In this document: positions 1-64,000 of the stretch, piece by piece | Position numbering within the stretch: the first letter of the stretch is position 1 | How the letters are laid out: every line of letters starts with the position of its first letter | IMG/VR virus record: IMGVR_UViG_3300042923_000474 | Span: 167,725 to 231,724 of that record | Direction: 5' to 3' (one strand) | Length of the DNA: 64,000 bases | Position numbers and translations under genes: made by a program | The notes under the pieces: model-generated | Seen by the model: the letters and a program-made list of their open reading frames with translations, nothing else | What the model was told of the DNA's origin: nothing | Database searches by the model: none

Positions 1-568
1 CAACCAGATAGATCGTGTTGGCTGTAACCTTACACTTGGTCAGGTCAAAGTCAGCATCTTCTACCAGAATGCCTTTGGCACGGATTGCAGCGATCACCGC
101 AGCAACGTTGGCGTAGTCCTTAGGTACCAGTTTCAGTGCAGCCAACACGTTGATGTAACGACGGTTGTAAACAACTTGCACCGGTACACGGTAGGCACTG
201 GTTTCTGTGGGGGAGATGGTCACAGTGGTTTGAGCACCGGAGCCATTCGCCACGGGTTTACCAATGGTCAGCGTGTTCCAGTCTGGCTGCACCGTCATCT
301 TGCGAGCGGTCATGGTCTTGAAGTTATCCAAGCCCGTGATGTCAAACGGCAATGTAACAAAGCCATCAGCCACCTGGGAAACCAGAACCCGGACACCTTG
401 AAGCTTGGCGAGGGGTATCACGTTCTGGGCAACCAACATCCGCGCTTGGGCAACCCGCACCTGAGGATTGGGCTGTTCGATCACAATCCCTTGGATCGAG
501 AACAGGTCCGTCCCTATGCGGTCCTTTTCAATGACCACACCTTGCAATGTAAACAGATCAGTATCCAT
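1..568 (-). CDS. Partial virion/tail-fibre shaft-type protein (runs off window start)
   Basis: Not in ORF track. ATG at 568 after AAGGGG; reads MDTDLFTLQGVVIEKDRIGTDLFSIQGIVIEQ... open to position 2; N-terminal duplicated beta motif like 2718-3809. Confidence 0.75.
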   Translation of the reverse strand, partial: MDTDLFTLQGVVIEKDRIGTDLFSIQGIVIEQPNPQVRVAQARMLVAQNVIPLAKLQGVRVLVSQVADGFVTLPFDITGLDNFKTMTARKMTVQPDWNTLTIGKPVANGSGAQTTVTISPTETSAYRVPVQVVYNRRYINVLAALKLVPKDYANVAAVIAAIRAKGILVEDADFDLTKCKVTANTIYLV

Positions 569-578
569 GGCATTCCCC

Positions 579-1628
579 TTAACGTGCTAATACGGTAAGG
601 GAAACCTCTAGCCCAGTAAGGGCTGTGGCAGGAAGGCTCTCATCGTTGGTATGAGAGTTGTTGGCCACAGCCAGTGCCGGGTTACCCAAAGACACTGTCG
701 GGTTCAGCACCAAGTCACGAGTATCCTCATGCGTGCCTCGCACAACCTTGCCACCGAGGTTGGCAGGAATGCCCTGAGTATAGGACGCACGACTACGGAG
801 CATGATGCCGTTGACGTTGGACTGAATCGGTAACACGTAGCCGTCCACTGGCTTGAGTTTCAGCACAGCGTTCGCACCATTACCCACCACGTATTTACCA
901 GCATCGGCAGCGTGATCCTTCCAACCCAGGACATTGGCAATGTTGGTGACGTCCCAGTTCTGGCTGGACACTACCTGCATTGGAACATCAGAAATGTCCT
1001 GAGGCCCCAAACGCCCGCTAGGAGTATCGTCGCCCATGTCTGCAGTGGCGTAAATGTCGGTGATGTACAAACGCTCCGTGCCAGAGACTGGGAAGCCTAT
1101 CTGCCAGGTATTGGCAAGCAGTGCATTCACGTCGGTGCCATTGGTGATGGTGACCGTCACCATGAACCGGCCATCAACGTAAACCGATACGGTTCGATCA
1201 GTGCGGTTGAACACCATCTCCACGTACCATTCGGTAATCAGCGCTGGCACCGTGTACGACGGATAAACTACAGCCCCCCGAAATAGAGGGATTGCCAATG
1301 CAGCCAAGGCACTGGCCTTGCGCTTGTAGCGAATGCCGATAACGAACGAATTAGCGGCCTGAGGGGTGAGGTGGGCGATATTCATCGCGAACTGGAAGAA
1401 GAGGTTGCTTGCACCGTTACCGGTACCGCCTCCCAACCAATACTTGTTACCCACCTTTTCTACGGCCAGGGCAAAGCTGTCCTGATAGGGACTCCAACTG
1501 GAGCCTGCGGTTATCGCAGGCAGTGCGCCAGGCAAGCCCAAGGACCCAGCGCCAGCAGCGGTAGCGATGCTGGACAACTCAATGCCCGTTTGCACTCCGC
1601 TGAAGTTTTCGAGTTGTGTAATGGCCAT
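579..1628 (-). CDS. Virion protein, ConA/LamG-like lectin-type head (paralogue 1)
   Basis: YVEMVFNRTDRTVSVYVDG and DIY...D...RLGP motifs shared with 1628-2707 and 3821-4954. Confidence 0.65.
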   Translation of the reverse strand: MAITQLENFSGVQTGIELSSIATAAGAGSLGLPGALPAITAGSSWSPYQDSFALAVEKVGNKYWLGGGTGNGASNLFFQFAMNIAHLTPQAANSFVIGIRYKRKASALAALAIPLFRGAVVYPSYTVPALITEWYVEMVFNRTDRTVSVYVDGRFMVTVTITNGTDVNALLANTWQIGFPVSGTERLYITDIYATADMGDDTPSGRLGPQDISDVPMQVVSSQNWDVTNIANVLGWKDHAADAGKYVVGNGANAVLKLKPVDGYVLPIQSNVNGIMLRSRASYTQGIPANLGGKVVRGTHEDTRDLVLNPTVSLGNPALAVANNSHTNDESLPATALTGLEVSLTVLAR

Positions 1629-2707
1629 TATGCAGGGTCCTTCAGAGTGAGGCTGAAGTCAACCGAAGCCAAGGGCACGTTCGCCGCCGCAAACTCGGTA
1701 CGCGGACGTGTCCAGTTAACGACATCGGCAGTCGTAGTGTTGAAGTTGATGGCGGCAGCGTTGGTGTACTTGGTCCCATCCACGGTCTGAGAAACATCGA
1801 CCACCGGAATCACGGTAGCCGCACGTCGACCGCCCATCAGGATACCTGCAGCCAAGACCTTGCCAGTGATACCGGCCATGTCCAACTTGAAGTTCACCGC
1901 ACTGTTGGCGTCAGTCAACTTCACTGTACCAGCAGGCTTGGACCATGGACCACCTGAAGCGGTGTTGACCAGTGGTTGGTTCAAAATGGCCTGGGTAGCA
2001 GCAGCATCTTTGTTGGCACCTGCAACACTTGTAACGAGCACAGGAGCACGTTTGATGTTGACAGGACCCAGGCGCTTGGTGACACCTACGCCATCGTCCA
2101 CAATAGCGTAAATGTCGCGGACTTTGAACTGGTCAGGACTGACCTTGGCCACACCCGCATTGGTCCACGGCGTGGCGTTCTTGAACATCACCCCGGTGGT
2201 CAGCAGACGGTTGTTGTAGATGTCGTTATAGAGCGGCCCAAAGGTGGTCGACATTACCAACTCCGCCACCAGTATTCCATCCTTGTAGTAGCGGACACGG
2301 TCGGTTGGGAAGTCGATCTCCAGTTCGAGGAAGACCTCCGGCGTACCTGTACCGCCCAGCAGCCCCAAGGACGGGTGGTTGGTCACCATCGGGTCGTTCA
2401 ATGCCTGGGTAGACTGAAAGCGAAACAGCCCGTAGCCGGCGTTGTTGACGTTGCGGAAGCGAGCACCGAAGATGTAGACCTTGTTCTTCTCGAAAGTGAG
2501 TGATTGGATAAGTTGGCCACGGTACTCGCCCGCGCCATTGCCTTCCGCACCGCACATCCAACCCGCTTCATCAATGCAGGGTGGCTGGGTCCAGCTACCC
2601 GAGGTGTTATAGATGCCACCCACAATGGGGGCTAGGCCGAAACTCTTGAGATCGGCACCCCCGATAGAGCGCATGTTGTCAAAACAAAGAGCATACAAGA
2701 GACTCAT
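1628..2707 (-). CDS. Virion protein, lectin-type head (paralogue 2)
   Basis: Start moved to ATG 2707 (AAGGAGG RBS); FLELEIDFPTDRVRYYKDG, DIYAIVDD, KRLGP. Confidence 0.65.
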   Translation of the reverse strand: MSLLYALCFDNMRSIGGADLKSFGLAPIVGGIYNTSGSWTQPPCIDEAGWMCGAEGNGAGEYRGQLIQSLTFEKNKVYIFGARFRNVNNAGYGLFRFQSTQALNDPMVTNHPSLGLLGGTGTPEVFLELEIDFPTDRVRYYKDGILVAELVMSTTFGPLYNDIYNNRLLTTGVMFKNATPWTNAGVAKVSPDQFKVRDIYAIVDDGVGVTKRLGPVNIKRAPVLVTSVAGANKDAAATQAILNQPLVNTASGGPWSKPAGTVKLTDANSAVNFKLDMAGITGKVLAAGILMGGRRAATVIPVVDVSQTVDGTKYTNAAAINFNTTTADVVNWTRPRTEFAAANVPLASVDFSLTLKDPA

Positions 2708-2717
2708 GGTACCCTCC

Positions 2718-3809
2718 TTACACGGAACCAAGACTGAGAGAGGTAAAGACCGTCGACAGAGCAGGCTTGCGGCCCACTGTGAGCGTGTAGGTACCCTTGA
2801 AGAGTGGAGAGGTAGCCTTTGCCTGCAGTGTCAACGTAAACGTCGTCAGGCTGTCCTGAGCCACTACAGGGAGGTCTTCCAGATCGTAGATCGTGAACGG
2901 GATGCCGGTGATCGCATTGATCGTTGGCAGAATGTGGTGAACCGTGGTGTCCTCCAAAACCTTGACAGTTGTGGGAAACGTGAAAGCCGCCATGCCTGAC
3001 AAATCAACACGGTTGTAGAACACATTCTTACTGATCGTACTCTGCCCATCCACGCTCGGGTAAGTCACGCCGCGCTTGATCTCACGAATACTGGATGGAC
3101 CGGTATTGAGCGATGCACTGTCGGCAAAGGTTACCGAGGCAGGTGTCAGGGTGCGGCCCAAGATAGTTCCCAATTGGGTCACAAAGGCCGCTTTGGCAAA
3201 GTACGCGGGCAGTGCAGCCAACGTAGCTGGCCAGGACAACCCCACAAGCTCCCAATCGCGGTCTGAGGGGCACATCCACCCAACGTTGACCTGAGTCCCC
3301 GGTTGGAAGTACAAAGAGTTCTCAGAGGCTTCCAGGGTGCATGGGCCATCTTGGGGGATGGGTGTACTCTTAAAGTCCGAAGCACTCAGTGCCGTACCGA
3401 AGGTAGCATTGAATCGTGGGATCACCTGATCGGTTGTGGTCATGACCTTGTCGTACTTCAGGGTATCGAGGTTACGATCCCGGACGATCTCCTTTAAAGG
3501 GAATCGGTAGTAGGCAAAGTCCAACGAACCACGGTAACCCGAGCTGGGCTTGAAAGTCACCGGCAGTTTGGCATTGAACCGATCTTTGACAGCAGCCGAT
3601 GGCACACCGAATGTCAGGTCAGCCAAGACGAAGCTTTTCTGCCACGTCGAGTTGATCGAGTTAACGATGTGCTGATTGACTTCTACTGTGAATGGATCTG
3701 TGGGGGGAGAGGACAAGACCGCGTAAGCCGCGATCTGATCCAGTTTCAACAACGCGGGTTGCTGTAAAACAGCATACGCCGCAATCTGATCAACTTTTAC
3801 AGTTGCCAT
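2718..3809 (-). CDS. Virion/tail-fibre shaft-adaptor protein with duplicated N-terminal motif and two repeat domains
   Basis: KVDQIAAYAVL / KLDQIAAYAVL repeat; YRGSLDFAYYR and FYNRVDL motifs of the array family. Confidence 0.7.
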   Translation of the reverse strand: MATVKVDQIAAYAVLQQPALLKLDQIAAYAVLSSPPTDPFTVEVNQHIVNSINSTWQKSFVLADLTFGVPSAAVKDRFNAKLPVTFKPSSGYRGSLDFAYYRFPLKEIVRDRNLDTLKYDKVMTTTDQVIPRFNATFGTALSASDFKSTPIPQDGPCTLEASENSLYFQPGTQVNVGWMCPSDRDWELVGLSWPATLAALPAYFAKAAFVTQLGTILGRTLTPASVTFADSASLNTGPSSIREIKRGVTYPSVDGQSTISKNVFYNRVDLSGMAAFTFPTTVKVLEDTTVHHILPTINAITGIPFTIYDLEDLPVVAQDSLTTFTLTLQAKATSPLFKGTYTLTVGRKPALSTVFTSLSLGSV

Positions 3810-3820
3810 CGACGTTCACC

Positions 3821-4954
3821 TTAGAGAGCGGCCGCCAACTTGACGGTGTATTTATCAAGTTCCGTTTTGGCAGGGGTGGCAGCAATCGACTTGAACGCCA
3901 TGCGACGCGCCAGACCAGTGGCCTGAAGTGCACGGGTGTAGTCGAACGTTTGCTGGAAGGTTGCCGTTTGGCTCTGGTCACTAGCACCGCTCTTGAGCAG
4001 GTCCAGCTTCAGGTTGGACGAGCCACTGGTAGCCAGCGCGTCTACCTGAACCATCAATGCCTTCACAGTATCCGTGTCGCTGATACCCGCAGTATCGAGG
4101 GTGACCACACCACTGGCATCGTTGTCGGTGACAGACACCGTGGTTGGTGTACCGACAGCCGCGTTGAAAGTGGCGTGTGCGTCGTTCAGGGATTCGACAA
4201 CAGTCTTGCCTGCCACGTCGGGCGTCCATGTGGGGGCATTGACGGCTTTGACCGGAAGGGACTTAAGACGCACAGGGCCAACCTTCTTGACCATATCGTT
4301 GGCTGCAATCTCGGACAGGAGAATGTCTTTGAAGGCATCGTCACGATACAGCTCAGCGTAACCGCCACCGTTCGTGGTCTGAACACCCACCCAGAACGCA
4401 ACCAGCTTAACCCCAGATGCGGCTAGGCGGGCGGAGATGGACAGGGTTTTCAGGTAGACGTTGTCGCGATAAACGGTGACTTCGCCGGTGACACGATCCA
4501 CGGTGATCTCAAAATAGTGACCAGTGCCGACTGTGTTTGGTGTGGCCCAGTCTGCCGCCATCACAATGGAAAGTGGGGCCAACGAATCAGAAAGACGCAG
4601 ACCAGCACTTGAGACCAGTGCGCCAGAGGTTCGAGCCTCGTGGGTCACACGAAAACCGAACGACAGCATCGAGGTGCCAGCCTGCAGCCCGGCTTCAGCG
4701 TTTTCCAACATGGCCTCAACGGTGGCCAAGTAGGTGCCGCCAGAGTAGTTGGACAGATTACGGGCACGTACCACCAATGCATCTGGGTCGGTGCCTTTGC
4801 GGATGCCAAAGGTTGGACCAGTAGGCGCGTAGGCGTAAGGGTCGGTATACCCCACCGTCATTCGACTGCCTTCGATCTGACCAACATAAGGGGTGTTGGT
4901 GTTGAAGAGACCGGTGGGGGCCTTGGTAAAACCGTAGGCTTCAATAATGCGCAT
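3821..4954 (-). CDS. Virion protein, lectin-type head (paralogue 3)
   Basis: YFEITVDRVTGEVTVYRDN, FKDI...VGP motifs. Confidence 0.65.
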   Translation of the reverse strand: MRIIEAYGFTKAPTGLFNTNTPYVGQIEGSRMTVGYTDPYAYAPTGPTFGIRKGTDPDALVVRARNLSNYSGGTYLATVEAMLENAEAGLQAGTSMLSFGFRVTHEARTSGALVSSAGLRLSDSLAPLSIVMAADWATPNTVGTGHYFEITVDRVTGEVTVYRDNVYLKTLSISARLAASGVKLVAFWVGVQTTNGGGYAELYRDDAFKDILLSEIAANDMVKKVGPVRLKSLPVKAVNAPTWTPDVAGKTVVESLNDAHATFNAAVGTPTTVSVTDNDASGVVTLDTAGISDTDTVKALMVQVDALATSGSSNLKLDLLKSGASDQSQTATFQQTFDYTRALQATGLARRMAFKSIAATPAKTELDKYTVKLAAAL

Positions 4955-4969
4955 GCTGAACTCCTAGGC

Positions 4970-5293
4970 TTATCGGCCGTAGTGCATGTACAAGCGGCGG
5001 CTGTCCTGACCTTCCAGATCCTGAAGGCGGATACCCACCACACGCTTGAACAAAGGGTTGGTCGGCAACATGTCGTCGTTATCACCTACATAGATGATCT
5101 CGGCGCCTTCGAGGGAGGTCAGGTCGGTACCGGTGGTAACCCACTTGCCCTGATCCTCGGTGGGGTCGTACTGACCCAGTGCGGCCGACAGCGTTGTAAG
5201 TTTGTCTTCCGGGATGGGGCCTAACTCCAGCTCATTCAAGAATTCCTCGAATGGGGCGAAGTCAACGCGGAAGAAGTTGGGCAAAGTTTGCAT
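4970..5293 (-). CDS. C-terminal half of a split tail-fibre-family paralogue
   Basis: SLEGAEIIYVG..LPTNPLFKRV..RLYMHY matches the C-domain of 6736-7620; own GGAG RBS. Confidence 0.75.
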   Translation of the reverse strand: MQTLPNFFRVDFAPFEEFLNELELGPIPEDKLTTLSAALGQYDPTEDQGKWVTTGTDLTSLEGAEIIYVGDNDDMLPTNPLFKRVVGIRLQDLEGQDSRRLYMHYGR

Positions 5294-5295
5294 GG

Positions 5296-5793
5296 TTAAC
5301 TCCAGTCGAAGTAGGGTTCGGGAATGGCTGCAGAGATCGACGGAATACCGCCACTGAACAACGTGCAGCTACCTTTCCAGAAGATACCCGTAGATTTGGC
5401 GGTCAATGGGATTTTGAATGTCCCGTCACCGTTATCGATCAGGGCCGCATCTTCCACATCGTCGGCATCAAACAACACGCCAAACGTTTTGAGGATGTAG
5501 GGGAAGCAGTCGTAAACACGGGCTGCGCCTGTCAGTACATTGGTCTGAGCAGTGCCCGCACTGGCGCCCAAGACGGCCAAGTCCACACGGTTGTACTTAA
5601 ACGACCGGTAGTCCTTATACGTTGGGTTGGTCCCTGTTGCCGTGAGTTTGATTTTGGTGTCAAACCCTTCTGGATCATTGGCCAGCGCCGAGGGCGGCGA
5701 GAGGGTCCAGAGGTTGGCAGCAGAATAAGCGAGGGCATGATTGGCCTGCAGCTGAATAAGCAGGCTGATCTTGGAACCTTGTTTTAAGTCCAT
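5296..5793 (-). CDS. N-terminal half of a split tail-fibre-family paralogue
   Basis: FKYNRVDL...D.ED...WKG matches the N-domain of neighbouring paralogues. Confidence 0.75.
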   Translation of the reverse strand: MDLKQGSKISLLIQLQANHALAYSAANLWTLSPPSALANDPEGFDTKIKLTATGTNPTYKDYRSFKYNRVDLAVLGASAGTAQTNVLTGAARVYDCFPYILKTFGVLFDADDVEDAALIDNGDGTFKIPLTAKSTGIFWKGSCTLFSGGIPSISAAIPEPYFDWS

Positions 5794-5800
5794 GGCTCAC

Positions 5801-6694
5801 CTACACCTTGTAGTGAAGCAAGAATTTACCCACGAACCAACCACCCGCCGCAGGTGGAGTAATGACCACCACATTGTTGTAGTCTGTGGAGTTTGCCTCG
5901 GGCACGTTTACGTTGGGTAGGGCATACTTGATGCAGCGAGCATCTTGCAGGCCACCCTCAGTCGCAGCCGGAACATAAGCGTTGAGCTTACGGCCAGCCA
6001 CCAGGCTCATGTACGACACCAAGTCTTTCGCCTGCGCAGTGCTGGGCAAAACCTGAAGCGTGGTCAAAGACTGCAGCAGTGCACTGAACTTGGAGAAGTC
6101 CGTCCCATAGGTCATGAAGTCGGCCATGGGTTTCGGGTTACCGCCCGGCGCTACTCCACTAACCAAGGTCAGCAGGAGCGGGGTGGTGGCAGGCACCTGT
6201 TCAGACACAGGCTTTTTGGTAGCCTTGCGGTTCCAGCGAAAAGACCCAATCCACGCGGGGTTGTTAGTCGGGAAGTTCCAAATGTAGCCGGTTTGCACCG
6301 TATTGGGAACCACTGCACGGTCCGAGTCCGAGGCGATGAACTTGGTGCCATACTTCTGGTTGATCCAGCGCATCGCCGATTCAATCTTGACGTTGACGCC
6401 GGTCAAGTCGTCAGGCGTGGCGTAGTCGTCGATTACCGGTACGCCTTGTTGGAACAAGACATCCGAAGACAGACGACGGTAGGTGAGCACGGTGGTGGCC
6501 ATGTAGCCGGAACCGGTACGAGGCATCACCGAAATTTGTGTGTTGCGAATCCCCTGACCAGTGATCGCTGCCGGAACACCCAAACGACAGTTATCTGGCG
6601 TGAGTTTGTACGGCAGCTGAGGATTGTCCCGATTGATCAAATCAAAGACCAATTCGGCAGATGTTTTTCGATAGTCTAAGTCCATCTTCTTCAT
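5801..6694 (-). CDS. Virion/tail-fibre family paralogue
   Basis: LVFDLINRDNP, TYRRL, PEANS..Y..V..GKFLLHY motifs. Confidence 0.75.
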   Translation of the reverse strand: MKKMDLDYRKTSAELVFDLINRDNPQLPYKLTPDNCRLGVPAAITGQGIRNTQISVMPRTGSGYMATTVLTYRRLSSDVLFQQGVPVIDDYATPDDLTGVNVKIESAMRWINQKYGTKFIASDSDRAVVPNTVQTGYIWNFPTNNPAWIGSFRWNRKATKKPVSEQVPATTPLLLTLVSGVAPGGNPKPMADFMTYGTDFSKFSALLQSLTTLQVLPSTAQAKDLVSYMSLVAGRKLNAYVPAATEGGLQDARCIKYALPNVNVPEANSTDYNNVVVITPPAAGGWFVGKFLLHYKV

Positions 6695-6707
6695 CCCAGT
6701 TGGAAGG

Positions 6708-6734
6708 GGCCGGGGAGTACCCGGCCACTATGCC
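6708..6734 (-). terminator. Intergenic hairpin with GCATA flank
   Basis: GGCCGGG/CCCGGCC stem, ACTATGCC adjacent. Confidence 0.6.
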
Positions 6735-6735
6735 G

Positions 6736-7620
6736 TCAGTCCGCCGAGTTCGGGTTATCCGGGTCGTTGAAGTGCAGGTAGAAGCGACCAGTGGGTGTGG
6801 TCACGCCGGTACGCAGCTCCAAGCACATCACGTACTTGTACGACTGGTTGGTGGGGAAGACCATGGTGTTCAGACCGCAGAAGATCACTTTGGCGCCGTT
6901 GAGCGACCAGGTGTTGCTGCTGTCGGAGTTGTTCCACAGTGTGGCGCCAGGACCCTGATCGAGTGCCTTAAGGGCCGTCACCAGGATGTCAGCATTGGCG
7001 GAAGACAGTACGCCTTCGGCCATGGCCAGCAATTGGTCACGGTAACCTGTCAGGTTCAGCGGGTAGGCGTACAGCAGTGCCGAGGTCTGAGTCGCCGGAT
7101 CGGCCACTGGGTAGTTCAAACCATTCAACGCCTTGACCGTGGTCAGGGTGTCGATGTTTGCACCACCTTGAACGACATCAAAGGACAACTGACCCAGCCA
7201 CAGAGGCGAAGCGTCCTTGGCCTTGATGGTCACGGTACCGGCACCTTGGCCATCCAGCACCACAGGCTCGCTGAGAATATCCTGCGGACCCAGCACGAGG
7301 CCGAAGTAGTACAGGATGTTCGACAACAGGTCGATGGTCGTTGCAGGTTGGTAAACCGGCAGAGGGCGGGTAGGACGGAACTTGGCGAAGTCTGCCAACT
7401 TCAAGCGATCGTATTTAACGGTCGCCTTACCTTCGAAACCAGCGCCTTGTTTCGGCGTTACCTTGGCGTAGGTGTTTTTGGTGGTAGTACCCTCCATCCA
7501 CGTCCCGGCGATCGGCTTGGGATCGGACCAGGTGAGGTTGGCTGCAGTGAACTGCGTGGTACTGTTGGCCGCATTCAAATAGTTGAAGAGGGCCTGCTTG
7601 GAATCTACGAAAACAGACAT
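6736..7620 (-). CDS. Virion/tail-fibre family paralogue
   Basis: KYDRLKL, LNGLNYP, GRFYLHFN motifs. Confidence 0.75.
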   Translation of the reverse strand: MSVFVDSKQALFNYLNAANSTTQFTAANLTWSDPKPIAGTWMEGTTTKNTYAKVTPKQGAGFEGKATVKYDRLKLADFAKFRPTRPLPVYQPATTIDLLSNILYYFGLVLGPQDILSEPVVLDGQGAGTVTIKAKDASPLWLGQLSFDVVQGGANIDTLTTVKALNGLNYPVADPATQTSALLYAYPLNLTGYRDQLLAMAEGVLSSANADILVTALKALDQGPGATLWNNSDSSNTWSLNGAKVIFCGLNTMVFPTNQSYKYVMCLELRTGVTTPTGRFYLHFNDPDNPNSAD

Positions 7621-7632
7621 GGCTGCCTCCTC

Positions 7633-8520
7633 TTAAAGGTTGAAGTACAGAATCCACTTGCCTGCGAGGCGTGGGTTGCTGGCGTCGGTGACCGTGAGGA
7701 TCTTCGCGTAGGCAAAACCTGGCTTGTTCGCCTCGGGGTGTATGGCGCTCGGTAGCGCCACCGCGGAGAACGTGCCGTTGGACATGTTCCACGGAGCTGT
7801 ATCGGCATTGTAGGTGCCCACAGCAATCGGCCAACCCGTCAAGCGAGTGATCTCGGCAATTACGCCGCCCTGACCACTGAGGACAACCGTGTTGCTAGCG
7901 GTCCAGCCTTGGGCCAGTGCGAACTCAGTGAAGTCCAGACCTGCAAAGACAAACTCAGGACGCAGACTGCGATCTGGCTTGGCCACGAAGTCGTTACCGC
8001 CTGGCCATTGGGCGCCATCCAGTTCAGTCACGGTCAGAATGTCGATACCGACTTGCTGCAGGCCACGGTTCCAGGTGACGGTGAAGCTACCCACGTAGGC
8101 CAGGTTATCGGCAGTGGCCGTCCAAACGCGTGCGGCACCGCTGTTGGTAGAGTTCCAGACGCTGCCCGTGATGCCGGACACTGTCAGGTTCACGCCGTAC
8201 AGTTGGTTGACGTAACCGATGGCCTGGGCCAGGGTCATGGAGGCGCCATCGTTCAGCCAGCGAGTGAATGCGATGTTGTTACCACGGAACAGGCTGGTCA
8301 GATCGCGGCGACGATACAGAACTTCCAGCACGCCTCGGTACTTGCTGGAGGACTTGGCCGTGATCTTGAGCTTGGTATTGCGACCGAAACTGTCAGCGGC
8401 AACAACCACGGGTTTACCGAAGATGAAGTCGGTGGTATTGATGGGCCATGGCAGCGTCGGGTTATCCGCGTTGATCTGCGCGATGGCCTCTTCGAGAGGA
8501 CTGCCTGTGAGAATTGGCAT
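7633..8520 (-). CDS. Virion/tail-fibre family paralogue
   Basis: INADNP, YRGVLEVLYRRRDL, PEANK..GKWILYFN. Confidence 0.75.
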   Translation of the reverse strand: MPILTGSPLEEAIAQINADNPTLPWPINTTDFIFGKPVVVAADSFGRNTKLKITAKSSSKYRGVLEVLYRRRDLTSLFRGNNIAFTRWLNDGASMTLAQAIGYVNQLYGVNLTVSGITGSVWNSTNSGAARVWTATADNLAYVGSFTVTWNRGLQQVGIDILTVTELDGAQWPGGNDFVAKPDRSLRPEFVFAGLDFTEFALAQGWTASNTVVLSGQGGVIAEITRLTGWPIAVGTYNADTAPWNMSNGTFSAVALPSAIHPEANKPGFAYAKILTVTDASNPRLAGKWILYFNL

Positions 8521-8530
8521 GTGCTTTTAC

Positions 8531-9298
8531 CTAGGCTGGATTGTAGTGGAAGTACATGGCGCCTTGTAAAAGGCCGCTCTGCACAGTCGACTGAATAACG
8601 ACGCGTTTGAACACAGGGTTGGCATCAGGTACTTCTGCCGTTGCCTTGTCCACAACTTTGCCTTTAACCCAGTCAGGGATACCCATGGCACGAGTCACTG
8701 TTTGAACGAGCGCCCAATCGGAATACTCGCCCTTGGCAGTTGGCTTCAATGCATCCTGGATACCAGAGAAGTCCGCACCCCACGTCCACATCCGGCTGGA
8801 TTGTCGGTTGGTATTGTTGGGGTGTTTGAAGATGTCCAGATCGGTCTTGCCAATCATCGAGTCCAGCCACGAGGGACCGAACGACAGATTGAGGTCCAGA
8901 CCACCGAACCACTGCAACGAGGTCTCTGCAATCTCGATGCGCGAAGAGATCGCCTCACCATCACCCAGCACAGGTGGGGTGTACTCTTCGAAGTCTTCGG
9001 GGTTGATGTCGAGGCCAAACTTGTTAGCCAGGCCCAGCACAATCATTTCACGGTTCATGGCTTCCAGAGAACGGAAGTCAAAAGACGTCACGTAGTCTGC
9101 CAGATTCATGCGGTCATAGTAGACATCGACCTCACCGTAGTAACCGCGCCCCGGAATACCGGAGATGGTCACCAGTGTGTTGCGGTCGTGCTCTGTGGTC
9201 GGTTGGGGTACCGAGAACGAGAGCCGCTTTTCCGTGAACTCCTTGGGTGGAGTGAACATGTCGTTTAGAACGACAAACATCCGTTCGGCGTTAGCCAT
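8531..9298 (-). CDS. Virion/tail-fibre family paralogue
   Basis: YYGEVDVYYDRMNL, PDANPVFKRV, MYFHYN. Confidence 0.75.
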   Translation of the reverse strand: MANAERMFVVLNDMFTPPKEFTEKRLSFSVPQPTTEHDRNTLVTISGIPGRGYYGEVDVYYDRMNLADYVTSFDFRSLEAMNREMIVLGLANKFGLDINPEDFEEYTPPVLGDGEAISSRIEIAETSLQWFGGLDLNLSFGPSWLDSMIGKTDLDIFKHPNNTNRQSSRMWTWGADFSGIQDALKPTAKGEYSDWALVQTVTRAMGIPDWVKGKVVDKATAEVPDANPVFKRVVIQSTVQSGLLQGAMYFHYNPA

Positions 9299-9308
9299 GG
9301 TTCACCCC

Positions 9309-10151
9309 CTATGCCAGGTCTGGATCGGGTTCATTGAAGTGAAGCGTCAGCTCACCTGTCAGACCCAAGCAGTTGGCATCCACCAGCATGACCTTAATGA
9401 AGCGGTCGTACTTCGGGTTGGCTTCATTCGGATGCTCGGCGGAAATACCCACCATGCGAATCGTTGCACCGGCCAGACTGAAACGGCTGATGCCTTCGAT
9501 CTTCCAATCGTCACCTGTCTGCGTTTTAAGCAGAGGACCCAACACGTTCACCGGGGCATCACCCACCACGATGTCCTTGAGCTGCTCGTAGGAGGTCGTG
9601 AAGTCACGCCAGTACGAATAGATCTGGGCATACGGTCGAGTGGTGGTCGCCGATGGGTAGCGCAGACCGTTGAGACGGGTCACCTTGAGGTAGTCCGCCA
9701 ACTGGTAGCCACCCGGACGGGTACCCACCGAAACAGTGCCAGTCCATGCCAAGCTGGTAGGCAGTGCCTCCAACTCAACCACGCCGCCTTGAGCTTTCTC
9801 TTCGTCAGTCAGCGCACGGATCAGTACATCTTTATCCGTGAGCAGTGTGCCGTAGCGTTTGTTCATGGCCGCAATGATGTCACTGGTGCTTTGCGGTTCT
9901 TTGACCGGCACCAACAAGGTCACTTGCGCAGCCAAGTCGGACAATGGGTTGCGATGGTAGCGGAACGTCTCGGAACCGGAGTACGCTGTCTCTTGGTTTT
10001 TGGCAGTGAGCACGATCGTCGTATTGAACTGCCCTACCGGAGTAATCGCGATAGGTGCTTCGAAGATGTATTCACTGGCCACCAAGTCAAGCTTGTTCAG
10101 CCGGTTGATCGATTCCACCATCACATCCAAAGAGGGTTTATAAAGCGACAT
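9309..10151 (-). CDS. Virion/tail-fibre family paralogue
   Basis: YSGSETFRYHR, LNGLRYP, EANPKYDR, LTLHFN. Confidence 0.75.
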   Translation of the reverse strand: MSLYKPSLDVMVESINRLNKLDLVASEYIFEAPIAITPVGQFNTTIVLTAKNQETAYSGSETFRYHRNPLSDLAAQVTLLVPVKEPQSTSDIIAAMNKRYGTLLTDKDVLIRALTDEEKAQGGVVELEALPTSLAWTGTVSVGTRPGGYQLADYLKVTRLNGLRYPSATTTRPYAQIYSYWRDFTTSYEQLKDIVVGDAPVNVLGPLLKTQTGDDWKIEGISRFSLAGATIRMVGISAEHPNEANPKYDRFIKVMLVDANCLGLTGELTLHFNEPDPDLA

Positions 10152-10162
10152 AATCGTGCCCT

Positions 10163-10996
10163 TTAGGAAGTGAGGTTATAGTGGAAGTAGGCGATACCCG
10201 AGTAGTCCATGGTTTGCACGTTGGCAATATCCTTGATCACCTGAACAAGCACTCGATCGTAGTCCTTGTTAGCTTCCGGTACCTGCGCCGTACTGTAGTC
10301 GAACATGGGGTTGTTCCATGCCACGGGCCAGTTCGAGTAACCGAACGAAGCCATCAGTGTCCGCATGGCGTTCCCGTCGTTAACGATGTTGTAGAACGGG
10401 TGCTTGCGAACTTTGGCGTAATGTTCCGACCAGTCTTCACTGTAAGTGAACAACGTGATCGGTCGCTTGTTCAGCGTGTCCAGCGTTTGACCCGGATGCA
10501 ACATGACATCGAGATCACGCATGACGACAACCTCAGACAGCAGAGGACGACGTCGGGTAAAGCGAATAACAAACTGGCCGATGTAGGACAATGAAGTGGT
10601 AAGGGCTACGAGGGGGATGTTGACCTCTTCGTTTTCGCCCAACCAGCTGTAGTCAACCTGCTCGAAGTCATCGACATCCAACTGGATGCCCAACTCTTGG
10701 CCGATATACGGCAACATCGAATGCAGGTTTCCGTTACTCAGCCCATTGATCCGGGGACGGATATCACCAAACGCGCTTGTAAGGTCCATCCGCTCGTACT
10801 CAACGGGGACCATGCCTTCATAGGTCGTATCGGGAATCGGCACAACGACACTACGGACCAGGGTAGGTAGGGGACCCTGGACAAACTTAGGCGTGGTAAA
10901 AAGCACATCGTCCGGGTTCAACGGGGAGGGAAGGACATTCTGCTGATTGATGAGATCAACTAAAACGTCCCTGCCCTTTCCAGGGACAAGGATCAT
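10163..10996 (-). CDS. Virion/tail-fibre family paralogue
   Basis: Start moved to ATG 10996 (AGGAG RBS); LVDLINQQN, YEGMVPVEYERMDL, PEANKDYDRV, YFHYN. Confidence 0.75.
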   Translation of the reverse strand: MILVPGKGRDVLVDLINQQNVLPSPLNPDDVLFTTPKFVQGPLPTLVRSVVVPIPDTTYEGMVPVEYERMDLTSAFGDIRPRINGLSNGNLHSMLPYIGQELGIQLDVDDFEQVDYSWLGENEEVNIPLVALTTSLSYIGQFVIRFTRRRPLLSEVVVMRDLDVMLHPGQTLDTLNKRPITLFTYSEDWSEHYAKVRKHPFYNIVNDGNAMRTLMASFGYSNWPVAWNNPMFDYSTAQVPEANKDYDRVLVQVIKDIANVQTMDYSGIAYFHYNLTS

Positions 10997-11091
10997 TTTT
11001 CTCTCCTGAAACCGTGATCTGAAGGGAAGGAATGTGTGCCGGATAGGAAACATTCACATAGGATTAGCCCTTGCTGAAATAAGATAGGTAA

Positions 11092-11123
11092 GGGCATAAA
11101 AGAGAGTGGCCTTTCGGCCACTC
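11092..11123 (-). terminator. Hairpin terminator
   Basis: GAGTGGCC-GAAA-GGCCACTC then TCTTTTATGCCC on minus strand. Confidence 0.75.
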
Positions 11124-11156
11124 CCAGTGAGTCCCTTCGTTCACGCACGTCAGGTC

Positions 11157-11720
11157 TTACTCGGCCGGCGGGGTTGCCGGAGGAGTTGGGTAGTTCAGAC
11201 CAGACAGAGTGGTCACGGTGATCACGTCGGACAATGGGATGTCTTCAGCGGTCAAGGTCACGCTCAGGGATTCCAGGAAGACGTAGGAGTCTGCGTCAGC
11301 CGGGATCTGGATGATCTTGGTTTCGTTGGGAGTACCTTCCCAATCACCGATGTCGCCGTCGATGTAGTCGTCGGCGGTCAGGTTGATGCCGAGTGCAGTG
11401 TTGATCTCGTCGATCAGGTCTGCGAACTTGGCAGCGTCACCTACCGGGATCTCCAGCGCGCCAGTGATGCCAGCGGCGGCGATGAAGCCGTCGAGAGCCA
11501 GGCGGTTGTAGTTCACGGCCACTTCACCGGTATAACCGGAGTTAGGCAGAGCCGACACTTCCAACGTGGTGTTGGCCACTGGGTTCTGACCAGTAGCGGC
11601 TTGAGGCACGCCCAGACCCATTACGGTGCTGGAGATGGTCTTGCCAGGGTTGTCGAAGTTGATGAGATCGAAAATGATCTCTTTTGGAGCTTTCTTGAAG
11701 TCACTGACATGGAGGGCCAT
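11157..11720 (-). CDS. Short virion protein, N-domain-only member of the family
   Basis: Start ATG 11720; EIIFDLINFDNP, YTGEVAVNYNRL, LSGLNYP; highly biased codon usage. Confidence 0.7.
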   Translation of the reverse strand: MALHVSDFKKAPKEIIFDLINFDNPGKTISSTVMGLGVPQAATGQNPVANTTLEVSALPNSGYTGEVAVNYNRLALDGFIAAAGITGALEIPVGDAAKFADLIDEINTALGINLTADDYIDGDIGDWEGTPNETKIIQIPADADSYVFLESLSVTLTAEDIPLSDVITVTTLSGLNYPTPPATPPAE

Positions 11721-11817
11721 GGGGACACCTTTTGGTTGCTGCGTGATGGAAAAAGGCCCCTTAGTAAAGGACCACATATCATAGTAAAGTTATAGACGAC
11801 CGCCTAGGGGCATTTAA

Positions 11818-12486
11818 ATGCAAGGGTTATTCATTACGTTGGAAGCAACTGAGGGGGCGGGCAAAGGTACCTCTCGTGGTTTCCTCGACGACTGTTTCAA
11901 AGCATCGGGTAGAACCACTACCTTAACCCGTGAACCGGGCGGTACACCACTGGCTGAAAAGATCCGTGAGCTGTTGCTGAGTCCCAGTGACGAGCCGATG
12001 TGCAATCAGACCGAACTGCTATTGATGTTTGCCTCTCGCATGCAGCACGTTGAGGGTGTCATTGGTCCTTACAAGGCCAAAGGCTGTGTGGTGCTCTGTG
12101 AGCGGTTCCTCGATAGCACGTACGCTTATCAGCATTATGCTCGGGGAATGCCTAAGGAGCTACTGGACGGGCTTGTGGAGCTACTTAAGCCACCGGTACC
12201 TGACTACACTTTCATTCTAGACATCGATCCGGTGATTGGGATGGCGCGTGCTAGCGCTCGTGGTGTGTTAGACCGTATTGAGCAGGAGCACATCGACTTT
12301 TTTCACCGTGCTCGAAACGGTTTTCTATCACGAGCCAAGGAAGATACTTCAGGGCGTTTCCGTATTGTCGATGCAACGCCACCGATTCCAGAAGTACGCA
12401 AGCAATACCTTGATCACCTACTTAACGATAACTTGATTACGCCAGAGGCTGCTGTCCTGGTGAGAGGAAAATACGATGTCGCATAA
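11818..12486 (+). CDS. tmk: Thymidylate kinase
   Basis: P-loop EATEGAGKGT, TREPGGT, ELLLMFASR, ERFLDSTYAYQ, PDYTFILD, DRIEQE. Confidence 0.95.
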   Translation: MQGLFITLEATEGAGKGTSRGFLDDCFKASGRTTTLTREPGGTPLAEKIRELLLSPSDEPMCNQTELLLMFASRMQHVEGVIGPYKAKGCVVLCERFLDSTYAYQHYARGMPKELLDGLVELLKPPVPDYTFILDIDPVIGMARASARGVLDRIEQEHIDFFHRARNGFLSRAKEDTSGRFRIVDATPPIPEVRKQYLDHLLNDNLITPEAAVLVRGKYDVA

Positions 12487-13966
12487 AGGCAAGCACCCCT
12501 ATGAACTCAACCCAGTTGACTTCGTTAACAACCCAACTCACCGCGCACACATTCTCGAAGGTCTGGAAGGTTTCCTGAAACTGGATTACACCCTAGACCA
12601 CAGCCCGGTGGCTGAAGGCCCAGCCGAAGCAGCCCGTAAATGGATTCGTCAGGTTATTGACTGGGCCCAGTGCAATAAGGGCTACGCCGAGCAGATCGAA
12701 GAGGTCAAGTCTGGTGGTATGACCCGGCAACAAGCCGAGGATATGGTTGATGACATTCGCAAGGACGTTATCGGCTTCCACAAAGACGTGGATCGCTCAC
12801 TGGAACTGATCAAGGAAATGCAAGCGCGTCCTGATGCCGACCCTGCGCTGGACTACATTGGTAAGGCTCTACGTCGTGCCAAATCGGGTGGTGGCATTGA
12901 CGTGTTCGCTCTGTCGGCTAAGGCTGTCCGTCATAAAGACGTTGAGCAGATCATGCCGGTCAGCCTGCAACAGATTGCCCATCGCCTCCGCAGTCGGTCA
13001 GGACCTGTGGTCAGTCAGCTGGAAGTGATTGAAGCCATCGAAGCATTGCCAGAAAGCCTGCGTAAGCATCGCGATCTGGTGGGCCGTGGTCTGACCGAAC
13101 CTAAGGTCACCTACGATCCAGTGGTCACCGAAGTCAAGCAGTACATCGAGAACGTTCAGGCGGCTCGTGGCTATCTCAGTCAAGCCGACATGCCTGACCA
13201 ACTGGAAGAGGTGGAAGACTATCTGGTCGCCCACCTGCGTTGGCTGATGGCACCTCGCCATAACCTGAACCCGGTGATGGAACTCAAACACATCGCCGAG
13301 ATCATGCGCGATTGGATCGCTGCCGAAAGTTTGGCCTCGCATGTGAAGTTTGACATGTCGAACATGGTCGAGTCTCTGGAGAAGCTGGCTGCACAACACG
13401 CTGCTGCTCCGGTGGAAGTGAAGCTTGACGGTAGCGGTACTCGTACCGTATCGCGCCTTGAGCACACGCTGGAAGTCCTCTCTGGCGCCGCTGATGCTCA
13501 CCCCCTGGACATCGACCAACAGAAGCTGCGTGAAGTTGAATTGTGGCTCAAGGCCATCGTCCTGAACAACCCAGGTTTCAAGAACCTCGGGCAAGAAGGC
13601 TACATCCTCGTACCGGCTGGCAACAACGTACCGGGCCGTGTGGTTGATGCGGTGAATGATTACCTCATCATGTACGGTCAGGGTACTCACAAGGCTGAAG
13701 ACCTGCGTGGTCAGGCTGCTCGTTCTGGTTCTGCGGCCATCTGCAACATGCCTGAATGGTTCGCTCAGACCTACGGCCATGTCAGCAAGGGCGGCTTTGC
13801 CTCGCTGATGTACCACACCATGTTGGCGGTGGCTGCGCAGGACGAACCCAAGGGTGTCTACCTGAAAGGGGCGAAGGTCGAAGAGTTGGAAGCTGCCCTG
13901 AAGGCTGGGGTCAAAACGGCGTGGACCGACTTTGTCGAGTCTGCTGAGAAGGTGGATGCACGATGA
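12476..13966 (+). CDS. Hypothetical protein (496 aa, helical)
   Basis: Long ORF with phage-type codon usage, overlapping both neighbours. Confidence 0.85.
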   Translation: MSHKGKHPYELNPVDFVNNPTHRAHILEGLEGFLKLDYTLDHSPVAEGPAEAARKWIRQVIDWAQCNKGYAEQIEEVKSGGMTRQQAEDMVDDIRKDVIGFHKDVDRSLELIKEMQARPDADPALDYIGKALRRAKSGGGIDVFALSAKAVRHKDVEQIMPVSLQQIAHRLRSRSGPVVSQLEVIEAIEALPESLRKHRDLVGRGLTEPKVTYDPVVTEVKQYIENVQAARGYLSQADMPDQLEEVEDYLVAHLRWLMAPRHNLNPVMELKHIAEIMRDWIAAESLASHVKFDMSNMVESLEKLAAQHAAAPVEVKLDGSGTRTVSRLEHTLEVLSGAADAHPLDIDQQKLREVELWLKAIVLNNPGFKNLGQEGYILVPAGNNVPGRVVDAVNDYLIMYGQGTHKAEDLRGQAARSGSAAICNMPEWFAQTYGHVSKGGFASLMYHTMLAVAAQDEPKGVYLKGAKVEELEAALKAGVKTAWTDFVESAEKVDAR

Positions 13967-14667
13967 GTAAGCGCAAGATTGCCTGTATCCTGGCAACCAA
14001 CCTCGTCAGCACAATTGGCGATAAAGGTAAGTTGCCCTGGCACCTACCCGATGATTTGGCTCGCTTTAAGCGAATCACTTCGGGCAACACCATCGTTATC
14101 GGTCGTCGTACTCATGAGAGCTTGCAAGAGTTTCGTGATACGGCTATCCGTGCCCATGACCGCAAGGTTAAGGAAACGTGGGAGTGGTTTGACAGTGAGA
14201 AGGCGACTCTGGAAACACAGGGTCACTCAGAAGCCAAACTGAAACGCCTGATCAGTAAGAAGGCGTATCAACGCGACCTGTCTCTGTCGTTGATCCATCC
14301 GGTCTACCCCACCCACAGTTTGCCTAACCGCAAAACCATCGTGGTGTCCAAGACCATGGCGGAAGTCACCGATAACCCGAACATCGTTGTCGTGCGGTCG
14401 GTAGACGAGGCGATTGTGGTGTGGCGCGCTCGTGGTCAGGGTACGTTGTATTGTGCCGGTGGGGCTGAGCTTTACAAAGAGTTCTGGCCCCACATGGAGC
14501 TGCTGCACCTTACGCTGCTCAACAACAGCACTGAAGGTGACACCAAGTACCCGTTTGAACTCGCAGGTGGCGAATGGCGGATGCTCGCTCGTCAGATCAT
14601 GCGCAAGGATGACGGGTCAGGCGAAGTGAGTCACACCTTCTTCACCATGGACCGAAAGGGCGCTTAA
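13963..14667 (+). CDS. folA: Dihydrofolate reductase with large insertion
   Basis: IGDKGKLPWHLPDDLARFK, IGRRTHES, LPNRKTIVVS, AGGAELY, GDTKYP. Confidence 0.92.
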   Translation: MSKRKIACILATNLVSTIGDKGKLPWHLPDDLARFKRITSGNTIVIGRRTHESLQEFRDTAIRAHDRKVKETWEWFDSEKATLETQGHSEAKLKRLISKKAYQRDLSLSLIHPVYPTHSLPNRKTIVVSKTMAEVTDNPNIVVVRSVDEAIVVWRARGQGTLYCAGGAELYKEFWPHMELLHLTLLNNSTEGDTKYPFELAGGEWRMLARQIMRKDDGSGEVSHTFFTMDRKGA

Positions 14668-14669
14668 CA

Positions 14670-15044
14670 ATGAAGCTTTGGACAATCCAGCTCGGCCAGT
14701 GGCGTCTAGCACAAAAGAAAAACATTACAATGGTTAACACCACGGTGATGTCTGGAATGTCCTGGCTTGCTCCTAGTTGGGACATGGTTAAAGGTCACAA
14801 GCTGAAAATCTACACAGATGCTCAGTACACTGCCAAGTTCATCCCCATGATGGTCTTGTCGGAATGTGACCACCGCGACAAATGGCTAGAACTTGCCAAC
14901 ATGGAAGAGGTAGCCATTGCTTGTTATTGTAAGGCTGGGGCATTTTGTCACCGCATGTTGCTGGTTGAGATACTGCGGGTATTCTGCGAACGAGAGGGGA
15001 TTGAGTTTACTTACATGGGTGAACTCAGGAAGGAGGCAGCATGA
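14670..15044 (+). CDS. DUF488-like protein
   Basis: LAPSWDMV...CYCKAGAFCHRMLL pattern recalled for phage DUF488-related proteins. Confidence 0.6.
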   Translation: MKLWTIQLGQWRLAQKKNITMVNTTVMSGMSWLAPSWDMVKGHKLKIYTDAQYTAKFIPMMVLSECDHRDKWLELANMEEVAIACYCKAGAFCHRMLLVEILRVFCEREGIEFTYMGELRKEAA

Positions 15045-15595
15045 GCAATCACTACGCTTATCAAACGCACGGGATGTACAAGAATCTCGTGGCAGACATT
15101 GTTCATTCACTTCGCAAGAGTGATTGGCCAAATGAAAAGGAAGTGCTGGAGAGCCTGCCAGCCATTCCGGCTGGACGTGGCGACATGTCCATTCATTTCT
15201 GTGTAACCAAGCAGGGCAGCATTGTCCTTATTGCCATGGAGGGTACTACTGAACTGGCTCACTGGCATTTGGACGCCTCTGATACTGGTGTTGTGGTGGA
15301 TGAAGCCTCCATCATGAGCATCGGTCGGCTGCAGAACACCCTTGAGCAATTCTGGGACGCGTACATTAACAAGTGTACCCGCATCGACATGAACCACCAT
15401 CGGCGTGGGTTGACGCCCCAGACTATGAGAAGTCGGCATTACTTCGCTGATCAGGCACTGCGCTCGTGGTTGGAACACAAGTGCGTTGACATTACCGTTC
15501 GGCCAGGTGAGGTACGCATCGGTAACGATGTCTATCACACCAACCGTTCGTGGCGTCGTAGCGTACGTGACATGGTAGGTCTCAGTGAAAAATGA
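15041..15595 (+). CDS. Hypothetical protein
   Basis: ATGA coupling with GGAGG RBS. Confidence 0.8.
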   Translation: MSNHYAYQTHGMYKNLVADIVHSLRKSDWPNEKEVLESLPAIPAGRGDMSIHFCVTKQGSIVLIAMEGTTELAHWHLDASDTGVVVDEASIMSIGRLQNTLEQFWDAYINKCTRIDMNHHRRGLTPQTMRSRHYFADQALRSWLEHKCVDITVRPGEVRIGNDVYHTNRSWRRSVRDMVGLSEK

Positions 15596-16017
15596 AGACC
15601 CCCATCAACTCTGTACTGGAAGAGTTTGTTAATGACGTAGGGCTAGCCCTGGGCATGGACTGGCGCTACCAATACCAACCTTACTACGACGACCCTGGAG
15701 CGGGTCTGGAGATTGAGATCTCGGTCTACGGAATCTTTATCTCTTATCCAAATTGTCACAACAGTGAGCGGACCACTGTGACTTACGGTATCAGTGACAA
15801 GCAGTACCCGGTAGATTGGGAAACCCTTAGGGCAGGGTTGATCTTCTTCTATCGGTTGATTGGGCAGCACGTGTTACCAGACTGCGTCACCCTTAAGCCG
15901 TGTGGGTTGACCAAGTTTGCGGTGGGCATGACCAAGGCAGTGATGCAAGGCATGCGCGATAGTCGAGTGGTGTTGATGTCATTCAAGGATGGGCGTAACG
16001 ACGTGGCATTCAAGTAA
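15592..16017 (+). CDS. Hypothetical protein
   Basis: ATGA overlap; ends at hairpin. Confidence 0.75.
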   Translation: MKTPINSVLEEFVNDVGLALGMDWRYQYQPYYDDPGAGLEIEISVYGIFISYPNCHNSERTTVTYGISDKQYPVDWETLRAGLIFFYRLIGQHVLPDCVTLKPCGLTKFAVGMTKAVMQGMRDSRVVLMSFKDGRNDVAFK

Positions 16018-16018
16018 G

Positions 16019-16058
16019 GGCATAATCCCCCACCCGAAGGTGGGGGAGCACTTATGCC
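16019..16058. terminator. Bidirectional hairpin between convergent genes
   Basis: GGCATAA-TCCCCCACC-CGAA-GGTGGGGGA-..-TTATGCC. Confidence 0.8.
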
Positions 16059-16564
16059 GTCTGTGGGTAGTTCAAGCCACCCAGACTTGTGACGCGTATT
16101 ACTTCAGACAGTGGGATCAGTTGGGGTTTGATCACTTCTGCCAGAATCTGACCTTTGTAGAAGAGTGAGTCGGGACTTGCTTGGAGCATAACCATTGCTT
16201 CACCGTCGGTCCACTCAATGGGGCCATCGAGCAGGTCGTCGGTTTCCACGTTGAACCCGTACTTAAGTTGCAGTAAGGGAATCAGTTGGTGGATGGTTTG
16301 AGCGTAGGCTTCTAGTTCCAACGTATCCAGATTGATCTGTGAGAACAACCATTCCAGATCCAACTTATCAAAGGTTGAGACAACACTACCCGTCCAACGC
16401 TTTTGATCTAGCGATGTAATGGTAACGGCGGTATCACCCACCATGTCTGGGTTGTCGTTGATCCTGGGATCGCCTACATACAGCAGGTCGTAGGGAATCT
16501 CATAGTCACTCGCTACAAAGATCAAGTCGAGCAGAATTTCCTTTTGGGGCCTTAATGTCGACAT
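16052..16564 (-). CDS. Isolated short virion-family paralogue
   Basis: Start ATG 16564; [34 protein letters not shown] as in 11157-11720. Confidence 0.75.
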
Positions 16565-16650
16565 GCGTGTATCCTCTGTGTGCGCATACCATTCTTCAAC
16601 TCCCACACCCTAGGGACAATCTATCAGACCACTCAATCTCTGGAGCCACT

Positions 16651-17286
16651 ATGTCTTTCCTTTCCGATATCTCGATCCGCGAACGTTGTGTTGCCCAGTT
16701 TCTAGGTAACCGACTTGCCAGCCCGATGATCGAACCTTTCTTCGAAGAATCGGTGAGGACCGAAGTTCGCAAGATGGGCAAATGTGATGTTAACGTTGAC
16801 GTCTTCTCGTACGGTCTTTCCAGCTACGGTTATGACGTGCGGCTGGCCGATAGTCTGGAGATCTTCACCAACATCAACAACGTGAGCGGTGACGCCAAGC
16901 GTCCAGCCAGCGGGAATAAGGTCAAGGCCGAGATCCTGACAGACAACTACGGTGGTCGCTTCGCATGGCTGCCCGCCGGTGGCTTCATGTTGGGTCATAC
17001 CGTGGAATACTTCCGCATCCCTCGCAACGTCATCGTGATCTGTCTGGGCAAGTCCAGCTATGCTCGCGAAGGTATCATCGTCAACGTGACCCCGCTGGAA
17101 CCGGAATGGGAAGGTCAGGTAGTTATCGAGATCTCCAACACTTCCGGTGTACCGCAGAAGATCTACGTGGACGAAGGCATCAGTCAGTTCCTGTTCGGCA
17201 TGGGTGACATGAACTGCGCCGTCTCCTACAAGGACCGTGGTGGCAAATACCAAGGTCAGACTGGTATCACTCACGGCAAGGTCTAA
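16651..17286 (+). CDS. dcd: dCTP deaminase
   Basis: Start ATG 16651 (GGAG RBS); [33 protein letters not shown]. Confidence 0.95.
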
Positions 17287-17288
17287 TC

Positions 17289-17537
17289 ATGCCTACAATG
17301 AAACTGAAGGACCACGTAGCACGGTACATCATCCTGAGTCCGATCAACGGTGAAGAGATCCGGTTTATTCTGGGCGTTAATGCACCAGAAGACCTGGGTC
17401 AGCAGGCAATGAAATGGTACGTGGACAACCCAGAGAGCACTGTCCATGATTTGGCCTTGTGGATGCAGGGTAAGAACTGGGGCGTGGTAGCAGATTACGA
17501 GGCGGTCTCACTGAGCCGCCCAAGGAAGAAAGCATGA
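17289..17537 (+). CDS. Hypothetical protein
   Basis: Tightly packed ORF. Confidence 0.75.
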   Translation: MPTMKLKDHVARYIILSPINGEEIRFILGVNAPEDLGQQAMKWYVDNPESTVHDLALWMQGKNWGVVADYEAVSLSRPRKKA

Positions 17538-18040
17538 GACAAGACGATCCATGGTTGGTATCTCGTTACTCACCGATCACGATTGACGGCACCATCTACT
17601 TCACCATCGCGGTGGGGTTGCCGGCGGGAACACTGCGTGAACGTAAGTCGCCTCGACTGGTTACTTACGTCGATCCCAAGACCGGGTGCGAATACACCCG
17701 TGAGGCCGACGACATGTTGCAGCGCTGCTGCTTTGCGACCCTCGATCAGGTTCAGGATACACTGGACTATCTCAAGCCCCACCATTACCGGGCCGTCCAG
17801 ATCATGGCAGGGCATAAAGACGCCATCCCCGTCACCATGGTTATCAAGTCTTTCCCAGAAGCACGTGGGCAGGCACTGAATATTCGGGACCGTGAGCTGA
17901 TCCGTAAGTACAGCGCGGAACTTGATCCTCATGATCCTGCAAATTCTATTGTAGTGGCGGCGCGCTTGGTGGAAGAACACCAGGCCACTCGGTTTATTCG
18001 TCTCTCCCGTATTTTGGGCGGGACTATCTGGAGCGTTTGA
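17534..18040 (+). CDS. Hypothetical protein, N-terminus weakly DUF1653-like
   Basis: GTIYFTIAVG...LVTY...EYTRE resembles the Y-x-V...V-x-Y...W-x-R pattern. Confidence 0.6.
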   Translation: MRQDDPWLVSRYSPITIDGTIYFTIAVGLPAGTLRERKSPRLVTYVDPKTGCEYTREADDMLQRCCFATLDQVQDTLDYLKPHHYRAVQIMAGHKDAIPVTMVIKSFPEARGQALNIRDRELIRKYSAELDPHDPANSIVVAARLVEEHQATRFIRLSRILGGTIWSV

Positions 18041-18041
18041 A

Positions 18042-18299
18042 ATGGTAATGCGTGTTTGGCCAGCCAAGGTCAAGATTGAAGTGACCCGCCTTCTGGATCA
18101 GGATGTTAAGGTTCCAGGTGATGCTATTATCCATCAGGAACAACTCATCGTCCGTGTAGAGGGCCTGTGTGCAGATGCCGTGCTGCGCAAGATCAAGGAC
18201 CACTACAAGGCCATCGACAAGAACTGCGACGTCAAGATTCTGAGCGGTGTCGACTGGTATCCTGCCGACATGATTGGCAAGGTTGAATTAAGTTTCTAA
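18042..18299 (+). CDS. Hypothetical protein
   Basis: Adjacent ORF, typical codon usage. Confidence 0.75.
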   Translation: MVMRVWPAKVKIEVTRLLDQDVKVPGDAIIHQEQLIVRVEGLCADAVLRKIKDHYKAIDKNCDVKILSGVDWYPADMIGKVELSF

Positions 18300-18339
18300 A
18301 GGGTCTGCTAGATGTATTAGCAGAAAGTATAAGGATCGC

Positions 18340-18624
18340 ATGATGCGACGGATTCTCTTAGGGGGGTCGGGGTTGGGACTTGCTTTGGCTTTGGCTGCAC
18401 TGGCACATGCCGTGGAGCCGGTTTGCGAAGGAGTGGAGTTGCCGTCTTTAGAGACGGACGACGTCGCTGGCCTACGCGTTGCCGCTAGCTCTCCCAACTC
18501 TCGATTCCCCGCCTATTCGGCTGTACCTACGAGCAGAGAACTAGGTGCCGCCCCTCTGAACCGCACGAGTCGGGATCGTGTATGGACAGCTGGGGTCGCG
18601 CAGAGTCCGATGAAGACCTTTTGA
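18340..18624 (+). CDS. Doubtful small secreted protein
   Basis: AAGGA RBS and signal-peptide-like N-terminus (..ALAALAHA/VEP) but atypical codons. Confidence 0.35.
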   Translation: MMRRILLGGSGLGLALALAALAHAVEPVCEGVELPSLETDDVAGLRVAASSPNSRFPAYSAVPTSRELGAAPLNRTSRDRVWTAGVAQSPMKTF

Positions 18625-19232
18625 ACCTAGGGTGCCATGCCGACTTAGCCCACTATCAAATTCGGCACATAAGGAAAACAAGGAGCATCACACGAACTAC
18701 TTGATCCGCTGGGCACTAATCCTGCTCGGGTCAGTAGTCGCAGTACCAACTATTCTTACGCGGAATGCTACCGTTCTCTTGCCATGGACCGTGGAGGTCC
18801 CGCAGGTTGAAACGCGTTCTTCGTTTGCACAGTTGGTATGGAAAAGTGTGTTGGCTGGGATCGGCAAACTGCCTACCCAAACCCACAGCACTTTCGCGAC
18901 TGCCTGACAAACTCACAGGCCGCTTAGCCAAAGTAGAGGTTTAAATGGACCTCATTAGGGATGGCTCTCAGCCTACCTGTATATCTGCACAGAATCCTGC
19001 TCGCGAGGACAAGGCATCCTGAGTTCCCACGGACCCAGACCCTGTACCTTACCCAGGCCTAGGCAGTGACCGCTCGACGATACCCCTATTCCATACGCTT
19101 CCCTGATCTCTCTAGCACCAGCTGATGCGCTCAGCCGGTTTCACTGACGAGACTTGAGTGGCTATGAGTCTAGTGGGTATTCGTTGGGTATTCATTTTCC
19201 ATTTATGCCCTTGGGTCCTTTTAAAGAGATTT

Positions 19233-19256
19233 GAGACCTAGATCATGAACTTGAAT
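19233..19256 (+). promoter_or_regulatory. Putative phage early promoter
   Basis: GAGACCTAGATCATGAACTTGAAT, intergenic. Confidence 0.65.
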
Positions 19257-19311
19257 AGCTAACAGTAATGTTCGGCTTTTCCCTAATGTCCCAATACAAG
19301 GAACCTGTTTC

Positions 19312-19794
19312 ATGCGTCAGATCGACGAGCAAAACAATGAAGTCGCCATCGAGCGCATCCGGGCCACCTTTGATGCATTGGTGGATGGTTTGGGTATTGA
19401 CGTACCTGGCCTGCTCAGTGGTGAGAAGACCTACCTCGTCTTTCCCGAAGACTTGGTCAAGCCGAGTATCGTGCGCCCTGCTGAAGGCGACATGGTCTAT
19501 GGCCTGAACAACAACGACGTGGAAACCATCGGGGTTTTCAATGTCATGGGTTGGGCACTGTTCTCCCGTGATGGTAGCTTTGAGCTGCCTGATGGTGCAG
19601 AAGAAGTTGACCCACTGGATATCTATCCGGTACACGAGCACTACGATTACTGGTACGAGCTGATTGGCAGCTATATCCGTACCACCGACATGCCAGACAA
19701 AATCGAAGACCCTTACGACGACGAGATCAATGTCGAAGAAGGTTTCGGCGCTGCTGACGTTGACGGTGAACCAGTCGACCCGGAAGACGCATAA
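19312..19794 (+). CDS. Acidic hypothetical protein, putative early gene
   Basis: AAGGA RBS; follows promoter motif at 19233. Confidence 0.85.
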   Translation: MRQIDEQNNEVAIERIRATFDALVDGLGIDVPGLLSGEKTYLVFPEDLVKPSIVRPAEGDMVYGLNNNDVETIGVFNVMGWALFSRDGSFELPDGAEEVDPLDIYPVHEHYDYWYELIGSYIRTTDMPDKIEDPYDDEINVEEGFGAADVDGEPVDPEDA

Positions 19795-19853
19795 GTCTAG
19801 CCGCTTCGATTTATCCTTTTGATGTTTTACCCATTTACTGGGGGAGAGTAACT

Positions 19854-20315
19854 ATGTCCGCTTTTCGTTTGAGTGACCGTCGCCTGTTTATCCCAGGTGT
19901 TGGAATCATTCCGTATATCCGCTACTTGCGTCTGACCAAAGCTGGTCACCGTCAGTACCTGCTTGTGAAAGGAAAGCATGTTACACACAGTTTCGGCATC
20001 TATGGTGACAATGGGCGTGAGCCTTTGTTGCTCGCCTTGGAAGCCTTGGAAAAGGAGTATGGAGTAATCCGCACAGGTAGTGTACTGCGGAAGCGGGAAC
20101 GCAAAGACAAAAAGAATCCAACAGGGATGGTGGGTGTCTTCCGTAAGGAAGGCTATCTGTCACAGCCGTATCAGGTGACCTGCCCTTACGAGACCAATGA
20201 AGCAGTAGGCAGTTTGTCGAAAGCTTACATGGTACGAGAAGCAGCAGTAGCCGAGTATGAACGCAAGAACATACTCACGCGCGGTCAGGTGCTGGCACAA
20301 GCATCCAGCCTGTAG
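19854..20315 (+). CDS. Putative DNA-binding protein with AP2-like C-terminal domain
   Basis: KKNPTGMVGVFR...GSLSKAYMVREAA resembles AP2 NTSG..GV..EAA. Confidence 0.5.
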   Translation: MSAFRLSDRRLFIPGVGIIPYIRYLRLTKAGHRQYLLVKGKHVTHSFGIYGDNGREPLLLALEALEKEYGVIRTGSVLRKRERKDKKNPTGMVGVFRKEGYLSQPYQVTCPYETNEAVGSLSKAYMVREAAVAEYERKNILTRGQVLAQASSL

Positions 20316-20376
20316 GAAACTTTTCCGGTGCAACCCAGCCAACACAGAGTGGCCTGGTTGCACCCTAGGAGCAACA

Positions 20377-20928
20377 ATGCTTCAAGAGCCAATTATTCGT
20401 AACGGGATAATCTTAGATCCCAAAAAAGACGGCGTCACGCACATCAACGTGTACACCGGGGGTGCTACCGTCGTAGGACGGGAAGGCAGTAATCTTTACG
20501 AAGCCCCAACTGACAGTCCACGACTGATTCTTCGCGAGTCAGACAAAGCCCTTATTGCCATCGGTCACTTTAAGACACTGGAGGGGACTTGGTGGTGGTT
20601 GTCAGGTGGGATGGTTGATGACTATTTTAGGACGTGCTCTGGTTTTGACGCGCGCAAACGTGGCAGTTCCATCCCTAAAGAAGACAGGGTAGAATTGCCG
20701 TCGTTTAAACACGAGATTCGGTATGCGATAGCCCTCAAATACAGAACTCATCCTGAGATACTCGATCGACTCCTTAACTCTACTTTACCCCTAACTCACT
20801 ACTACGTCTTCGGTAAGAAGTCTGCCAATCCGTTGGTAAGAACTGCCGATCGGAGTATGTGGGTCATTAAGTTCCTGGAAGAAATACGGGAAACCAAGGG
20901 GGAGGTAATAAATCAAATTCTGACGTGA
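20377..20928 (+). CDS. NADAR-like protein
   Basis: Start ATG 20377 (AGGAG); DGVTHINVY..SNLY..GHFKTLEGTWWW..K..HP..L.NSTLPLTHYY. Confidence 0.55.
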   Translation: MLQEPIIRNGIILDPKKDGVTHINVYTGGATVVGREGSNLYEAPTDSPRLILRESDKALIAIGHFKTLEGTWWWLSGGMVDDYFRTCSGFDARKRGSSIPKEDRVELPSFKHEIRYAIALKYRTHPEILDRLLNSTLPLTHYYVFGKKSANPLVRTADRSMWVIKFLEEIRETKGEVINQILT

Positions 20929-20967
20929 CGACGCTGTGCAAGCCGCCTGCGTCGACGGAGAGCTTTT

Positions 20968-21834
20968 ATGACCGACCAACCACCAGTCATGCAACTCAAC
21001 ATCGCCGAGACGGTCAACGTTCTCGAAGGTCTGGACCTGTACGTTTTGGCTCCAGGTAATTCAAGTGCAATTCGCGTGGAGGATCACGAGAGCTGCTTTA
21101 AGTTTCACGTAACCTGCACCAACACCAGCAATGGTGAGCGCACCAAAGAGAAGTTTGCCCTACACGGCCGACTGCAATCTCGCAAGGGCGTGGGTATCGA
21201 CCACAAGTTCGTGGTGGATCAGTTTGAGAAGACACTCAAGCAGTACCTCGCCGACAAGTCGATGATTGTGTCTGACGACCTGCCTATGGGTTCGACTGTC
21301 GTGCATGCGATCTACCGGCACACCTTTGCCGCGGGTTCTCGTGTGGGCAGCTACGCTAACGGCGTGGGCGTCTTCTCGCAACCTATCGAAACCAACTTCA
21401 CCATCTCTGAAGATCCGATCGAGAAGTTGGAAGCGATGGATGGTCAGTACACGCTGGCAGTCATCGGCGATGACCTGATCAAGTTCTACTTGGGTGAAGA
21501 GCCGCCGGTCTGGGGCTACAAGCATGAAGAGAAAGATGTATGGCGCCCTATCAAGAAGCGTCCTACTCCTTCGATCATCTCGGCCTGCCTGGATCACTTC
21601 ACGCAGTTTGTTTGCGAGAAGAACAAGCAGATCGAAGTCTACGCCAATGATCGACATGCGGAACTTGTCCAATTGGTTCTGGATCGACAAGCGGCACGCA
21701 ATGCGCCGGTTGATCTGGACCACCCTGTAGGGGAAACTCCGCAGGTTTTGGCAGAGGTCGAGGCACCTTCCGAGAAGCCTGGTTTGCTCAAACGAGTAGC
21801 CAGCGCAATCGGTATGGGAGCAATCCAAGGGTAA
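20968..21834 (+). CDS. Hypothetical protein
   Basis: 288 aa ORF with GGAG RBS. Confidence 0.85.
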   Translation: MTDQPPVMQLNIAETVNVLEGLDLYVLAPGNSSAIRVEDHESCFKFHVTCTNTSNGERTKEKFALHGRLQSRKGVGIDHKFVVDQFEKTLKQYLADKSMIVSDDLPMGSTVVHAIYRHTFAAGSRVGSYANGVGVFSQPIETNFTISEDPIEKLEAMDGQYTLAVIGDDLIKFYLGEEPPVWGYKHEEKDVWRPIKKRPTPSIISACLDHFTQFVCEKNKQIEVYANDRHAELVQLVLDRQAARNAPVDLDHPVGETPQVLAEVEAPSEKPGLLKRVASAIGMGAIQG

Positions 21835-21844
21835 CTGCAGTAAA

Positions 21845-21863
21845 GGGGGAGGTTGACTCCCCC
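21845..21863 (+). terminator. Hairpin
   Basis: GGGGGAG/CTCCCCC; T7 run 12 nt downstream. Confidence 0.5.
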
Positions 21864-21905
21864 AACACCGCGGTTATTTTTTTGTACCTAGGCCAGGACC
21901 CCGCC

Positions 21906-22472
21906 ATGGACAAGTCGTTTTTTACCAAGGTAACGGGTGACACTATCACTGCAGGGCGCCTCACTTTGGCCACCCTGCGGCTCACACACCGCTTGGGGTT
22001 CAGACGAATATTCTCGTTCGTCTATCGCCACTTCACAAAGGAGGGTCGTAACTGGAAAACCATGGAGACTTTGAGTCATGAGGGAGAACGGGTCGTCCTT
22101 GAGATGATCTCGGATAACCCAACCCTCAGCTGGCTTGAGCGTCGCATGCAAACACACGTCGAGGTTTCAGTCGACCGAAGGACGTGGTGGGCGTTACTTG
22201 AGATCTTTGAGGATCATCAGGTAACTTACATGGTGCAAGACTTTTTAAAGCACGGTCGGTCAGAGGACTTGCAAGCCTTTGGCCGTACATGTACAGGATT
22301 GGCTGATCAAATGTTGCGTGTCTCCAGCACTCACCCGACTCGTGGGGCTGTCGTTACGGAACCCGATTATATTCGCGCCGTTGCTATTCAGCAGCTGGCT
22401 GCATGCTTCGCGACCTTTCCACTTTTGTGTCGCACTGAAGATCAAATCAGGCATTGTCTGAAGGCTTATTGA
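21906..22472 (+). CDS. Hypothetical protein
   Basis: Start ATG 21906. Confidence 0.75.
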   Translation: MDKSFFTKVTGDTITAGRLTLATLRLTHRLGFRRIFSFVYRHFTKEGRNWKTMETLSHEGERVVLEMISDNPTLSWLERRMQTHVEVSVDRRTWWALLEIFEDHQVTYMVQDFLKHGRSEDLQAFGRTCTGLADQMLRVSSTHPTRGAVVTEPDYIRAVAIQQLAACFATFPLLCRTEDQIRHCLKAY

Positions 22473-22485
22473 TCTACCAATTTTG

Positions 22486-22522
22486 GGAGGTATCTATTGA
22501 GGTACCTCCCTCTTTGTTTTAT
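22486..22522 (+). terminator. Hairpin terminator
   Basis: GGGAGGTA/TACCTCCC then TCTTTGTTTTATG. Confidence 0.6.
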
Positions 22523-22539
22523 GACCCCAAGGAGCGAAA

Positions 22540-23217
22540 ATGGATAAGCCCGTTGTTCGTTTGGCATTGCTGTCTACTGACCATGAAGACATGGAAGGTT
22601 ACGAAGCGAGCCTGCGTACGTTGTTCGAACAAACCGTTACACGCATTGGCCACTTCAGCTGGGAGATTGACAACCCACGCCTTCTAGTGAACCACGGCGG
22701 TCGTGACCATTACGACGATGGCGATAAACACGCTGTCATGATGCATGTGCAGATTCCAAAGCGCATGGAACGTGATGTGTCGCTGTTCCAGGAACTGTTC
22801 GTCAACACTTACGCCAACCGTGAGTTTGCCGATCCTGACATCAACAAGACCTTCACTCTGGCCTTGTTCGAAGTTGTACCAGTGGGCAAGCAGAGCTATA
22901 CCCTGGGCCGCGTCAAGCTGATCACCAACGTGACCTTTGCTCGTATCGGCATTGGTAGTGGGACCTACGGTGGACAGGATACTGTCATGCCTCTGGCGCG
23001 GTACCACGACATTCCGGTGGATTGGAAGTCGATCCCTGAACGGCCTGCCTATATCCCACCGTTGGCCGATGAAGAAGGTACCAGCACCTTCACCATCTCC
23101 GGTCGTGAGCTGATCGCCAACGCTAAGGCGCGTCAGCGTCTAAGCGACATGGCCCACGCGATGGTGCAAACCATCTCTGCTGCAGAGCCAAAAGCGAAAG
23201 CCCCGGCCAAGAAGTAA
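22540..23217 (+). CDS. Hypothetical protein
   Basis: AAGGAG RBS; ends at UACG hairpin. Confidence 0.85.
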   Translation: MDKPVVRLALLSTDHEDMEGYEASLRTLFEQTVTRIGHFSWEIDNPRLLVNHGGRDHYDDGDKHAVMMHVQIPKRMERDVSLFQELFVNTYANREFADPDINKTFTLALFEVVPVGKQSYTLGRVKLITNVTFARIGIGSGTYGGQDTVMPLARYHDIPVDWKSIPERPAYIPPLADEEGTSTFTISGRELIANAKARQRLSDMAHAMVQTISAAEPKAKAPAKK

Positions 23218-23224
23218 CCGTCTG

Positions 23225-23253
23225 CCTCCACCCTACGGGGTGGAGGTTTATGG
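23225..23253 (+). terminator. Hairpin terminator
   Basis: CCTCCACCC-TACG-GGGTGGAGG-TTTATG. Confidence 0.8.
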
Positions 23254-23279
23254 TCTTGGGTTCTTTTTTAACGCATTTT

Positions 23280-23303
23280 GAAACCTAGATTATCGACTTG
23301 CAT
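23280..23303 (+). promoter_or_regulatory. Putative phage early promoter
   Basis: GAAACCTAGATTATCGACTTGCAT before sspB. Confidence 0.7.
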
Positions 23304-23323
23304 ACACCTCTAAAGGAATTGTC

Positions 23324-23767
23324 ATGGCAACCACTCACCAACGCATTCGTCCTTCTCTGACCCGGCATCTGCTGTTGGGTTACCTGCAATGGTTCCAGGA
23401 GGTCGAAGACGCTGAGAAGTGCTACATCATCGTAGACACCACACGCTGCCCATTGCCTGAGCATCTGCACAAGTTCGTGGACGATCAGAACATGATCATT
23501 CTGGACATCTCGGGTCCTGCGGTGCGTGACTTCGAGGCCACTGCGGAGACGTTGAGCTTCTCCTGCAAGTTCACGGGCGTGGATACCCACATGGAGATTG
23601 AGTGGCCGGCCATCTATTCGATCTATTGCATCACTCGTGATCAGCAGCCGATCATGCAGATGATGATGGGTGGCTATACGCCGCACGAGTTCAAAACCGT
23701 TAAACAAGAAACCCCACCTACCGCATCCGAAGCCAAGCCCGGCCCAGGTCTGCGTGTCGTCAAGTAA
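23324..23767 (+). CDS. sspB: SspB-like ClpXP adaptor
   Basis: YLQWF..YIIVD..IILDISGPAV..LSFSCKFTG..IYSIY core and C-terminal GLRVVK (ClpX-binding XB motif). Confidence 0.85.
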   Translation: MATTHQRIRPSLTRHLLLGYLQWFQEVEDAEKCYIIVDTTRCPLPEHLHKFVDDQNMIILDISGPAVRDFEATAETLSFSCKFTGVDTHMEIEWPAIYSIYCITRDQQPIMQMMMGGYTPHEFKTVKQETPPTASEAKPGPGLRVVK

Positions 23768-23776
23768 GGACTGAAT

Positions 23777-25120
23777 ATGAAAGAGCCAATCGGCCTCGGC
23801 CAGTTGAACAAATTGCAACGTCTGATCAAGCGTTTGCTGGAACACGGCATCCCGAAAGATGACCGTACCGGTGTGGGTACTCTGAGTGAGTTCGGCCACA
23901 TCGAACGTTACAACTTGGAGGAAGGCCATCCTCATGAGTCTGCCAAGTTCACCCCGTTCAAGATCAACGTGGCTGAACTGCTGTGGATCATCTCCGGCAG
24001 CACTCGCCTGAAGTTCCTCAAGGAGTACGGTTGCCACGTGTGGGACGAATGGGTTAAGCCTGGCACTGAAGTGTGGGGTAAGACCTACACGTACGCTGAG
24101 CGCTTGGACATTCTGAACAAGCGTGTGGAAAGCGGCAAGATCCCAGAAGCCGACAAAGATCACTACGTCGATACCTGGCTGAGTGTCAGCAACGGCGCCG
24201 TGATGACGGAAGAAGATGTGGTCAACATGTTGAACCACTTCGAGATCCCAACTCAGGAACTGATCGACGGTGAACTGGGCCCTGTGTACGGTCAGCAGTG
24301 GCGCAACATTGTTGACACTCGCGTGATTGAAGATCATGAGCGCGAGGAGTATGAGGCACGCGGTTACGAAATGATCGGCTCTATGCTGACCATGGAAGAT
24401 CTGTCCGACATGAAGTGCAATGGCAGCAAGACGGTCATGCAGCGTAAGATCGACCAGCTGGCCAATGTGATCGAACAGCTCAAAACCAAGCCAGACGATC
24501 GCGGCATTATCGTCAATGCTTGGCACGTGCCTGATCTGGATCAAATGGCGCTGCGCCCTTGTCACACGCTGTTCCAATTCGAAACCACTCGTCGTCCTTG
24601 GGATGAGGTGTTCTCTGAGATTCTTCAGGAAGACCACTACGAGGAATTCGACAGCGTCGTTGTTGGCATGTCTTCGGACAGTAAGGGCGGTGAAGATTGG
24701 ATCGAGGCACAGAAGCCTGGCGGTGGGTGGCGTCACCCAGACTACTACAAGACCGGTTATGCGTTTGCCGAACTTAAGGGTCTGTCCACTCGCAAGCTGA
24801 ACTGCCTGCTGTACATGCGTTCGAACGACAGCTTCTTGGGTCGTCCGTTCAACGTGTCTCAGTACGCACTGCTGACCCGCATGGTTGCGCAAGTGGTGAA
24901 CATGAACCCTGGTGAGTTTATCCTCGTCAACGGTGATGTGCACCTTTACAACTCGCACATTGAGCAGGCCAAGGAGCTGTTGAAACAAGACGGTACCTTG
25001 CCACTGCCTTGGGTGAAGATCAACCCAGAAGTTCTGACCATCGACGGTTTCCAGGTCAGCGACTTTGAGCTTTTAAATTACAAGCATGGGCCACGCATTG
25101 GCGCCCCCGTAGCTGTATAA
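23777..25120 (+). CDS. thyA: Thymidylate synthase with three insertions
   Basis: DDRTGVGT, ELLW, WDEW, LGPVYGQQWR, RPCH, RSND..LG.PFN, GDVHLY. Confidence 0.95.
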   Translation: MKEPIGLGQLNKLQRLIKRLLEHGIPKDDRTGVGTLSEFGHIERYNLEEGHPHESAKFTPFKINVAELLWIISGSTRLKFLKEYGCHVWDEWVKPGTEVWGKTYTYAERLDILNKRVESGKIPEADKDHYVDTWLSVSNGAVMTEEDVVNMLNHFEIPTQELIDGELGPVYGQQWRNIVDTRVIEDHEREEYEARGYEMIGSMLTMEDLSDMKCNGSKTVMQRKIDQLANVIEQLKTKPDDRGIIVNAWHVPDLDQMALRPCHTLFQFETTRRPWDEVFSEILQEDHYEEFDSVVVGMSSDSKGGEDWIEAQKPGGGWRHPDYYKTGYAFAELKGLSTRKLNCLLYMRSNDSFLGRPFNVSQYALLTRMVAQVVNMNPGEFILVNGDVHLYNSHIEQAKELLKQDGTLPLPWVKINPEVLTIDGFQVSDFELLNYKHGPRIGAPVAV

Positions 25121-25127
25121 CCAAACT

Positions 25128-25158
25128 GGCCGAGGGGATGACCCTCGGCCTTTATGCC
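25128..25158 (+). terminator. Hairpin terminator
   Basis: GGCCGAGGG/CCCTCGGCC-TTTATGCC. Confidence 0.8.
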
Positions 25159-25171
25159 ACAAGGAGTTCCC

Positions 25172-25426
25172 ATGTTACTCGCGAAGGGCTTTGCATATCT
25201 GTTGTTCACAACCACGGTTATAACTGGTACCACCAAACCGACCGTGGATACCGACACCACCCACATTCCAGATAAAGCAGGCTGCGTTCAAGCAGTGGCC
25301 GACTTTATCAATGAGGGGGCCTACAAGAACTATGGCACCTACGGTTCTTCTGAAATCAAACTCGGTGACGGGTTGGTGATGAAGAAAACCGCGAAGTGCT
25401 CCAAGATCGGACAAGGGGAAGAGTAA
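25172..25426 (+). CDS. Small exported/membrane protein
   Basis: AAGGAG RBS; hydrophobic N-terminus, two Cys. Confidence 0.7.
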   Translation: MLLAKGFAYLLFTTTVITGTTKPTVDTDTTHIPDKAGCVQAVADFINEGAYKNYGTYGSSEIKLGDGLVMKKTAKCSKIGQGEE

Positions 25427-25875
25427 TGGAGTTAGCAGAAAAGATTCGCCGCATTCAGGACAAGTTGGGTAAAACTTGCAACGTCTCTCAATGTGGCGTG
25501 GGTGTTCCTTTACCGGAGCCACCCATCGTGGACATGGGTGATCAGATCATGATCTACGTGATCATCCCTGAGCCGGGTGAAGAGATTCAATCCGGGCAGC
25601 ACGAGGCGCATGCGTGGGAGATGGCGTACTTCACGGTATTCGATCGCATGTCTTTCAATGACGACCCTATCGAAGTTCAGGCTCAGTCGATCTACGACAA
25701 CTGGACCAAGAAGGGTTTCAAGAAAGACGGCAAGTCCGAACACCCCGTTGAGAAGGCATTGTTCTATCTCAGTCTGGTGATCATGGCCCCAATGGCCGAT
25801 GGTTCTCCAAGCTGCTTTGAACGGGCCAAGACTCTCATTCTCGCTCATTGCACTGTGGGCAAGGGCGCACAATAA
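25426..25875 (+). CDS. Hypothetical protein
   Basis: TAATG coupling at 25424-25428. Confidence 0.8.
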   Translation: MELAEKIRRIQDKLGKTCNVSQCGVGVPLPEPPIVDMGDQIMIYVIIPEPGEEIQSGQHEAHAWEMAYFTVFDRMSFNDDPIEVQAQSIYDNWTKKGFKKDGKSEHPVEKALFYLSLVIMAPMADGSPSCFERAKTLILAHCTVGKGAQ

Positions 25876-25890
25876 CAAGCTGTACTCAAT

Positions 25891-25914
25891 CGGGCTGGGC
25901 AATCTCCCAGCCCG
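25891..25914 (+). terminator. Hairpin
   Basis: CGGGCTGGG/CCCAGCCCG. Confidence 0.6.
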
Positions 25915-25938
25915 CATTTGATCATTAAGGATATCACC

Positions 25939-26805
25939 ATGACCGTAATCGCTACCCCGAACAACCCGGCTTCCAATAAATCCGTCCGCGTCAATGTGGA
26001 CCGTGCACCTCAAGTCTGGGCACGTAATGAAGTGTACCGCGGTGGCCACCCTGAGTGGACTGGCGAGAACGTGCCTAACGCCGGCGACATGATTGACATG
26101 GGTGGGTTCAAATACCTGAGCGTGACCTCGGTTGACCTTACCACTGGTGATTGGGTGGCTGAGGAGAAGGAAGGTAATGTGGGTCTGGCGATGGACGACT
26201 ACCTGTGCCGGCTGGCAGGCACCTCGCAAGACGAACCTGCTCCGTCAACCATGGTGCACGTACAAACCAAAACCCGCGATGCCGATGCTGGGTTGGGTGC
26301 TCGTGCAAAACTGACTGCTCGTCGAGCTGCTCGAAAGACTGCACAGGTCTTTCGCTGGTCGATTACCGCGGCCATCTCTCTGATCATCATCAGTGCTGCA
26401 GTCATTGCCACCTACGGCTACAAGACCATGGTGGTTGGCAACGACGCGTTTGAACGCAACTGTTCGGTCAAGTTGAGCAATGGCACAGAAGTCACCGGTA
26501 AGCGGGGTTATGTTCAGAAGTACCGTGAAGTCTTCGGCTTCAAGATTGCCAACACTCGTGAAGCTTACGAGAAAACCACTCTGGACGTCCGTGGGGCTGC
26601 CCTGACCGTTGTGGGACAATACACTAAGGCCAAGCCTATCAATCCAGAAGACAGCACTGTACCGGCTCCTGAGGAGCGCTGGTGGGCTGCTCAGATGGAA
26701 GTAGGTGACAAAGAGCGCCTGGTGCTCAGGGGTGCTGACAACTACACCTTTGTAATGGGTAAAGGCGTCGCCGTTATCAAGTACCAAGAGTTTTGCAAGG
26801 GGTAA
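25939..26805 (+). CDS. Single-pass membrane protein
   Basis: TM segment SITAAISLIIISAAVIATYGY; start ATG 25939 after AAGGA. Confidence 0.8.
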   Translation: MTVIATPNNPASNKSVRVNVDRAPQVWARNEVYRGGHPEWTGENVPNAGDMIDMGGFKYLSVTSVDLTTGDWVAEEKEGNVGLAMDDYLCRLAGTSQDEPAPSTMVHVQTKTRDADAGLGARAKLTARRAARKTAQVFRWSITAAISLIIISAAVIATYGYKTMVVGNDAFERNCSVKLSNGTEVTGKRGYVQKYREVFGFKIANTREAYEKTTLDVRGAALTVVGQYTKAKPINPEDSTVPAPEERWWAAQMEVGDKERLVLRGADNYTFVMGKGVAVIKYQEFCKG

Positions 26806-26807
26806 CC

Positions 26808-27308
26808 ATGTTCGAGGTAAAAGCGGAGGGAAGCAGTTACTCGTCCACTTCCACCCGTTCTGTAAAGGAAGTGGAGAAGGGTTGTTATGTGTTGGAACAT
26901 GTCAGCACTGGCAAGGTCATTGTGGGTGTTTCCGAGCATGTTACTGTTGAGGTCAATCGGAACCTCGACAGCCTGTACGGTGAGACCCACAATAACAAAC
27001 ACTTGAACGAGGTCTGCAAACGAGACCCAGAGCTGCGCGTTCATGTGTACCCTACTAAGACTGTCCGGCAGGCTGAGAAGCTGGCCAAAGAAATCAAAGA
27101 CAGCGTGGAGCCTAAGTATCTTTTTCTAGGGGATAAACCAGAGAGGAAGAAACCATGCCCAGCAAAAGTGAAAAGCAAGCCCGCACCATGCGCGGAGCAG
27201 CCCACGACAAAGAGTTCGCGGACAGAGTCAACATCCCCCAAGATGTTGCCCGAGAATACGTCGAAGCCGACCGTAAAGAGCGGGACAAAAAAGAAAGCAA
27301 GTAAGTGA
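26808..27308 (+). CDS. Degenerate GIY-YIG-like protein
   Basis: GCYVLEHVSTGKVIVGVS...R...HNNKHL. Confidence 0.6.
   Translation: MFEVKAEGSSYSSTSTRSVKEVEKGCYVLEHVSTGKVIVGVSEHVTVEVNRNLDSLYGETHNNKHLNEVCKRDPELRVHVYPTKTVRQAEKLAKEIKDSVEPKYLFLGDKPERKKPCPAKVKSKPAPCAEQPTTKSSRTESTSPKMLPENTSKPTVKSGTKKKASK
27155..27304 (+). CDS. 49-aa basic helical protein nested out of frame in the GIY-YIG-like ORF
   Basis: GAGG RBS; MPSKSEKQARTMRGAAHDKEFADRVNIPQDVAREYVEADRKERDKKESK; not in ORF track. Confidence 0.8.
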   Translation: MPSKSEKQARTMRGAAHDKEFADRVNIPQDVAREYVEADRKERDKKESK

Positions 27309-27310
27309 CT

Positions 27311-27340
27311 GGCACCGGGGCAACCCGGTGCCTTTCTATT
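27311..27340 (+). terminator. Hairpin terminator
   Basis: GGCACCGGG-GCAA-CCCGGTGCC-TTTCTATT. Confidence 0.75.
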
Positions 27341-27357
27341 CGTTATCGGAGAGTCCC

Positions 27358-27726
27358 ATGGAATTCAATCGCACTCACATTGTTGCCGCCCTCAAAGGTA
27401 TCAGCATTGCTATCGACACTCGGACCCCAGAAGGTCCTGAGGAACAAATCAGCACCCAGATCACAGTGGCCCTACAGATCGACGACAACCGTGGTAATGA
27501 CGTGGGTGCCCGTGGTGTGGTCTACGAGGGTGAGACCATCGACGAGTCTCTGCAACGTACCCAGGGCGAGGCCTTTGATCGGGCTATCCGCGCCTGTACC
27601 ACCATCCACAAGTTAAAAGAAGGCGACGCCCTCAAAAACAATGCCCTCTACAAGCGGGTGATGTTGATGGACGAGGCCATTCGTGCTCGTGCTGAATACG
27701 TTGCCGAGATGGGGGAGAACCTGTGA
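27358..27726 (+). CDS. Hypothetical protein
   Basis: Start ATG 27358 (GGAG). Confidence 0.8.
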   Translation: MEFNRTHIVAALKGISIAIDTRTPEGPEEQISTQITVALQIDDNRGNDVGARGVVYEGETIDESLQRTQGEAFDRAIRACTTIHKLKEGDALKNNALYKRVMLMDEAIRARAEYVAEMGENL

Positions 27727-28127
27727 AGGAAGCATTTAAAGCAAGTGCAAAGAACTTCTTCAACTGGCTCAGCTGGAGAAAGGTTCGTCGGGCCTGCTAC
27801 TGGCTTCTGTTTGCTTGGGTGCTGTTGTTTGGCCTGAGCAGCTGTACGATGAAGTGGGTCAAGATGAATGCCATTTCATCGTACATGAAAACGTTGGACC
27901 CACAAGAACTGCGGGACACCGTTAACTGGCGTCGTGCCAACTGGATCAACACCTGCGTCAACAATGGTGCGGCGGGTGTGTTGGGTGGGGCTACCATTGC
28001 AGCCGATGCCATTGAGGCGTGTAAGCGCACTGGCTTCGAATTGTTCCCGGAACAAGACTGGGTAGCATTGGCCAAAGCCAACCGTAACGAATCGTACGAA
28101 CAGTTTCTTTGGGATACCCGTCCATGA
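27723..28127 (+). CDS. Single-pass membrane protein with Cys pair
   Basis: N-terminal TM; C...C-x6-FP-x3-W. Confidence 0.75.
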   Translation: MKEAFKASAKNFFNWLSWRKVRRACYWLLFAWVLLFGLSSCTMKWVKMNAISSYMKTLDPQELRDTVNWRRANWINTCVNNGAAGVLGGATIAADAIEACKRTGFELFPEQDWVALAKANRNESYEQFLWDTRP

Positions 28128-28450
28128 CGCGCAGTAAGTTTGACCTGACCATCTGGCATAAGCTGGGCATCTACATCGGGCTGCTGATGATCATTGTGGG
28201 TGGGTTGATGTACATCCCCACCTACGTGCACCACAAGTTGGAAGCCGAGAAGCATGCCCGTGAACAGGGTAATCCGATCTGGCTGGAAATGGACAACGTC
28301 CGCAAGCGCAAAGCTTACTTCGACGAGTGTCGCACCATGCCCAAGTTGCCGGGCGACATTCCAAACGTTACCTGCCTGGGCGAAGCCAGTAGCCTTTACC
28401 CAGATCGCAACTGGAAACAAGTTGCTGCAGACAATCTGAAGGGGAAGTAA
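28124..28450 (+). CDS. Single-pass membrane protein, paralogue of upstream gene
   Basis: Start ATG 28124; TM; C...C-x6-YP-x3-W. Confidence 0.75.
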   Translation: MTRSKFDLTIWHKLGIYIGLLMIIVGGLMYIPTYVHHKLEAEKHAREQGNPIWLEMDNVRKRKAYFDECRTMPKLPGDIPNVTCLGEASSLYPDRNWKQVAADNLKGK

Positions 28451-30109
28451 ATGTACTATCAAAACAAGCAGGACAAACAGATTGTCCTTAGCGCGTTTAA
28501 AGTCACTCGTGCCAACTTCACCGGCGAGGCTTTCGACAATGCTCCGTTTGAAGGGGACACGGGTCATGACTGGCTCGAACAAGCGATGCTCGATGGCGTG
28601 GTATCGCTGGTGCCTGGTGGTGAAACCACATACGCGGTGTGGGGTGTGCGCACACCTGATGGTGAGATTATGTTGGCGTCTCCGGGCGACTACATTGTTC
28701 AGGACGTGGGTGCCGAAGCCATTCACGTCTGCCCAGGTCCTATCTGGGAACTTCTCACCGAATTCCTACCGGAAGCAGAAGCGCCGGCGCCACTCCCAAC
28801 TGCTGAGCAGGTTGAGCAGATTGTAGAAGGTGTGCAGGGTCAGGTTGATCAGGCCCATGTACGCTTGAAGCAGCTCTCAGAGGACGTTAAGTTCGGGCGC
28901 ACTACCGACTGGCATGCGGTGGCCACCGAAGTGAAGCAGATCCGTGAGGTCTTGGGCAAGCACATCCCTGCTGACTTTGACGGCCTGTTGGGTGCGGTTA
29001 GTGAGCACACCAGTCCTGTGTTACCTGCCGACCTGCGTCAGGTGGCCATGGATTATCTGCACCTAGCCGGCGAATGGATTGGCGAGGATGGTTGGTGCGA
29101 GTTCCAAGAGAAGATCACCTTTGCCAAGCGGATACTGCGTGACGAGACCCCTGCGGACTTCGACGCTCTCAAGGAAAAGGTTGACCTCAATGCCGCTGCC
29201 GAAGAAACGGCCATGGGTATCCTCGACGATCGTCAGCAACAGATCAACAAGGTCCGTCGCCAAGCCATCGGAACAAAGGACGCGGCGATAGCGCTTTATC
29301 ACTCTGGCATTGTTCTGTCGCCTAAAGAGTGGGAACCGATTCGCTGGAGCCTGGCTTGGGCCAGAATGGTTCTTGGCGAACCTACCGGCGAAGTTCATGA
29401 CGAGATTCATGAAGAGCTGGCCAAACGTGCTAAGTACGGTCGTTACGCCGACGCCGTTGTTGAACACATGCCTGCTTCGATCTTCCCTGAAGACACTGTT
29501 CTGATCAAGGATGAACACGGCGTTGTTCATGGCAGTGCCCATGTGGGTCAAGCCTTTGAAATGGAGCCCGCTCAAGAACTGCCAGTGGGTGGCAGTGCTG
29601 CTGGTTTGCAGGGTGTTATCGATGCCCGTGAGATGACTGAAGAGTTGGCGGTCATGATGAATGACTTCTGTGACGAAGCCTACCGGATGTATGAGCGCCT
29701 CAAGTACGGCGATCGCTTTGACTGGAAGGCCTTCCATGCCCGTGGTCTGGAGATTGCAGATCCCGAGAAGGTTGACCAGAAGCTGGTGTTCGTCAAGGTC
29801 ATGGGTGTGGCCGAGCACCTGACTCATCTGGACATCGTCACCCATGCCGACATGTTGATTGCTCAAACCAAGGTTGGCATCGTAGCGCGTCAACGTGAAG
29901 ACATGCACAAGGCGTTGGAGTATGTCAATACGGCCCGGATGTGGATCTTTGAAACAGCATCCACTGAAGAACGGGACTGGATCGAGATGCAGAAGAACCT
30001 GACGTGGTCTCACGTGGTCCTGTCGATTCACGAACAGGTGCCGGAAGACTTCGACAAAGTCAGTGGGGCTGTTGACCACATGATCGGGTCTTATCCGCTC
30101 AGCAAATAA
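28451..30109 (+). CDS. 552-aa protein: small N-terminal beta domain plus helical repeats
   Basis: RTPDGEIMLASPGDYIVQ...VCPGPIWE then repeated W...L...PADFD units. Confidence 0.8.
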   Translation: MYYQNKQDKQIVLSAFKVTRANFTGEAFDNAPFEGDTGHDWLEQAMLDGVVSLVPGGETTYAVWGVRTPDGEIMLASPGDYIVQDVGAEAIHVCPGPIWELLTEFLPEAEAPAPLPTAEQVEQIVEGVQGQVDQAHVRLKQLSEDVKFGRTTDWHAVATEVKQIREVLGKHIPADFDGLLGAVSEHTSPVLPADLRQVAMDYLHLAGEWIGEDGWCEFQEKITFAKRILRDETPADFDALKEKVDLNAAAEETAMGILDDRQQQINKVRRQAIGTKDAAIALYHSGIVLSPKEWEPIRWSLAWARMVLGEPTGEVHDEIHEELAKRAKYGRYADAVVEHMPASIFPEDTVLIKDEHGVVHGSAHVGQAFEMEPAQELPVGGSAAGLQGVIDAREMTEELAVMMNDFCDEAYRMYERLKYGDRFDWKAFHARGLEIADPEKVDQKLVFVKVMGVAEHLTHLDIVTHADMLIAQTKVGIVARQREDMHKALEYVNTARMWIFETASTEERDWIEMQKNLTWSHVVLSIHEQVPEDFDKVSGAVDHMIGSYPLSK

Positions 30110-30112
30110 CCA

Positions 30113-30150
30113 GCATAACTCCCGTCCCGATAAGGGGCGGGAGGCTATGT
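30113..30150 (+). terminator. Hairpin with GCATA/CTATG flanks
   Basis: CTCCCGTCCC/GGGGCGGGAG. Confidence 0.7.
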
Positions 30151-30202
30151 CGTCATCTGTAAATTTTTGGCTTAATGGTAAAGCCAATTTGGAAGATGTG
30201 TC

Positions 30203-31090
30203 ATGAATATTGTCGCGTTGAAAGCAGCCAGAAATGATGTGGTTGCCTCTGTGTTTGCAAAGATCCTTGGGGACTGGTGTGAGTTGCCGGGTCTCTTGAC
30301 GTGGAAGACTAACTTGGAGGTGGCTTACAACCACACCAAGCGGCTGGGTAGCACCATCGGTTTGTTCAGCAACATGCCGGGGAAATTGGGGCGGACTAAT
30401 GAAGAGCTGCCTTTCTTTCAAGTACAGGCTGAGAGGCTCCCATTCAAGCTTAGTAACGTCGAAGGCTGGAAGACGAACTTCGGGCTGAATGAATACTTCA
30501 AAGAGCGCTACAGCGAATGTGCGGGGCTGCTGGTGCCGTTCCTGACGTACGCAACTGTGCTTTATAGAAACTCCAGCAATCAGATCTGGAACATCGAGGT
30601 CGGTGACTGGCGAAAGCGTGAGCCACTGGTGGTGACCTTTGCTACGCCTAAGTCTTTGGTCAAGCTGGCCCTGTACGGCCATGTCGTGATTAAGGATGTG
30701 GATCTGATTGATTTGTATACGGCCAAACCTATCGCCATGACGGTGCCAGACTTTGACGCCACTCAGTTGCAAACATTCGCCGCCTACTCTGACGAGCGGT
30801 TGATTGCCGAGCTGATGCGTAATCGTCACGGCAAACCTGTGTTCTGGGGGCCGGCCAGTGAAGAGGTGGTGATTGGGACTTACGACAATGTGCGTTTGGA
30901 CCAAGGCCAGATCACCGCGGACGTTTCATTGATCAATCCTCGTGATTTCGAGGACTTGGATTTGAACGTGGTGATTGTTCCACGGCAACGTCACGATACA
31001 AAGCGCAGTGGACGAAAGTACACCAAACGGTACATCACTCCACATATCGAACTTGAGGTCAGGCTACTGACTAACATAAAAAAGGAATAG
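30203..31090 (+). CDS. Hypothetical protein
   Basis: 295 aa ORF. Confidence 0.8.
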   Translation: MNIVALKAARNDVVASVFAKILGDWCELPGLLTWKTNLEVAYNHTKRLGSTIGLFSNMPGKLGRTNEELPFFQVQAERLPFKLSNVEGWKTNFGLNEYFKERYSECAGLLVPFLTYATVLYRNSSNQIWNIEVGDWRKREPLVVTFATPKSLVKLALYGHVVIKDVDLIDLYTAKPIAMTVPDFDATQLQTFAAYSDERLIAELMRNRHGKPVFWGPASEEVVIGTYDNVRLDQGQITADVSLINPRDFEDLDLNVVIVPRQRHDTKRSGRKYTKRYITPHIELEVRLLTNIKKE

Positions 31091-31094
31091 GGAC

Positions 31095-31604
31095 ATGACG
31101 CTCTACATCTACGGGGAAGCACATTTTCAACCTGAGTCCGTGAAGTTCATTCATGAAGAGATTGAACGGATTCGTCCGCATGTGTTGGTGCATGAGTTGC
31201 TGAACGATGCTGTTCTGTCTTATCGCGACGTCAAGGCCCAGTTGGCCAAGTGCGATGGTAGCGACTGGTGCGATCCTGATGTGAACCGGGATGTGTTTCA
31301 GTTGGCTGCCAAACTCAAGATCCCGTTGATTGGCTGCGACCTGTCTCACGCCCAGCTGGAGGCGAACAAGGCGTTCCCTCTGGCGGAGCAATTTGCGCAA
31401 CGCGAGAAGCGTATGTTGGAAGTCATGCGGATTGTACCTAACACTCGGTTCGCTCGAGTGGTGGTGGTAGTCGGTGACATTCACCTGCGTACCAAACCTA
31501 ACAAGGATCTGGGCGAGCCATCGGTTATCGCTCAGGCCATCAAAAACAAATCCCTTAAGGCAGACGTCGTCCGTTGCCGACCGGAATGGAGAGAAGCAGA
31601 ATGA
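31095..31604 (+). CDS. TIKI/TraB-ChaN-EreA-like fold protein
   Basis: YIYGEAH, VHE, IPLIGCD, REKRM, VVVVGDIH. Confidence 0.55.
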   Translation: MTLYIYGEAHFQPESVKFIHEEIERIRPHVLVHELLNDAVLSYRDVKAQLAKCDGSDWCDPDVNRDVFQLAAKLKIPLIGCDLSHAQLEANKAFPLAEQFAQREKRMLEVMRIVPNTRFARVVVVVGDIHLRTKPNKDLGEPSVIAQAIKNKSLKADVVRCRPEWREAE

Positions 31605-32065
31605 AAAAGCGATTTAAGCTGCACGTCCCTGCGCCGTTGTCCATCAAGTCCCCTGAGTGGGTGTTCGATGAATTGGTCAAAGACAAGCACATCCATCTTT
31701 GTAAGGTGGCCATGTACATCGGTGATGAGCCGTTCCTGCCCAGTGAAGCCGACCTCACCCCTACTCCGGTCGACCTGGATGCACCCGTCCCTCAGATGGA
31801 TCGCACACAGGTCATGACCCCTCGCTTTGTAGTGGTGGCCAAGATCACAGCCTTTACCCTGGAAGAAGGTCAACTGTACGCTGATGTGGAAACCGTTGAA
31901 GGCTTCTCGGTGGAAAGTCCTAACTGGGAAGCTGTGGTTAGCTACACACCCAAGGCCAACAACCCGATGGACTGCGCTACCCACGTGGTGCTCAAGAACA
32001 TTGGCGGTGATGATCTCTTTGCATTGTCCGACGCAATGCTTGGGGTGGCCGATGTCGCTCCGTAA
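31601..32065 (+). CDS. Hypothetical protein
   Basis: ATGA coupling at 31601. Confidence 0.75.
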   Translation: MKKRFKLHVPAPLSIKSPEWVFDELVKDKHIHLCKVAMYIGDEPFLPSEADLTPTPVDLDAPVPQMDRTQVMTPRFVVVAKITAFTLEEGQLYADVETVEGFSVESPNWEAVVSYTPKANNPMDCATHVVLKNIGGDDLFALSDAMLGVADVAP

Positions 32066-32348
32066 GTGGCTAGGCAAGCGGCGACTGATCAAGCATGCCA
32101 ACTACCTGCGTGACCTGCGAGTGGCTGCACTGCGTAAAGAGGTGGCTCAGTTCGGCTACCTCATCAGTGAAACCTACGGAGTGACCTGCGCACATTGCAA
32201 CAGTAGTGAGTGCGCCTGTGACTTCAGTCGTAACAGCGTCATGCGAGATCATCGCATCGCTCTGCGCAACATCCATGCTGATCGACATAACCTGATCGAA
32301 AAGCACGACCGGATCATTGAAGATTTGGAGGGGCGTTTAAATGCTTAG
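32052..32348 (+). CDS. Small Cys-cluster (putative Zn-binding) protein
   Basis: Start ATG 32052; VTCAHCNSSECAC. Confidence 0.7.
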   Translation: MSLRKWLGKRRLIKHANYLRDLRVAALRKEVAQFGYLISETYGVTCAHCNSSECACDFSRNSVMRDHRIALRNIHADRHNLIEKHDRIIEDLEGRLNA

Positions 32349-32610
32349 GAGAATGTGGGAGTGCTGGAAGGCCAAGCAGTTGATGAAACGGCTGATTATG
32401 AAGCAGGAGGAGGAGCGAAAGCTCTTCTTGGAGAAGATCAAAGCAGAGGGTTTTACTCTGCTCAATGACTCCGAGGTGGTGTGCGATCATTGCGGGGCTA
32501 ACTGTGGTCAGTGCGGCATCGGTGTGCGGGCACATCGACTGACGCAGGAATACGACCGACTGAACGCCTGTCAACAACTCACCCGAGAGTCTTTCATAAG
32601 GAACATGTGA
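32341..32610 (+). CDS. Small Cys-cluster protein, paralogue of upstream gene
   Basis: VVCDHCGANCGQC. Confidence 0.7.
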   Translation: MLRRMWECWKAKQLMKRLIMKQEEERKLFLEKIKAEGFTLLNDSEVVCDHCGANCGQCGIGVRAHRLTQEYDRLNACQQLTRESFIRNM

Positions 32611-33194
32611 TGGCCAAGACGTACGCCGGAGTGGGGTCAAGGGATACCCCACAGGACATGTTGGACTTGATGTATCGCATGGCCAAAGTCCTGTGCGATC
32701 TAGGATGGGTAGGTAACTCTGGCGAAGCCCCTGGAGCGGATTGGTATTTCCATGAAGGGGCGCGGTCTAGCAGTAACTACGGACCGGGTATGTTTAACGC
32801 CATCATTCCTTGGAACGGCTTCAAGACTCAAAACGAGGTCAAGGTGTACTCCAAACCGGGCAACAACATCTACGTCTTGGATGAGGCTCGTCGTCGTCGG
32901 GCTGAGATGTTGGGAATTGGGGCGCGGGGTACTTACGCGGGGCTGAACACACCGGGCAAGATTGCACTGCACTCACGTAATGCGATGCAGGTGCTCGGTA
33001 TGGATCTCATGACGCCTATCAGGTTCTTGATCTGCTGGGCGCAACCTGTTGGTAAACAGGGCAAGGTGAAGGGCGGTACCAATACAGCTGTAGCACTGGC
33101 ACTGCACTTCGGTATTGACGTCATCAACTTGGCTACTCCGAATGGATTGAATCGCGCGATGACATTCCTAGAGGAGTACGAGGAGGCAGCATGA
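32610..33194 (+). CDS. SLOG/DprA-like nucleotide-binding protein
   Basis: Start ATG 32610; YAGVGSRDTP, SGEAPGAD, LHSRNAMQVLG, ICWA, GGTNTAV. Confidence 0.8.
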   Translation: MAKTYAGVGSRDTPQDMLDLMYRMAKVLCDLGWVGNSGEAPGADWYFHEGARSSSNYGPGMFNAIIPWNGFKTQNEVKVYSKPGNNIYVLDEARRRRAEMLGIGARGTYAGLNTPGKIALHSRNAMQVLGMDLMTPIRFLICWAQPVGKQGKVKGGTNTAVALALHFGIDVINLATPNGLNRAMTFLEEYEEAA

Positions 33195-33283
33195 TTGGTA
33201 AACCTATTCCGTGCACACCACCTTTCCACCCACCAGAACCACCGCCTGATCCTGAGCCAATACCTCAGGACAAGGAGCATTAA
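33191..33283 (+). CDS. 30-aa proline-rich peptide
   Basis: AGGAGG RBS; ATGA and TAATG overlaps; MIGKPIPCTPPFHPPEPPPDPEPIPQDKEH. Confidence 0.7.
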   Translation: MIGKPIPCTPPFHPPEPPPDPEPIPQDKEH

Positions 33284-33627
33284 TGACAAAGAAGAAAGCC
33301 GACGTGATACGCCGCAGCATCATTCTCTACTACGACGCCAACGACCTAGAGGCCGAGCGTCGTATCAATGAGTTTGTTGTTGACGGCGTACACCAGGTTG
33401 AGTGGGACGGTGACCTGAAAGATCCGTACATTCGATCGAAGAAGGTTGTGTGTTATCTGCGCAGCTTCATGTTCAGCGATGGGCATCTGTACGCATCCAT
33501 CATTCCACGAGAAGGTGACAAGACTCTGCCCTACGGTTGGGAAGAGGAATACACCTTCAAGATGATGACCAGTCCAAGTGGGCGAATCATTAAAATCGTA
33601 CTCGTTAAAGCGGAGAAAGATCAATGA
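33283..33627 (+). CDS. Hypothetical protein
   Basis: AAGGAG RBS, coupled start. Confidence 0.8.
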   Translation: MTKKKADVIRRSIILYYDANDLEAERRINEFVVDGVHQVEWDGDLKDPYIRSKKVVCYLRSFMFSDGHLYASIIPREGDKTLPYGWEEEYTFKMMTSPSGRIIKIVLVKAEKDQ

Positions 33628-34436
33628 CTTCCAGTAACAATGTCGACAACATTCGCATCATTGAACCAGACAAGGATGGTTACTTCTCTTTGACCGGCGG
33701 CAGTGTCTCCGAAGTCGGTAACGGCGATTTTGTCTTCTTGGGTTATCGCTTCATGCATTTGAACTTCGACAGTCCGTGGAGCAAGAAGACGTACGTCGCC
33801 AATCGCGTCTCGATTCAAGCGGCCTACGACTGGTGCAAGAAAGGGGCTGACGGCGTCTACTACGGCGAGTTCAATCATCCGAAGCTGGACGACGAAGTTG
33901 CTTACCCTACCCAGTCGGCCAAATACGAACGCCTGCAGGAAATCTCTGCTGCCGATGCAGTGGTTCGTTTCGACGACACCTTCGTACTGTTTGAGCACCG
34001 CGGTGAACTCATTCTCCCAGGACCGTGGGTAGTGGGGTCGTTTACCATTCTGTCGAAGAGCCTGAACGGCAAATACCTGATCGACTACCTTAAAGGCGGT
34101 GGCCGCTTCCGGCTGGCACTGCGCAGTCTGACCAACAATGGGGATTGGGGGAGTAACGATCGAATCATCGGCCAGATGATCACCTTCGACGTCATTACCG
34201 AGGAGATGGATCAGGCCGCTGAAGCCATTGAGGCTCGGCGGCGTAAAGAGCGTGAGGAGGAACGTCTGGCGCAGAACAAGCGCGATGCAGAAGACCCTTC
34301 TCTACATGCCCCATTGGAATCTTCCGAGAAGCCGGTGGCCAGTGAAAAGGTCAAAGCTTTGGTTAGCCGGTCACTGCCCTCTGGTTTCGACAAGAATGTC
34401 GAGCCTGAACAGTTCCTCGAAAAGCGCGAAGAATAA
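33624..34436 (+). CDS. Prohead-protease-like paralogue, probably inactive
   Basis: DKDGYF, YYGEFNHP, RLQEI, LALRS, ITFDV. Confidence 0.65.
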   Translation: MTSSNNVDNIRIIEPDKDGYFSLTGGSVSEVGNGDFVFLGYRFMHLNFDSPWSKKTYVANRVSIQAAYDWCKKGADGVYYGEFNHPKLDDEVAYPTQSAKYERLQEISAADAVVRFDDTFVLFEHRGELILPGPWVVGSFTILSKSLNGKYLIDYLKGGGRFRLALRSLTNNGDWGSNDRIIGQMITFDVITEEMDQAAEAIEARRRKEREEERLAQNKRDAEDPSLHAPLESSEKPVASEKVKALVSRSLPSGFDKNVEPEQFLEKREE

Positions 34437-34445
34437 CCCAAACTC

Positions 34446-34467
34446 AAACCTAGATCATTGAAGTGAG
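34446..34467 (+). promoter_or_regulatory. Putative phage early promoter
   Basis: AAACCTAGATCATTGAAGTGAG. Confidence 0.7.
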
Positions 34468-34510
34468 GACTGTACAAAGTTCTCCTTCATTCATGCAAAG
34501 GAATCCTTCC

Positions 34511-35563
34511 GTGTCTGAGATTAAGAAAGCCACACCCGATACACCGATGTCTATCGTGATCCCTGTCCTGAATGTGCCACGCGCTGAGCTGGACCGTTTG
34601 GGCTATGCAGGTAAGGAACCCGGCGAGATCGCCGATGACCTCATCCTTACCGAAAACCGCATCGAGCTGATGGTGCTGCGCAAACATCTGCCGGACGTCT
34701 TCGAAGAGAAGGACCTGGTTGAACTGATGCGTGCAGCGCCTGAGGCACAATACCTCAAGGTGCGTCGTCCTGCGCCTAAGGCTGACACCGTGCGTCAAAT
34801 GACTATCGTGGAAGCCATCAACGGCCTGACCCGACTGACCTGCAAGGTTCGTCACTTCAGCAAAGACCCTGCCGACATCGAAGCGCTGCACAAGGTGCTG
34901 CGTGAAACGTCGGTGTGGTGGCCTGGTTACGGTTCGGTGATGGCCGAAGCTCGTATCAACTTGCTGTTGGCCGGTCAAGTGATCAAGGATAACTTCCCCA
35001 ACATCGTGGCGGGTTTCCCTGGTCTGAACCAGTTCGGCATCGATACCGTTAAGCGCACGCTGGCGCAGTTGGAAGGGATGGACTCCGAGGGCAACATTCC
35101 TGAACGCATGGCGGGTACTTACACCTCGCAAGAGTTCTGGCTGTCGGTCATCTCGAAGGTCAAGAAAGAACAAGCGATGTGGTACGAGATGTACAACATC
35201 GACGTTGAGCGCAAGAAGAACCCAGGCAAGGTACTGGTGGGCAAACAGTGGATGGAATACGGCTCCGTGTTCTTCGACGCCCATCAAACCGAGATGGTGG
35301 TGATCAACCATCAGACCCTGCCAAAGCAAACCTTGGAAACCAAGGCGCAGGGCATGGAGAACATCTTGGCGGCCATGCCGCTGGAACACGCTCAGCCTGC
35401 GATCGATCTGATCAACGAACTGGGCGGCAACATGTTCGCTGCCATCTGCCGTGGCGGTCTGCAGCGCATCAACCACGTGGTCAACGAATGTCACACAGCT
35501 TCTGTGAACGCGTCGACCGGTAAATCCACCGATGGCTCTGGTATCGAGGTACGTGAACAATGA
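34511..35563 (+). CDS. Hypothetical protein, putative early gene
   Basis: Probable GTG start 34511 after AAGGA; downstream of promoter motif 34446. Confidence 0.8.
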   Translation: MSEIKKATPDTPMSIVIPVLNVPRAELDRLGYAGKEPGEIADDLILTENRIELMVLRKHLPDVFEEKDLVELMRAAPEAQYLKVRRPAPKADTVRQMTIVEAINGLTRLTCKVRHFSKDPADIEALHKVLRETSVWWPGYGSVMAEARINLLLAGQVIKDNFPNIVAGFPGLNQFGIDTVKRTLAQLEGMDSEGNIPERMAGTYTSQEFWLSVISKVKKEQAMWYEMYNIDVERKKNPGKVLVGKQWMEYGSVFFDAHQTEMVVINHQTLPKQTLETKAQGMENILAAMPLEHAQPAIDLINELGGNMFAAICRGGLQRINHVVNECHTASVNASTGKSTDGSGIEVREQ

Positions 35564-36330
35564 TCCGCGACACTCCTGAGAAAGGCTTCTACGACGGCTG
35601 CCGGAAGATCAATAGCGAGTTTGACTGTGAAACCGTTGTGGGTCTGAAGATTCAAGTTGGAGGCGAGGTCTTTGACAGTTATACCTTCGACCCAAAGATC
35701 CCAGCCATTGACCGCGCCAATGGTCGCTGGATGAATCCGTGGGCATTGGACAACCCGTACCGCGAGCATGCCCCGATGTTTGTGACGATGTCTGAGTTGA
35801 AAGTGCTGGACGCCAATCCAGAAACCTTCGCTCGCTGCATGCGCCATTACCACTCGGTGTCGATGGACGACGGTGAAGTTCAGTTGGCAGGTCAAAGCTA
35901 CGTGATCATCCGGCCTGAGTCGCCTGAGAAGTATCAGGCTATCTGCACCAAGCTGGCTGAATTGCGTAAAGAAGTTGCGGCCAACGCGCTGATCGAGCGT
36001 ATCAACATCGAAGTGGTACCCGCTGAGGTGGATAAGGCTGAACTGGTTGCCTACTGCGAAAGCATTGGCATGGGTACGGACGATGCCGTCATTACGGTTG
36101 ACCCTGATGACCGCTCGCCTGATCGCACGCGACTGCACATCCGTCATGGACTCTGCCTCAAGCGGCTGACCGAATGGCTGGCGGGTTCCAACCGTGGGTT
36201 GTTCATCACACTGATGTGCTGCTGGGACAACCTCGAAGACAAGCAACGATTCAATGCTTTGTCTCATGAGGAAAAGAAAGCACGCCTGGAAAATCTGGGT
36301 GGCACTTACGCCTTCGGGCTCAAGGGGTAG
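35560..36330 (+). CDS. Hypothetical protein
   Basis: ATGA coupling. Confidence 0.85.
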   Translation: MIRDTPEKGFYDGCRKINSEFDCETVVGLKIQVGGEVFDSYTFDPKIPAIDRANGRWMNPWALDNPYREHAPMFVTMSELKVLDANPETFARCMRHYHSVSMDDGEVQLAGQSYVIIRPESPEKYQAICTKLAELRKEVAANALIERINIEVVPAEVDKAELVAYCESIGMGTDDAVITVDPDDRSPDRTRLHIRHGLCLKRLTEWLAGSNRGLFITLMCCWDNLEDKQRFNALSHEEKKARLENLGGTYAFGLKG

Positions 36331-36332
36331 TC

Positions 36333-37160
36333 ATGGATAAATCATCTGAGGAGAACGAAATCGTTCTCCCTTGGAGCGTGGCCTGTACGTTGTTCCAGTA
36401 CCAGGTCGTGAACAAAGCGCTTAACCAAGGTAAGGCACTGTCTGATGTGATGGACATGTTGGACCGCGGCAAAGCTGGCGAGATGGTCGAGGAACTGAAG
36501 GTCTGGATGGACGAGTTGGTTACAGAGGCGGGCGATGAACCAATCATCCGTTACGGGCGTAGTGGTGATCCGAACGGGATCGAATACTCGGTGCGTGAGC
36601 ACCCAGCTGGTCTGTCCCTACTCACCAAGGATCTGCGGAGCCACAACTGGAATAGGTCTGAACCTACCCAGGAAGGCGGGTTGATGGTTGGTCCTGGTTC
36701 TCCGTTATATGGTCGTCGGATCATGCGTGATCCAAAAGAACTGCTGGCCAGTTTCCCACCTGAGATGATCGATCAGATGGGCGATGAACTAGCGGCCTCT
36801 TACGCGGGTGAGGCACCAGAGATCAACGGGGTAATGACCCCCAATGGTCTTTATCAGCCAACTTCGGTTGATAAGCTGACCGATCAAGAGATCCACAATC
36901 TGGGCTTGAAGTATGTCATCTATCCGGCTGGACAGGTGCCAGAAAATGAGCGGGAAAATCTTCAGCACTGGCTGGATAACCATGCGATTGGTAAGGGGAA
37001 GGTATCCTGGAACGCTTCCAATATTCCCAAGGACGACATGAAAAAGCTTCGCAATGGCGAAATGCCTATTCGTGCGGTGCCTGGCATTGAGCTGAAAATA
37101 ACGGTTCCCACCGGTGCGGGAATGTTTTCATCTCAATCGCGTGAAGCAGATAAACGTTAA
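36333..37160 (+). CDS. Hypothetical protein
   Basis: 275 aa, operonic. Confidence 0.8.
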   Translation: MDKSSEENEIVLPWSVACTLFQYQVVNKALNQGKALSDVMDMLDRGKAGEMVEELKVWMDELVTEAGDEPIIRYGRSGDPNGIEYSVREHPAGLSLLTKDLRSHNWNRSEPTQEGGLMVGPGSPLYGRRIMRDPKELLASFPPEMIDQMGDELAASYAGEAPEINGVMTPNGLYQPTSVDKLTDQEIHNLGLKYVIYPAGQVPENERENLQHWLDNHAIGKGKVSWNASNIPKDDMKKLRNGEMPIRAVPGIELKITVPTGAGMFSSQSREADKR

Positions 37161-37175
37161 CAAGAGGAATGAGTT

Positions 37176-37865
37176 GTGTCTAAGGCTAAGAAGTTCTTTG
37201 TCGAATCTGCCAAGCAAGCAGCGGCCGCAAAGAAAGCTGAAGAGAAACGCCTGGCAGCAGAAAAGAAGCGTCAGGAAGAAGAAGAGCAGCAGGCTCGCCG
37301 GGACTACCTATTGGAAAATCCCTACACCACGTTGGACACTCTTCTGATTATGGCGCTGATGGAAAAGTTCCACGGTCAAGTCGGCATGTCTGGTAAACCC
37401 CAGAAGTGGCTGAACAAACTGTGGGAGATCAAAGACTACGTGGCGCCTGCGGTAGTGCCTACGGTTGTACAACCCTTGCTCAAGGCTCCACTGCCTTTCA
37501 AGGAACTGGATGCCATGGTGGACAACTACCTGACGCTGGGTAGTGCCACTGAGGAGTTTGTGGCGCAGAAGTACCACGGCATGCTGATCTACGAGAAAGA
37601 GATCTACCCGATCAAACTACTGGTAGAAAAGGATGTAGGTTACAAATGGGTCACGGCTAACGAGGTACAGATCATGCGCATGGCAGCTCACGTTGCCTGT
37701 GAGATGTTTGATCTGGAGACGATCCAGTGCCACGTTATGTTCTTTGCGGCGTTCAACATGTCGGGTCGCATGGGCTCTGTGGCTCATCGTCGCATCGACA
37801 TCAAGGAGGCCTTCCCAGATCAGGATGAGGCCAATGTTGTTAACCTAGTAAAAGTGGTGGCCTAA
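37176..37865 (+). CDS. Hypothetical protein with charged N-terminal coil
   Basis: GTG start; AAAAKKAEEKRLAAEKKRQEEEEQQ. Confidence 0.8.
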   Translation: MSKAKKFFVESAKQAAAAKKAEEKRLAAEKKRQEEEEQQARRDYLLENPYTTLDTLLIMALMEKFHGQVGMSGKPQKWLNKLWEIKDYVAPAVVPTVVQPLLKAPLPFKELDAMVDNYLTLGSATEEFVAQKYHGMLIYEKEIYPIKLLVEKDVGYKWVTANEVQIMRMAAHVACEMFDLETIQCHVMFFAAFNMSGRMGSVAHRRIDIKEAFPDQDEANVVNLVKVVA

Positions 37866-38305
37866 TGGCTAAGATCATCTGTGCATTTCCGGGTACCTCC
37901 AGCGGCGCGCTGTACATTCTCTTGCGCTACCGTGAGAAAGATCAGGCGATCGTTTACGATTACTCTGGTACGGTTGGCAATCTGGAACGCATGGTCAAGA
38001 ACACTGACGTCTTGATTCTCAAGGCGGACATTGTTGTGATCGAAAAGCTGAACTCCCTAGGGGTAGAGTTTGACTTGGTATACCCCGACCCTGTTATCTC
38101 TCCTTCTCGCTTTACCAACATCCTTGCGATGGAAGGCATGCGTCTGAAGGAAATCCACGACCTCGTTCATTCGTGGCGTGATCAACTGAGTGTGCTTCAA
38201 CGCTTCACTCAATCCAACGTAACTCACATCGTTCTCGCCGAAGGTCAATCCATCGTCGACACCCATGGAGTAGTAGAAGATGGGCAAGGTAGTAGAAATT
38301 CGTAA
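37865..38305 (+). CDS. P-loop kinase-like protein with degenerate Walker A
   Basis: KIICAFPGTSSG, LGVEFDLVYP, HIVLAEGQSIVD. Confidence 0.6.
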   Translation: MAKIICAFPGTSSGALYILLRYREKDQAIVYDYSGTVGNLERMVKNTDVLILKADIVVIEKLNSLGVEFDLVYPDPVISPSRFTNILAMEGMRLKEIHDLVHSWRDQLSVLQRFTQSNVTHIVLAEGQSIVDTHGVVEDGQGSRNS

Positions 38306-38945
38306 GGGCGTTTTGGAAATCCAGAACCGTCATGCCCCAGGCAAACTGCGCGGCTTTTACCGTGCGCTTTGCAAAAGTCATCAGGCTGCTAGCCTAGGTG
38401 GTTGGTCGTCGGCAAACATGTTGACGGCATCCATCGTAAAACAGATGCTCGACCATGGCAATAAGCTGTGGTGGGATTTGGTTGACCTAGAGTTTGGGTC
38501 ACTCGCTTCCCCGGATAGCTCCAGGGATGAAATCGGTATCCGTACCTTGGCTGGCGAAACCTTTAACGGTGTTCCCAGTCAGCCGTTCATGATCATCATG
38601 GCAGTTACCCACCAGAACGGTGTTCGCCAAGAGATCCATGAGTGCTTTCAACAGATCACACCGGCTGAGGTGAATGCTCGGATTGCAGAGATGTTGTCCG
38701 ATCGTGACTTCCCAACCGGTGGGCTTGATCCAATGATGCTACGTTTGGGTGATGCGATCGAGGCTGCAAAGCTGCGTGTCGAGTCGGTCCTCGATAAGCA
38801 CAGTCACATCAAGCTGAACCTGCAAGACCCGAATGAGGAAGGTTTGTTTACCGCCTATTCGGTCCACATCTACCCCGATACCCTGCTCAAGGATATCGAT
38901 CTTATCAAAGCGTCTCTAGCCACGAAGGAAGGAACGAAGCAATGA
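38280..38945 (+). CDS. Hypothetical protein
   Basis: 221 aa, overlapping neighbours. Confidence 0.8.
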   Translation: MGKVVEIRKGVLEIQNRHAPGKLRGFYRALCKSHQAASLGGWSSANMLTASIVKQMLDHGNKLWWDLVDLEFGSLASPDSSRDEIGIRTLAGETFNGVPSQPFMIIMAVTHQNGVRQEIHECFQQITPAEVNARIAEMLSDRDFPTGGLDPMMLRLGDAIEAAKLRVESVLDKHSHIKLNLQDPNEEGLFTAYSVHIYPDTLLKDIDLIKASLATKEGTKQ

Positions 38946-39217
38946 GCGTCACTGTTAATGTACTGCAGGCTGAAATCCGTGAAGTGGAAGGCGTTGATGT
39001 CATCGTTCAGACAGCCAAGCCTGGTGATGTGTTCCCTTCCTACAAAGCCAAGTGGCCAACGGCACTCGCCGATGACCGTACCGTGAAGGCGTTCAAGCGT
39101 CGGCTGGAACATAGCTTGGTTGGCTTCAGCTACAGCATTGTCAAACGCGATGGCACCAACAGCGTCTTCCCTCAGGTGAAGATGGGTGCATTGCGCGCAG
39201 GCGGAAACAAGGCATAA
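38942..39217 (+). CDS. Small protein, paralogue of 48000-48296
   Basis: TV..L.AEI..VEGV.V...Y...AL...TV...R...Y.IV..DG. Confidence 0.8.
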   Translation: MSVTVNVLQAEIREVEGVDVIVQTAKPGDVFPSYKAKWPTALADDRTVKAFKRRLEHSLVGFSYSIVKRDGTNSVFPQVKMGALRAGGNKA

Positions 39218-39251
39218 GACGAGCCCCCACCTTCGGGTGGGGGTTTTATGC
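39211..39251 (+). terminator. Hairpin terminator
   Basis: GGCATAA..CCCCCACC-TTCG-GGTGGGGG-TTTTATGC. Confidence 0.8.
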
Positions 39252-39283
39252 TGCTACTTTCTTTTTTGTTTCAACCATTATTC

Positions 39284-39306
39284 AAACCTAAACTATCGAC
39301 TTGAAT
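39284..39306 (+). promoter_or_regulatory. Putative phage early promoter
   Basis: AAACCTAAACTATCGACTTGAAT. Confidence 0.7.
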
Positions 39307-39330
39307 GTATCCCACTCAAAAGGATTTACA

Positions 39331-39615
39331 ATGAACAAGTTGCTGCAGGCCATGTTGATCTCTGTGATGTTCTCTCAGAGTGCTTTGGCTCTATCGAACT
39401 CTACGCCCCCTGTCAAAACCAACTTGGATGTCATCCGTGAGTTGGCCAAGCGGACGGGGATGTCAGTGGCTGAGTGCGTCTCAGGGCTGTGTCGCGATAC
39501 AGAAGATGGCTACTATGTGACCATCGATAATTCAGATCGTGACGGGTTCTATATCTACGATCCTCTGATCACTATGCCATCGGGTGAAGACGATACAACT
39601 TCGCCTCAGAACTAA
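39331..39615 (+). CDS. Small exported protein
   Basis: Start ATG 39331; MNKLLQAMLISVMFSQSALA signal peptide; directly after promoter motif. Confidence 0.75.
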   Translation: MNKLLQAMLISVMFSQSALALSNSTPPVKTNLDVIRELAKRTGMSVAECVSGLCRDTEDGYYVTIDNSDRDGFYIYDPLITMPSGEDDTTSPQN

Positions 39616-39629
39616 ATCATCAAGGTGAT
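39610..39629 (+). promoter_or_regulatory. Putative phage early promoter
   Basis: AACTAAATCATCAAGGTGAT. Confidence 0.55.
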
Positions 39630-39647
39630 AGCCTTTGATGCTTAAGG

Positions 39648-40691
39648 ATGCTTATGAACGCCAATAAACTGTTCCGAACTGCTGGCAATCGCTCGCGCTT
39701 CTTACGCCGCGAAGAATCAGCTGCCTTTATCGAACCTTGCCTGGACCAGTTGGCTCGGATGGACACCTTCCGCTTCTTGGGGGTTTCTAACCACGAAGAC
39801 ATCATGGAATGCGTCGGTGAGATGCGCGCAGGCTTTGACACGTTGCTGCATCATTACATCCATCATGGGCGTAGCTACCTGCCATGCATCCCCACCACGA
39901 TTGCCCCACCGATCTCGTGGTTCTTTGTGGCACTGTACATTGCCAGCACCCGTGGACATCTGTGGTTCAAACAGTTCGGCCCATTCCTGCGTGGGTTTGC
40001 ACTGAACACTCAGGCGGTGGTGCGGGTGTCCAACCGGATACTGGACTTTGTTCATGATCCGAAGATGTGGGAAAACGGTGAGGAGGTCATGAAAGAAATC
40101 TGCCGTGACATGAACCTCAAGTACAACCCCATCCACATGTTCCCGGATGCAGACGATGTGCTGGCGATTGCCAACCTCGTAGGTTTCCGTCGTGCAGAAG
40201 TGGTTGAAACTCGCGGCTTCAAAGTGATGCAGCAGGAGGAAGACTTCGAAGAGGTCACGATGGGCATGATTCCTCCCAACATCTTCCAACTGTTGTCGCC
40301 AGAAGAATCGGAACAGCTCAAGCGAGCCTACCTGTTCAACGCTGACTCTTTCGAAGCACTGCGGCCGTACTACATCACTGTGCAAGTAAAAGAAGGGGTG
40401 ACAGCTGATGTCATTCGTCTGGCACTTACGCTGGCAGGTTGCCTCAGCGAGAAAGACCACAGCATCGACACCATGGTTGACATCGATGAGTTGATTGCCT
40501 GGTGCCGTAAGGGGCGGTTGGACCCTATCCCGTTGTTGCGCAGCGAAGCCTTGTCCAAACGAATGAGAGATCGTTTTGGGTTCGGGCTGATCATGGAGAA
40601 CAACAACGAGAAGCAAACATCAATTCTCAACATGGTGAGCGTGTTTGCGCTGAGCCTGTATGAGGCCGATCCAAGTTTGACGTTGAACTGA
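39648..40691 (+). CDS. Hypothetical protein
   Basis: 347 aa after promoter motif 39610. Confidence 0.8.
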   Translation: MLMNANKLFRTAGNRSRFLRREESAAFIEPCLDQLARMDTFRFLGVSNHEDIMECVGEMRAGFDTLLHHYIHHGRSYLPCIPTTIAPPISWFFVALYIASTRGHLWFKQFGPFLRGFALNTQAVVRVSNRILDFVHDPKMWENGEEVMKEICRDMNLKYNPIHMFPDADDVLAIANLVGFRRAEVVETRGFKVMQQEEDFEEVTMGMIPPNIFQLLSPEESEQLKRAYLFNADSFEALRPYYITVQVKEGVTADVIRLALTLAGCLSEKDHSIDTMVDIDELIAWCRKGRLDPIPLLRSEALSKRMRDRFGFGLIMENNNEKQTSILNMVSVFALSLYEADPSLTLN

Positions 40692-40786
40692 CCTGAAGAC
40701 TTATGCTGTGATTGATGCCAACTCAATCCAGTCTAACTTCAACATAGGAGCGATCGAAGGGTTTACGCCTAACGGTCTGTGATATC

Positions 40787-41296
40787 ATGCCAAAACAATC
40801 CAAAATCTTCTACACATCCTGCATGGGGCAGGGGAGTGGAGAGTTCACCTTAGTTCAGGACTACACTGGACGAGGTGTTTACATCGGCAAGCGTAAGCCA
40901 GCTGACGAAAAAGAGCTGGCTCTCTACCATGAGCAATTGCGAGCCGACCACATGATCGAGCCACCTACCCAGTGTTGGGTCTGGATCATGCGCCCCATTG
41001 CGACGGGGGACCTTATCAATGAGGGTTCCACTATCGCACGAACAATGTACGACGCCATCGGTAGTCACATGGATGCCGACTGGAACAAGCGTAAGGCCAT
41101 TCCCTGCGAACAGCTGTGTTATGTAGGGAGCGACTTTGCGGGGAGATTAGATAAGGTGCGTCCGTTACTGAACGCATTTGATCGGGCAATCATTCGTGAG
41201 CAGTTAGCCAAACAACTGCTTTCCAATCTACCAGTTCATAGCCGGGGCATGTTCGACCGCTATCAACTGCAAAATCTCAGAGACCTAAGGGGGTAA
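40787..41296 (+). CDS. Hypothetical protein
   Basis: 169 aa ORF. Confidence 0.75.
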   Translation: MPKQSKIFYTSCMGQGSGEFTLVQDYTGRGVYIGKRKPADEKELALYHEQLRADHMIEPPTQCWVWIMRPIATGDLINEGSTIARTMYDAIGSHMDADWNKRKAIPCEQLCYVGSDFAGRLDKVRPLLNAFDRAIIREQLAKQLLSNLPVHSRGMFDRYQLQNLRDLRG

Positions 41297-41298
41297 CT

Positions 41299-42372
41299 GT
41301 GAAGCAAGCAGAATATCTGAATCTCATGCTGGGCGTTAAGTACCAGTTGGAGTCGGACGACATCAACCTGATCATTGCGATCGCGGCTATCTTGCGTGAT
41401 CGCAACATCAAGGTGTCGTTTGCATCGGCCCCGCTGTTCGATGAACTGAACGGCGATGAGTTCCGCAGTGAGCGTGCGCTGATCTACAAGATGGTCACTC
41501 AGGGTTTCCACTTCTGGGAAGTTACTCAGATGCTGGGCGGCATGGGTTCTGCATGGCATGCGATCCAGTACCTGCGCGAAGTCATGAATAGTAATGGCGG
41601 TACACCGTCGCTGCGTAAAGTGGCCATGGTCTTCGTCAGCGAGTGGCCGGTGCCAATGCCACCACCTGTGTCGGAATCCGACATGGCGCAGCCTGAGCGT
41701 CAGATCACGCCGGTTGAAGGCTACAAGGGCTGGTTGGTTACCGGCAAGATGGAACTCGAAGATGCAGACCACACCAAGCGCACCTTCGATCTGAACACCC
41801 AACCTGAAGGCGAAGAGGCGGCTCAAGAGCCAGCGGTTGTTCAGATTGCGCGCATGTTGCGTGTGACCTGGAATGCCGACAAAGGTGTCGTTGAACCTGA
41901 GCGTCTCGAAAAGATTGCCATGTTGTTGGGTCACATGCTGCTGTCTGAGCGTGAACACTTCATGGGCAAGCTGAAAGAAGCACAATCGGCAGCCAAACCT
42001 GAAGCACCTCTGATCTGGCCGAAGAACAAAGACCACTGGATCTTTGACCCTCGCCTGTCTGCGCTGAATGCTCCGATGCCACTCAACAACGACTTCCCTG
42101 CGCGTCAGCGTCTGACAGAAGTTGCTCGTGAAGCCGCTCGCTTTGCAGTATCGCGTGCCAGCGGTATGGGCACCAGCCGTGTGTTCAACATCGAAGGCTT
42201 TGTTGAGAACGTTGCCATCGGCCTGTTCGGTGACGGTACCAACGAGCACAACTTCGATTTCCGCACGCTGGTGTTTGACAAAGAAGTTGCAGCCGAAGCG
42301 CCGAAACCTGCTGAACCTGCTCCAGCACCTGCACCGGTTGAAACCGAAGCTCCAGCTGAAGTGGGAAAGTAG
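41299..42372 (+). CDS. Hypothetical protein, short (357 aa) form of candidate frameshifted gene
   Basis: Ends GTG GGA AAG TAG. Confidence 0.85.
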   Translation: MKQAEYLNLMLGVKYQLESDDINLIIAIAAILRDRNIKVSFASAPLFDELNGDEFRSERALIYKMVTQGFHFWEVTQMLGGMGSAWHAIQYLREVMNSNGGTPSLRKVAMVFVSEWPVPMPPPVSESDMAQPERQITPVEGYKGWLVTGKMELEDADHTKRTFDLNTQPEGEEAAQEPAVVQIARMLRVTWNADKGVVEPERLEKIAMLLGHMLLSEREHFMGKLKEAQSAAKPEAPLIWPKNKDHWIFDPRLSALNAPMPLNNDFPARQRLTEVAREAARFAVSRASGMGTSRVFNIEGFVENVAIGLFGDGTNEHNFDFRTLVFDKEVAAEAPKPAEPAPAPAPVETEAPAEVGK

Positions 42373-42420
42373 AAGCCGGCGTTGCGCCACAGCTTGCTTC
42401 CAAGTTAGCAGCGGCCGGCT
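42363..42420 (+). other. Candidate programmed -1 frameshift signal (G GGA AAG + stem-loop)
   Basis: Heptamer 42363-42369 in X XXY YYZ phase; AGCCGGC 42374-80 pairs with GCCGGCT 42414-20, with inner stems. Confidence 0.7.
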
Positions 42421-42611
42421 CGTTTCCTGTAGCACCGCAAGCCCCGGCAGAAGAAACTGTTCTGCCAGTCAGTGAACGTGGGGCACCTGCCAGCACGCCA
42501 TTGATCGAAAGACTGCAATCCCAAAAGACTGCAGCCAAACCCGTAGCAAAGAAACCTGCTGCAAAACCACGTCAGCCACGTAAACCGGCAGACAAAAAAC
42601 CTACCAAGTAA
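42363..42611 (+). CDS. -1 frame extension (80 aa Ala/Pro/Lys-rich tail) of 41299 gene
   Basis: Open from GGG AAA 42363 to TAA 42609-42611; no ATG/GTG; in-frame TGA at 42357; hairpin follows at 42619. Confidence 0.75.
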   Translation, partial: GKVEAGVAPQLASKLAAAGSFPVAPQAPAEETVLPVSERGAPASTPLIERLQSQKTAAKPVAKKPAAKPRQPRKPADKKPTK

Positions 42612-42618
42612 CACATCT

Positions 42619-42651
42619 GGCCTGCTCCCTGCCGGGAGTGGGCCTTATGCC
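42619..42651 (+). terminator. Hairpin terminator after frameshift extension
   Basis: GGCCTGCTCCC/GGGAGTGGGCC-TTATGCC. Confidence 0.75.
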
Positions 42652-42666
42652 ATCGGAGAGAAACAC

Positions 42667-43947
42667 ATGAACTCTACACTCAACAAAATTGCAGCGGGCG
42701 TTTACATCACTCAGCTGTTGTATCGTTGCCAGATTTCCAACATGGCACACCTGCTACCCGCCGGTGAAGAAACTGAATTCCGCAATGAGGTCTTCCACGG
42801 CGAGGTTGGTGAGCTGTACGGACCAAAGGCTGCCCAGTGCTTCAATACGGTCAGAGCGATTGCTGTGGGTCATCTGGGGCTCTTACAGGCTATCCGTCTG
42901 CACGCTGACCTCTTTACGCCGGGGGTGTTGGCAGTGGCTACCCGTCACTTGCTTGAAGAACCCGACATTGACTGGAACGATGTGGGCTGCCTACTGACAG
43001 GTACGGCTGAGCAGTTCAAGTTGGACAGCATATTGGCTGAGCACTTAGAACGTCCGCTTTGTCAGATGTCTGGCGATGCTGTCCGTGATGCGTTGAAACA
43101 AGCGGTGGGTATGTTTGAAAATGCTCGCAGCTATGACGAAACCTTTGTCAAGACATCGGTGTTCCGCTATGCCGATCTATGGACTCGGATGTTCCACAAT
43201 CCGCGGGAGTTGATGCGGGCGCTGGACGAGGTGGGCGTCAAGCAGGGTCCTGATGATTCCGAAGACGTCAATGCAATGGCCAACATCATGGGCGGTGAAC
43301 CCGATGGCGTTTTCGAGGCCTTCTGTATTCGTCACAGCCTGGGGTTGGAAACTGCCAAGGTCTGGGAAGAGCAAATGGTCACCTGGGGTTACCGCGAATA
43401 CGCAGGGGCTACTCGCGGCATGATGGCTGATGGCCGTGCCGAGTTCAAGACATTCATGGCCAGCGCAGTGGCGGCAGGCTACCCTGTCTACATTCAGGAT
43501 AAGCACCTGTCCGACTTCGAGGATCTGTTGCTGCGCATTCCTGGCTGCACCACGGATGAAGAACGCGACATGGTTGAGAACTTCATCTACTGCATCGCAC
43601 CGATCCTGTTCTTTGAACTGAGTGAGCACGGTCAGTACCGCAATGCGCGGTGGCGTGGTATCAGCGTGTCTTCAGATTACGACACAATGATCCGGGAGCT
43701 TGAGAACTACGAAGGTTCTGGCTGGTTGCCTCTGGTTCGTTTGCTGACTATGCGGTTCGCCAATCGTCGCTTTGACCGTCAAACTATCTTCAGCACCTAT
43801 GAAGAAGAGGTCAAGGAACAGATTGAACGCGCCACCCTAAATGCCAACGTGTCCCAAGCAACCCGTCGCCACACCTACTTGGTTCAGGAACTTCTGCGCG
43901 TCATTGAAGATGACATGTACGACATGAAACTCTTCGGTCACAACTAA
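42667..43947 (+). CDS. Hypothetical protein (426 aa)
   Basis: GGAG RBS; long ORF. Confidence 0.85.
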   Translation: MNSTLNKIAAGVYITQLLYRCQISNMAHLLPAGEETEFRNEVFHGEVGELYGPKAAQCFNTVRAIAVGHLGLLQAIRLHADLFTPGVLAVATRHLLEEPDIDWNDVGCLLTGTAEQFKLDSILAEHLERPLCQMSGDAVRDALKQAVGMFENARSYDETFVKTSVFRYADLWTRMFHNPRELMRALDEVGVKQGPDDSEDVNAMANIMGGEPDGVFEAFCIRHSLGLETAKVWEEQMVTWGYREYAGATRGMMADGRAEFKTFMASAVAAGYPVYIQDKHLSDFEDLLLRIPGCTTDEERDMVENFIYCIAPILFFELSEHGQYRNARWRGISVSSDYDTMIRELENYEGSGWLPLVRLLTMRFANRRFDRQTIFSTYEEEVKEQIERATLNANVSQATRRHTYLVQELLRVIEDDMYDMKLFGHN

Positions 43948-43948
43948 T

Positions 43949-44005
43949 GGCATAGTCTCCCCAGCCGTGAGGCTGGGGAGACTGCCTTACTCACTGTTTT
44001 TTTTT

Positions 44006-44007
<2 letters not shown>
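43949..44007. terminator. Bidirectional terminator between convergent genes
   Basis: GTCTCCCCAGCC-GTGA-GGCTGGGGAGAC, T11 run downstream. Confidence 0.8.
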
Positions 44008-46595
<2,588 letters not shown>

Positions 46596-46648
46596 GGTTT
46601 CTTTCTCTTTGGGTTGGGTCTCACGACGACCGTGCTGGTAAGGATGCA

Positions 46649-46888
46649 TTAGTGCTTCTCCAGTTTGGCTTTAACAAGGTTCACATGCTCAGAGCACACC
46701 ATCAATTCATGGACACCTCCCATGTACCGATATTCCAGACAGACCACGGACGGGTAGTTCGTGGGATAGCCTGAACAGCTCTCAGCTTTCTCATCGCCCA
46801 GGTAATGCTTACACGCTTGCCGGAACCCGGCTTGAGTGCGGACCATGTACACTGGACCAAGGATGTGTTCGAAGTTTGGAAGACTCAT
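46649..46888 (-). CDS. Hypothetical protein
   Basis: Start ATG 46888 with GGAG RBS. Confidence 0.7.
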   Translation of the reverse strand: MSLPNFEHILGPVYMVRTQAGFRQACKHYLGDEKAESCSGYPTNYPSVVCLEYRYMGGVHELMVCSEHVNLVKAKLEKH

Positions 46889-46955
46889 GCTGTTCTCCAA
46901 CGTGTTTAGAAAAGAAGCTAGACTATCTCCCACGTGCTTGTCGTTTTAAGTGTTA

Positions 46956-46985
46956 GCATAAAGGCCAACCTCTTCGGGCTGGCTC
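46956..46985 (-). terminator. Hairpin with TTTATGC tail on minus strand
   Basis: AGCCAGCC..GGTTGGCC-TTTATGC (minus strand). Confidence 0.55.
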
Positions 46986-47385
46986 TGGGTGTATTATTTC
47001 TGAACAGATGATTCTTACATTGTGAATACTACTACTACTACAAAAGGGCTCCGCCCCCCTGGGGCGCAATTCTCCGATGGCGGCCTCCTGCGGAGTCCTA
47101 CCCAGGACGAAGCGCTCTTTACCAGCCGTCTACGTTCCTTCCAGTCACTACTACGTCTAGTAACGCTGCTTCTTCAATACCCTTCTCACTAAGATATACC
47201 TGCCCCCTTGGGGAATGAATTAGATTGTTTTTCTTTTGTGCTTTTGTCTCTTTCCTTTCTTTCCCTAAGAGCCTCTCAAAGAGAGGCGGGAATTGGAAGT
47301 TAGCTTTAGCTTTAGCTTCGCTAAGAGCGAGAGCATGAGCGGGCGTGGGCGCGCGCGGCGGGGCGCCTCGATTGAACGCAAACTG

Positions 47386-47407
47386 AAAACTAGATCATCA
47401 TTGTGAG
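47386..47407 (+). promoter_or_regulatory. Putative phage early promoter
   Basis: AAAACTAGATCATCATTGTGAG. Confidence 0.65.
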
Positions 47408-47462
47408 GCGCCATTCTAAACCCTTGTTTAAGATGGCATATTAAAAATCCGGGAGAAACCCC

Positions 47463-47930
47463 ATGGGACGTGTGACAAAGATTCATGGCTTCAATGCACC
47501 CCGTTTAGGACGGATGGGTGACAACATCGTCGTACGGTGGCAGGAAGCCCTGTTAATCGTTTTTCCAGGTTCCCGTGCGTGGGATTACCTGGCCGACATC
47601 CCGCCAGACGACTGGGACGTAGATTACGCCCCTCAGTTGTTTACGCGGTTTACCCCGAACATCTCGTACCCTGAGTATTGGGTCAACGATTACATGCATT
47701 GCCTGTACTGGGATGCTGCAGTCGTTGTGGGATTGCATCCGGGGGTGGTTGTGGCTTTGCCTAACAGTGATGAGGTACAGCGCGCTTTGATCTTAGGCAA
47801 GGCAAGCGTGATGGAACTCTTCCCTGAACTGGAGAAGCTTAAACGACCGAACTGGATCTCCGAGGTCAATTGGCATATCGCCGAAGCCATGGAAGTTCCA
47901 GACGTTCACTGGACGCGACACACTTTCTAA
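47463..47930 (+). CDS. Hypothetical protein, putative early gene
   Basis: GGGAG RBS; after promoter motif 47386. Confidence 0.75.
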   Translation: MGRVTKIHGFNAPRLGRMGDNIVVRWQEALLIVFPGSRAWDYLADIPPDDWDVDYAPQLFTRFTPNISYPEYWVNDYMHCLYWDAAVVVGLHPGVVVALPNSDEVQRALILGKASVMELFPELEKLKRPNWISEVNWHIAEAMEVPDVHWTRHTF

Positions 47931-47999
47931 TCAGGATAGCTCATCGGGGAACCGGTGGGCTTATCCATTTATGCCCACGTGGGCCTTTTAAGGAAAATC

Positions 48000-48296
48000 A
48001 TGAAAGCTAGCAAAAAGATTACCGTTGCAGAACTGACCGCTGAAATCTGGGCCCGTGAAGGCGTTCGGGTTATCATCCATACCAAGGGCAACTATGTTTG
48101 CCTCAACTATCGCTATTCTCGTGCACTGGATCAGGCCCACACCATCGGCCACCTGCGTACTCGTATCCAGAAGCGACTGGACAAGTTCTTCGCCATCGTG
48201 CCTGAGTACACCATCGTACTCGGCGATGGCGCCATCAACCCGCGTTCGGACATGCGCATGAGTCGTGCTCGTAAGTCCTACTATCGGGTGGCCTAA
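48000..48296 (+). CDS. Small basic protein, paralogue of 38942-39217
   Basis: Start ATG 48000 (AAGGA); ITVAELTAEIWAREGVRV..Y.YSRAL..YTIVLGDG. Confidence 0.8.
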   Translation: MKASKKITVAELTAEIWAREGVRVIIHTKGNYVCLNYRYSRALDQAHTIGHLRTRIQKRLDKFFAIVPEYTIVLGDGAINPRSDMRMSRARKSYYRVA

Positions 48297-48297
48297 C

Positions 48298-49113
48298 ATG
48301 ACAATGGCCAAACTGAACATCCTGATTGTCAATGACGGCGTCTTCTTTCACGACGTGAACAGTCGGAACACCAACACGCTGGTTGTTCACTGCATGAACC
48401 GCACGCTGTTCACTGGCCTGGTGACTCGCTTTGGGGTCGCCACCCCTCACTTGCTTCTCGCCCTGCGTGAATCCAGTGGTTCGTTCCACACCGTCGTCAT
48501 GGAGGCTGAGGACCTGTACGACCACCTCATGTCCAACGATCCCATCACCGAGAGCTTGAAGTCTGGCCGGGAATCGCAGCTCGGCGATGGGCATCCGTAC
48601 AACTTCGTAGAGGGTCCGCTCACGTTCAACATCCAGTGGGCCGACTACAACAACCGGGTCGTCGCCAAGTCAGTGTTCGACCCGTTTAACGCGGTGGCGT
48701 GGTACAGCTACGAGGGTACCAGTGGTGCTTCTGCGGAAATCGTGATGAACCTGTTCACTGGCGTCACTCAGCCAACGATTGAAAGCGAGGTCATGGAGGG
48801 CCTGGACTCACCGCTCTTCTTGGACTTGTTCAATCGAGAAGAGCGAGCACTGGTTGCAGTGGCAGGTTTTGAGGCCGTCATGCGCGCTCGTACAGGACTT
48901 ACTCGCCCTGCACAGTCTGTGATGGCGTCTCCTTACTTAACTGATCGCCCACTCAAGGACATCAAGGGCATACTCACCGAGCTGGGAATGAATGAAACAG
49001 ACGCCATCACGTTCGCGCAGAATCTTGGGTATGCTGGCCTCAGTACGGGCTCGGAATTCCACAACAGCCTCATCCGCGACATCCGCGGAATGCTCATCAA
49101 CAAAATCAAGTGA
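48298..49113 (+). CDS. Hypothetical protein
   Basis: Start ATG 48298. Confidence 0.8.
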   Translation: MTMAKLNILIVNDGVFFHDVNSRNTNTLVVHCMNRTLFTGLVTRFGVATPHLLLALRESSGSFHTVVMEAEDLYDHLMSNDPITESLKSGRESQLGDGHPYNFVEGPLTFNIQWADYNNRVVAKSVFDPFNAVAWYSYEGTSGASAEIVMNLFTGVTQPTIESEVMEGLDSPLFLDLFNREERALVAVAGFEAVMRARTGLTRPAQSVMASPYLTDRPLKDIKGILTELGMNETDAITFAQNLGYAGLSTGSEFHNSLIRDIRGMLINKIK

Positions 49114-49129
49114 TTCGGGGGAATCCATT

Positions 49130-49927
49130 ATGTCCATGCAAGACACCCGTGAAGATAAACCGGAAGAGCCGAAGAAGCACCACCAGGAACGCATGCGTGT
49201 TATCAAAGTGATGGCACCGACGTGCTACGAGTTCGACCCTCGTCGTCCGCCTCATGTATTCGAGCTGCAAGTGGGTTTCACGGATCATCAGCGTGGTCCA
49301 AGTCCGGCTGCAGCGTTCGAAAGCGTTGATCATCTCTTCCAGGAGTTGCCACTGCACTTCGATCGTCAGGACCTCCTGCCTAACCTGGGCCGACCGTTCT
49401 TCTTCGTGGAGCAGGTCTACCATCACCACCAGCAGCACCCAGCTGATGTCACGGCCGAAACGTTTGTGCCAGCGGGTCTGGGTCGCTCGTATCGCAACCT
49501 GTACGAGTCGTTGGATTACGTGAGCGACTATGCTCTGCGTGAAACACGGGCCAGCTCCACGGTCTTGCAGTTGTTGGCCATGTCAGCCTACCACAACCAG
49601 TACAGTCTGGACTGGTTGTTCGAACCAACCATGACATCGGAAGATCTGGCTAAGCGCCTAGGCTTCGGTCAGAAGCGTGCCCCACGCAACCAACGTGACG
49701 TGGAATCTGGTCGCGCTGCGGGCTCTGATCCATGGGCCTGCATTGCCGATGATGCTTACCGCGCCCTGGATCGCCGCCAGAATGGTGACAGTCGCGGCAG
49801 TATGCATCGTCAAGGGGATGGTATTCACTTCTTCTACAGCACTAAACTGCTACCGGTTGACCCTAAGGTACGTCAGCTTTTGACGCTGCCTGTTTCAACC
49901 CTCATCGACTACATGGGAGGTTTCTGA
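49130..49927 (+). CDS. Hypothetical protein
   Basis: Start ATG 49130 after GGGGG RBS. Confidence 0.8.
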   Translation: MSMQDTREDKPEEPKKHHQERMRVIKVMAPTCYEFDPRRPPHVFELQVGFTDHQRGPSPAAAFESVDHLFQELPLHFDRQDLLPNLGRPFFFVEQVYHHHQQHPADVTAETFVPAGLGRSYRNLYESLDYVSDYALRETRASSTVLQLLAMSAYHNQYSLDWLFEPTMTSEDLAKRLGFGQKRAPRNQRDVESGRAAGSDPWACIADDAYRALDRRQNGDSRGSMHRQGDGIHFFYSTKLLPVDPKVRQLLTLPVSTLIDYMGGF

Positions 49928-50163
49928 TGAACGACCGTTTCGACAAAGCGTTTCTTGAAGTGTTCGGGGCTTCGATCACCAATCCGATCGAGAACGCCAA
50001 ACATTGCATGCCCAACCGTGCAGCAATGATGCCTACCGTGGGGCACAAGACTGCATCCCGTAGCAGCATGTATCCAGGCGCTACTGGCGCTCGTACTCCG
50101 GTCACCCTCAAAAGTGGCCACGAGTCCTTGACTGCCAAGTGCCGGCATAATGGCCAGCCCTGA
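49927..50163 (+). CDS. Hypothetical protein
   Basis: TGATG coupling, GGAGG RBS. Confidence 0.65.
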   Translation: MNDRFDKAFLEVFGASITNPIENAKHCMPNRAAMMPTVGHKTASRSSMYPGATGARTPVTLKSGHESLTAKCRHNGQP

Positions 50164-50172
50164 GGCTGGCCA
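50144..50172. terminator. Bidirectional hairpin
   Basis: GGCATAA-TGGCCAGCC-CTGA-GGCTGGCCA. Confidence 0.75.
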
Positions 50173-50178
50173 AAGAGT

Positions 50179-51000
50179 TCACAACAGTCCGCCGACAACG
50201 GATTGGATGTGATCCAGGTGCGACAGTGGGTCGACCAGAATGGAGATCTTCTGCCACTTGTTCATCTGCTCTTCGTAGAGTTCGTTGGCGTCTTGATAGC
50301 TATCAACGATTTCTTTGAAGCGGCCGATGGACATACCGCCTGCAATCTGCGCTTCATCCATTGGAATCACGATGTTGTTGTAGATGTAAGCCTTGACGGC
50401 AAACTCGCACAACTTCTTGAAGTGTTTCCAAGCAGCAGGGGGTACGTGGGAGAGGGTTGCATCGTTTTCCAGCTGGCAGTCCAGATACAGGGTACCGGCC
50501 AGGCGCAATGGAGAACGAATCATGATGGTGTTGTCGCCGATGATCTGGATATTGCTATCCGACATCAGAGGCATGGGATCGCGAGACTGCTTAACGGCGC
50601 GCATCGCATCCACCAACCCACTCGACGCACCAAACTGCATCGACACAGAACCACCCAATGCACCCGTTGGCGTACCGGTCACCATGGCATACACAGCCGT
50701 GATCGAGCGACCATTGGTGCGACTCTTGGGAATGGTCAGAACCAGGCTCCAGTCGTCTTGTTGCTCTTGCATCAGGCCGACCAGCGAAACCAGTTCACGT
50801 TGTCCACTGATCAGGTTGATACCCGGCAGAACACGGCCTTCAATCACCTTTTCACGGATGACGTGGTCGATGCTCACCACCGGGGCATTTCGGCGTCCCC
50901 AAGTTTCCCGGCGGATAAGATCATTCTGAAAAGCCTCCTTCAGGATCGGCATCGGAATGATGTGTTTCAATTCGTTGAGCGTGTGCTGAATCGCGTTCAT
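50179..51000 (-). CDS. Conserved phiKZ-like hypothetical protein divergent from phuZ
   Basis: 273 aa; IP..IL..AF, I..KVI..RVL, NIVI..D..GG...G.F..IVDSY pattern recalled from phiKZ-like phages. Confidence 0.75.
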   Translation of the reverse strand: MNAIQHTLNELKHIIPMPILKEAFQNDLIRRETWGRRNAPVVSIDHVIREKVIEGRVLPGINLISGQRELVSLVGLMQEQQDDWSLVLTIPKSRTNGRSITAVYAMVTGTPTGALGGSVSMQFGASSGLVDAMRAVKQSRDPMPLMSDSNIQIIGDNTIMIRSPLRLAGTLYLDCQLENDATLSHVPPAAWKHFKKLCEFAVKAYIYNNIVIPMDEAQIAGGMSIGRFKEIVDSYQDANELYEEQMNKWQKISILVDPLSHLDHIQSVVGGLL

Positions 51001-51082
51001 GATTTAAACTCGCAATGACCATTAGGTATTTATTAGCTAATACATGTTGATGAATACCATCTATCCCCAAAGGAGCAACACC

Positions 51083-52135
51083 GTGACTTCAAAAGTAAAC
51101 ATCCTGGCATGCGGCGGCTTCGGTCAAAACATCATGCTGCTGCTCGCCAAGCGTGAGTCTTTCGCATCCCTGGGTCAGGCGTTGAACCTGCATGCTTTCG
51201 ACACCTCCAAGTCGAACCTCAAGCGTTTCGCTGGTAGCGCTATCGAGTCCGCTGTCAAGAAGCACCTGGTAGAAGGCGCTGACGGTTCGGGTAAACTGCG
51301 TGCTGAAAACCACGAAGCCATCACTGCGCTCGTGACCGACGTGGTTAACAACAACGAGATCGAAGACGGCCTGACCATCATCGTCTCCTCGGCCTCCGGT
51401 GGTTCGGGTTCGAAGTTCGCTGACGACCTACACGAACAACTGGCCAAACGTGGTCGCCGTGTAATCTCCATGATCCTGGGCACCGACGAAGACAACGAAG
51501 CGCTGGGCAACACCCTGAAGACCGTCAAGACCTACCGCCACAAGGCCGGCCTGGGCGACAAGAACTTCGTCATGTTCTACGGCCAGAACCGTTTCCCGGT
51601 CGAAGGTCAGGAAGGCAAGACCTACATCGACGAGGCGTTGGCTGACGAGCTGTTCGTGACCAACCTGGAAGACATCCTGATGATTGGTCATCCAGAGAAT
51701 AACACTCTGGACACCAAAGATCAGCTGCGCTTCCTGAACTATCGCCTGGACAGCGAAGGTGGCCGTGAAGGTAAAGGTCAGCTGCGCTTCCTGTCGCTGA
51801 TCAGCCGTACTGAAAAGCAGGACTTCCCAACCGACGACGACGTCCCGGTTGCGGCACTGTCTCTGCTGGCCAAACACGGCATCACCCCGCAGTACGCAAC
51901 TGGCACCGGTTACTCCACTCGTGGCGTACTGGGTGAAAGCCTGTCGTTCGCTGACGGCGTGGTTGAAGTTCAGTTCCAACTCTTCTCCGGCCGCACCAGC
52001 AAGCTGGCTAACCAGCTGGACAAGCAGCAGAAGCTGTACGACACCATCCGCGCCAAGCAAGACGAGAACAGCTCCGGCGATGACTTCAAGCGTTCCGACA
52101 AGGACGTGGTCACCGACAGCGGTTCGTTCCTGTAA
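51083..52135 (+). CDS. phuZ: Phage tubulin PhuZ
   Basis: GTG start after AAGGAG; ACGGFGQNI, DTSKSN, ADGSGKLR, SASGGSGS, acidic C-tail DVVTDSGSFL. Confidence 0.92.
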   Translation: MTSKVNILACGGFGQNIMLLLAKRESFASLGQALNLHAFDTSKSNLKRFAGSAIESAVKKHLVEGADGSGKLRAENHEAITALVTDVVNNNEIEDGLTIIVSSASGGSGSKFADDLHEQLAKRGRRVISMILGTDEDNEALGNTLKTVKTYRHKAGLGDKNFVMFYGQNRFPVEGQEGKTYIDEALADELFVTNLEDILMIGHPENNTLDTKDQLRFLNYRLDSEGGREGKGQLRFLSLISRTEKQDFPTDDDVPVAALSLLAKHGITPQYATGTGYSTRGVLGESLSFADGVVEVQFQLFSGRTSKLANQLDKQQKLYDTIRAKQDENSSGDDFKRSDKDVVTDSGSFL

Positions 52136-52142
52136 TACCTGA

Positions 52143-52177
52143 GCATGGGGCCGGCCTTCGGGTCGGCCTTTATGCCC
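52143..52177 (+). terminator. phuZ terminator
   Basis: GGCCGGCC-TTCG-GGTCGGCC-TTTATGCCC. Confidence 0.8.
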
Positions 52178-52296
52178 TTACTTCTTTTTTTGTTAAACCA
52201 CACAGGGGCTACTAATGTATTGAGGTTCATGCCGACTCGGTCAGGGGTTAGCAACTGGTTTTCACGGGCCAGGGATTTCAAGCACTTTAGATTCCG

Positions 52297-52324
52297 CCTC
52301 CCTTCTGGGGAGGTTTTTTTTTTT
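52297..52324 (+). terminator. Canonical intrinsic terminator
   Basis: CCTCCC/GGGAGG followed by T11. Confidence 0.75.
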
Positions 52325-52351
52325 GCCGTCATTTCAAAACAGGTACCCCAA

Positions 52352-52702
52352 ATGTCCTACGTTCTTACTGGCAATTCCAACCCACATTTCCCGCTGCGTG
52401 CCCTAATTTTGGCACCGGCTGTACAGTCCCGCTTCGTGTTGAAGATCGATTCTGAGGGCAAGGTCGAGAAGTTACTGCGCTTCATCGGTACCGCTCAAGT
52501 GGAAGCCGGCGACATTGCCACCCACAACAAAGAAACCACCACCCGTTATCAGGTGGCTCGTTTCGAGATCCTGGAAGATAGTCAGGAAGCCTTCTTCGAA
52601 CCCGGCGAGACCTTCGATATCGAGATCACTGAATTGACGCTGGAGAACGAGTTGTTCGCGTTCATTCCTCGCATCATCAAGCAGGATCTTCAGGAGGCGT
52701 AA
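52352..52702 (+). CDS. Hypothetical protein
   Basis: Start ATG 52352 downstream of U-tract terminator. Confidence 0.8.
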   Translation: MSYVLTGNSNPHFPLRALILAPAVQSRFVLKIDSEGKVEKLLRFIGTAQVEAGDIATHNKETTTRYQVARFEILEDSQEAFFEPGETFDIEITELTLENELFAFIPRIIKQDLQEA

Positions 52703-53058
52703 TGCTCCCACGCATGGTCTTTGGCCGTGACGAACACGGCAACGAAACAACACCGCTCACCCTGGACTTCAGCAAACAGTTCACGCTGGGTCAATTAGTG
52801 TTGGCCAGTCACGTACCTTCGACTATGATGTTCAAGGTACAGACCAATGGTCGGCGTGGTGTTATGATGCAGTACGAAGGTACCTGGCCGATGCGTCGTA
52901 CCGGCGCAGATGAGCCCGGCATCATTAACAACTACGCACACTTCACACCGTATATCCGTCAGGGTCCCGGTGTGTGGGTATTATCCAACAGTGAGACGAT
53001 CTCTGTCCCACTTAGCAAAGAAGAGCTGATGAGCCTTTATCAGTTCTACAAACTCTGA
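52702..53058 (+). CDS. Hypothetical protein
   Basis: TAATG coupling, AGGAGG RBS. Confidence 0.8.
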   Translation: MLPRMVFGRDEHGNETTPLTLDFSKQFTLGQLVLASHVPSTMMFKVQTNGRRGVMMQYEGTWPMRRTGADEPGIINNYAHFTPYIRQGPGVWVLSNSETISVPLSKEELMSLYQFYKL

Positions 53059-53070
53059 AGGAGTAGTACG

Positions 53071-53541
53071 ATGGATTTGTTTCAAGGCACTAAGATGATT
53101 GCCGCTCAGGCAATGACTCTGGGCGAATACAACAAGTACCGCGGCTGGGAAATCCCTGCCAACGAAGACCCGGCCCGTGAAGGTTACCTGGTCGAGTACA
53201 TCGGCACCAACGACTCCAACCACCCCGAGCACAAGAGCTACATCTCCTGGTCGCCAAAGCAGCAGTTCGACGACAGTCATGTTCGCGCTGGCGGTCCAGA
53301 AACTCTGGCATACGTGCCATTCATCCAGCGCCTGCTCGGCGAGCAGGCCCGCAACTGCGACAGCCTGGAAAAGCTGCAGACCTTCCAGAAGACCGAGCTG
53401 TGGACCCAGCTGCCAGACGACGTGCGTGAACTGATGGCTCGTCAAGAGCAGGTCATGTTCGAGCTGCAGCACGTACTCAACGATCGTGTCGAACTGGCTC
53501 TCGACGTCAAGGTTCACAATAAAGAAGTGAGCCCTCAATGA
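53071..53541 (+). CDS. Two-domain protein, candidate nucleotide-signal sponge
   Basis: FQGTKMIAAQAMT..YNKYRGW..EGYLVEY..SWSPKQQF plus helical PFIQRL..E..LEKL..Q..VM..VL..R. Confidence 0.7.
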   Translation: MDLFQGTKMIAAQAMTLGEYNKYRGWEIPANEDPAREGYLVEYIGTNDSNHPEHKSYISWSPKQQFDDSHVRAGGPETLAYVPFIQRLLGEQARNCDSLEKLQTFQKTELWTQLPDDVRELMARQEQVMFELQHVLNDRVELALDVKVHNKEVSPQ

Positions 53542-53951
53542 AATACATTCTGATGCTGGGTTGTTTCTCGGCAGTCCCCATGGTCAAGTCCGACTGGGAC
53601 CAGAAGAATGGTTTCATTACCGATGCCGACGCCGCCGTCGAAGGCTACGAATTGACCAACGTAGCCACCGGCCGGCGTCAGTGGTTGCCACAGCAAGAAG
53701 TGGACGGCACCAGCACCGCGCTGCCAGATAACTTCATCGACCATCGTCCAGAAGACCGCCCTTGGATTGCCGAACGTGCCTTGCATGCCCAGCGTATTCA
53801 AGAGCTGGAAGCTGAGATGGCCCGCCGCAAATTGCACTACCAGCAGAACGGCACGACCGACACGTTTGCCCAGAACTTCATCGAGCCGCACATTGAAGCG
53901 CTGCGCCAGCGAGTAGCGGAATTGACCGATGCGATTCGTTGCATCGATTGA
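53538..53951 (+). CDS. Divergent paralogue of upstream two-domain protein
   Basis: MKYI..AVPM..EGYEL..QWLPQQ then PWIAER..IQELE..LRQRV. Confidence 0.65.
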   Translation: MKYILMLGCFSAVPMVKSDWDQKNGFITDADAAVEGYELTNVATGRRQWLPQQEVDGTSTALPDNFIDHRPEDRPWIAERALHAQRIQELEAEMARRKLHYQQNGTTDTFAQNFIEPHIEALRQRVAELTDAIRCID

Positions 53952-54052
53952 CATCCCTATTATGTGTAGACAAATGTCTGCATACGGTCGCGGTTAGCCC
54001 TTCCTTGCCTGGCAGCCTTTGGCAGCAAACGGCAGGATCAACCGCTAAGCCT

Positions 54053-54082
54053 GCCCACCCTTCGGGGTGGGCTTTTATGCCC
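54053..54082 (+). terminator. Hairpin terminator
   Basis: GCCCACCC-TTCG-GGGTGGGC-TTTTATGCC. Confidence 0.8.
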
Positions 54083-54097
54083 CCACCCGGAGCCCCC

Positions 54098-54313
54098 ATG
54101 CCTGGTATACTGCGCTGCGTGAAATGCAATCACATTGACCACATGGACATCCGCTACCCCCATGGCGGAGACATGGATGTGAACCTGCACCCCGTTCCAC
54201 TGATCTGTGCAATCTGTGCAGGTCTTCCTTGGCACAACCGATTAACTCGTCAAGTGTACAACCCCGAGTACCACGACGTCGTTAATCCACCTACTTCAAA
54301 TCCTACGACCTGA
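54098..54313 (+). CDS. Small zinc-ribbon protein
   Basis: Start ATG 54098 (GGAG); CVKC...CAIC...WH. Confidence 0.75.
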   Translation: MPGILRCVKCNHIDHMDIRYPHGGDMDVNLHPVPLICAICAGLPWHNRLTRQVYNPEYHDVVNPPTSNPTT

Positions 54314-54438
54314 CTAGATTTATTGGTGGAAGTCATGTCATCTGCTCCTTGGTGACCTGAGCCTCCTGGACAAGCGCCCTACACTCTTTGGGGGAGTGAA
54401 TGCGATTAGCTTGTCAACTGAAGTCCTGTGTGCGGAAA

Positions 54439-54479
54439 AGCATAGCCTCCTCCCTCGGAAGGGGAGGAGGCCTTATGCT
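54439..54479 (+). terminator. Hairpin with AGCATA/TTATGCT flanks
   Basis: GCCTCCTCCC/GGGAGGAGGC. Confidence 0.75.
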
Positions 54480-54607
54480 CGTTAAGCTGTCTACGAGAGC
54501 CGTAGTGAGATGATTATAACAGAATGGTACCGCGCTATGGTTTAGGCTATTAACGCCCTCTGACGCAATTCTAGAAGCTTACGCTCAATGCGATACCACC
54601 TGTTTTG

Positions 54608-54630
54608 AAACCTAAATTATCAAATTGAAT
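54608..54630 (+). promoter_or_regulatory. Putative phage early promoter
   Basis: AAACCTAAATTATCAAATTGAAT. Confidence 0.7.
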
Positions 54631-54641
54631 GTGGCCCCTGG

Positions 54642-54989
54642 ATGTTCGTTATGAGATTTACCCCAATCCCAGATGACCATGCTACAGTTTTGTTCCACGT
54701 ATCCGAGATAGATGAGGAGCTTCTTCAAGTTGGGTGTTCACTCAACATGGATGAGTATCTTGCTTGGGTTTTCGTGGAGCTGGGTTTTCCTGTCTTCACC
54801 CCACCCTGGATGGCAGAGCCCGACCTTCCCTTTAAAGCTAGACTGGTTCGTCAATATCAATTGGCGGATATCCGAGAACTGTTGGTAAAGGTTCTGAGTC
54901 AAGCTGGATGGAATGGTCAAGAGCTGTTGGTGTGCGTTCAAGGCCGGGCTTATTGCTCGGTTAGTTTTTTCAAGGAGCGTGCTGGATGA
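54642..54989 (+). CDS. Hypothetical protein
   Basis: First ORF after promoter motif 54608. Confidence 0.7.
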   Translation: MFVMRFTPIPDDHATVLFHVSEIDEELLQVGCSLNMDEYLAWVFVELGFPVFTPPWMAEPDLPFKARLVRQYQLADIRELLVKVLSQAGWNGQELLVCVQGRAYCSVSFFKERAG

Positions 54990-55561
54990 ACTTTATATTT
55001 GACCTCGGTGAGCAACTGGCTGAGCTACCTGCAAGTGTTCCGCAGGGAGACTTTCAAGCGACCCTTGGTCTGCATATGCTGGAACAGCGACACTGGCTGG
55101 ACTTCATATTGCAGGATGCACGTGAGATTCTGAAAGAGAAACAATTTGGCGGACTGAACGATCGTGCGATTCGCATGGCGCGCATTCTTCGTCAACTCGC
55201 ATCCGATCATGGGGATGATGATCTGGCGAAGTTCTTTAAGCTGGCTATTGAAGAGGCGGATAAAGAACCTGTGATCGATGTGGATGGTCAAGGCCTCATG
55301 GCTGTGGCGGCACTCAATCCACATGCGCAATACATGGAAGACTTGGACGACCTGCTCGACGGTATCTTTTATGAGATCGGAGCTGAGGTCCAGGACTTCG
55401 TCAACAGCTTCTACTCCAAGGGTGACTTGTGGTCGGTGGATGCAACCCCGAACACCAAGCACATGGTCTTTACTTTCTGCTGCCGACGTTCTGTTGTGGA
55501 AGCTGCCGTGCTTGCATCAGGCGGTAACATGCGGAGCTTCATGCAGCACCTGATTGGATAA
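54986..55561 (+). CDS. Acidic paralogue-array protein
   Basis: MNFIFDLGEQL; AAGGAG RBS. Confidence 0.8.
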   Translation: MNFIFDLGEQLAELPASVPQGDFQATLGLHMLEQRHWLDFILQDAREILKEKQFGGLNDRAIRMARILRQLASDHGDDDLAKFFKLAIEEADKEPVIDVDGQGLMAVAALNPHAQYMEDLDDLLDGIFYEIGAEVQDFVNSFYSKGDLWSVDATPNTKHMVFTFCCRRSVVEAAVLASGGNMRSFMQHLIG

Positions 55562-55570
55562 GGTGTCAGC

Positions 55571-56056
55571 ATGCTTTACTCACCGGGCCCCACTGAGCCA
55601 AACCCGGACTTTAAACTTGTGGTAAATCTGGAAGAGCTACTGGCAGGCTTTCATTACGACTTGGAAGACCCCCGGTTCTCATCTATCGCCAGTCAGTTCG
55701 AGGGTGACACCGTTGGCTACATTGCTCGCGGTTTGATACATGGTTGCATGGGGATTCCGGGAGGCTTGACCACCGGCGAGGCAGTGCGTTTCTTTCCTTA
55801 CGAGTTAGAAGGCACTGCTCGGCAATTCATCGAGAACTTCTGGATGGCCCTGTCGAAAGACGTGTCTCGTCTGGAAACGATGATCCGGCACAATTACCCA
55901 GGACGGTCCTTTGAAGCCAACCGTGTGCCATCCCCAATGGTCACGGGCGGCTATTGTTTAACCATCTGGTACCACTGGAGGACTCCGCAGCAAATCGCTG
56001 CCGACAACTACATGGAACTGGAAGAGACAGAAGAACCAGCGTCCAGGGGCTTCTAG
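55571..56056 (+). CDS. Acidic paralogue-array protein
   Basis: LVVNLEELL. Confidence 0.8.
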   Translation: MLYSPGPTEPNPDFKLVVNLEELLAGFHYDLEDPRFSSIASQFEGDTVGYIARGLIHGCMGIPGGLTTGEAVRFFPYELEGTARQFIENFWMALSKDVSRLETMIRHNYPGRSFEANRVPSPMVTGGYCLTIWYHWRTPQQIAADNYMELEETEEPASRGF

Positions 56057-56061
56057 GAGAC

Positions 56062-56487
56062 ATGATGGAGCGTACCATCCGATGGGACTTGAGCGAGATG
56101 TTGGGAGAGATCGACTACATGCTGAGAGAGCATCGAATGTCCCAACGCCCTGCGCTCAAAGAACTGATTGCGGACATGGCCTCCTTGGCCCTGCGCGATC
56201 TGAGTGCTGGTACCAACAACTTCCTGGACGAGTTCATCGAAAGTAACGTAGGGTCAGAGTTTCATGGCCTTGCGTTATTCTTCCGTAGCCGGGCAGTAGG
56301 TTGGTATAAAGAGATCACGGCGTTTACCGATCATGCCATCGCGGACTTCGATTGGTTTGAGGTAGACGACATTGTTCAACTCACCCCCACCCTTCTGAAC
56401 ATCAAACTGAATGTTGGGTACTATCACGAGAATCCAGACGCATGTATGGACATTACCGAATTTCAATCGACCTCAATGAGTCAATAG
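56062..56487 (+). CDS. Acidic paralogue-array protein
   Basis: Start ATG 56062 (AGGAG); IRWDLSEML. Confidence 0.8.
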   Translation: MMERTIRWDLSEMLGEIDYMLREHRMSQRPALKELIADMASLALRDLSAGTNNFLDEFIESNVGSEFHGLALFFRSRAVGWYKEITAFTDHAIADFDWFEVDDIVQLTPTLLNIKLNVGYYHENPDACMDITEFQSTSMSQ

Positions 56488-57035
56488 CTGAGATCCGTCA
56501 AATCCTGTCGGCGGTCTCTGGCGAAACGTACAACGATGAAATGACCACCCGAGCCTGTGCACACTACAAGCAATTAGCGCTTGTGTGTGCCTGTGCATTT
56601 ATGATGTCGCCTATTTCCCTGAACCTAAAAGACAGGCAAAAGCGACTCCAAGTGCGCAACAGCATGAGTGAGAATATCCAGTCGGTGTACCCCATGTTTG
56701 TCGGTGAGGTCAAGACATGGGACTATCAGGAAACCATTACGGTGGTGACGGAGCTGGCGATTAGTTTCGTCCAGACCATCATCTTCTTTAAACCCGAACT
56801 GCTGTCGGTAATTGGGTTGCCCCACATGTACGTGTTCACCCCATTGAACATTGGCATGGACGACGCCCCAGAGACCAGCAAGTTTGATTGCATGCGGCCA
56901 CTGGAACGTTATCGGGAACTGAGGAAGCTGGATACTCTGAGTGCGGATAAAGATGTAGCGGTCCGCGAACCAGACAACCGGCTAACCTTCACTCTCTGGG
57001 TGAGGCCTGCGCCGACAGCTAGGCTGCTTACGTGA
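56442..57035 (+). CDS. Paralogue-array protein
   Basis: ISIDLNESI. Confidence 0.75.
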   Translation: MYGHYRISIDLNESIAEIRQILSAVSGETYNDEMTTRACAHYKQLALVCACAFMMSPISLNLKDRQKRLQVRNSMSENIQSVYPMFVGEVKTWDYQETITVVTELAISFVQTIIFFKPELLSVIGLPHMYVFTPLNIGMDDAPETSKFDCMRPLERYRELRKLDTLSADKDVAVREPDNRLTFTLWVRPAPTARLLT

Positions 57036-57472
57036 TGGGTGTGGAATTCTACGAACAACAACGTCGCTTCTTTAGGGAGCAATGGGGACAGGACAAAGTG
57101 ATCCTAAGACTGTCACGAGAGGATAGCTGTTTCGATCTGGGCATGGAGGTGGGCAACCTAGACGCCTATTGCCAGACGATCATCGAAGCAGTTATCGAAG
57201 CCATCGCCATGGAACGTCGTAATGCACACTACGAGTATCCGGGCACAGCGGCATTGCAATACCTAGTGGTGTACGAATGGTTAGTCGCCAAGTTCTCTTG
57301 GATCGTGGGTAACAAGTTTGATCACGAGAGAATCATACCCGACCTTGTGCTGGTGTACAGCTACATTGCGGATTATATCGACTCGACTTTTGAGGATTGG
57401 AACCGCGAGTGTCCATCCTGCATTCGTTTCACCTTGACGCCAGCCTTCTTTGAATTCGAGATAGGTGAATGA
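57032..57472 (+). CDS. Paralogue-array protein
   Basis: VILRLSRE; coupled starts. Confidence 0.75.
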   Translation: MMGVEFYEQQRRFFREQWGQDKVILRLSREDSCFDLGMEVGNLDAYCQTIIEAVIEAIAMERRNAHYEYPGTAALQYLVVYEWLVAKFSWIVGNKFDHERIIPDLVLVYSYIADYIDSTFEDWNRECPSCIRFTLTPAFFEFEIGE

Positions 57473-57888
57473 AGCAACTCCTGATTATTGATCTCAGGGA
57501 GGAGATTAACGAATACGTTGGCGACCTACCAGAGGAATCGTGGGGGTACGACAGCGACACGGCGGAATATGGGGCACCCGATGAATTGGCGATGTCAGCG
57601 GCCATCGGGTTCTTTGGATACATTGGCTCAGACGACCCCAACCACGACGAAGAAGAAGACTTCAACGAGATGGACCGGTCGATAGGGTATAGTTGCAGCA
57701 TTGAGCCGAATGATCAGTTCTGGTTCGATGTGCACCATAATCTGAATAACTTCAAAGATACCCTGATAGAACAAGGCCTTACGCATGCGACGGATATTTC
57801 GTTCAGTGCAGGCAGGCTCATAATCGAGGTGTCCACCGAAATGGATATGGCGAAGCACCATGACAGACTCCAACCCCCCAGAAGCTGA
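57469..57888 (+). CDS. Acidic paralogue-array protein
   Basis: LIIDLREEI; C-terminal ISFSAGRLIIEV. Confidence 0.75.
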   Translation: MKQLLIIDLREEINEYVGDLPEESWGYDSDTAEYGAPDELAMSAAIGFFGYIGSDDPNHDEEEDFNEMDRSIGYSCSIEPNDQFWFDVHHNLNNFKDTLIEQGLTHATDISFSAGRLIIEVSTEMDMAKHHDRLQPPRS

Positions 57889-58336
57889 CGAAGAGCTGGC
57901 ACGTGATCCAAACAAGCCAGCTTGGCACCATGACTGCCCAATTGAGTACGAGCTAGACCAGACAGCAGCTGTGGTAATTGTGGAATCTGAAGTCCTCGGT
58001 CAGATCTACGATCTCCTCCGCCGTAAGCGTTTTCGAATGGGTGTACCGGAAGATGCGCCAGAGAGTGTCTGGCTCTGCAAAGTCTCCATCGCTGTGGCCA
58101 AGGTCCTCAACGACTACCACAACGACGACTTCCGTGACACCAACTGCTTGGCCATCGGCACGCTCCTCATGAACGAGCTGATGGATGACCTACGTGAGAG
58201 CATGACGTGGGTTGCTGAAGTGTACTTCGAAGACGTGATAGGTTTCTCCGTAATCAGCGGTACCACCAAAGTCATGCTGCACTTTTCACAAGAGGATTTA
58301 GACAATGGCGGTATCTCTACAGAGCGTGAAGGTTGA
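57860..58336 (+). CDS. Acidic paralogue-array protein
   Basis: VIVESEVL; C-terminal FSVISGTTKVMLHF. Confidence 0.75.
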   Translation: MTDSNPPEADEELARDPNKPAWHHDCPIEYELDQTAAVVIVESEVLGQIYDLLRRKRFRMGVPEDAPESVWLCKVSIAVAKVLNDYHNDDFRDTNCLAIGTLLMNELMDDLRESMTWVAEVYFEDVIGFSVISGTTKVMLHFSQEDLDNGGISTEREG

Positions 58337-58718
58337 CTCAAAAATCAACTTCACTACACGCATGCAGGTCGGTAATCGGACTGTGTATAACGCGTTCACC
58401 TTCATGGGTAACGTCAACTATACACTGGCCAATGCCATCGCTGGTGACCTGCGTGCACTAGTGGCCTCCACCAAGGCTTACTTCAGACCGGGCTCGCCGA
58501 CTGACGAAACTAAGATCACGTACATCGTGGTCAAGGAATCCGAAACGGCTGGCTCGATTGTGATCCCAGAACCCCTGCTAGATCTCGACTCACTGGCTCT
58601 GGCCGGTAACGAGATCTTCGACGTCGTGGTTCGAGACAAGGTCACGCAACAGCAACTTCAGCAAATCCTGACCGGTAACGGCCTCAAGGACTTTGCGATC
58701 AATGTAAGACAGGTGTAG
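58305..58718 (+). CDS. Conserved phiKZ-like hypothetical protein
   Basis: 137 aa; D...YI.V..S.....VI...L...S pattern recalled near polB in these phages. Confidence 0.75.
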   Translation: MAVSLQSVKVDSKINFTTRMQVGNRTVYNAFTFMGNVNYTLANAIAGDLRALVASTKAYFRPGSPTDETKITYIVVKESETAGSIVIPEPLLDLDSLALAGNEIFDVVVRDKVTQQQLQQILTGNGLKDFAINVRQV

Positions 58719-58720
58719 CC

Positions 58721-59077
58721 ATGAACTGCCCTGTCAGGATTGATGGACCTGTGAAAATAAGTCCTGACTGCCGCGTTGACCTTTCTGAGTATCTCAAAGA
58801 GGTCGATCACCTGCATCGGGGCTTTGACATCGGGTTCAAGGTTTCCGCCATTGAACTGGACACAGATGCGTTCAGTGTGGAGGAATCCTCAGAACACTTG
58901 ATCTCCAGCGTGGGTAGTTATCACTCGTCGTTCAGCTTTGAAGCCGAGGACGATGAGATACCCACGATCCGCAATGTTGACTTTGCGCTAGGCGTAGGTA
59001 ACGACCTCTTTCTCTCGGCATGCGACGAGCGGGTGAAGTCCGTTACCTTGTCCTACGTGGACATCACTCTCCTCTAA
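58721..59077 (+). CDS. Hypothetical protein
   Basis: 118 aa, operonic. Confidence 0.7.
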   Translation: MNCPVRIDGPVKISPDCRVDLSEYLKEVDHLHRGFDIGFKVSAIELDTDAFSVEESSEHLISSVGSYHSSFSFEAEDDEIPTIRNVDFALGVGNDLFLSACDERVKSVTLSYVDITLL

Positions 59078-59109
59078 TTTTTTTTTTGTCTCAGGACAGG
59101 GTAAAGACC

Positions 59110-59727
59110 ATGCGTCAATCTGTTAAGCTGAACCCACGACTGTCTACCATCGTGTTGGAGTCGCTGGAAAACGAAGACATGGGTGCCGTTAAGGAAATCG
59201 AACACGTTTTCTACGGCAAGATCTCTGACGCTAACCAACTCGCTGAACTGGCCAAGCAACCCTTCGTGACCAAGGTGCTGCAGGAGCAGTCCCAGGGTAA
59301 GGTGGTTACCGGCGGTGCAGGCGAAGGTACCACACTGCGCGTCCGTCGTATCAACCGTGAGTCCTGCGTCATGACCACCAAGGTCTTTGTACCGGGCAAA
59401 GCGGGTATGGATGAAGAAACCAAAGAGATCAATGGTCCACTCTTTGATTTCATGGCCCGTGTCTTCGGTCAAGGTATGGCCAAGATGCGTTACATCATCG
59501 CCCCAGAAGGTCAACCGAAGCTGGAACTGGACGTGTTCCTCGATGCACACGGCAATGCTCTGGGCTACGCCAAGTTCGACTTCACTGTCACCACCCAGGA
59601 AGAAGCGCCACCACCACTGCCGCTGACCCTGACTGACCTGAAACACCTGAACCCGTTCAACTGCACCGACGTTGATCGTGCTGCGCTGCGCGAGTTCATG
59701 AATCAGATGACTTTCAAAACCGTCTGA
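59110..59727 (+). CDS. CYTH/triphosphate-tunnel-like protein
   Basis: Start ATG 59110; KEIEHVFY, LRVR, TTK, EETKEI, KMRY, LELDVF. Confidence 0.75.
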   Translation: MRQSVKLNPRLSTIVLESLENEDMGAVKEIEHVFYGKISDANQLAELAKQPFVTKVLQEQSQGKVVTGGAGEGTTLRVRRINRESCVMTTKVFVPGKAGMDEETKEINGPLFDFMARVFGQGMAKMRYIIAPEGQPKLELDVFLDAHGNALGYAKFDFTVTTQEEAPPPLPLTLTDLKHLNPFNCTDVDRAALREFMNQMTFKTV

Positions 59728-59761
59728 CATAGTGGCCGGCCTTCGGGCTGGCCGTTGTGCC
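59726..59761 (+). terminator. Hairpin
   Basis: GACATA..GGCCGGCC-TTCG-GGCTGGCC. Confidence 0.7.
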
Positions 59762-59819
59762 GTCGATTAGGACAAGGCGGGGACATTGATTAGCCCAGCA
59801 CACATAAGACACTTCCCCC

Positions 59820-60254
59820 ATGAGCATCTCAACAGTTTTAGTAATTGATGTTGAGGAGATTGCTTTAGAGCTAATCGACTTCATCAATGCAAGCGGGTTT
59901 GCGGACATGGCAGACCTGATGCAGACCCATGACTTCTACTGGTTTCTGCAATACACAACTTTGATCCGTGCAAACCGCCATCACAAGTTGTCCATGTCTA
60001 TCTCGGAATACCAAGAACGCATCCGTAAGGCCCTGCGTAACTCTGATCCGAAATGGAACGACTTCGTCCCTGAACTGGTTGACGAAATGTATCTGAAGGT
60101 CTCACACGACTTCCCCCAAAAGTTCGACAGTGAGCGACACTTCTACATCACCCAAGGTTACGGGCCTAGGGTACACGTGGATATCTTCCTGAGCGATAAA
60201 GCTTTGGACTTGGGTATCCATAGCGTTGAATCCATTTCCGACTTGGTGTACTGA
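59820..60254 (+). CDS. Paralogue-array protein (separated member)
   Basis: VLVIDVEEIALEL. Confidence 0.75.
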   Translation: MSISTVLVIDVEEIALELIDFINASGFADMADLMQTHDFYWFLQYTTLIRANRHHKLSMSISEYQERIRKALRNSDPKWNDFVPELVDEMYLKVSHDFPQKFDSERHFYITQGYGPRVHVDIFLSDKALDLGIHSVESISDLVY

Positions 60255-60255
60255 C

Positions 60256-62646
60256 ATGGAAGAACACTTCCTCCTTTCCTCAGAGCAGTACCAGCGTGAC
60301 CTTAATGTGGTCCGCACCTACATACACGACCAGTCTTGGTTCCTCACCAAGATGCGTGGCCGTCCATTCGAATATAACGTCGAGTGGATTCGCAAGACGA
60401 TCGGTAAAGATGGCAAGTTCCCCATCAAGAACCCGTTGGTTACCATTGTTGATAAGGACAAGAACGGTGACCGCTTCATCCGCAAGGTAGGTTACCTCAA
60501 CTACCTCAAGAACATCGTGGCCAAAGACCTCATCTGTGCACCCTCCATGACCACCTACGTGCGTCCAGAGGTGCGTCAGTCGCTGATGGGGGTCTACATC
60601 AATGGTAACTTGAACCTTCGCTCTGGCGCCAAGCACGAGTCGATGGAAGCCAAGCTGACCGCGGATGGTTACGGTGGTGAGATCTTCAAGCTGATCGGTG
60701 ACCGTGAAGCAGAAGGTTGGACCATGCCGCCTCTGACTCCAGAGCTGGAAGCCAAGCTGGCTGACCTGGAACAGAAGTATGGTTTCTACCACGACGTGGC
60801 GGAGATTAAGAACAATGAACAGACCTCGCACAAGATCTTCAACAACGGGATCTCGGGGATGCAGACCATCGGGTCTACTCCGTTCGTGCTGGTGTCTGCT
60901 CACTCCAGTCTGACCTCGGGCTGCCGCTCTGCCGTGTCGTACGGCAACGCAACCATTGAACGGTTCGTGGCGGGTAGTCGTCACTACTGGTCGCCAGAAG
61001 TGGTGATCACTCAGATCCTCTCCATCTGCCGCAACACGGACTATGAGAAGTTCGAAGCGGTGATGAACAAGTACCAGCTGCACGTGCCGTCGTTCGAAGA
61101 CATCATTGATGCCATTCGTTATTCGACTGAACTGTACTGGACACATGAAGACTCCATGGAAGAAGTCGGCGAACTGGTACAAACACTGTCGCCAATGGAG
61201 CGTGCCGCGTTCCTGTATACCGGTGACATGTTCCACCTGCGCAAACACAACGAAGACTTCATGCGTGGGTTCTTGGACGAACTCTCTGCAGCCAAGCATG
61301 GTACTCACCCAGACCCGATCCCTGTGATCAAGTCGATGGATGGTGACCACAAGGCATTGGCCCTGATCCTCTGCGCCGAAGTAACCGCCGGTAAGAAGGT
61401 CAAGGACATCATTGCCTCGGGTGATCAGGCTGCCCTGTCCATGATTGCGCTGACCTATGAAAACATCATGGGGACGCTCGACAAGTACCTGGACCTGATC
61501 CGTACCTTCTGGACCACCCTGAACGTTCCGCCAAACATCAGCCGCACACGGGACATTCGTCGCCGTTCGGTTGTAGGTTCCGACACTGACTCCTGCCTGT
61601 TCACAGTGCGTGATTGGGTTAAGTGGAAGAACGGCAAGGCGAAGTTCGATGCTCCTTGTCAGGCCACCTGGCACACCGTGGTGTTCATGGCGTGTCAAAC
61701 CGTAACCCACTCGCTGGCGTGTTTGTCGGCTGGTATGGGTGTACGCGGTGAGGACGTCAAGAAGCTGGCCATGAAGAACGAGTACGCCTTCTCGGCATTC
61801 GGTCTGACCAACATCGCCAAGCACTACATCGCCTCCATGATCGCTCAGGAAGGTGGTGTGTACTCCAAGGCCAAGGGTGAAATCAAGGGCGTTCAGTTTA
61901 AAGACTCCAACTCCCCGCCAGAAATCATCGAGGAATCAAACGGTTACATCGGTTCCGTCATGGATTCGCTGTATCGTTCGGGTGACTTTGAGATGATGCC
62001 TATCCTGAAGTCCATGGCCAAGACAGAGGCAGATGTAACGGAGTCTATCAAGAAAGGCGACACGCGCTACCTCAAGGCAGCCTATGTTCGTCCGAAGTCA
62101 GACTACAAGAAACCCATGTCGTCACACTACTTCCACTACGAACTGTGGGAGAAGGCCTTCGCGCACAAGTACGGTCCTGCTCCGGCATTGCCTTACCGTG
62201 CAGTGAAGATCTCGGTGGGTCTCAAGAACAAGACTGCTATAAAGCGTTGGGTGGAGGGTATCGAAGACCCGATCATGCGTGCGGCCTTGGAAGAGATCTA
62301 CGTGTATGGTGATGGTGGTGGCGCCGGTGAAGAAGCTGATCTGGCTCCAGGTGAGGTTCGTGACATCAAGGAAGAAGAAGGCGATGTAAGCGAAGAGGAT
62401 ACTCCAGAGAAGGAGAAAGAAAAGGATGATGGCACCGGACCTAAAAAGCCAAAGGCCTCCATCACCTCTTTCCTGATGCCTATGGACATCGTAGCGGTCA
62501 ATGGTATTCCAGAAGAGATCCTGCGGGTAGCCAACCTGCGCCGTCAGTCGTACACAACGGTTAGTCCGTTCTACCTGACAGCAGAAACTCTCGGTCTGCC
62601 AATGGTCAATGCGAACCTTACCAACCTCTTGTCCGACACACTGTAA
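60256..62646 (+). CDS. Split family-B DNA polymerase, catalytic subunit (phiKZ gp50-like)
   Basis: Start ATG 60256; NGDR, APSMTTY, KIFNNGISG (motif B), HSSLTSGCR, GSDTDS (motif C); no exonuclease domain evident. Confidence 0.88.
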   Translation: MEEHFLLSSEQYQRDLNVVRTYIHDQSWFLTKMRGRPFEYNVEWIRKTIGKDGKFPIKNPLVTIVDKDKNGDRFIRKVGYLNYLKNIVAKDLICAPSMTTYVRPEVRQSLMGVYINGNLNLRSGAKHESMEAKLTADGYGGEIFKLIGDREAEGWTMPPLTPELEAKLADLEQKYGFYHDVAEIKNNEQTSHKIFNNGISGMQTIGSTPFVLVSAHSSLTSGCRSAVSYGNATIERFVAGSRHYWSPEVVITQILSICRNTDYEKFEAVMNKYQLHVPSFEDIIDAIRYSTELYWTHEDSMEEVGELVQTLSPMERAAFLYTGDMFHLRKHNEDFMRGFLDELSAAKHGTHPDPIPVIKSMDGDHKALALILCAEVTAGKKVKDIIASGDQAALSMIALTYENIMGTLDKYLDLIRTFWTTLNVPPNISRTRDIRRRSVVGSDTDSCLFTVRDWVKWKNGKAKFDAPCQATWHTVVFMACQTVTHSLACLSAGMGVRGEDVKKLAMKNEYAFSAFGLTNIAKHYIASMIAQEGGVYSKAKGEIKGVQFKDSNSPPEIIEESNGYIGSVMDSLYRSGDFEMMPILKSMAKTEADVTESIKKGDTRYLKAAYVRPKSDYKKPMSSHYFHYELWEKAFAHKYGPAPALPYRAVKISVGLKNKTAIKRWVEGIEDPIMRAALEEIYVYGDGGGAGEEADLAPGEVRDIKEEEGDVSEEDTPEKEKEKDDGTGPKKPKASITSFLMPMDIVAVNGIPEEILRVANLRRQSYTTVSPFYLTAETLGLPMVNANLTNLLSDTL

Positions 62647-62661
62647 ATAACCGGAACTGGG

Positions 62662-62681
62662 AACTAGATCATCAATGGGAT
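62662..62681 (+). promoter_or_regulatory. Putative phage promoter within long hairpin
   Basis: AACTAGATCATCAATGGGAT. Confidence 0.5.
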
Positions 62682-62734
62682 AACACCCAGATCTAGGTCA
62701 GTTCCGGGGGTTACATTAACGTAGGGAGGAGCAT

Positions 62735-63031
62735 ATGAAAGGCTATTATCACTGGAGTCAAATTAAAACATTAACAATCGGCAGAGCATTGGACGGGAGT
62801 CACGATCCAGTCTTCCAGGTCACACTGGAACCGGGTGCTGTACAATCACTGTCCGCAGACGTTGCAGGGCCAGACGCTCATCAGCATCTGTACGTGTTCA
62901 GCGAAAACGACAAGGACTTTTATTCGTACCTGCAAGGGGAAGATAAGGTCGACGATAAGTACGCTTATCGCGATGTCATGTCGGATCACTTGAAGTTCAA
63001 GCAGTCGGCAGCCAAGGCGAAGAAGGCATGA
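62735..63031 (+). CDS. Hypothetical protein
   Basis: GGAGGAG RBS. Confidence 0.8.
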   Translation: MKGYYHWSQIKTLTIGRALDGSHDPVFQVTLEPGAVQSLSADVAGPDAHQHLYVFSENDKDFYSYLQGEDKVDDKYAYRDVMSDHLKFKQSAAKAKKA

Positions 63032-63225
63032 ACATCATCCCAAGATACACCTCAAACTGGGGTGAGGCACTGGGCGTTATCATGCTTGCAGTGGCCCTGC
63101 TGATCATCTGTGCAACATTCGCTGGAGCAGCTCTGTTCATGCTGTGGCTTGTCTGGCCACCAATCCCGGTGGCTTTGGTTTGCTACATCTTTGATTCGTG
63201 GCTGTATGAAAGAAAAAAGAAATAA
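63028..63225 (+). CDS. Small two-TM membrane protein
   Basis: ATGA coupling; two hydrophobic stretches. Confidence 0.7.
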   Translation: MNIIPRYTSNWGEALGVIMLAVALLIICATFAGAALFMLWLVWPPIPVALVCYIFDSWLYERKKK

Positions 63226-63226
63226 C

Positions 63227-63269
63227 GGCATATCCGCCTGCCCCTTTCGGAGCAGGCGGTGCCTTATGC
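63227..63269. terminator. Bidirectional hairpin between convergent genes
   Basis: GGCATA-TCCGCCTGC..GCAGGCGG-TGCCTTATGC. Confidence 0.75.
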
Positions 63270-64000
63270 TGTCAGCGCTTGATCCAGCAGTGCGTCCAGT
63301 TTATTGACCACGTCCACGTAGGTACGACGATCCAATGCACTCGACATGCCATTGCTGCTCGTAATACGAACAAAGATGCGTTTGACATCGTTCGTCGGGT
63401 ATTCTCGTGCCCGGTCTGGAGCCATCCGAGCCAACGCCCAGAGATACCGCAATACGTTGTACCGAGAGATCACCAACGCCCATGTCACTTGCGACGTGGG
63501 TGCGTATTCACCGATGCTTGTAGCCCGTCCCAGACTGCCAACCAAGGGAACAGGCAACGCGCCCATGAGGTGTTCGAAAGTCACCTTCTTGGACATCATT
63601 AAACGGGTAAAGGTTTCAAAGATCTTCTGACCAGCCTCCGTTCTGTTAATGTAACTTTTCGACAGACGGATGACTTGGTTGTTGACTGGGTTCCCCTCGG
63701 CAATCGCACAGCAGCGGTTCATGATGGCAATCGCGTACTGGCTGAATTTCAGCTTGGGCAATACGTGCATGCTGACGAACATCTGCGGTGTACGCTTGTC
63801 GCGTTCCTCGCTGTCCATCTGCTCCTTCATCCAGAGGGTGTACTGGAGCATCAGCAGGCCCAAGTCAATCTCAACCACGTCAAACCCTAGCCCGATGAGG
63901 TCTTCGCTTTCAGCGTTGCTTCCCAAGGTGAGGTTGGTAGAGTCGTGGCTCAGGTAACGAACCGGAACCATGTTGGAGTAGGGCGTGCTACGGGTCACAC
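63264..64000 (-). CDS. Partial conserved phiKZ-like protein (gp52-like by position); 5' end outside window
   Basis: Open frame to window end; VRYLSHDSTNL, L.LQY..W motifs. Confidence 0.7.
   Translation of the reverse strand, partial: VTRSTPYSNMVPVRYLSHDSTNLTLGSNAESEDLIGLGFDVVEIDLGLLMLQYTLWMKEQMDSEERDKRTPQMFVSMHVLPKLKFSQYAIAIMNRCCAIAEGNPVNNQVIRLSKSYINRTEAGQKIFETFTRLMMSKKVTFEHLMGALPVPLVGSLGRATSIGEYAPTSQVTWALVISRYNVLRYLWALARMAPDRAREYPTNDVKRIFVRITSSNGMSSALDRRTYVDVVNKLDALLDQALTA

What the first reader, a model, noticed from the sequence alone, without database searches (positions are those of the whole stretch)
23324..23767. Phage SspB adaptor with intact ClpX-docking tail but rewired substrate groove
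Seen: SspB core plus C-terminal KPGPGLRVVK. Known: the LRVVK XB motif tethers E. coli SspB to the ClpX N-domain, and the LNIAPRA segment contacts the ssrA tag. Here that segment is LDISGPA. The gene has its own promoter motif. Inference: an early-expressed adaptor that redirects host ClpXP to new substrates (defence or regulatory proteins), or competitively blocks host SspB.
Basis: partly seen in the sequence, partly recalled or inferred. Interest (0 to 1): 0.62.

Follow-up and report, generated by a model that had tools for sequence, protein, structure and literature searches.

The report
Jumbo-phage SspB-like ClpX adaptor gene
A giant nucleus-forming phage carries a very diverged copy of the bacterial SspB protein. 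It keeps the short tail that hooks SspB onto the host ClpXP protease. Such phage genes are already annotated, but nobody has shown what they do.

Summary
Window 23324-23767 (+) encodes a 147-aa protein with an SspB fold and a flexible linker. Its C-terminus, P-x-LRVVK, matches the E. coli SspB ClpX-binding (XB) tail.

The window belongs to a 231.7-kb phiKZ-like (chimallin) jumbo phage with no ClpP or ClpX of its own. The gene sits behind a hairpin and one of 19 copies of a long phage-specific promoter-like motif. The same motif precedes the chimallin gene and a non-virion RNA polymerase gene, so early expression is likely by analogy with phiKZ.

Syntenic orthologues in related metagenomic phages share only 27-32% identity, against 37-82% for neighbouring genes. 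They still end in LRVVK or LSVVK.

The "rewired groove" argument is weak as stated. Haemophilus SspB binds ssrA with LNLSASA at that segment, and bacterial-looking homologues carry LDVS. However, 34 of 59 positions conserved in bacterial SspBs differ here, so the cargo is unknown.

SspB-like genes are already annotated in phiKZ relatives, Erwinia phage RAY (gp039, cytoplasmic) and pf16, all without functional data. This is a new, very divergent member of a known but uncharacterised kind. Redirection of ClpXP versus decoy action remains untested.

The parts
23225..23246 (+). Hairpin with a 9-bp G+C-rich stem and a 4-nt loop. It lies just after the upstream 225-aa gene and is followed by T-rich sequence. 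It is a likely terminator or insulator before the sspB-like transcription unit.
   Evidence: Sequence read; terminator-like site reported (8 found against 2.7 expected in the region).
23269..23310 (+). Phage-specific promoter-like motif with core ACCTAGATTATC..TTG. It is one of 19 copies in the 231.7-kb genome, all on the + strand and all upstream of start codons.
   Evidence: PWM scan: 19 hits on + and 0 on -, scoring 30-50 bits; this copy scores 45.8 bits. The motif also precedes the chimallin gene and the nvRNAP beta-like gene. It is conserved upstream of the orthologues in L003-L011.
23313..23317 (+). Shine-Dalgarno-like AAGGA, 6 nt before the ATG.
   Evidence: Sequence read; flagged.
23324..23767 (+). 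CDS of the SspB-like protein (147 aa, P0001), stop codon included.
   Evidence: A 97%-identical copy in another metagenome differs by 7 synonymous and 4 non-synonymous codons.
23357..23665 (+). SspB-fold core, residues 12-114: an N-terminal helix plus a beta-sandwich. It includes the LDISGPA segment (residues 60-66, nt 23501-23521).
   Evidence: AlphaFold2 model, per-block pLDDT 89-96 across residues 11-110. Foldseek against PDB: the top 13 hits are all SspB.
23666..23740 (+). Low-confidence Pro/Thr/Ala-rich linker, residues 115-139, about 25 aa. The E. coli linker is about 45 aa by my own count from the P0030 sequence.
   Evidence: pLDDT 55-76; alignment A1.
23741..23764 (+). XB-type ClpX N-domain docking tail, GPGLRVVK-COOH. 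It shares the P-x-L-R-V-V-K pattern with the E. coli SspB terminus.
   Evidence: L143 and V146 are invariant in the phage-clade alignment. Canonical tails were tallied.
23777..25120 (+). Thymidylate synthase gene (447 aa, with a large insertion). It starts 9 nt after the sspB-like stop and is probably co-transcribed. The sspB-like/ThyA adjacency is conserved in related phages.
   Evidence: Pfam PF00303 E 3.9e-81; synteny.

Best explanation
The gene encodes a cytoplasmic SspB-family protein of a nucleus-forming (chimallin, phiKZ-like) jumbo phage. It is probably made early, from a promoter class shared with the chimallin and non-virion RNA polymerase genes.

Its flexible C-terminal tail (P-x-LRVVK) docks onto the zinc-binding N-domain of the host's ClpX, as the XB tail of bacterial SspB does. 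Its diverged, fast-evolving SspB-fold core binds a peptide cargo. That cargo is probably not, or not only, the canonical ssrA tag.

The net effect would be to re-programme host ClpXP substrate choice in favour of the phage. Chosen proteins would be delivered for degradation. Host SspB and other N-domain-dependent clients would be displaced as an unavoidable side effect.

Shown here: the fold, the tail, the absence of phage ClpX and ClpP, the promoter-like motif, the synteny, and fast core divergence with tail retention. Inferred: ClpX binding, timing, dimerisation, and the identity and fate of the cargo.
For: - SspB fold and family.
- The tail is identical to the E. coli XB pentapeptide, with Pro at position -7. 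The same form is the most common bacterial one (58 of 80).
- The XB tail is bound by the ClpX zinc-binding domain, and tethering to the N-domains is the main stabiliser of SspB binding (PMC8138137; PMC9963277).
- The phage genome has no ClpP or ClpX zinc-finger domain.
- Syntenic orthologues (P0003, P0004) share only 32% and 27% identity, while 12-13 neighbouring genes share 37-82%. They still end in LSVVK and LRVVK. That pattern fits a constrained docking module joined to a diversifying recognition module.
- 7 synonymous against 4 non-synonymous codon changes to a 97% relative suggest a gene still under constraint, though the counts are small.
- The motif is shared with the chimallin gene (phrog_4795, E 8e-73) and with the homologue of phiKZ gp71/gp73, the nvRNAP beta-like subunit. 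It is conserved in front of the orthologues.
- The Erwinia phage RAY homologue gp039 is diffusely cytoplasmic, outside the phage nucleus (PMC10299810). ClpXP is a cytoplasmic enzyme (general knowledge).
- 34 of 59 canonical conserved core positions are changed.
Against: - There is no experimental or computational evidence of ClpX binding for this protein.
- The host is unknown, so its ClpX N-domain and ssrA tag could not be examined.
- I could not obtain the list of ssrA-contacting SspB residues or PDB coordinates. 'Diverged groove' therefore rests on family conservation, not on mapped contacts.
- The scaffold residues of the cited segment are kept (I58, L60, I62, A66, V67). The related P0003 keeps a canonical-looking F-x-A-R-F-G-G strand. 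ssrA binding is therefore not excluded.
- The linker is about half the E. coli length.
- Early timing is by analogy with phiKZ, not measured.
Confidence: 0.5

Rival explanations
1. Decoy or inhibitor. The protein uses its (probably bivalent, if dimeric) XB tails only to occupy ClpX N-domains. This shuts out host SspB and other N-domain-dependent adaptors and substrates. It could protect phage proteins or stop ClpXP-triggered defences such as antitoxin degradation. No cargo would be delivered.
For: - The tail is conserved while the core drifts fast. A decoy would constrain the tail and fold but not a specific groove.
- Many canonical conserved polar residues are lost.
- The short linker might hinder productive hand-off (from memory of linker-length studies; not checked here).
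- From general knowledge, other phages do inhibit host proteases, for example the T4 and T7 Lon inhibitors.
Against: - A bare XB peptide or any small dimer would be enough for this job. Yet the whole SspB fold, with high-confidence core packing and conserved scaffold residues, is kept across very diverged phages.
- Clade-specific conserved segments flank the core: an N-terminal R-x-R-x-S motif and a post-core E-[FY]-x-x-V-K motif. These suggest a retained binding function.
Confidence: 0.22
2. Host-like SspB. The protein still binds the host's ssrA tag and simply boosts clearance of ssrA-tagged truncated proteins during infection, for proteostasis or amino-acid recycling. The sequence divergence would reflect an old acquisition and adaptation to an unknown host's tag.
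For: - The same fold and the same tail.
- The cited segment lies within the natural range of ssrA-binding SspBs.
- pf16 gp18 is a near-canonical SspB. It passes an NCBIfam equivalog cut-off (166 bits against 135) and ends in LRVVK. Phages therefore do carry host-like copies.
Against: - The ssrA tag is conserved, so orthologues that bind it should keep their groove. Instead this is the most diverged gene in its block, at 27-32% identity.
- 34 of 59 canonical conserved positions differ. The literature says these positions are mostly groove and dimer interface (PMC9963277). Examples are R15L, N24V, N54D, P86E and N98D.
- It scores 37 bits against the 135-bit equivalog cut-off.
Confidence: 0.18
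3. The SspB fold has been co-opted for a job unrelated to ClpXP, and the tail is a relic or serves another partner.
For: - Some phage SspB-fold proteins lack a terminal XB. Xanthomonas phage LucasX_196 has none. phiKZ gp232 and Psa21 bury an L-T-[VL]-I-[KQ] motif before GGKK and carry long extra regions.
Against: - The exact LRVVK-COOH is retained in this clade despite about 70% divergence elsewhere.
- Terminal L-x-[VILM]-[VI]-K is present in 16 of the 24 distant relatives that were fetched.
Confidence: 0.08

Closest known systems
Bacterial SspB (E. coli / H. influenzae ClpXP specificity-enhancing factor; PDB 1OX9, 1OU8, 8ET3)
   Same: - The same fold: TM-score 0.64-0.78 by target, rmsd 2.1-3.7 A.
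- The same domain order: core, flexible linker, then C-terminal XB.
- An identical LRVVK terminus with Pro at position -7.
   Different: - Only about 22% identity.
- 34 of 59 conserved core positions are changed.
- It fails all NCBIfam SspB equivalog cut-offs.
- The linker is about 25 aa against about 45 aa.
- It is phage-encoded, next to thyA rather than sspA, and behind a phage promoter motif.
[quoted passage not shown]
   Same: - It is encoded by a chimallin-type jumbo phage.
- It is about 150 aa, with an SspB core plus a terminal XB-like tail (K-P-T-L-T-V-V-K).
- It is an accessory, non-core gene. RAY gp039 is cytoplasmic (PMC10299810).
   Different: - tblastn with P0001 against the phage collection did not retrieve the RAY-like phages at E <= 1e-3, so sequence similarity is weak.
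- The genomic neighbourhood differs.
- Neither protein has been tested functionally.
phiKZ gp232 and homologues in PA7, PhiPA3, 201phi2-1, Psa21, Phabio and Noxifer
   Same: An SspB-fold N-terminal domain in nucleus-forming Pseudomonas jumbo phages, with an XB-like motif near the C-terminus (P-K-L-T-V-I-K in phiKZ gp232).
   Different: - These proteins are longer: 238-373 aa for five of them (Noxifer is 143 aa), with extra regions.
- In phiKZ gp232 and Psa21 the motif is followed by GGKK, so it is not at the free C-terminus.
- All but Noxifer ('Stringent starvation protein B') are annotated as hypothetical or uncharacterized.
Pseudomonas phage pf16 gp18 (T4-like phage; PMC5587285)
   Same: A phage-borne SspB ending in P-T-L-R-V-V-K.
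   Different: - pf16 gp18 is near-canonical: 53% identical to E. coli SspB, Pfam 120 bits, and it passes an NCBIfam equivalog cut-off. It looks like a recent capture from a host.
- The window's protein is an old, highly diverged lineage.

Membership tests
SspB domain family (Pfam PF04386) | Significant match to the family profile above the gathering score | tested here: met
   28.8 bits against a cut-off of 27, E 1.5e-6, residues 13-108. The margin is thin. It is corroborated by PDB phmmer hits to SspB only and by eight NCBIfam SspB models being the only hits.
SspB domain family (Pfam PF04386) | SspB three-dimensional fold (N-terminal helix plus beta-sandwich) | tested here: met
   AlphaFold2 model with per-block pLDDT 89-96 across residues 11-110. 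The Foldseek top 13 PDB hits are all SspB, probability 1.00, TM-score 0.64-0.78 by target.
Functional SspB-type ClpXP tethering adaptor | C-terminal XB motif (L-x-[VIL]-[VI]-K at the free C-terminus) after a flexible linker | tested here: met
   The protein ends in GPGLRVVK-COOH. This is identical to the E. coli terminus and to 58 of 80 bacterial SspB tails. The linker has low pLDDT.
Functional SspB-type ClpXP tethering adaptor | Physical binding of the tail to the ClpX N-terminal zinc-binding domain | tested here: inconclusive
   This needs a binding assay. One co-folding job gave no verdict (see Tried and rejected). The host and its ClpX are unknown.
Functional SspB-type ClpXP tethering adaptor | Homodimer giving bivalent tethering | not tested
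   The N-terminal helix is present. Several canonical conserved helix residues differ (R15L, A16G, Y18L). No dimer prediction was run.
Bacterial SspB orthologue (NCBIfam equivalogs NF008762-NF008770, 'ClpXP protease specificity-enhancing factor') | Score above the curated equivalog cut-off | tested here: not met
   The best score is 37 bits against a cut-off of 135 (NF008769). The others score 18-34 bits against 162-258. As controls, E. coli SspB scores 322 against 202, and pf16 gp18 scores 166 against 135.
Bacterial SspB orthologue (ssrA-tag delivery factor) | Conservation of the ssrA-binding groove and binding of the ssrA tag | tested here: inconclusive
   15 identical, 10 similar and 34 different residues at the 59 core positions that are at least 80% conserved in 26 non-redundant gammaproteobacterial SspBs. 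Which of these positions touch ssrA could not be mapped, because neither coordinates nor the structure papers were accessible. The LDISGPA segment by itself is not diagnostic.
Phage SspB-like proteins (PHROG 8945) | Match to the PHROG profile over its full length, in a phage genome | tested here: met
   E 2.5e-6, residues 15-145 on profile positions 13-147 of 149. The genome is a complete 231.7-kb virus record carrying chimallin, phiKZ-type RNAP and terminase.

The most novel reading that the evidence does not exclude
This fast-evolving, early, cytoplasmic SspB-like protein could be a phage 'degrader'. It would plug into the conserved N-domain of host ClpX through an invariant XB tail. It would use a diversifying core to feed host defence or regulatory proteins to ClpXP. 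That would be the bacterial counterpart of eukaryotic viruses hijacking E3 ligases. Its presence in many nucleus-forming jumbo phages, including phiKZ gp232 and RAY gp039, would make it a common counter-defence strategy.
Probability: 0.25. Interest if true: 0.75.

Novelty: new member of a known kind. Interest (0 to 1): 0.38.

Why it matters
No phage-encoded adaptor that redirects a host AAA+ protease was found to be functionally characterised in the literature I could search. Yet SspB-fold genes sit in phiKZ, 201phi2-1, PhiPA3, RAY and many other model jumbo phages.

This window adds three things:
- A very diverged lineage that still keeps the exact XB terminus.
- An evolutionary signature of tail conserved and core diverging fastest in its gene block.
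- A promoter class shared with chimallin and nvRNAP genes.

Together these turn a routine annotation into a testable hypothesis about how nucleus-forming phages manage the host cytoplasm. If the core has new specificity, such proteins could also serve as orthogonal degradation adaptors for synthetic biology, as E. coli and Caulobacter SspB already do.

Tried and rejected
- **Co-folding of the tail with ClpX.** I folded E. coli ClpX residues 1-60 (two copies) with residues 100-147 of the protein. The result was no verdict (score 0.06, mark 0.34).
- **Sigma-70 promoter scan** of 22400-25300 found no site. The promoter-like element is phage-specific instead.
- **Searches for close relatives.** megablast of the region against GenBank phages found nothing. 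tblastn of P0001 found only 3 weak hits. The IMG/VR peptide-pattern scan found none. The word search found only one 97% relative. Relatives came from the exhaustive HMMER search, which gave 28 hits at E <= 1e-3 among 1.84 billion representatives.
- **Word search with E. coli SspB** returned only Enterobacteriaceae among the 120 listed hits, too close for conservation analysis. A genome-contig scan replaced it.
- **tRNA and tmRNA in the phage genome:** none by ARAGORN. There is no phage ssrA.
- **ssrA-contact residues of SspB.** The 2003 and 2005 structure papers are not held, and PMC517522 is not held. The accessible papers gave only two facts. A56V or A56F weakens ssrA binding. The conserved residues are mostly groove plus dimer interface.
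- **My crude longest-ORF gene caller** picked spurious antisense ORFs, such as the 567-aa antisense frame 23285-24988. I did not use it for annotation.
- **Host identity** could not be determined. The closest cultured-phage DNA polymerases are only 33-35% identical and come from Xanthomonas, Burkholderia and Erwinia phages.

Full report
**1. The observation**

Window 23324-23767 (+) is an ATG-initiated ORF of 147 codons.
- An AAGGA ribosome-binding site lies 6 nt upstream.
- A 567-aa antisense frame (23285-24988, -) overlaps it. That frame also runs antisense to the strongly supported thymidylate synthase gene, and no evidence supports it as coding.

**2. It is an SspB-family protein, but a very distant one**

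Sequence evidence:
- Pfam SspB (PF04386) matches residues 13-108 at 28.8 bits, just above the 27-bit cut-off.
- PHROG 8945, 'stringent starvation protein SspB-like', matches end to end.
- phmmer against the PDB finds only SspB chains, at E 2e-4 for H. influenzae and 1e-3 for E. coli in 8ET3.
- NCBIfam returns only the SspB equivalog models. All score far below their cut-offs, the best being 37 bits against 135. E. coli SspB and phage pf16 gp18 pass.

Structure evidence:
- An AlphaFold2 model built on 25 homologues has mean pLDDT 83.6. Per-block pLDDT is 89-96 across residues 11-110 and 55-76 for the last 37 residues.
- Foldseek's 13 best PDB matches are all SspB, with TM-score 0.64-0.78 by target and rmsd 2.1-3.7 A.

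Rarity:
- The exhaustive HMMER search of 1.84 billion representatives found only 28 proteins at E <= 1e-3.
- The word search found a single 97% relative.

**3. The tail**

E. coli SspB (P0030, taken from NC_000913.3) ends in R-P-A-L-R-V-V-K. P0001 ends in G-P-G-L-R-V-V-K. The last five residues and the Pro at position -7 are identical.
- Among 80 gammaproteobacterial SspB loci, 58 end in LRVVK. Most of the rest are L-x-[VIL]-[VI]-K variants.
- Among the 24 distant homologues I fetched, 16 end in L-x-[VILM]-[VI]-K. Three more carry near variants.
- The literature at hand states that the XB tail is bound by the ClpX zinc-binding domain (PMC8138137). It also states that SspB is stabilised on ClpXP mainly by this tethering (PMC9963277).
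- The linker between core and tail is about 25 residues, Pro/Thr/Ala-rich and of low confidence. The E. coli linker is about 45 residues.

**4. Genomic setting**

The window is bases 167725-231724 of a complete 231,724-bp virus record with terminal repeats.

The genome encodes:
- a chimallin or 'nuclear shell protein' (phrog_4795, E 8e-73);
- phiKZ-type multisubunit RNA polymerase pieces, namely phrog_3148 (1451 aa) and phrog_3295 (701 aa);
- a large terminase;
- arrays of phiKZ-like virion structural paralogues.

The 701-aa RNAP piece matches phiKZ gp71 plus gp73. From my own knowledge these form the beta-like subunit of the non-virion polymerase.

Its DNA polymerase-like protein is only 33-35% identical to those of Xanthomonas, Burkholderia and Erwinia jumbo phages. 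This is therefore an uncultured chimallivirus-like lineage of unknown host.

The genome has no ClpP, no ClpX zinc-finger domain, and no tRNA or tmRNA. Any protease partner must be the host's.

**5. Regulation**

Upstream of the gene lie a 9-bp G+C-rich hairpin (23225-23246) and a 42-nt motif (23269-23310).
- A position-weight scan finds 19 copies of the motif in the genome. All are on the + strand, score 30-50 bits, and lie 5-147 nt upstream of start codons. None is on the - strand.
- The copy before this gene scores 45.8 bits.
- The same motif precedes the chimallin gene and the nvRNAP beta-like gene.
- From my knowledge of the phiKZ transcription literature, those two genes are early and are read by the injected virion polymerase. 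The motif is therefore most simply an early promoter. This is an inference by analogy.
- The motif is conserved in front of the orthologous gene in five diverged relatives.
- thyA starts 9 nt after the stop codon, so the two genes are probably co-transcribed.

**6. Evolution**

P0003 (ending in LSVVK) and P0004 (ending in LRVVK) are syntenic orthologues on 79-140-kb phage contigs. The local gene order is the same, running 183, 288, 188 and 229 aa genes, then the SspB-like gene, then ThyA.
- By blastp the SspB-like gene is the most diverged of the 13-14 shared genes in both comparisons.
- It scores 32% against a neighbour range of 41-82%, and 27% against a range of 37-73%.
- In the clade alignment, L143 and V146 of the tail are invariant.
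- Compared with a 97% relative, the gene shows 7 synonymous and 4 non-synonymous codon changes. That suggests a gene still under constraint, though the counts are small.
- The pattern of a fixed docking tail, a retained fold and a rapidly changing surface is what a modular adaptor in a host-virus conflict would show. Relaxed constraint on a decoy's core would look similar.

**7. The 'rewired groove' claim**

The cited difference, LNIAPRA against LDISGPA, is not diagnostic.
- H. influenzae SspB, whose complex with ssrA is solved, has LNLSASA there.
- Other homologues, including bacterial-looking ones, have LDVS, LNISGS or LNVSGH.
- The only accessible mutational data concern A56. Bulky A56V or A56F substitutions weaken ssrA binding (PMC12304284). 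The phage has Ser at this position, as Haemophilus does.

On a broader test, I took 26 non-redundant gammaproteobacterial SspBs.
- At the 59 core positions that are at least 80% conserved among them, P0001 is identical at 15, similar at 10 and different at 34.
- The differences include invariant canonical residues: R15L, A16G, N24V, P28C, V41E, P42H, N54D, P86E, N98D, G99Q, G101P and F104M.
- The hydrophobic scaffold is kept: W20, I51, L53, A59, F72, F76 and G78.
- PMC9963277 reports that only the dimer interface and the ssrA groove are highly conserved in SspB. Some of these changes must therefore lie in one or the other.
- I could not map which, because neither the coordinates nor the structure papers were available.

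Altered specificity is therefore plausible, but it is not shown.

**8. Comparison with what is known**

Phage SspB-like genes are not new.
- pf16 gp18 was described in 2017 (PMC5587285). Here it proves near-canonical and ends in LRVVK.
[quoted passage not shown] It ends in L-T-V-V-K.
- tblastn with E. coli SspB finds 78 phage records. They include phiKZ gp232 (302 aa, with L-T-V-I-K followed by GGKK) and Ralstonia FLC4-3B gp94 (ending in L-S-V-V-K).
- Foldseek against viral models finds SspB folds in PA7, PhiPA3, 201phi2-1, Phabio, Noxifer, Psa21 and others.
- I found no functional study of any of them.

The window's gene is a new and unusually diverged member of an annotated but uncharacterised kind.

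**9. Mechanism and rivals**

| Reading | Weight |
|---|---|
| ClpX-tethered adaptor with non-canonical cargo that re-programmes host ClpXP, displacing host SspB as a by-product | about 0.5 |
| Pure N-domain decoy | 0.22 |
| Host-like ssrA delivery | 0.18 |
| ClpX-unrelated role | 0.08 |

One co-folding attempt of the tail with the E. coli ClpX N-domain gave no verdict and is not used as evidence.

**10. Verdict**

The tail, the promoter and the phage context are right. The groove argument is weak as stated, and the function is untested.
- Novelty: new member of a known kind.
- Interest is moderate (0.38), mainly because it sharpens a testable question about a gene family common in model jumbo phages.

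Noticed in passing
Whole genome G000. Copies inside the window start at 19222, 23269, 34434, 39272, 39596, 47374, 54596 and 62648 (+).: A 42-nt promoter-like motif (core ACCTAGATTATC..TTGA) occurs 19 times, only on the + strand and always upstream of start codons. It precedes the chimallin gene and the nvRNAP beta-like gene. It is conserved in related metagenomic phages and is a candidate early (virion-RNAP) promoter of this lineage.
   Followed up: partly
window 23777-25120 (+): The thymidylate synthase homologue is 447 aa, and Pfam matches it in two stretches. It therefore carries a large insertion relative to the 266-position Pfam profile. The insertion-bearing form (431-456 aa) is conserved next to the SspB-like gene in related phages. 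Between the window and the 97%-SspB relative, thyA has far more nucleotide differences (130) than its neighbours (7-35), which hints at mosaicism.
   Followed up: no
window 2718-11777 (-): An array of about eight diverged paralogues (24-35% identity, 165-363 aa) matches phrog_1037 and phrog_2935, 'virion structural protein'. It resembles the paralogous head or inner-body protein families of phiKZ-like phages.
   Followed up: partly
window 23285-24988 (-): A 567-aa open frame runs antisense to the SspB-like and thyA genes. It is almost certainly a non-coding shadow frame, and similar long antisense frames are common across this 53% G+C genome.
   Followed up: partly
L106:1471-2379 (phiKZ gp232), L013:1477-2223 (Psa21 PSA21_299): phiKZ gp232 and Psa21 gp299 have an N-terminal SspB-like core and long extra regions. 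An XB-like L-T-[VL]-I-[KQ] motif is followed by GGKK, so it is not at the free C-terminus. The Psa21 gene lies two genes upstream of an annotated FtsH-like gene.
   Followed up: partly
window 25128-25150: A perfect G+C-rich palindromic hairpin lies just after thyA. The scan calls it terminator-like on the - strand. It may end the sspB-like/thyA transcription unit.
   Followed up: no
P0001 residues 5-8 and 123-126 (nt 23336-23347 and 23690-23701): The model pairs a short N-terminal strand with a post-core strand. Both segments (R-x-R-x-S and E-[FY]-x-x-V-K) are conserved in the closest phage orthologues but absent from bacterial SspB. This could be a clade-specific clasp near the core. Confidence is only moderate, with pLDDT 56-76.
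   Followed up: no

What the first reader, a model, noticed from the sequence alone, without database searches (positions are those of the whole stretch)
41299..42651. Candidate programmed -1 frameshift in a non-tail gene that switches an acidic tail to a histone-H1-like basic tail
Seen: the 357-aa ORF ends GTG GGA AAG TAG, so G GGA AAG (42363-42369) lies in exact X XXY YYZ phase immediately before the stop. The -1 frame is closed by TGA at 42357, has no ATG or GTG, and runs 80 codons (VEAGVAPQ…KTAAKPVAKKPAAKPRQPRKPADKKPTK) to TAA 42611, followed directly by the terminator hairpin at 42619. A stem-loop starts 4 nt after the heptamer (AGCCGGC/GCCGGCT, GTTGC/GCAGC, AGCTTG/CAAGTT; 42374-42420). 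Known: GGGAAAG is the lambda gpG/gpGT slippery site, and 3' structures stimulate -1 shifts. This gene is not next to a tape-measure or tail-tube gene and lies among putative early genes. Inference: two isoforms (357 and 437 aa) at a fixed ratio, the long one gaining a nucleic-acid-binding or condensate or nucleus-targeting tail; an undescribed recoding use in nucleus-forming phages.
Basis: partly seen in the sequence, partly recalled or inferred. Interest (0 to 1): 0.85.

Follow-up and report, generated by a model that had tools for sequence, protein, structure and literature searches.

The report
Conserved -1 frameshift in jumbo-phage gene
A gene of unknown function in an uncultured, tubulin-encoding jumbo phage almost certainly uses a classical lambda-type ribosomal slip (G GGA AAG followed by a stop) to attach a conserved, positively charged 80-residue tail that its more distant relatives encode in one uninterrupted frame.

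Summary
ORF 41299-42372 ends GTG GGA AAG TAG. The -1 frame is shut by TGA at 42357 and then runs 80 codons to TAA at 42609-42611.

Comparative evidence makes a real programmed -1 frameshift the best explanation (confidence about 0.8):
- Eight independent assemblies (six distinct genomes, down to 67% nucleotide identity) keep TGAAGT-GGGAAAG-stop and a 74-80-codon -1 ORF.
- Indels in that ORF are all in phase, and dN/dS in the -1 frame (0.22-0.27) equals that of the gene body (0.28). The other two frames carry stops.
- Four of the eight assemblies (three distinct sequences) have no ATG, GTG or TTG in the -1 ORF.
- Unsplit relatives carry the same C-terminal module in frame. P0009 matches the -1 peptide at E = 3e-8, and most family members end in K/P/A-rich basic tails.
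- The split state is monophyletic and derived.

The 3' stem-loop is strong only in the window and is not conserved. The gene sits in a unit bounded by phiKZ-late-type hairpin+TATG cassettes, not evident early genes. The tail's function (nucleic-acid binding, condensate or targeting) is untested.

The mechanism is classical (lambda G/GT, dnaX, T7 10A/10B). The gene family, which has no known fold or function, and the phage lineage are new.

The parts
41287..41293 (+). Shine-Dalgarno-like AAGGGGG, 5 nt before the GTG start; it overlaps the end of the upstream 169-aa gene (stop at 41294-41296)
   Evidence: homologues start at the same MKQ/MNQ position
41299..42372 (+). Zero-frame ORF, 357 aa (short isoform). 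It has three predicted folded modules (1-120, 145-231, 241-325) and a disordered acidic Pro/Ala tail from about residue 327
   Evidence: dN/dS 0.28 against the 60%-identical relatives
42355..42371 (+). 17-nt island GCTGAAGTGGGAAAGTA, invariant in all split-clade genomes and flanked on both sides by divergent, indel-rich linker sequence
   Evidence: it is the longest run of invariant codons in the gene
42357..42359 (+). TGA that closes the -1 frame two codons before the shift site. It confines any productive shift to 42360-42371
   Evidence: conserved in L002 and L004
42363..42369 (+). Slippery heptamer G GGA AAG in X_XXY_YYZ phase
   Evidence: described as highly shift-prone in E. coli and as the lambda G/GT site (PMC5009743, PMC3296357)
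42370..42372 (+). Zero-frame stop TAG immediately 3' of the heptamer. It is TAA in L004, L016 and L018, so the stop is kept although the overlapping -1 codon changes
42369..42611 (+). -1-frame extension of 80 codons plus TAA. The long isoform would be 437 aa, with junction ..AEVGK|VEAGV..
   Evidence: no stops, in-phase indels, dN/dS 0.22-0.27, and no canonical start in L013, L017, L016 or L018
42374..42420 (+). Stem-loop starting 4 nt after the heptamer (-23.6 kcal/mol). It may stimulate the shift in this genome, but it is not conserved in sequence or strength in relatives
42446..42466 (+). Second small hairpin (GGCAGAA / TTCTGCC arms) inside the -1 ORF. Its arms are invariant at synonymous sites in the split clade and it is absent from unsplit L014. 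It lies 66-78 nt from the shift site and its role is unknown
42450..42518 (+). Conserved peptide motif of the extension (EETvLPVSERGAPASTPLIErLQ), also present in frame in the unsplit relative P0009
   Evidence: E = 3e-8
42525..42608 (+). K/P/A-rich basic tail: 28 aa, net charge +10, pI 11.4. It ends PTK*, and that end aligns at the nucleotide level with the true stop region of the unsplit relatives
42619..42651 (+). Conserved hairpin (42619-42644) followed by TTATGCC (42645-42651). This is a probable transcription-unit boundary: an end-of-unit hairpin plus a phiKZ-late-type TATG promoter for the next gene (42667-43947)
   Evidence: compensatory pairs; 13 copies against 4.5 expected; PMC4666361

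Best explanation
This is a genuine programmed -1 ribosomal frameshift of the classical bacterial X_XXY_YYZ type. Ribosomes translating the 357-aa ORF reach G GGA AAG (42363-42369). The next zero-frame codon is a stop.

A fraction of ribosomes slip one base back, with tRNA-Gly moving GGA to GGG and tRNA-Lys moving AAG to AAA. Equivalently, the P-site tRNA-Lys may slip while the stop codon waits in the A site. These ribosomes then read GTA GAA GCC and so on for 80 more codons. The result is a 357-aa short form with an acidic disordered end and a 437-aa long form.

The long form adds a linker, a conserved roughly 20-residue motif and a lysine/proline/alanine-rich basic tail. The family's ancestral state carried the basic tail in frame on every molecule. 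In this clade the frameshift makes tail attachment sub-stoichiometric or tunable.

Shown here: the site anatomy, its conservation, coding selection in the -1 frame, the absence of an independent start, homology of the -1 product to the C-termini of unsplit relatives, and the derived, single origin of the split.

Inferred: that the ribosome (not the polymerase) slips; that both isoforms are functional; that the tail binds nucleic acid or a partner; and the efficiency, which by analogy with lambda G/GT would be a few percent unless the local stem-loop raises it.
For: 1. Anatomy is exactly as described.
2. Eight assemblies from different samples give six distinct sequences at 67-96% nucleotide identity. 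All have TGAAGT-GGGAAAG followed by TAG or TAA and a -1 ORF of 74-80 codons. All 11 distinct proteins of the clade, from at least 16 contigs, end AEVGK.
3. There is a 17-nt invariant island at the site inside the most variable part of the gene. Its five invariant codons are the longest such run in the gene (P about 0.02).
4. In the -1 frame dN/dS is 0.22-0.27 with no stops. The other two frames give dN/dS above 1 with 1-5 stops. The gene body gives 0.28.
5. L013, L017, L016 and L018 have no ATG, GTG or TTG in the -1 ORF, and TGA closes the frame two codons upstream.
6. The -1 peptide matches the interior of the single-ORF relative P0009 (E = 3e-8, composition-corrected). It also aligns collinearly with the basic C-termini of P0004-7. 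The last codons and stop align at the DNA level with the true stop of unsplit relatives.
7. The gap to the next gene is 55 nt only if the -1 ORF is counted (294 nt otherwise), against 36-71 nt in unsplit relatives.
8. The split clade is monophyletic (100/99) and nested among single-ORF members.
9. G_GGA_AAG is highly shift-prone in E. coli and is the lambda G/GT site, where the stop lies immediately downstream.
Against: - There is no protein, ribosome-profiling or read-level evidence.
- No stimulatory element is conserved. The 3' stem-loop is strong in the window (top 1% of native windows), moderate in L002 (4%) and ordinary in L004 (61%). An upstream SD-like run exists only in the L002/L004 subclade and is about 18 nt away.
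- The host is unknown, so whether it has the single tRNA-Lys(UUU) that makes A_AAG shifty cannot be checked.
- If efficiency is only a few percent, most molecules would lack a tail that every unsplit relative carries. That is unusual, though it parallels lambda G/GT and T7 10A/10B.
- Homology of the basic tail itself to the tails of unsplit relatives is weak and low-complexity.
Confidence: 0.8

Rival explanations
1. A corrective rather than regulatory frameshift. An ancestral one-base indel split the gene, and efficient slippage at the heptamer simply restores the full-length protein. The 357-aa form is a by-product with no function of its own.
For: Every unsplit relative carries its C-terminal tail constitutively. 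The split arose once. The review (PMC5009743) lists translational 'correction' of indels as a known use of frameshifting.
Against: The zero-frame stop directly after the heptamer is conserved, switching between TAG and TAA while the overlapping -1 codon changes. This is the arrangement of two-product sites such as lambda G/GT. No strong conserved stimulator exists that would give high efficiency. The state has persisted over about 0.7 substitutions per site without reverting to a single ORF.
Confidence: 0.12
2. Two separate genes. The -1 ORF is translated on its own as a small basic protein, by non-canonical initiation or by termination-reinitiation after the TAG.
For: L002 has TTG and GTG codons early in the -1 ORF, and a TTG at codon 45 or 41 is shared by the window, L002 and L004.
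Against: No start codon is conserved. L013, L017, L016 and L018 have no ATG, GTG or TTG at all. Selection acts on the codons upstream of the shared TTG (dN/dS 0.33-0.48). The codons around the stop (AGT GGG AAA GTA GAA) include no near-cognate start. No gene caller ever called the ORF. The module is fused in frame in P0009.
Confidence: 0.04
3. RNA-level slippage. The phage or host RNA polymerase adds or drops a base at GGGAAAG, so a subset of mRNAs encode the fused protein.
For: It would give the same product and the same conservation pattern. Chimallivirus-type RNA polymerases are non-canonical (PMC4666361).
Against: Known transcriptional slippage needs much longer homopolymer runs than G3 or A3 (established knowledge; reviewed in PMC5009743). 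The exact X_XXY_YYZ phase and the adjacent stop are features of ribosomal sites, not polymerase sites.
Confidence: 0.02
4. A decaying remnant. A frameshift mutation truncated the gene, and the -1 ORF is an untranslated relic.
For: Distant relatives are single ORFs.
Against: At dS of about 1 the relic would have accumulated stops and out-of-phase indels. Instead it has none, shows dN/dS of 0.22-0.27, and keeps a nearly invariant 20-aa motif.
Confidence: 0.015
5. An assembly or sequencing indel in this contig.
For: None, beyond the general frequency of homopolymer errors.
Against: Eight independent assemblies from JGI, ENA and Logan share the same frame structure, including strains that differ by about 4% and about 32% in nucleotides. 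At least 16 contigs encode proteins ending AEVGK.
Confidence: 0.005

Closest known systems
Bacteriophage lambda G/GT tail assembly chaperone frameshift
   Same: The heptamer G GGA AAG is identical and the zero-frame stop lies immediately downstream. The -1 shift yields a C-terminally extended minor product (about 4% in lambda), and no elaborate stimulator is required (PMC3296357; PMC5009743).
   Different: The gene is unrelated: no PHROG or Pfam hit, 357 aa rather than about 140, and it does not lie between a tail tube gene and a tape measure gene. Its neighbours are the DNA ligase, PhuZ and nucleotide-metabolism genes. The extension is a disordered basic tail rather than a folded T domain.
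E. coli dnaX tau/gamma -1 frameshift
   Same: It is a non-structural gene. One mRNA gives two isoforms that differ by a C-terminal partner-binding region, the slippery site ends in A_AAG, and a 3' stem-loop is present in this window.
   Different: In dnaX the shifted product is the short one, and both an upstream SD-like element and the downstream hairpin are conserved stimulators. Here the shifted product is the long one and no stimulator is conserved.
Phage T7/T3 gene 10A/10B capsid frameshift
   Same: A -1 shift near the end of the ORF adds a C-terminal extension to a minority of molecules (PMC5009743).
   Different: T7 gene 10 is a capsid gene with a G_GUU_UUC-type site and long-range 3' effects. 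Here the function is unknown and the site is lambda-type.
Unsplit members of the same protein family (P0004-P0016, P0018; uncultured jumbo phages)
   Same: They share the three-module protein and the synteny, and most carry a K/P/A-rich basic C-terminal tail. P0009 carries the LPVxERGAP motif.
   Different: They encode the whole protein in one frame and have no GGGAAAG at the equivalent position.

Membership tests
Programmed -1 ribosomal frameshift site (bacterial X_XXY_YYZ type) | Slippery heptamer in the X_XXY_YYZ phase of the upstream ORF, of a type known to shift | tested here: met
   G GGA AAG at 42363-42369. It is the only in-phase copy in 64 kb. Literature.
Programmed -1 ribosomal frameshift site (bacterial X_XXY_YYZ type) | A -1 ORF that begins at the site, lacks its own start and extends the protein | tested here: met
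   TGA lies two codons upstream. The ORF runs 80 codons and has no ATG or GTG. Four of the eight assemblies have no ATG, GTG or TTG at all.
Programmed -1 ribosomal frameshift site (bacterial X_XXY_YYZ type) | Heptamer and frame arrangement conserved in diverged relatives; purifying selection on the -1 frame | tested here: met
   Six distinct genomes down to 67% nucleotide identity, a 17-nt invariant island, and dN/dS of 0.22-0.27.
Programmed -1 ribosomal frameshift site (bacterial X_XXY_YYZ type) | 3' stimulatory RNA structure 5-9 nt downstream (common but not obligatory) | tested here: inconclusive
   The window has a -23.6 kcal/mol stem starting 4 nt downstream (top 1% of native windows). 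L002 ranks at 4% and L004 at 61%. The sequences are unrelated. Rfam gives no hit.
Programmed -1 ribosomal frameshift site (bacterial X_XXY_YYZ type) | Transframe protein actually made | not testable with these tools
   Needs proteomics, a reporter assay or ribosome profiling.
Lambda-type tail assembly chaperone (G/GT) | Located between the major tail or tube gene and the tape-measure gene; homology to tail assembly chaperone families | tested here: not met
   No PHROG, Pfam or NCBIfam hit. Neighbours are ORFans, the NAD-dependent ligase and PhuZ. A BFVD hit to a tail assembly chaperone is non-significant (E = 1).
Linker histone H1/H5 | Winged-helix globular domain plus a K/A/P-rich C-terminal tail | tested here: not met
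   There is no Pfam linker-histone hit. Only the composition of the last 28 aa (net +10) resembles an H1 C-terminal domain.
ChmC (chimallivirus nucleus-associated RNA-binding, condensate-forming protein) | Whirly (beta-beta-beta-alpha repeat) fold, about 250 aa, with an N/G-rich then acidic disordered C-terminus | tested here: not met
   The model is mostly helical with three modules. The tail is K/P/A-rich. ChmC is described in bioRxiv 10.1101/2023.09.22.559000.
Chimalliviridae-like (nucleus-forming) jumbo phage, as genome context | PhuZ tubulin, split multisubunit RNA polymerase genes, paralogous phiKZ-type virion proteins, chimallin shell protein | tested here: inconclusive
   PhuZ hit at E = 7.5e-36, with 26-32% identity to cultured chimalliviruses. 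Weak hit to an RNA polymerase beta fragment. An array of virion-protein paralogues. TATG-type cassettes. Chimallin was not found in the window ORFs scanned, and the rest of the 231.7-kb contig was not available.

The most novel reading that the evidence does not exclude
In one lineage of nucleus-forming-type jumbo phages, recoding has been recruited to dose a conserved basic, partner- or nucleic-acid-binding C-terminal module on a replication-region protein. The ratio of tail-less to tailed isoforms would then control where the protein acts (for example nucleic-acid- or shell-associated versus free) or how it assembles, as a dnaX-like logic in a phage compartment. It would be the first regulatory frameshift known in this phage group outside structural genes.
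Probability: 0.2. Interest if true: 0.75.

Novelty: new member of a known kind. Interest (0 to 1): 0.55.

Why it matters
It adds a well-supported recoding event, by comparative-genomic standards, to a phage group where I found none described. It sits in a gene family with no known fold or function, which automatic annotation truncates: every gene caller ended the protein at AEVGK and left about 240 nt unannotated.

The family also offers a natural experiment. Unsplit relatives carry the basic tail on every molecule, whereas the split clade has made it conditional. That gives a direct handle for asking what the tail does and why its stoichiometry matters.

Practically, it shows that jumbo-phage 'intergenic gaps' after a slippery heptamer should be checked for frameshift extensions.

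Tried and rejected
- **GenBank phages.** Megablast and tblastn with both pieces, with distant family members and with both neighbouring genes found no match.
- **Family and structure libraries.** Pfam, PHROGs, NCBIfam and a PDB sequence profile found nothing. ESM Atlas scores were 0.57 or lower and uninformative. Foldseek against PDB and BFVD, with both models, gave no match at E <= 0.001. Function therefore stays unknown.
- **Rfam** over 41000-43000 found nothing.
- **Upstream SD-like stimulator:** not conserved.
- **Conserved 3' structure:** not demonstrable.
- **Hop over the TAG to the next AAG in frame 0:** rejected, because frame 0 closes again 11 codons later and only the -1 frame is conserved.
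- **An apparent second in-phase site** (AAAGGGC at the end of ORF 13963-14667) is simply followed by an ordinary ATG-started ORF at 14670-15044.
- **A coordinate slip of my own.** In one search I treated reverse-complement positions as plus-strand positions. This was corrected.
- **Tool availability.** The structure tools were temporarily unavailable and were rerun later.
- **The metagenome scan** returned only one extra locus.
Full report
**1. Observation**

The + strand ORF 41299-42372 starts at a GTG five bases after an AAGGGGG run and encodes 357 aa. It ends GTG GGA AAG TAG, so G GGA AAG (42363-42369) is in X_XXY_YYZ phase directly before the stop.

The -1 frame carries TGA at 42357-42359. 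It then runs through the heptamer and 80 further codons to TAA at 42609-42611. It contains no ATG or GTG and a single TTG at codon 45.

The stem-loop at 42374-42420 folds at -23.6 kcal/mol. A hairpin at 42619-42644 follows the -1 stop.

On its own an in-phase XXXYYYZ near an ORF end is not rare. Sixteen of 184 stop-to-stop ORFs in the window have one. However, 42363 is the only GGGAAAG in the 64 kb that is in phase with a long ORF.

**2. What the genome is**

The window is part of IMGVR_UViG_3300042923_000474, a 231.7-kb contig. It encodes:
- a PhuZ-type tubulin (51044-52135, E = 7.5e-36), a phiKZ-group-type DNA polymerase, thymidylate synthase and an NAD-dependent ligase;
- DHFR, dCTP deaminase and a ten-gene array of phiKZ-type virion-protein paralogues at 579-11053.

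PhuZ is only 26-32% identical to those of cultured Erwinia, Ralstonia, Xanthomonas and Serratia chimalliviruses. The target gene and its neighbours have no match in 50,697 GenBank phage records. This is therefore a deep, uncultured, chimallivirus-like lineage.

**3. The family and the key comparison**

The large protein databases hold a small family: 8 proteins by word search and 23 by exhaustive profile search. All come from contigs of up to about 230 kb with the same gene order.

*The split clade.* The closest relatives (60% amino-acid identity) end in ...EAEVGK exactly like the window. Their DNA shows the same GGGAAAG, an immediate TAG or TAA, and an open -1 frame ending ...KPTK.

I obtained DNA for eight independent assemblies from JGI, ENA and Logan. 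They represent six distinct sequences with pairwise identity from 96% down to 67%. Every one has TGAAGT-GGGAAAG-stop and a -1 ORF of 74-80 codons. The length differences are all multiples of three.

All 11 distinct protein variants of this clade, on at least 16 contigs, end AEVGK. An assembly error is therefore excluded for practical purposes.

*The unsplit relatives.* More distant relatives are single ORFs.
- P0009 (435 aa), whose locus even keeps the adjacent ligase, contains in one frame a Pro/Ala linker followed by EVLPVEERGAPATTDLIKDLQ.
- The window's -1 peptide matches this stretch with E = 3e-8 under compositional correction.
- Most other members end in in-frame K/P/A-rich basic tails.
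- The -1 peptides align collinearly with those ends.
- The last codons and the stop of the -1 ORF align at the nucleotide level with the true stop region of unsplit relatives.

The -1 ORF is therefore the C-terminal part of the same gene.

*Origin.* A maximum-likelihood tree places the split genes as one clade (100/99 support). The clade is nested among unsplit members and falls in a well-supported (95/95) group with P0009 and P0004-7, whose internal branching order is unresolved. The split is derived, arose once, and has been kept across about 0.7 substitutions per site.

**4. Is the -1 ORF translated, and from where?**

- Nei-Gojobori estimates between the two subclades give dN/dS of 0.22-0.27 in the -1 frame with no stops. 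The same nucleotides read in the other two frames give dN/dS above 1 and 1-5 stops. The gene body gives 0.28.
- Selection also acts upstream of the only shared TTG (0.33-0.48). That TTG is CTG in L013 and L017.
- L013, L017, L016 and L018 have no ATG, GTG or TTG anywhere in the -1 ORF.
- The -1 frame is closed by a conserved TGA two codons before the heptamer, and the zero frame stops directly after it. Entry into the -1 frame must therefore happen within about 12 nt, and those 12 nt contain exactly the slippery heptamer.
- The 17 nt GCTGAAGTGGGAAAGTA are invariant in all genomes, although both flanks are the most variable, indel-rich part of the gene.
- The five codons involved form the longest run of invariant codons in the gene.
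- The stop is kept as TAG or TAA even though that change alters the overlapping -1 codon.
- Without the -1 ORF the gap to the next gene would be 294 nt. With it the gap is 55 nt, like the 36-71 nt in unsplit relatives.

**5. Mechanism**

G_GGA_AAG is listed among the most shift-prone -1 heptamers in E. coli (PMC5009743). It is the lambda G/GT site, where the G stop lies immediately downstream and the zero frame is kept about 96% of the time (PMC3296357).

The most likely mechanism is tandem slippage of tRNA-Gly and tRNA-Lys, or P-site slippage of tRNA-Lys while the stop occupies the A site. Both give ...AEVGK-VEAGV... and a 437-aa product.

Stimulators are not established:
- The window's stem-loop is in the top 1% of native 60-nt windows. 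The L002 hairpin is a different sequence at 4%, and the L004-type region is ordinary at 61%.
- No SD-like element is conserved upstream.
- Rfam has no match.

Efficiency is therefore unknown. By analogy it may be a few percent, and possibly higher in the window's genome.

Transcriptional slippage is unlikely on runs of only three G and three A. A hop in frame 0 is excluded because that frame closes again within 11 codons.

**6. What the two products differ by**

The short form ends in a disordered acidic Pro/Ala stretch (net -8 over the last 60 aa, pLDDT below 50 from residue 327). The extension adds three things:
- a variable linker;
- a nearly invariant motif of about 20 aa (42450-42518);
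- a 28-aa K/P/A-rich tail (42525-42608; net +10, pI 11.4).

The composition resembles H1-type or bacterial histone-like tails, but there is no linker-histone domain. It is not ChmC, which has a Whirly fold and an N/G-rich then acidic tail.

A 17-sequence alignment gave a model with mean pLDDT 75 and three modules. Foldseek found nothing significant in PDB or BFVD. The third module is shared with small uncharacterised proteins.

Nucleic-acid or partner binding by the tail is a reasonable inference from its composition and its conservation across the family. It is not tested here.

**7.

The hairpin after the -1 stop is conserved in all family loci, with structure-preserving changes, and is followed by TTATGCC. 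That heptamer occurs 13 times in the window against 4.5 expected (0 of 100 shuffles reach 13). Most copies sit immediately after a GC-rich hairpin at gene boundaries on either strand.

One copy, with a bidirectional hairpin at 39224-39243 and TATG at 39247-39250, lies upstream of the four-gene unit that ends with our gene. phiKZ late promoters for the non-virion RNA polymerase have the consensus TATG, with the G as the start site (PMC4666361).

By analogy the gene lies in a middle- or late-type unit. 'Early' is not supported, and the hairpin is not a canonical terminator.

**8. Verdict**

A programmed -1 frameshift is the best explanation (about 0.8), with a further 0.12 on the variant in which the shift is merely corrective.

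The mechanism is a known kind and the closest precedent is lambda G/GT. The gene family, the phage lineage and the evolutionary pattern are new. In that pattern, an ancestrally constitutive basic tail became conditional through recoding.

I found no description of such a site in nucleus-forming phages in the searchable literature. That is absence in that library only. Experimental confirmation is still required.

Noticed in passing
window 42619-42651, and copies at 11093(-), 16019(-), 16052(+), 25152(+), 39217(-), 39224-39251(+), 50150(-), 52170(+), 54075(+): A recurring cassette: a GC-rich hairpin immediately followed by TTATGCC, at gene boundaries on both strands. There are 13 copies of the heptamer against 4.5 expected. 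The copy after the -1 ORF is conserved, with compensatory stem changes, in relatives whose proteins are only 32-39% identical. It is probably an end-of-unit hairpin plus a phiKZ-late-type TATG promoter.
   Followed up: partly
window 42446-42466: A small hairpin (GGCAGAA / TTCTGCC arms) inside the -1 ORF. Its arm codons are invariant at synonymous sites in all split-clade genomes while the loop codons vary. It is absent from the unsplit relative L014. At 66-78 nt from the shift site it is too far away for a classical stimulator.
   Followed up: partly
window 42363-42368 with 42423-42428 (and the equivalent positions in L002 and L004): In the minimum-free-energy folds of all three genomes the slippery GGGAA(A) pairs with the downstream UUCCC/UUUCCU that encodes the conserved Phe-Pro, enclosing the variable hairpin. 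This may simply follow from the conserved FP codons.
   Followed up: no
window 579-11053 (- strand): An array of ten consecutive ORFs of 255-377 aa. Those scanned hit the PHROG 'virion structural protein' families 1037, 2935 and 3589. They are highly diverged paralogues (9-23% identity), as in the phiKZ-type head or inner-body paralogue families.
   Followed up: partly
window 23777-25120: The thymidylate synthase is 447 aa, but it matches a 335-position profile across residues 13-447. This implies a large insertion of more than 100 aa within the enzyme.
   Followed up: no
window 51044-52135: The PhuZ-type tubulin is only 26-32% identical to those of cultured chimalliviruses, which marks a deep uncultured lineage. 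No chimallin was recognised among the window ORFs scanned.
   Followed up: partly
window 39301-39615: The first gene of the unit encodes a 104-aa protein with an N-terminal hydrophobic, signal-peptide-like segment. It has no family hit.
   Followed up: no
L002 4370-4591 and L014 4370-4843: Some relatives carry an extra small gene (73 aa or 157 aa) inserted between this gene's terminal hairpin cassette and the conserved gene of about 430 aa. L007 has a GIY-YIG-like ORF upstream. These are signs of local mobile-element or moron traffic at the cassette boundaries.
   Followed up: no
proteins P0017, P0020-P0027 (no window coordinates): The third module of the family (WP..HW...AA.FAVSRASG...NIEGFV) is homologous to a domain in many small uncharacterised proteins (consensus LPDGS..DHW..AARYAVRGAT..FDPDALVQN..GLLGY). 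It is duplicated in P0017 and fused to a MazG-like region in P0022. No Pfam family covers it.
   Followed up: partly

What the first reader, a model, noticed from the sequence alone, without database searches (positions are those of the whole stretch)
53071..53951. Tandem conserved plus divergent pair of two-domain candidate immune-signal sponges next to phuZ
Seen: 53071-53541 has a GTK.I.A..MT...GW...EGYLV.Y...SWSPK..F domain joined to a helical hairpin (QRL..E...LEKL..F...L..Q..M...L..R). The coupled downstream gene has the same two-domain skeleton with most conserved residues changed (QWLPQQ for SWSPKQ). From memory the first domain is often fused to Tad1- and Tad2-type sponges, and the second resembles the crAss001_48-like family proposed or shown to bind signals; not verified here. 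Inference: a dual sponge plus a neofunctionalised copy or hetero-oligomer that extends ligand range.
Basis: partly seen in the sequence, partly recalled or inferred. Interest (0 to 1): 0.6.

Follow-up and report, generated by a model that had tools for sequence, protein, structure and literature searches.

The report
Sequestin sponge plus divergent paralogue pair
Just downstream of its tubulin gene, an uncultured jumbo phage carries a recognisable anti-Thoeris 'Sequestin' signal-sponge gene, followed by an old, strongly diverged copy of the same two-domain protein; the first gene is an ordinary member of a known family, while the function of the second is still open.

Summary
Gene A (53071-53541, 156 aa) and gene B (53538-53951, 137 aa) overlap by ATGA. 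They lie in a terminator-bracketed four-gene unit about 1 kb after phuZ.

A's C-terminal half is a Pfam PF21825 (Sequestin) domain scoring above the curated cut-off. All four published ligand residues are present with the published spacing (R87, E91, Q125, R139). Its N-terminal 75 residues are not Acb4, Tad1 or Tad2. They form an unnamed beta-rich module that precedes Tad2, Sequestin, Acb4, Acb2/Tad1-hairpin and RyR-Tad domains in hundreds of phages. In the one published experiment this module was a strand-swapped dimeriser with no anti-Thoeris activity of its own.

B has no family hit and no BLASTP similarity to A, but it is a real paralogue. The evidence is profile-profile P 5e-7 over the full length, the same order of secondary-structure elements in an independent AlphaFold model, and Foldseek TM 0.76 to an N-module+Sequestin protein. 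Only 6 of 23 conserved N-module positions survive in B.

The pair is ancestral in this phage clade, but three relatives keep B without A, so B does not need A. B's hairpin is under strong purifying selection (dN/dS 0.055).

Verdict: A is a known kind of anti-Thoeris sponge. B is a rare, probably retuned derivative. The 'dual sponge' and hetero-oligomer readings are unproven.

The parts
51044..52135 (+). phuZ (phage tubulin), the landmark gene upstream
   Evidence: phrog_4733 'tubulin PhuZ', E 7.5e-36. It is 26-32% identical to PhuZ of Erwinia, Ralstonia, Serratia and Xanthomonas jumbo phages.
52296..52314 (+). terminator-like hairpin followed by a T10 run, after phuZ; upstream boundary of the small operon
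   Evidence: Consensus scan: 8-pair stem, then TTTTTTTTTT. This is a pattern match only.
52352..52702 (+). orf116, first gene of the unit; function unknown
   Evidence: The start is placed at the Met that homologues in L003, L092, L094, L095 and L096 share. No Pfam, PHROG or NCBIfam hit.
52702..53058 (+). orf118, conserved syntenic gene; function unknown
   Evidence: Homologues occupy the same position in L003, L092, L094 and L096. dN/dS is 0.08. No family hit.
53071..53541 (+). gene A: N-module + Sequestin fusion, 156 aa
   Evidence: ORF. An AAGGAG sequence lies 8 nt upstream. The AlphaFold2 model has pLDDT 95.1 and pTM 0.85.
53071..53304 (+). A residues 1-78: unnamed beta-rich N-terminal module (RyR-Tad-N-like, phrog_872)
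   Evidence: phrog_872, E 1e-17. No Pfam hit. hhalign to the CB1 gp68 N-domain gives 97.7% probability, P 1.4e-12. More than 545 IMG/VR loci carry it. dN/dS is 0.09.
53317..53493 (+). A residues 83-141: Sequestin (PF21825) helical hairpin with R87, E91, Q125 and R139
   Evidence: PF21825 at 36.1 bits, E 5.9e-9, and 37.9 bits in the genome scan. The tetrad is invariant in the A family. Its spacing 4/34/14 equals that of SequestinB R7/E11/Q45/R59.
53538..53541 (+). ATGA stop/start overlap coupling A to B
   Evidence: Read directly from the sequence.
53538..53951 (+). gene B: diverged paralogue with the same two-domain fold, 137 aa
   Evidence: ORF. The AlphaFold2 model has pLDDT 89.9. Homology to A is shown. 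Only 4 representative clusters were found among 1.84 billion proteins.
53538..53723 (+). B residues 1-62: degenerate N-module, fast-evolving
   Evidence: hhalign of the deep N-module profile against the B family gives P 2.7e-5. Only 6 of 23 conserved positions are kept. dN is 0.37 against the sister phage, with dS saturated.
53748..53939 (+). B residues 71-134: long helical hairpin with its own invariant polar set (E79, Q85, R86, E89, R97, N104, D108); D137 is also invariant but lies beyond residue 134, in the last codon before the stop (53946-53948), outside this part
   Evidence: DSSP on the model gives H71-104 and H109-134. dN/dS is 0.055. There is no PF21825 hit.
54053..54072 (+). terminator-like GC hairpin plus TTTT; downstream boundary of the unit
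   Evidence: Consensus scan: 8 pairs, 7 of them G-C. This is a pattern match only.

Best explanation
Gene A is an anti-Thoeris signal sponge of the Sequestin family.
- Its C-terminal helical hairpin pairs antiparallel with a second copy. It traps the TIR-made signal 3'cADPR (1''-3' gcADPR) in two interface pockets lined by R87, E91 and R139 of one chain and Q125 of the other. The Thoeris effector ThsA is then never switched on.
- Its N-terminal 75-residue module is the common N-terminal partner of many phage sponge domains. It most likely acts as a strand-swapped dimerisation module that holds the sponge in its oligomeric form.
- The domain assignments are shown here. The binding and oligomer steps are inferred from published work on relatives.

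Gene B is an ancient paralogue of A that has lived next to it since before this jumbo-phage clade diversified.
- It keeps the fold, has lost the N-module's conserved motif, and has rebuilt the hairpin.
- The rebuilt hairpin has a longer first helix, lacks about one heptad of the second helix, and has a new invariant polar set, while the Glu equivalent to E91 is kept.
- The hairpin is under strong purifying selection, and B persists where A has been lost. B therefore works on its own.
- B is most likely a homodimeric binder with a retuned pocket for a different small signal, less likely for a protein. This last step is inference only.
For: For A:
- PF21825 scores above the cut-off.
- The R/E/Q/R tetrad is invariant in the family and has the same spacing as the mutationally tested SequestinB residues.
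- The model of the fold is confident.
- Published members, including the two-domain Ab09 gp59, bind gcADPR, form dimers through the Sequestin domain and defeat type I Thoeris.

For the N-module:
- It is homologous to the RyR Tad N-domain, whose crystal structure shows a beta1-swapped dimer.
- It is fused to Tad2, Sequestin, Acb4 and an Acb2/Tad1 hairpin and also stands alone.

For B:
- Homology to A by profiles, by BLASTP between the outgroup pair (E 0.012, colinear across the domain junction), by fold and by position.
- The A+B tandem occurs in the window, in L003 and in the distant L096. B occurs alone in L092, L094 and L095.
- A-type genes of the clade are monophyletic (91/99 support), so the tandem is ancestral and A was lost repeatedly.
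- Selection is reciprocal. dN/dS is 0.09 for A's N-module and 0.53 for A's hairpin. It is 0.055 for B's hairpin, while B's N-module has dN 0.37.
- The intact tandem is present in contigs from several independent runs.
Against: - No ligand, oligomer or anti-defence activity was or could be measured here.
- The Sequestin HMM and profile do not detect B's hairpin on their own (Pfam E > 1; hmmsearch below shuffles; hhalign P 0.14).
- The mapping of the Gln and second Arg onto B (H118, R125) rests on a low-confidence stretch of alignment. These residues are not conserved in the more distant B homologues.
- B is kept in every relative examined while A is dispensable. This would also suit a non-defence, housekeeping role.
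- Neither fold has a solved structure in the PDB copy.
Confidence: 0.6

Rival explanations
1. Dual sponge. The N-terminal module of A is itself a second ligand-binding sponge domain, so A mops up two different immune signals.
For: - The module is attached to five different sponge families and also occurs alone as 75-80-aa proteins. The same kind of guilt-by-fusion logic uncovered Sequestin.
- Its invariant positions are rich in aromatic and charged residues: Y20, N21, R24, W26, E32, Y39 and W60.
- It is under strong purifying selection (dN/dS 0.09). That is more than a plain dimeriser would be expected to need.
Against: The only experiment on it found that RyR Tad residues 1-86 have no anti-Thoeris-I activity, and the structure shows a strand-swapped dimer interface. 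No pocket or ligand is known, and only one defence system was tested.
Confidence: 0.25
2. Hetero-oligomer. A and B co-assemble through their homologous domains into a mixed sponge with non-equivalent pockets.
For: - Translational coupling by ATGA.
- Tight adjacency in three lineages.
- Shared fold in both dimer-forming domains.
Against: - B occurs without A in L092, L094 and L095, so co-assembly cannot be required.
- The N-module interface residues are largely replaced in B (6 of 23 kept).
- The hairpins differ in helix length.
- The two proteins show opposite selection patterns, not co-variation.
Confidence: 0.12
3. B is not a counter-defence protein. It is a clade-specific housekeeping or regulatory coiled-coil protein that merely descends from a sponge-like ancestor.
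For: - B is present at the same position in all six related genomes examined, while A comes and goes.
- It sits in a conserved block with phuZ, orf116 and orf118.
- Its hairpin is nearly invariant among close relatives.
- It has no family hit.
Against: - Its only detectable kin are sponge-domain fusions.
- The invariant hairpin residues are polar or charged, not a simple hydrophobic heptad.
- The family is confined to one small clade, as accessory genes often are.
Confidence: 0.25

Closest known systems
Sequestin family (Pfam PF21825, 'crAss001_48'); SequestinA/B, T4 Y16O (bioRxiv 10.1101/2025.07.12.664507)
   Same: A residues 83-141 match the family model above the cut-off. They carry the R/E/Q/R residues with SequestinB's spacing, and they form a helical hairpin.
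   Different: Most family members are stand-alone proteins of 60-80 aa, whereas A carries an extra N-terminal module. B has the hairpin shape but fails the family model and lacks most of the tetrad.
Pseudomonas phage Ab09 gp59, Acb4-Sequestin fusion (bioRxiv 10.64898/2026.06.04.730250)
   Same: Same size (147 aa against 156 aa) and same layout: an N-terminal oligomerising domain followed by a C-terminal Sequestin. It has been shown to bind gcADPR tightly and to defeat type I Thoeris.
   Different: Its N-terminal half is PF13876 (Acb4), a cGAMP-binding tetramer. A's N-terminal half is not PF13876, and BLASTP of A against gp59 finds nothing.
Pectobacterium phage CB1 gp68, 'RyR Tad' (same preprint)
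   Same: Its N-terminal domain is homologous to A's N-module (hhalign 97.7%, P 1.4e-12). It is a two-domain dimeric gcADPR sponge in which both domains contribute to the dimer.
   Different: Its ligand-binding C-terminal domain is a ryanodine-receptor Repeat12-like helical domain, not a Sequestin hairpin.
Pseudomonas jumbo phage pPa_SNUABM_DT01 protein QTH80377.1 (263 aa)
   Same: It is the best match to A among sequenced phages (42% identity over 93% of A). It has the N-module plus PF21825 and comes from a jumbo phage. A 263-aa BFVD entry, probably this protein, is the top structural match of B.
   Different: It carries a third, beta-rich C-terminal domain. Its annotated neighbours give no sign of a B-like gene, though they were not compared with B. 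The identity of the BFVD entry with this protein was not verified.

Membership tests
Sequestin (PF21825), gene A | Match to the family profile above Pfam's gathering score | tested here: met
   36.1 bits against 24.8, E 5.9e-9, residues 83-141 on profile positions 2-60 of 61. 37.9 bits in the six-frame genome scan.
Sequestin (PF21825), gene A | Ligand-contact residues: Arg and Glu on helix 1, Gln and Arg on helix 2 (SequestinA R8/E12/Q47/R61; SequestinB R7/E11/Q45/R59) | tested here: met
   R87, E91, Q125 and R139 have spacing 4/34/14, identical to SequestinB. All four are invariant in the A family and conserved in other N-module+Sequestin fusions.
Sequestin (PF21825), gene A | Short all-helical hairpin fold | tested here: met
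   AlphaFold2 gives H83-105 and H116-150, with pLDDT about 98 over this part.
Sequestin (PF21825), gene A | Antiparallel homodimer with two interface pockets; binds 3'cADPR; inhibits type I Thoeris | not testable with these tools
These properties are known only for relatives.
Sequestin (PF21825), gene B | Match to the family profile | tested here: not met
   No PF21825 hit at E <= 1. My own Sequestin HMM scores B below shuffled controls. hhalign of the Sequestin profile alone gives P 0.14.
Sequestin (PF21825), gene B | Helical hairpin fold placed after the N-module | tested here: met
   H71-104 and H109-134. TM 0.76 to an N-module+Sequestin-type viral protein. The top Atlas cluster is 100% PF21825, TM 0.53. 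The full-length profile alignment gives P 5.3e-7.
Sequestin (PF21825), gene B | R/E/Q/R ligand tetrad | tested here: inconclusive
   E79 aligns with E91 in three independent alignments and is invariant. The first Arg is replaced by P75. The Gln and second Arg map to H118 and R125 only in a low-confidence stretch containing a 7-residue gap, and R125 is not kept in P0015-P0017.
N-terminal module (RyR-Tad-N-like, phrog_872; no Pfam entry) | Profile similarity and the conserved YN.YRGW / GYLVEY / ISWSP motifs | tested here: met
   For A: phrog_872 at E 1e-17, all invariant columns present, and hhalign to gp68 at 97.7%. For B: the weaker signal is P 2.7e-5, and 6 of 23 conserved positions are kept.
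N-terminal module (RyR-Tad-N-like) | Strand-swapped dimer forming a five-stranded sheet | not tested
   The monomer models show five strands and two helices in both A and B. Swapping can only be seen in a dimer structure. It is published for gp68.
Acb4 (PF13876) | Match to the family profile | tested here: not met
   No hit for A, for A residues 1-80 or for B. In proteins that carry both, PF13876 covers only the part behind the N-module (P0006 residues 79-151, P0010 residues 75-150). There is no BLASTP similarity to Ab09 gp59.
Tad2 (PF11195) and Tad1/Acb2 | Match to the family profile | tested here: not met
   No hit in A or B. These domains occur only as fusion partners of the N-module in other phages.

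The most novel reading that the evidence does not exclude
The widespread N-terminal module is itself an undiscovered anti-defence domain that binds an immune signal or a host sensor not yet assigned to any sponge. In addition, B is a jumbo-phage-specific Sequestin derivative whose rebuilt pocket captures a signal outside the range of all described sponge families. Under this reading the A-B locus would neutralise three signals.
Probability: 0.15. Interest if true: 0.75.

Novelty: new variant of a known kind. Interest (0 to 1): 0.42.

Why it matters
Nucleus-forming jumbo phages shield their DNA from nucleases. They remain exposed to cytoplasmic abortive-infection signalling such as Thoeris, so a Sequestin sponge in such a phage is a sensible counter-measure, if an unsurprising one.

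Two things are worth a bench look:
- The N-terminal module precedes at least five different sponge families in hundreds of phages and still has no known ligand. This locus supplies both a canonical copy and a naturally degenerate copy for comparison.
- B shows what a Sequestin-type hairpin becomes after long independent evolution under strong constraint. If B binds a different signal, it would extend the family's ligand range and give a handle on how sponge specificity is retuned.

Tried and rejected
- Complex prediction of A with B gave no answer (score 0.00, controls not run). It is not evidence for or against binding.
- Foldseek of both models against the PDB found nothing at E <= 0.001. 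There were only weak, shared rows to CarD/Mfd Tudor-like domains and SH3 domains. I do not build on these.
- VIA-align wide search of A returned only generic helical hairpins (Z about 8-9). It did not test the N-module.
- Sequence and profile searches of the PDB found nothing relevant.
- Megablast of the locus and tblastn of B against sequenced phages found no match.
- PADLOC and NCBIfam gave no hits.
- The idea that A is an Acb4-Sequestin fusion like Ab09 gp59 was rejected.
- The idea that B's MKYILMLGC start is a lipoprotein signal was rejected. The segment is too short, it is modelled as strands 1-2 of the domain, and it aligns with the same strands of A.
- The idea that orf118 is a third paralogue was not supported. 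It shares only a short GxxVTP-like stretch with distant B homologues, and the Atlas search gave no lead.
- The idea that DT01's extra C-terminal half is a fused B was rejected on reading the sequence.
- Searches of the papers library for a named function of the N-module found only the RyR Tad preprint.

Full report
**What is there.**
The window is the last 64 kb of a 231,724-bp virus record with direct terminal repeats. It is a jumbo phage carrying a PhuZ tubulin gene at 51044-52135 (phrog_4733, E 7.5e-36). PhuZ is only 26-32% identical to that of any sequenced phage, and the locus has no nucleotide match among sequenced phages.

Two terminator-like hairpins on the + strand, at 52296-52314 and 54053-54072, bracket four same-strand genes:
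- orf116, 52352-52702
- orf118, 52702-53058
- gene A, 53071-53541 (156 aa)
- gene B, 53538-53951 (137 aa)

A is preceded by AAGGAG, and A's stop overlaps B's start as ATGA. GC content is even across the unit.

**Gene A.**
Residues 83-141 match Pfam PF21825 (crAss001_48) at 36.1 bits against a cut-off of 24.8. This is the only such match in the genome.

PF21825 is now called Sequestin. Members bind 3'cADPR in two pockets at the interface of an antiparallel dimer and cancel type I Thoeris. In SequestinA and SequestinB the Glu, Gln and second Arg are essential. A has R87, E91, Q125 and R139, with spacing 4/34/14, exactly that of SequestinB R7/E11/Q45/R59. All four residues are invariant in A's family. 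The AlphaFold2 model (pLDDT 95.1) shows the expected hairpin, H83-105 and H116-150.

**The N-terminal module.**
Residues 1-78 have no Pfam or NCBIfam entry but match phrog_872 at E 1e-17.

The module is not Acb4. In proteins that carry both, PF13876 covers only the part behind it. The experimentally studied Acb4-Sequestin fusion Ab09 gp59 has PF13876 in its N-terminal half and shows no BLASTP similarity to A.

The module is very common, with more than 545 confirmed IMG/VR loci. Among 67 non-redundant ORFs taken from the best 80 loci, the partner domains were:

| Partner domain | ORFs |
|---|---|
| Tad2 | 44 |
| Sequestin | 20 |
| Acb4 | 4 |
| Acb2/Tad1 hairpin | 1 |

Triple fusions and stand-alone versions of 75-80 aa also exist.

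The module is also the N-terminal domain of CB1 gp68, 'RyR Tad' (hhalign 97.7%, P 1.4e-12). For gp68 a 2026 preprint reports three things. [quoted passage not shown] Residues 1-86 alone have no anti-Thoeris-I activity. In the crystal the domain forms a beta1-swapped dimer.

**Gene B.**
B has no Pfam, PHROG, PADLOC or NCBIfam hit. BLASTP against A finds nothing and tblastn against sequenced phages finds nothing. An exhaustive HMMER scan of 1.84 billion representatives found only four clusters.

B is nevertheless a paralogue of A. The evidence:
1. Profile-profile comparison improves as the profiles deepen. The values are P 0.0029, P 2.7e-5 for the N-module alone, P 2.7e-6, and P 5.3e-7 with 128 colinear columns.
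2. In the most distant relative, L096, the two neighbours align by plain BLASTP across the domain junction (E 0.012).
3. B's AlphaFold2 model was built from eight B-family rows only, yet it has pLDDT 89.9 and the same order of elements as A.
4. That model's best viral match is a 263-aa N-module+Sequestin-type protein (E 4.1e-5, TM 0.76).
5. Its best ESM-Atlas cluster is 100% PF21825, followed by Tad2 and Acb4/Sequestin fusions that share only the N-module.

The divergence is deep. B keeps 6 of 23 conserved N-module positions and lacks the 9-residue NHP loop. In the hairpin, helix 1 is about 11 residues longer and the short middle helix is missing. The invariant Glu is kept (E79 aligns with E91), and the first Arg is replaced by Pro (P75). 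The Gln and second Arg map to H118 and R125 only across a 7-residue gap in a low-confidence stretch. The Sequestin profile alone does not recognise this hairpin. B's family has its own invariant polar set: E79, Q85, R86, E89, R97, N104, D108 and the C-terminal D137.

**History and selection.**
The layout of the locus in related contigs is as follows:

| Contig | Layout after phuZ |
|---|---|
| Window | orf116, orf118, A, B |
| L003 (sister phage, 230,984 bp) | same block, A, B |
| L096 (distant relative, 231,819 bp) | same block; A' (156 aa, PF21825), B' (154 aa) |
| L092 | orf118, then B directly; no A |
| L094 | orf118, then B directly; no A |
| L095 | one in-frame fusion of the first ~18 codons of orf118 to a B-type gene; no A |

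A-type genes of this clade form one group (UFboot 91, SH-aLRT 99). The simplest reading is therefore an ancestral A-B tandem with repeated loss of A. B does not need A.

Between the window and L003, the selection patterns are reciprocal:

| Part | Measure |
|---|---|
| A, N-module | dN/dS 0.09 |
| A, hairpin | dN/dS 0.53 |
| B, hairpin | dN/dS 0.055 |
| B, N-module | dN 0.37, dS saturated |

Contigs from soil and wastewater metagenomes and two other labelled sources carry the tandem intact at 95-99% identity. Their differences fall mostly at third codon positions. No run could be shown to be RNA, so expression is untested.

**How it most likely works.**
A (about 0.8): a Sequestin-type sponge for 1''-3' gcADPR, held as a dimer or tetramer with help from the N-module. 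It blunts type I Thoeris, a cytoplasmic NAD-depleting defence that a phage nucleus cannot exclude. The domain assignments are shown here. Binding and oligomerisation are inferred from relatives.

B (about 0.35-0.4 for this particular reading): an independent homodimeric binder whose rebuilt, strongly constrained hairpin recognises a different ligand.

Rivals:
- The N-module is a second sponge, 0.25.
- A and B form an obligatory or facultative heteromer, 0.12. The single complex job gave no verdict and counts for nothing.
- B is a non-defence core protein of this clade, 0.25.

**Comparison and novelty.**
A is a new member of a known kind. Sequestin fusions are described, and an N-module+Sequestin architecture is common in databases. 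B, together with the conserved canonical-plus-degenerate tandem in a jumbo-phage clade, is a new variant of that kind. Nothing here requires a new category.

**Limits.**
- No multimer or ligand modelling was available.
- The N-module could not be folded alone for a fold search.
- The BFVD top hit has no name in the tables at hand. Its identity with the DT01 protein is inferred from its length only.
- Terminators and the ribosome-binding site are pattern matches.

Noticed in passing
L095:3001-3357 (protein P0015), compared with window 52702-53058 and 53538-53951: In one related phage the first ~18 codons of orf118 are fused in frame to a B-type gene. The rest of orf118 and any A gene are absent. 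This is a natural deletion or recombination at a short shared GxEVTP-like stretch.
   Followed up: partly
window 52449-52610 (inside orf116): In contigs of two other runs (X3, X4), which are otherwise 98-99% identical, a 160-bp segment is replaced by 157 unrelated letters. This is a small hypervariable cassette in the first gene of the unit.
   Followed up: no
window 54098-54313 (+): A 71-aa ORF lies just after the terminator. It has two CxxC pairs (zinc-ribbon-like) and is conserved at the same place in L092 and L095. It has no annotation.
   Followed up: no
window 53502-53534 (A residues about 145-155): The C-terminal tail of A is length-variable. Relatives have tails 6-8 residues shorter (P0001-P0005), and one strain in run X7 shows a string of small deletions here. 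The tail is modelled with low confidence (pLDDT 53-84).
   Followed up: partly
L015:2501-3031; P0008; L084:2501-3025; L087:82-678; L002:5992-6780: The N-module also precedes several other domains. These are an Acb2/Tad1-hairpin domain (probably L015), a 150-aa Cys-rich unknown domain (P0008), extended or unassigned C-terminal parts (L084, L087), and in jumbo phage DT01 a third beta-rich domain behind Sequestin. The unassigned partners are candidate new sponge or anti-defence domains by the fusion logic.
   Followed up: partly
window 50179-51000 (-): A 273-aa gene (Pfam DUF7484 in the relatives) is divergently oriented from phuZ and is syntenic in all related contigs.
   Followed up: no
L008 (Klebsiella phage KP8 36396-37467) and L001 (Ab09 41150-42952): In N4-like phages the N-module+Tad2 gene sits beside an Acb4 gene close to the virion RNA polymerase gene. 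This is the published anti-signalling hotspot. In the jumbo phage the equivalent genes sit beside phuZ instead.
   Followed up: partly
BFVD hits of B's model: PhiPA3 gp128, phiKZ gp023, Psa21, PaBG, Serratia phage Moabite DUF1653 protein: Several small proteins of other jumbo phages appear as weak structural matches (probability up to 0.94, TM about 0.3). They may be further degenerate relatives or may be chance hits.
   Followed up: no
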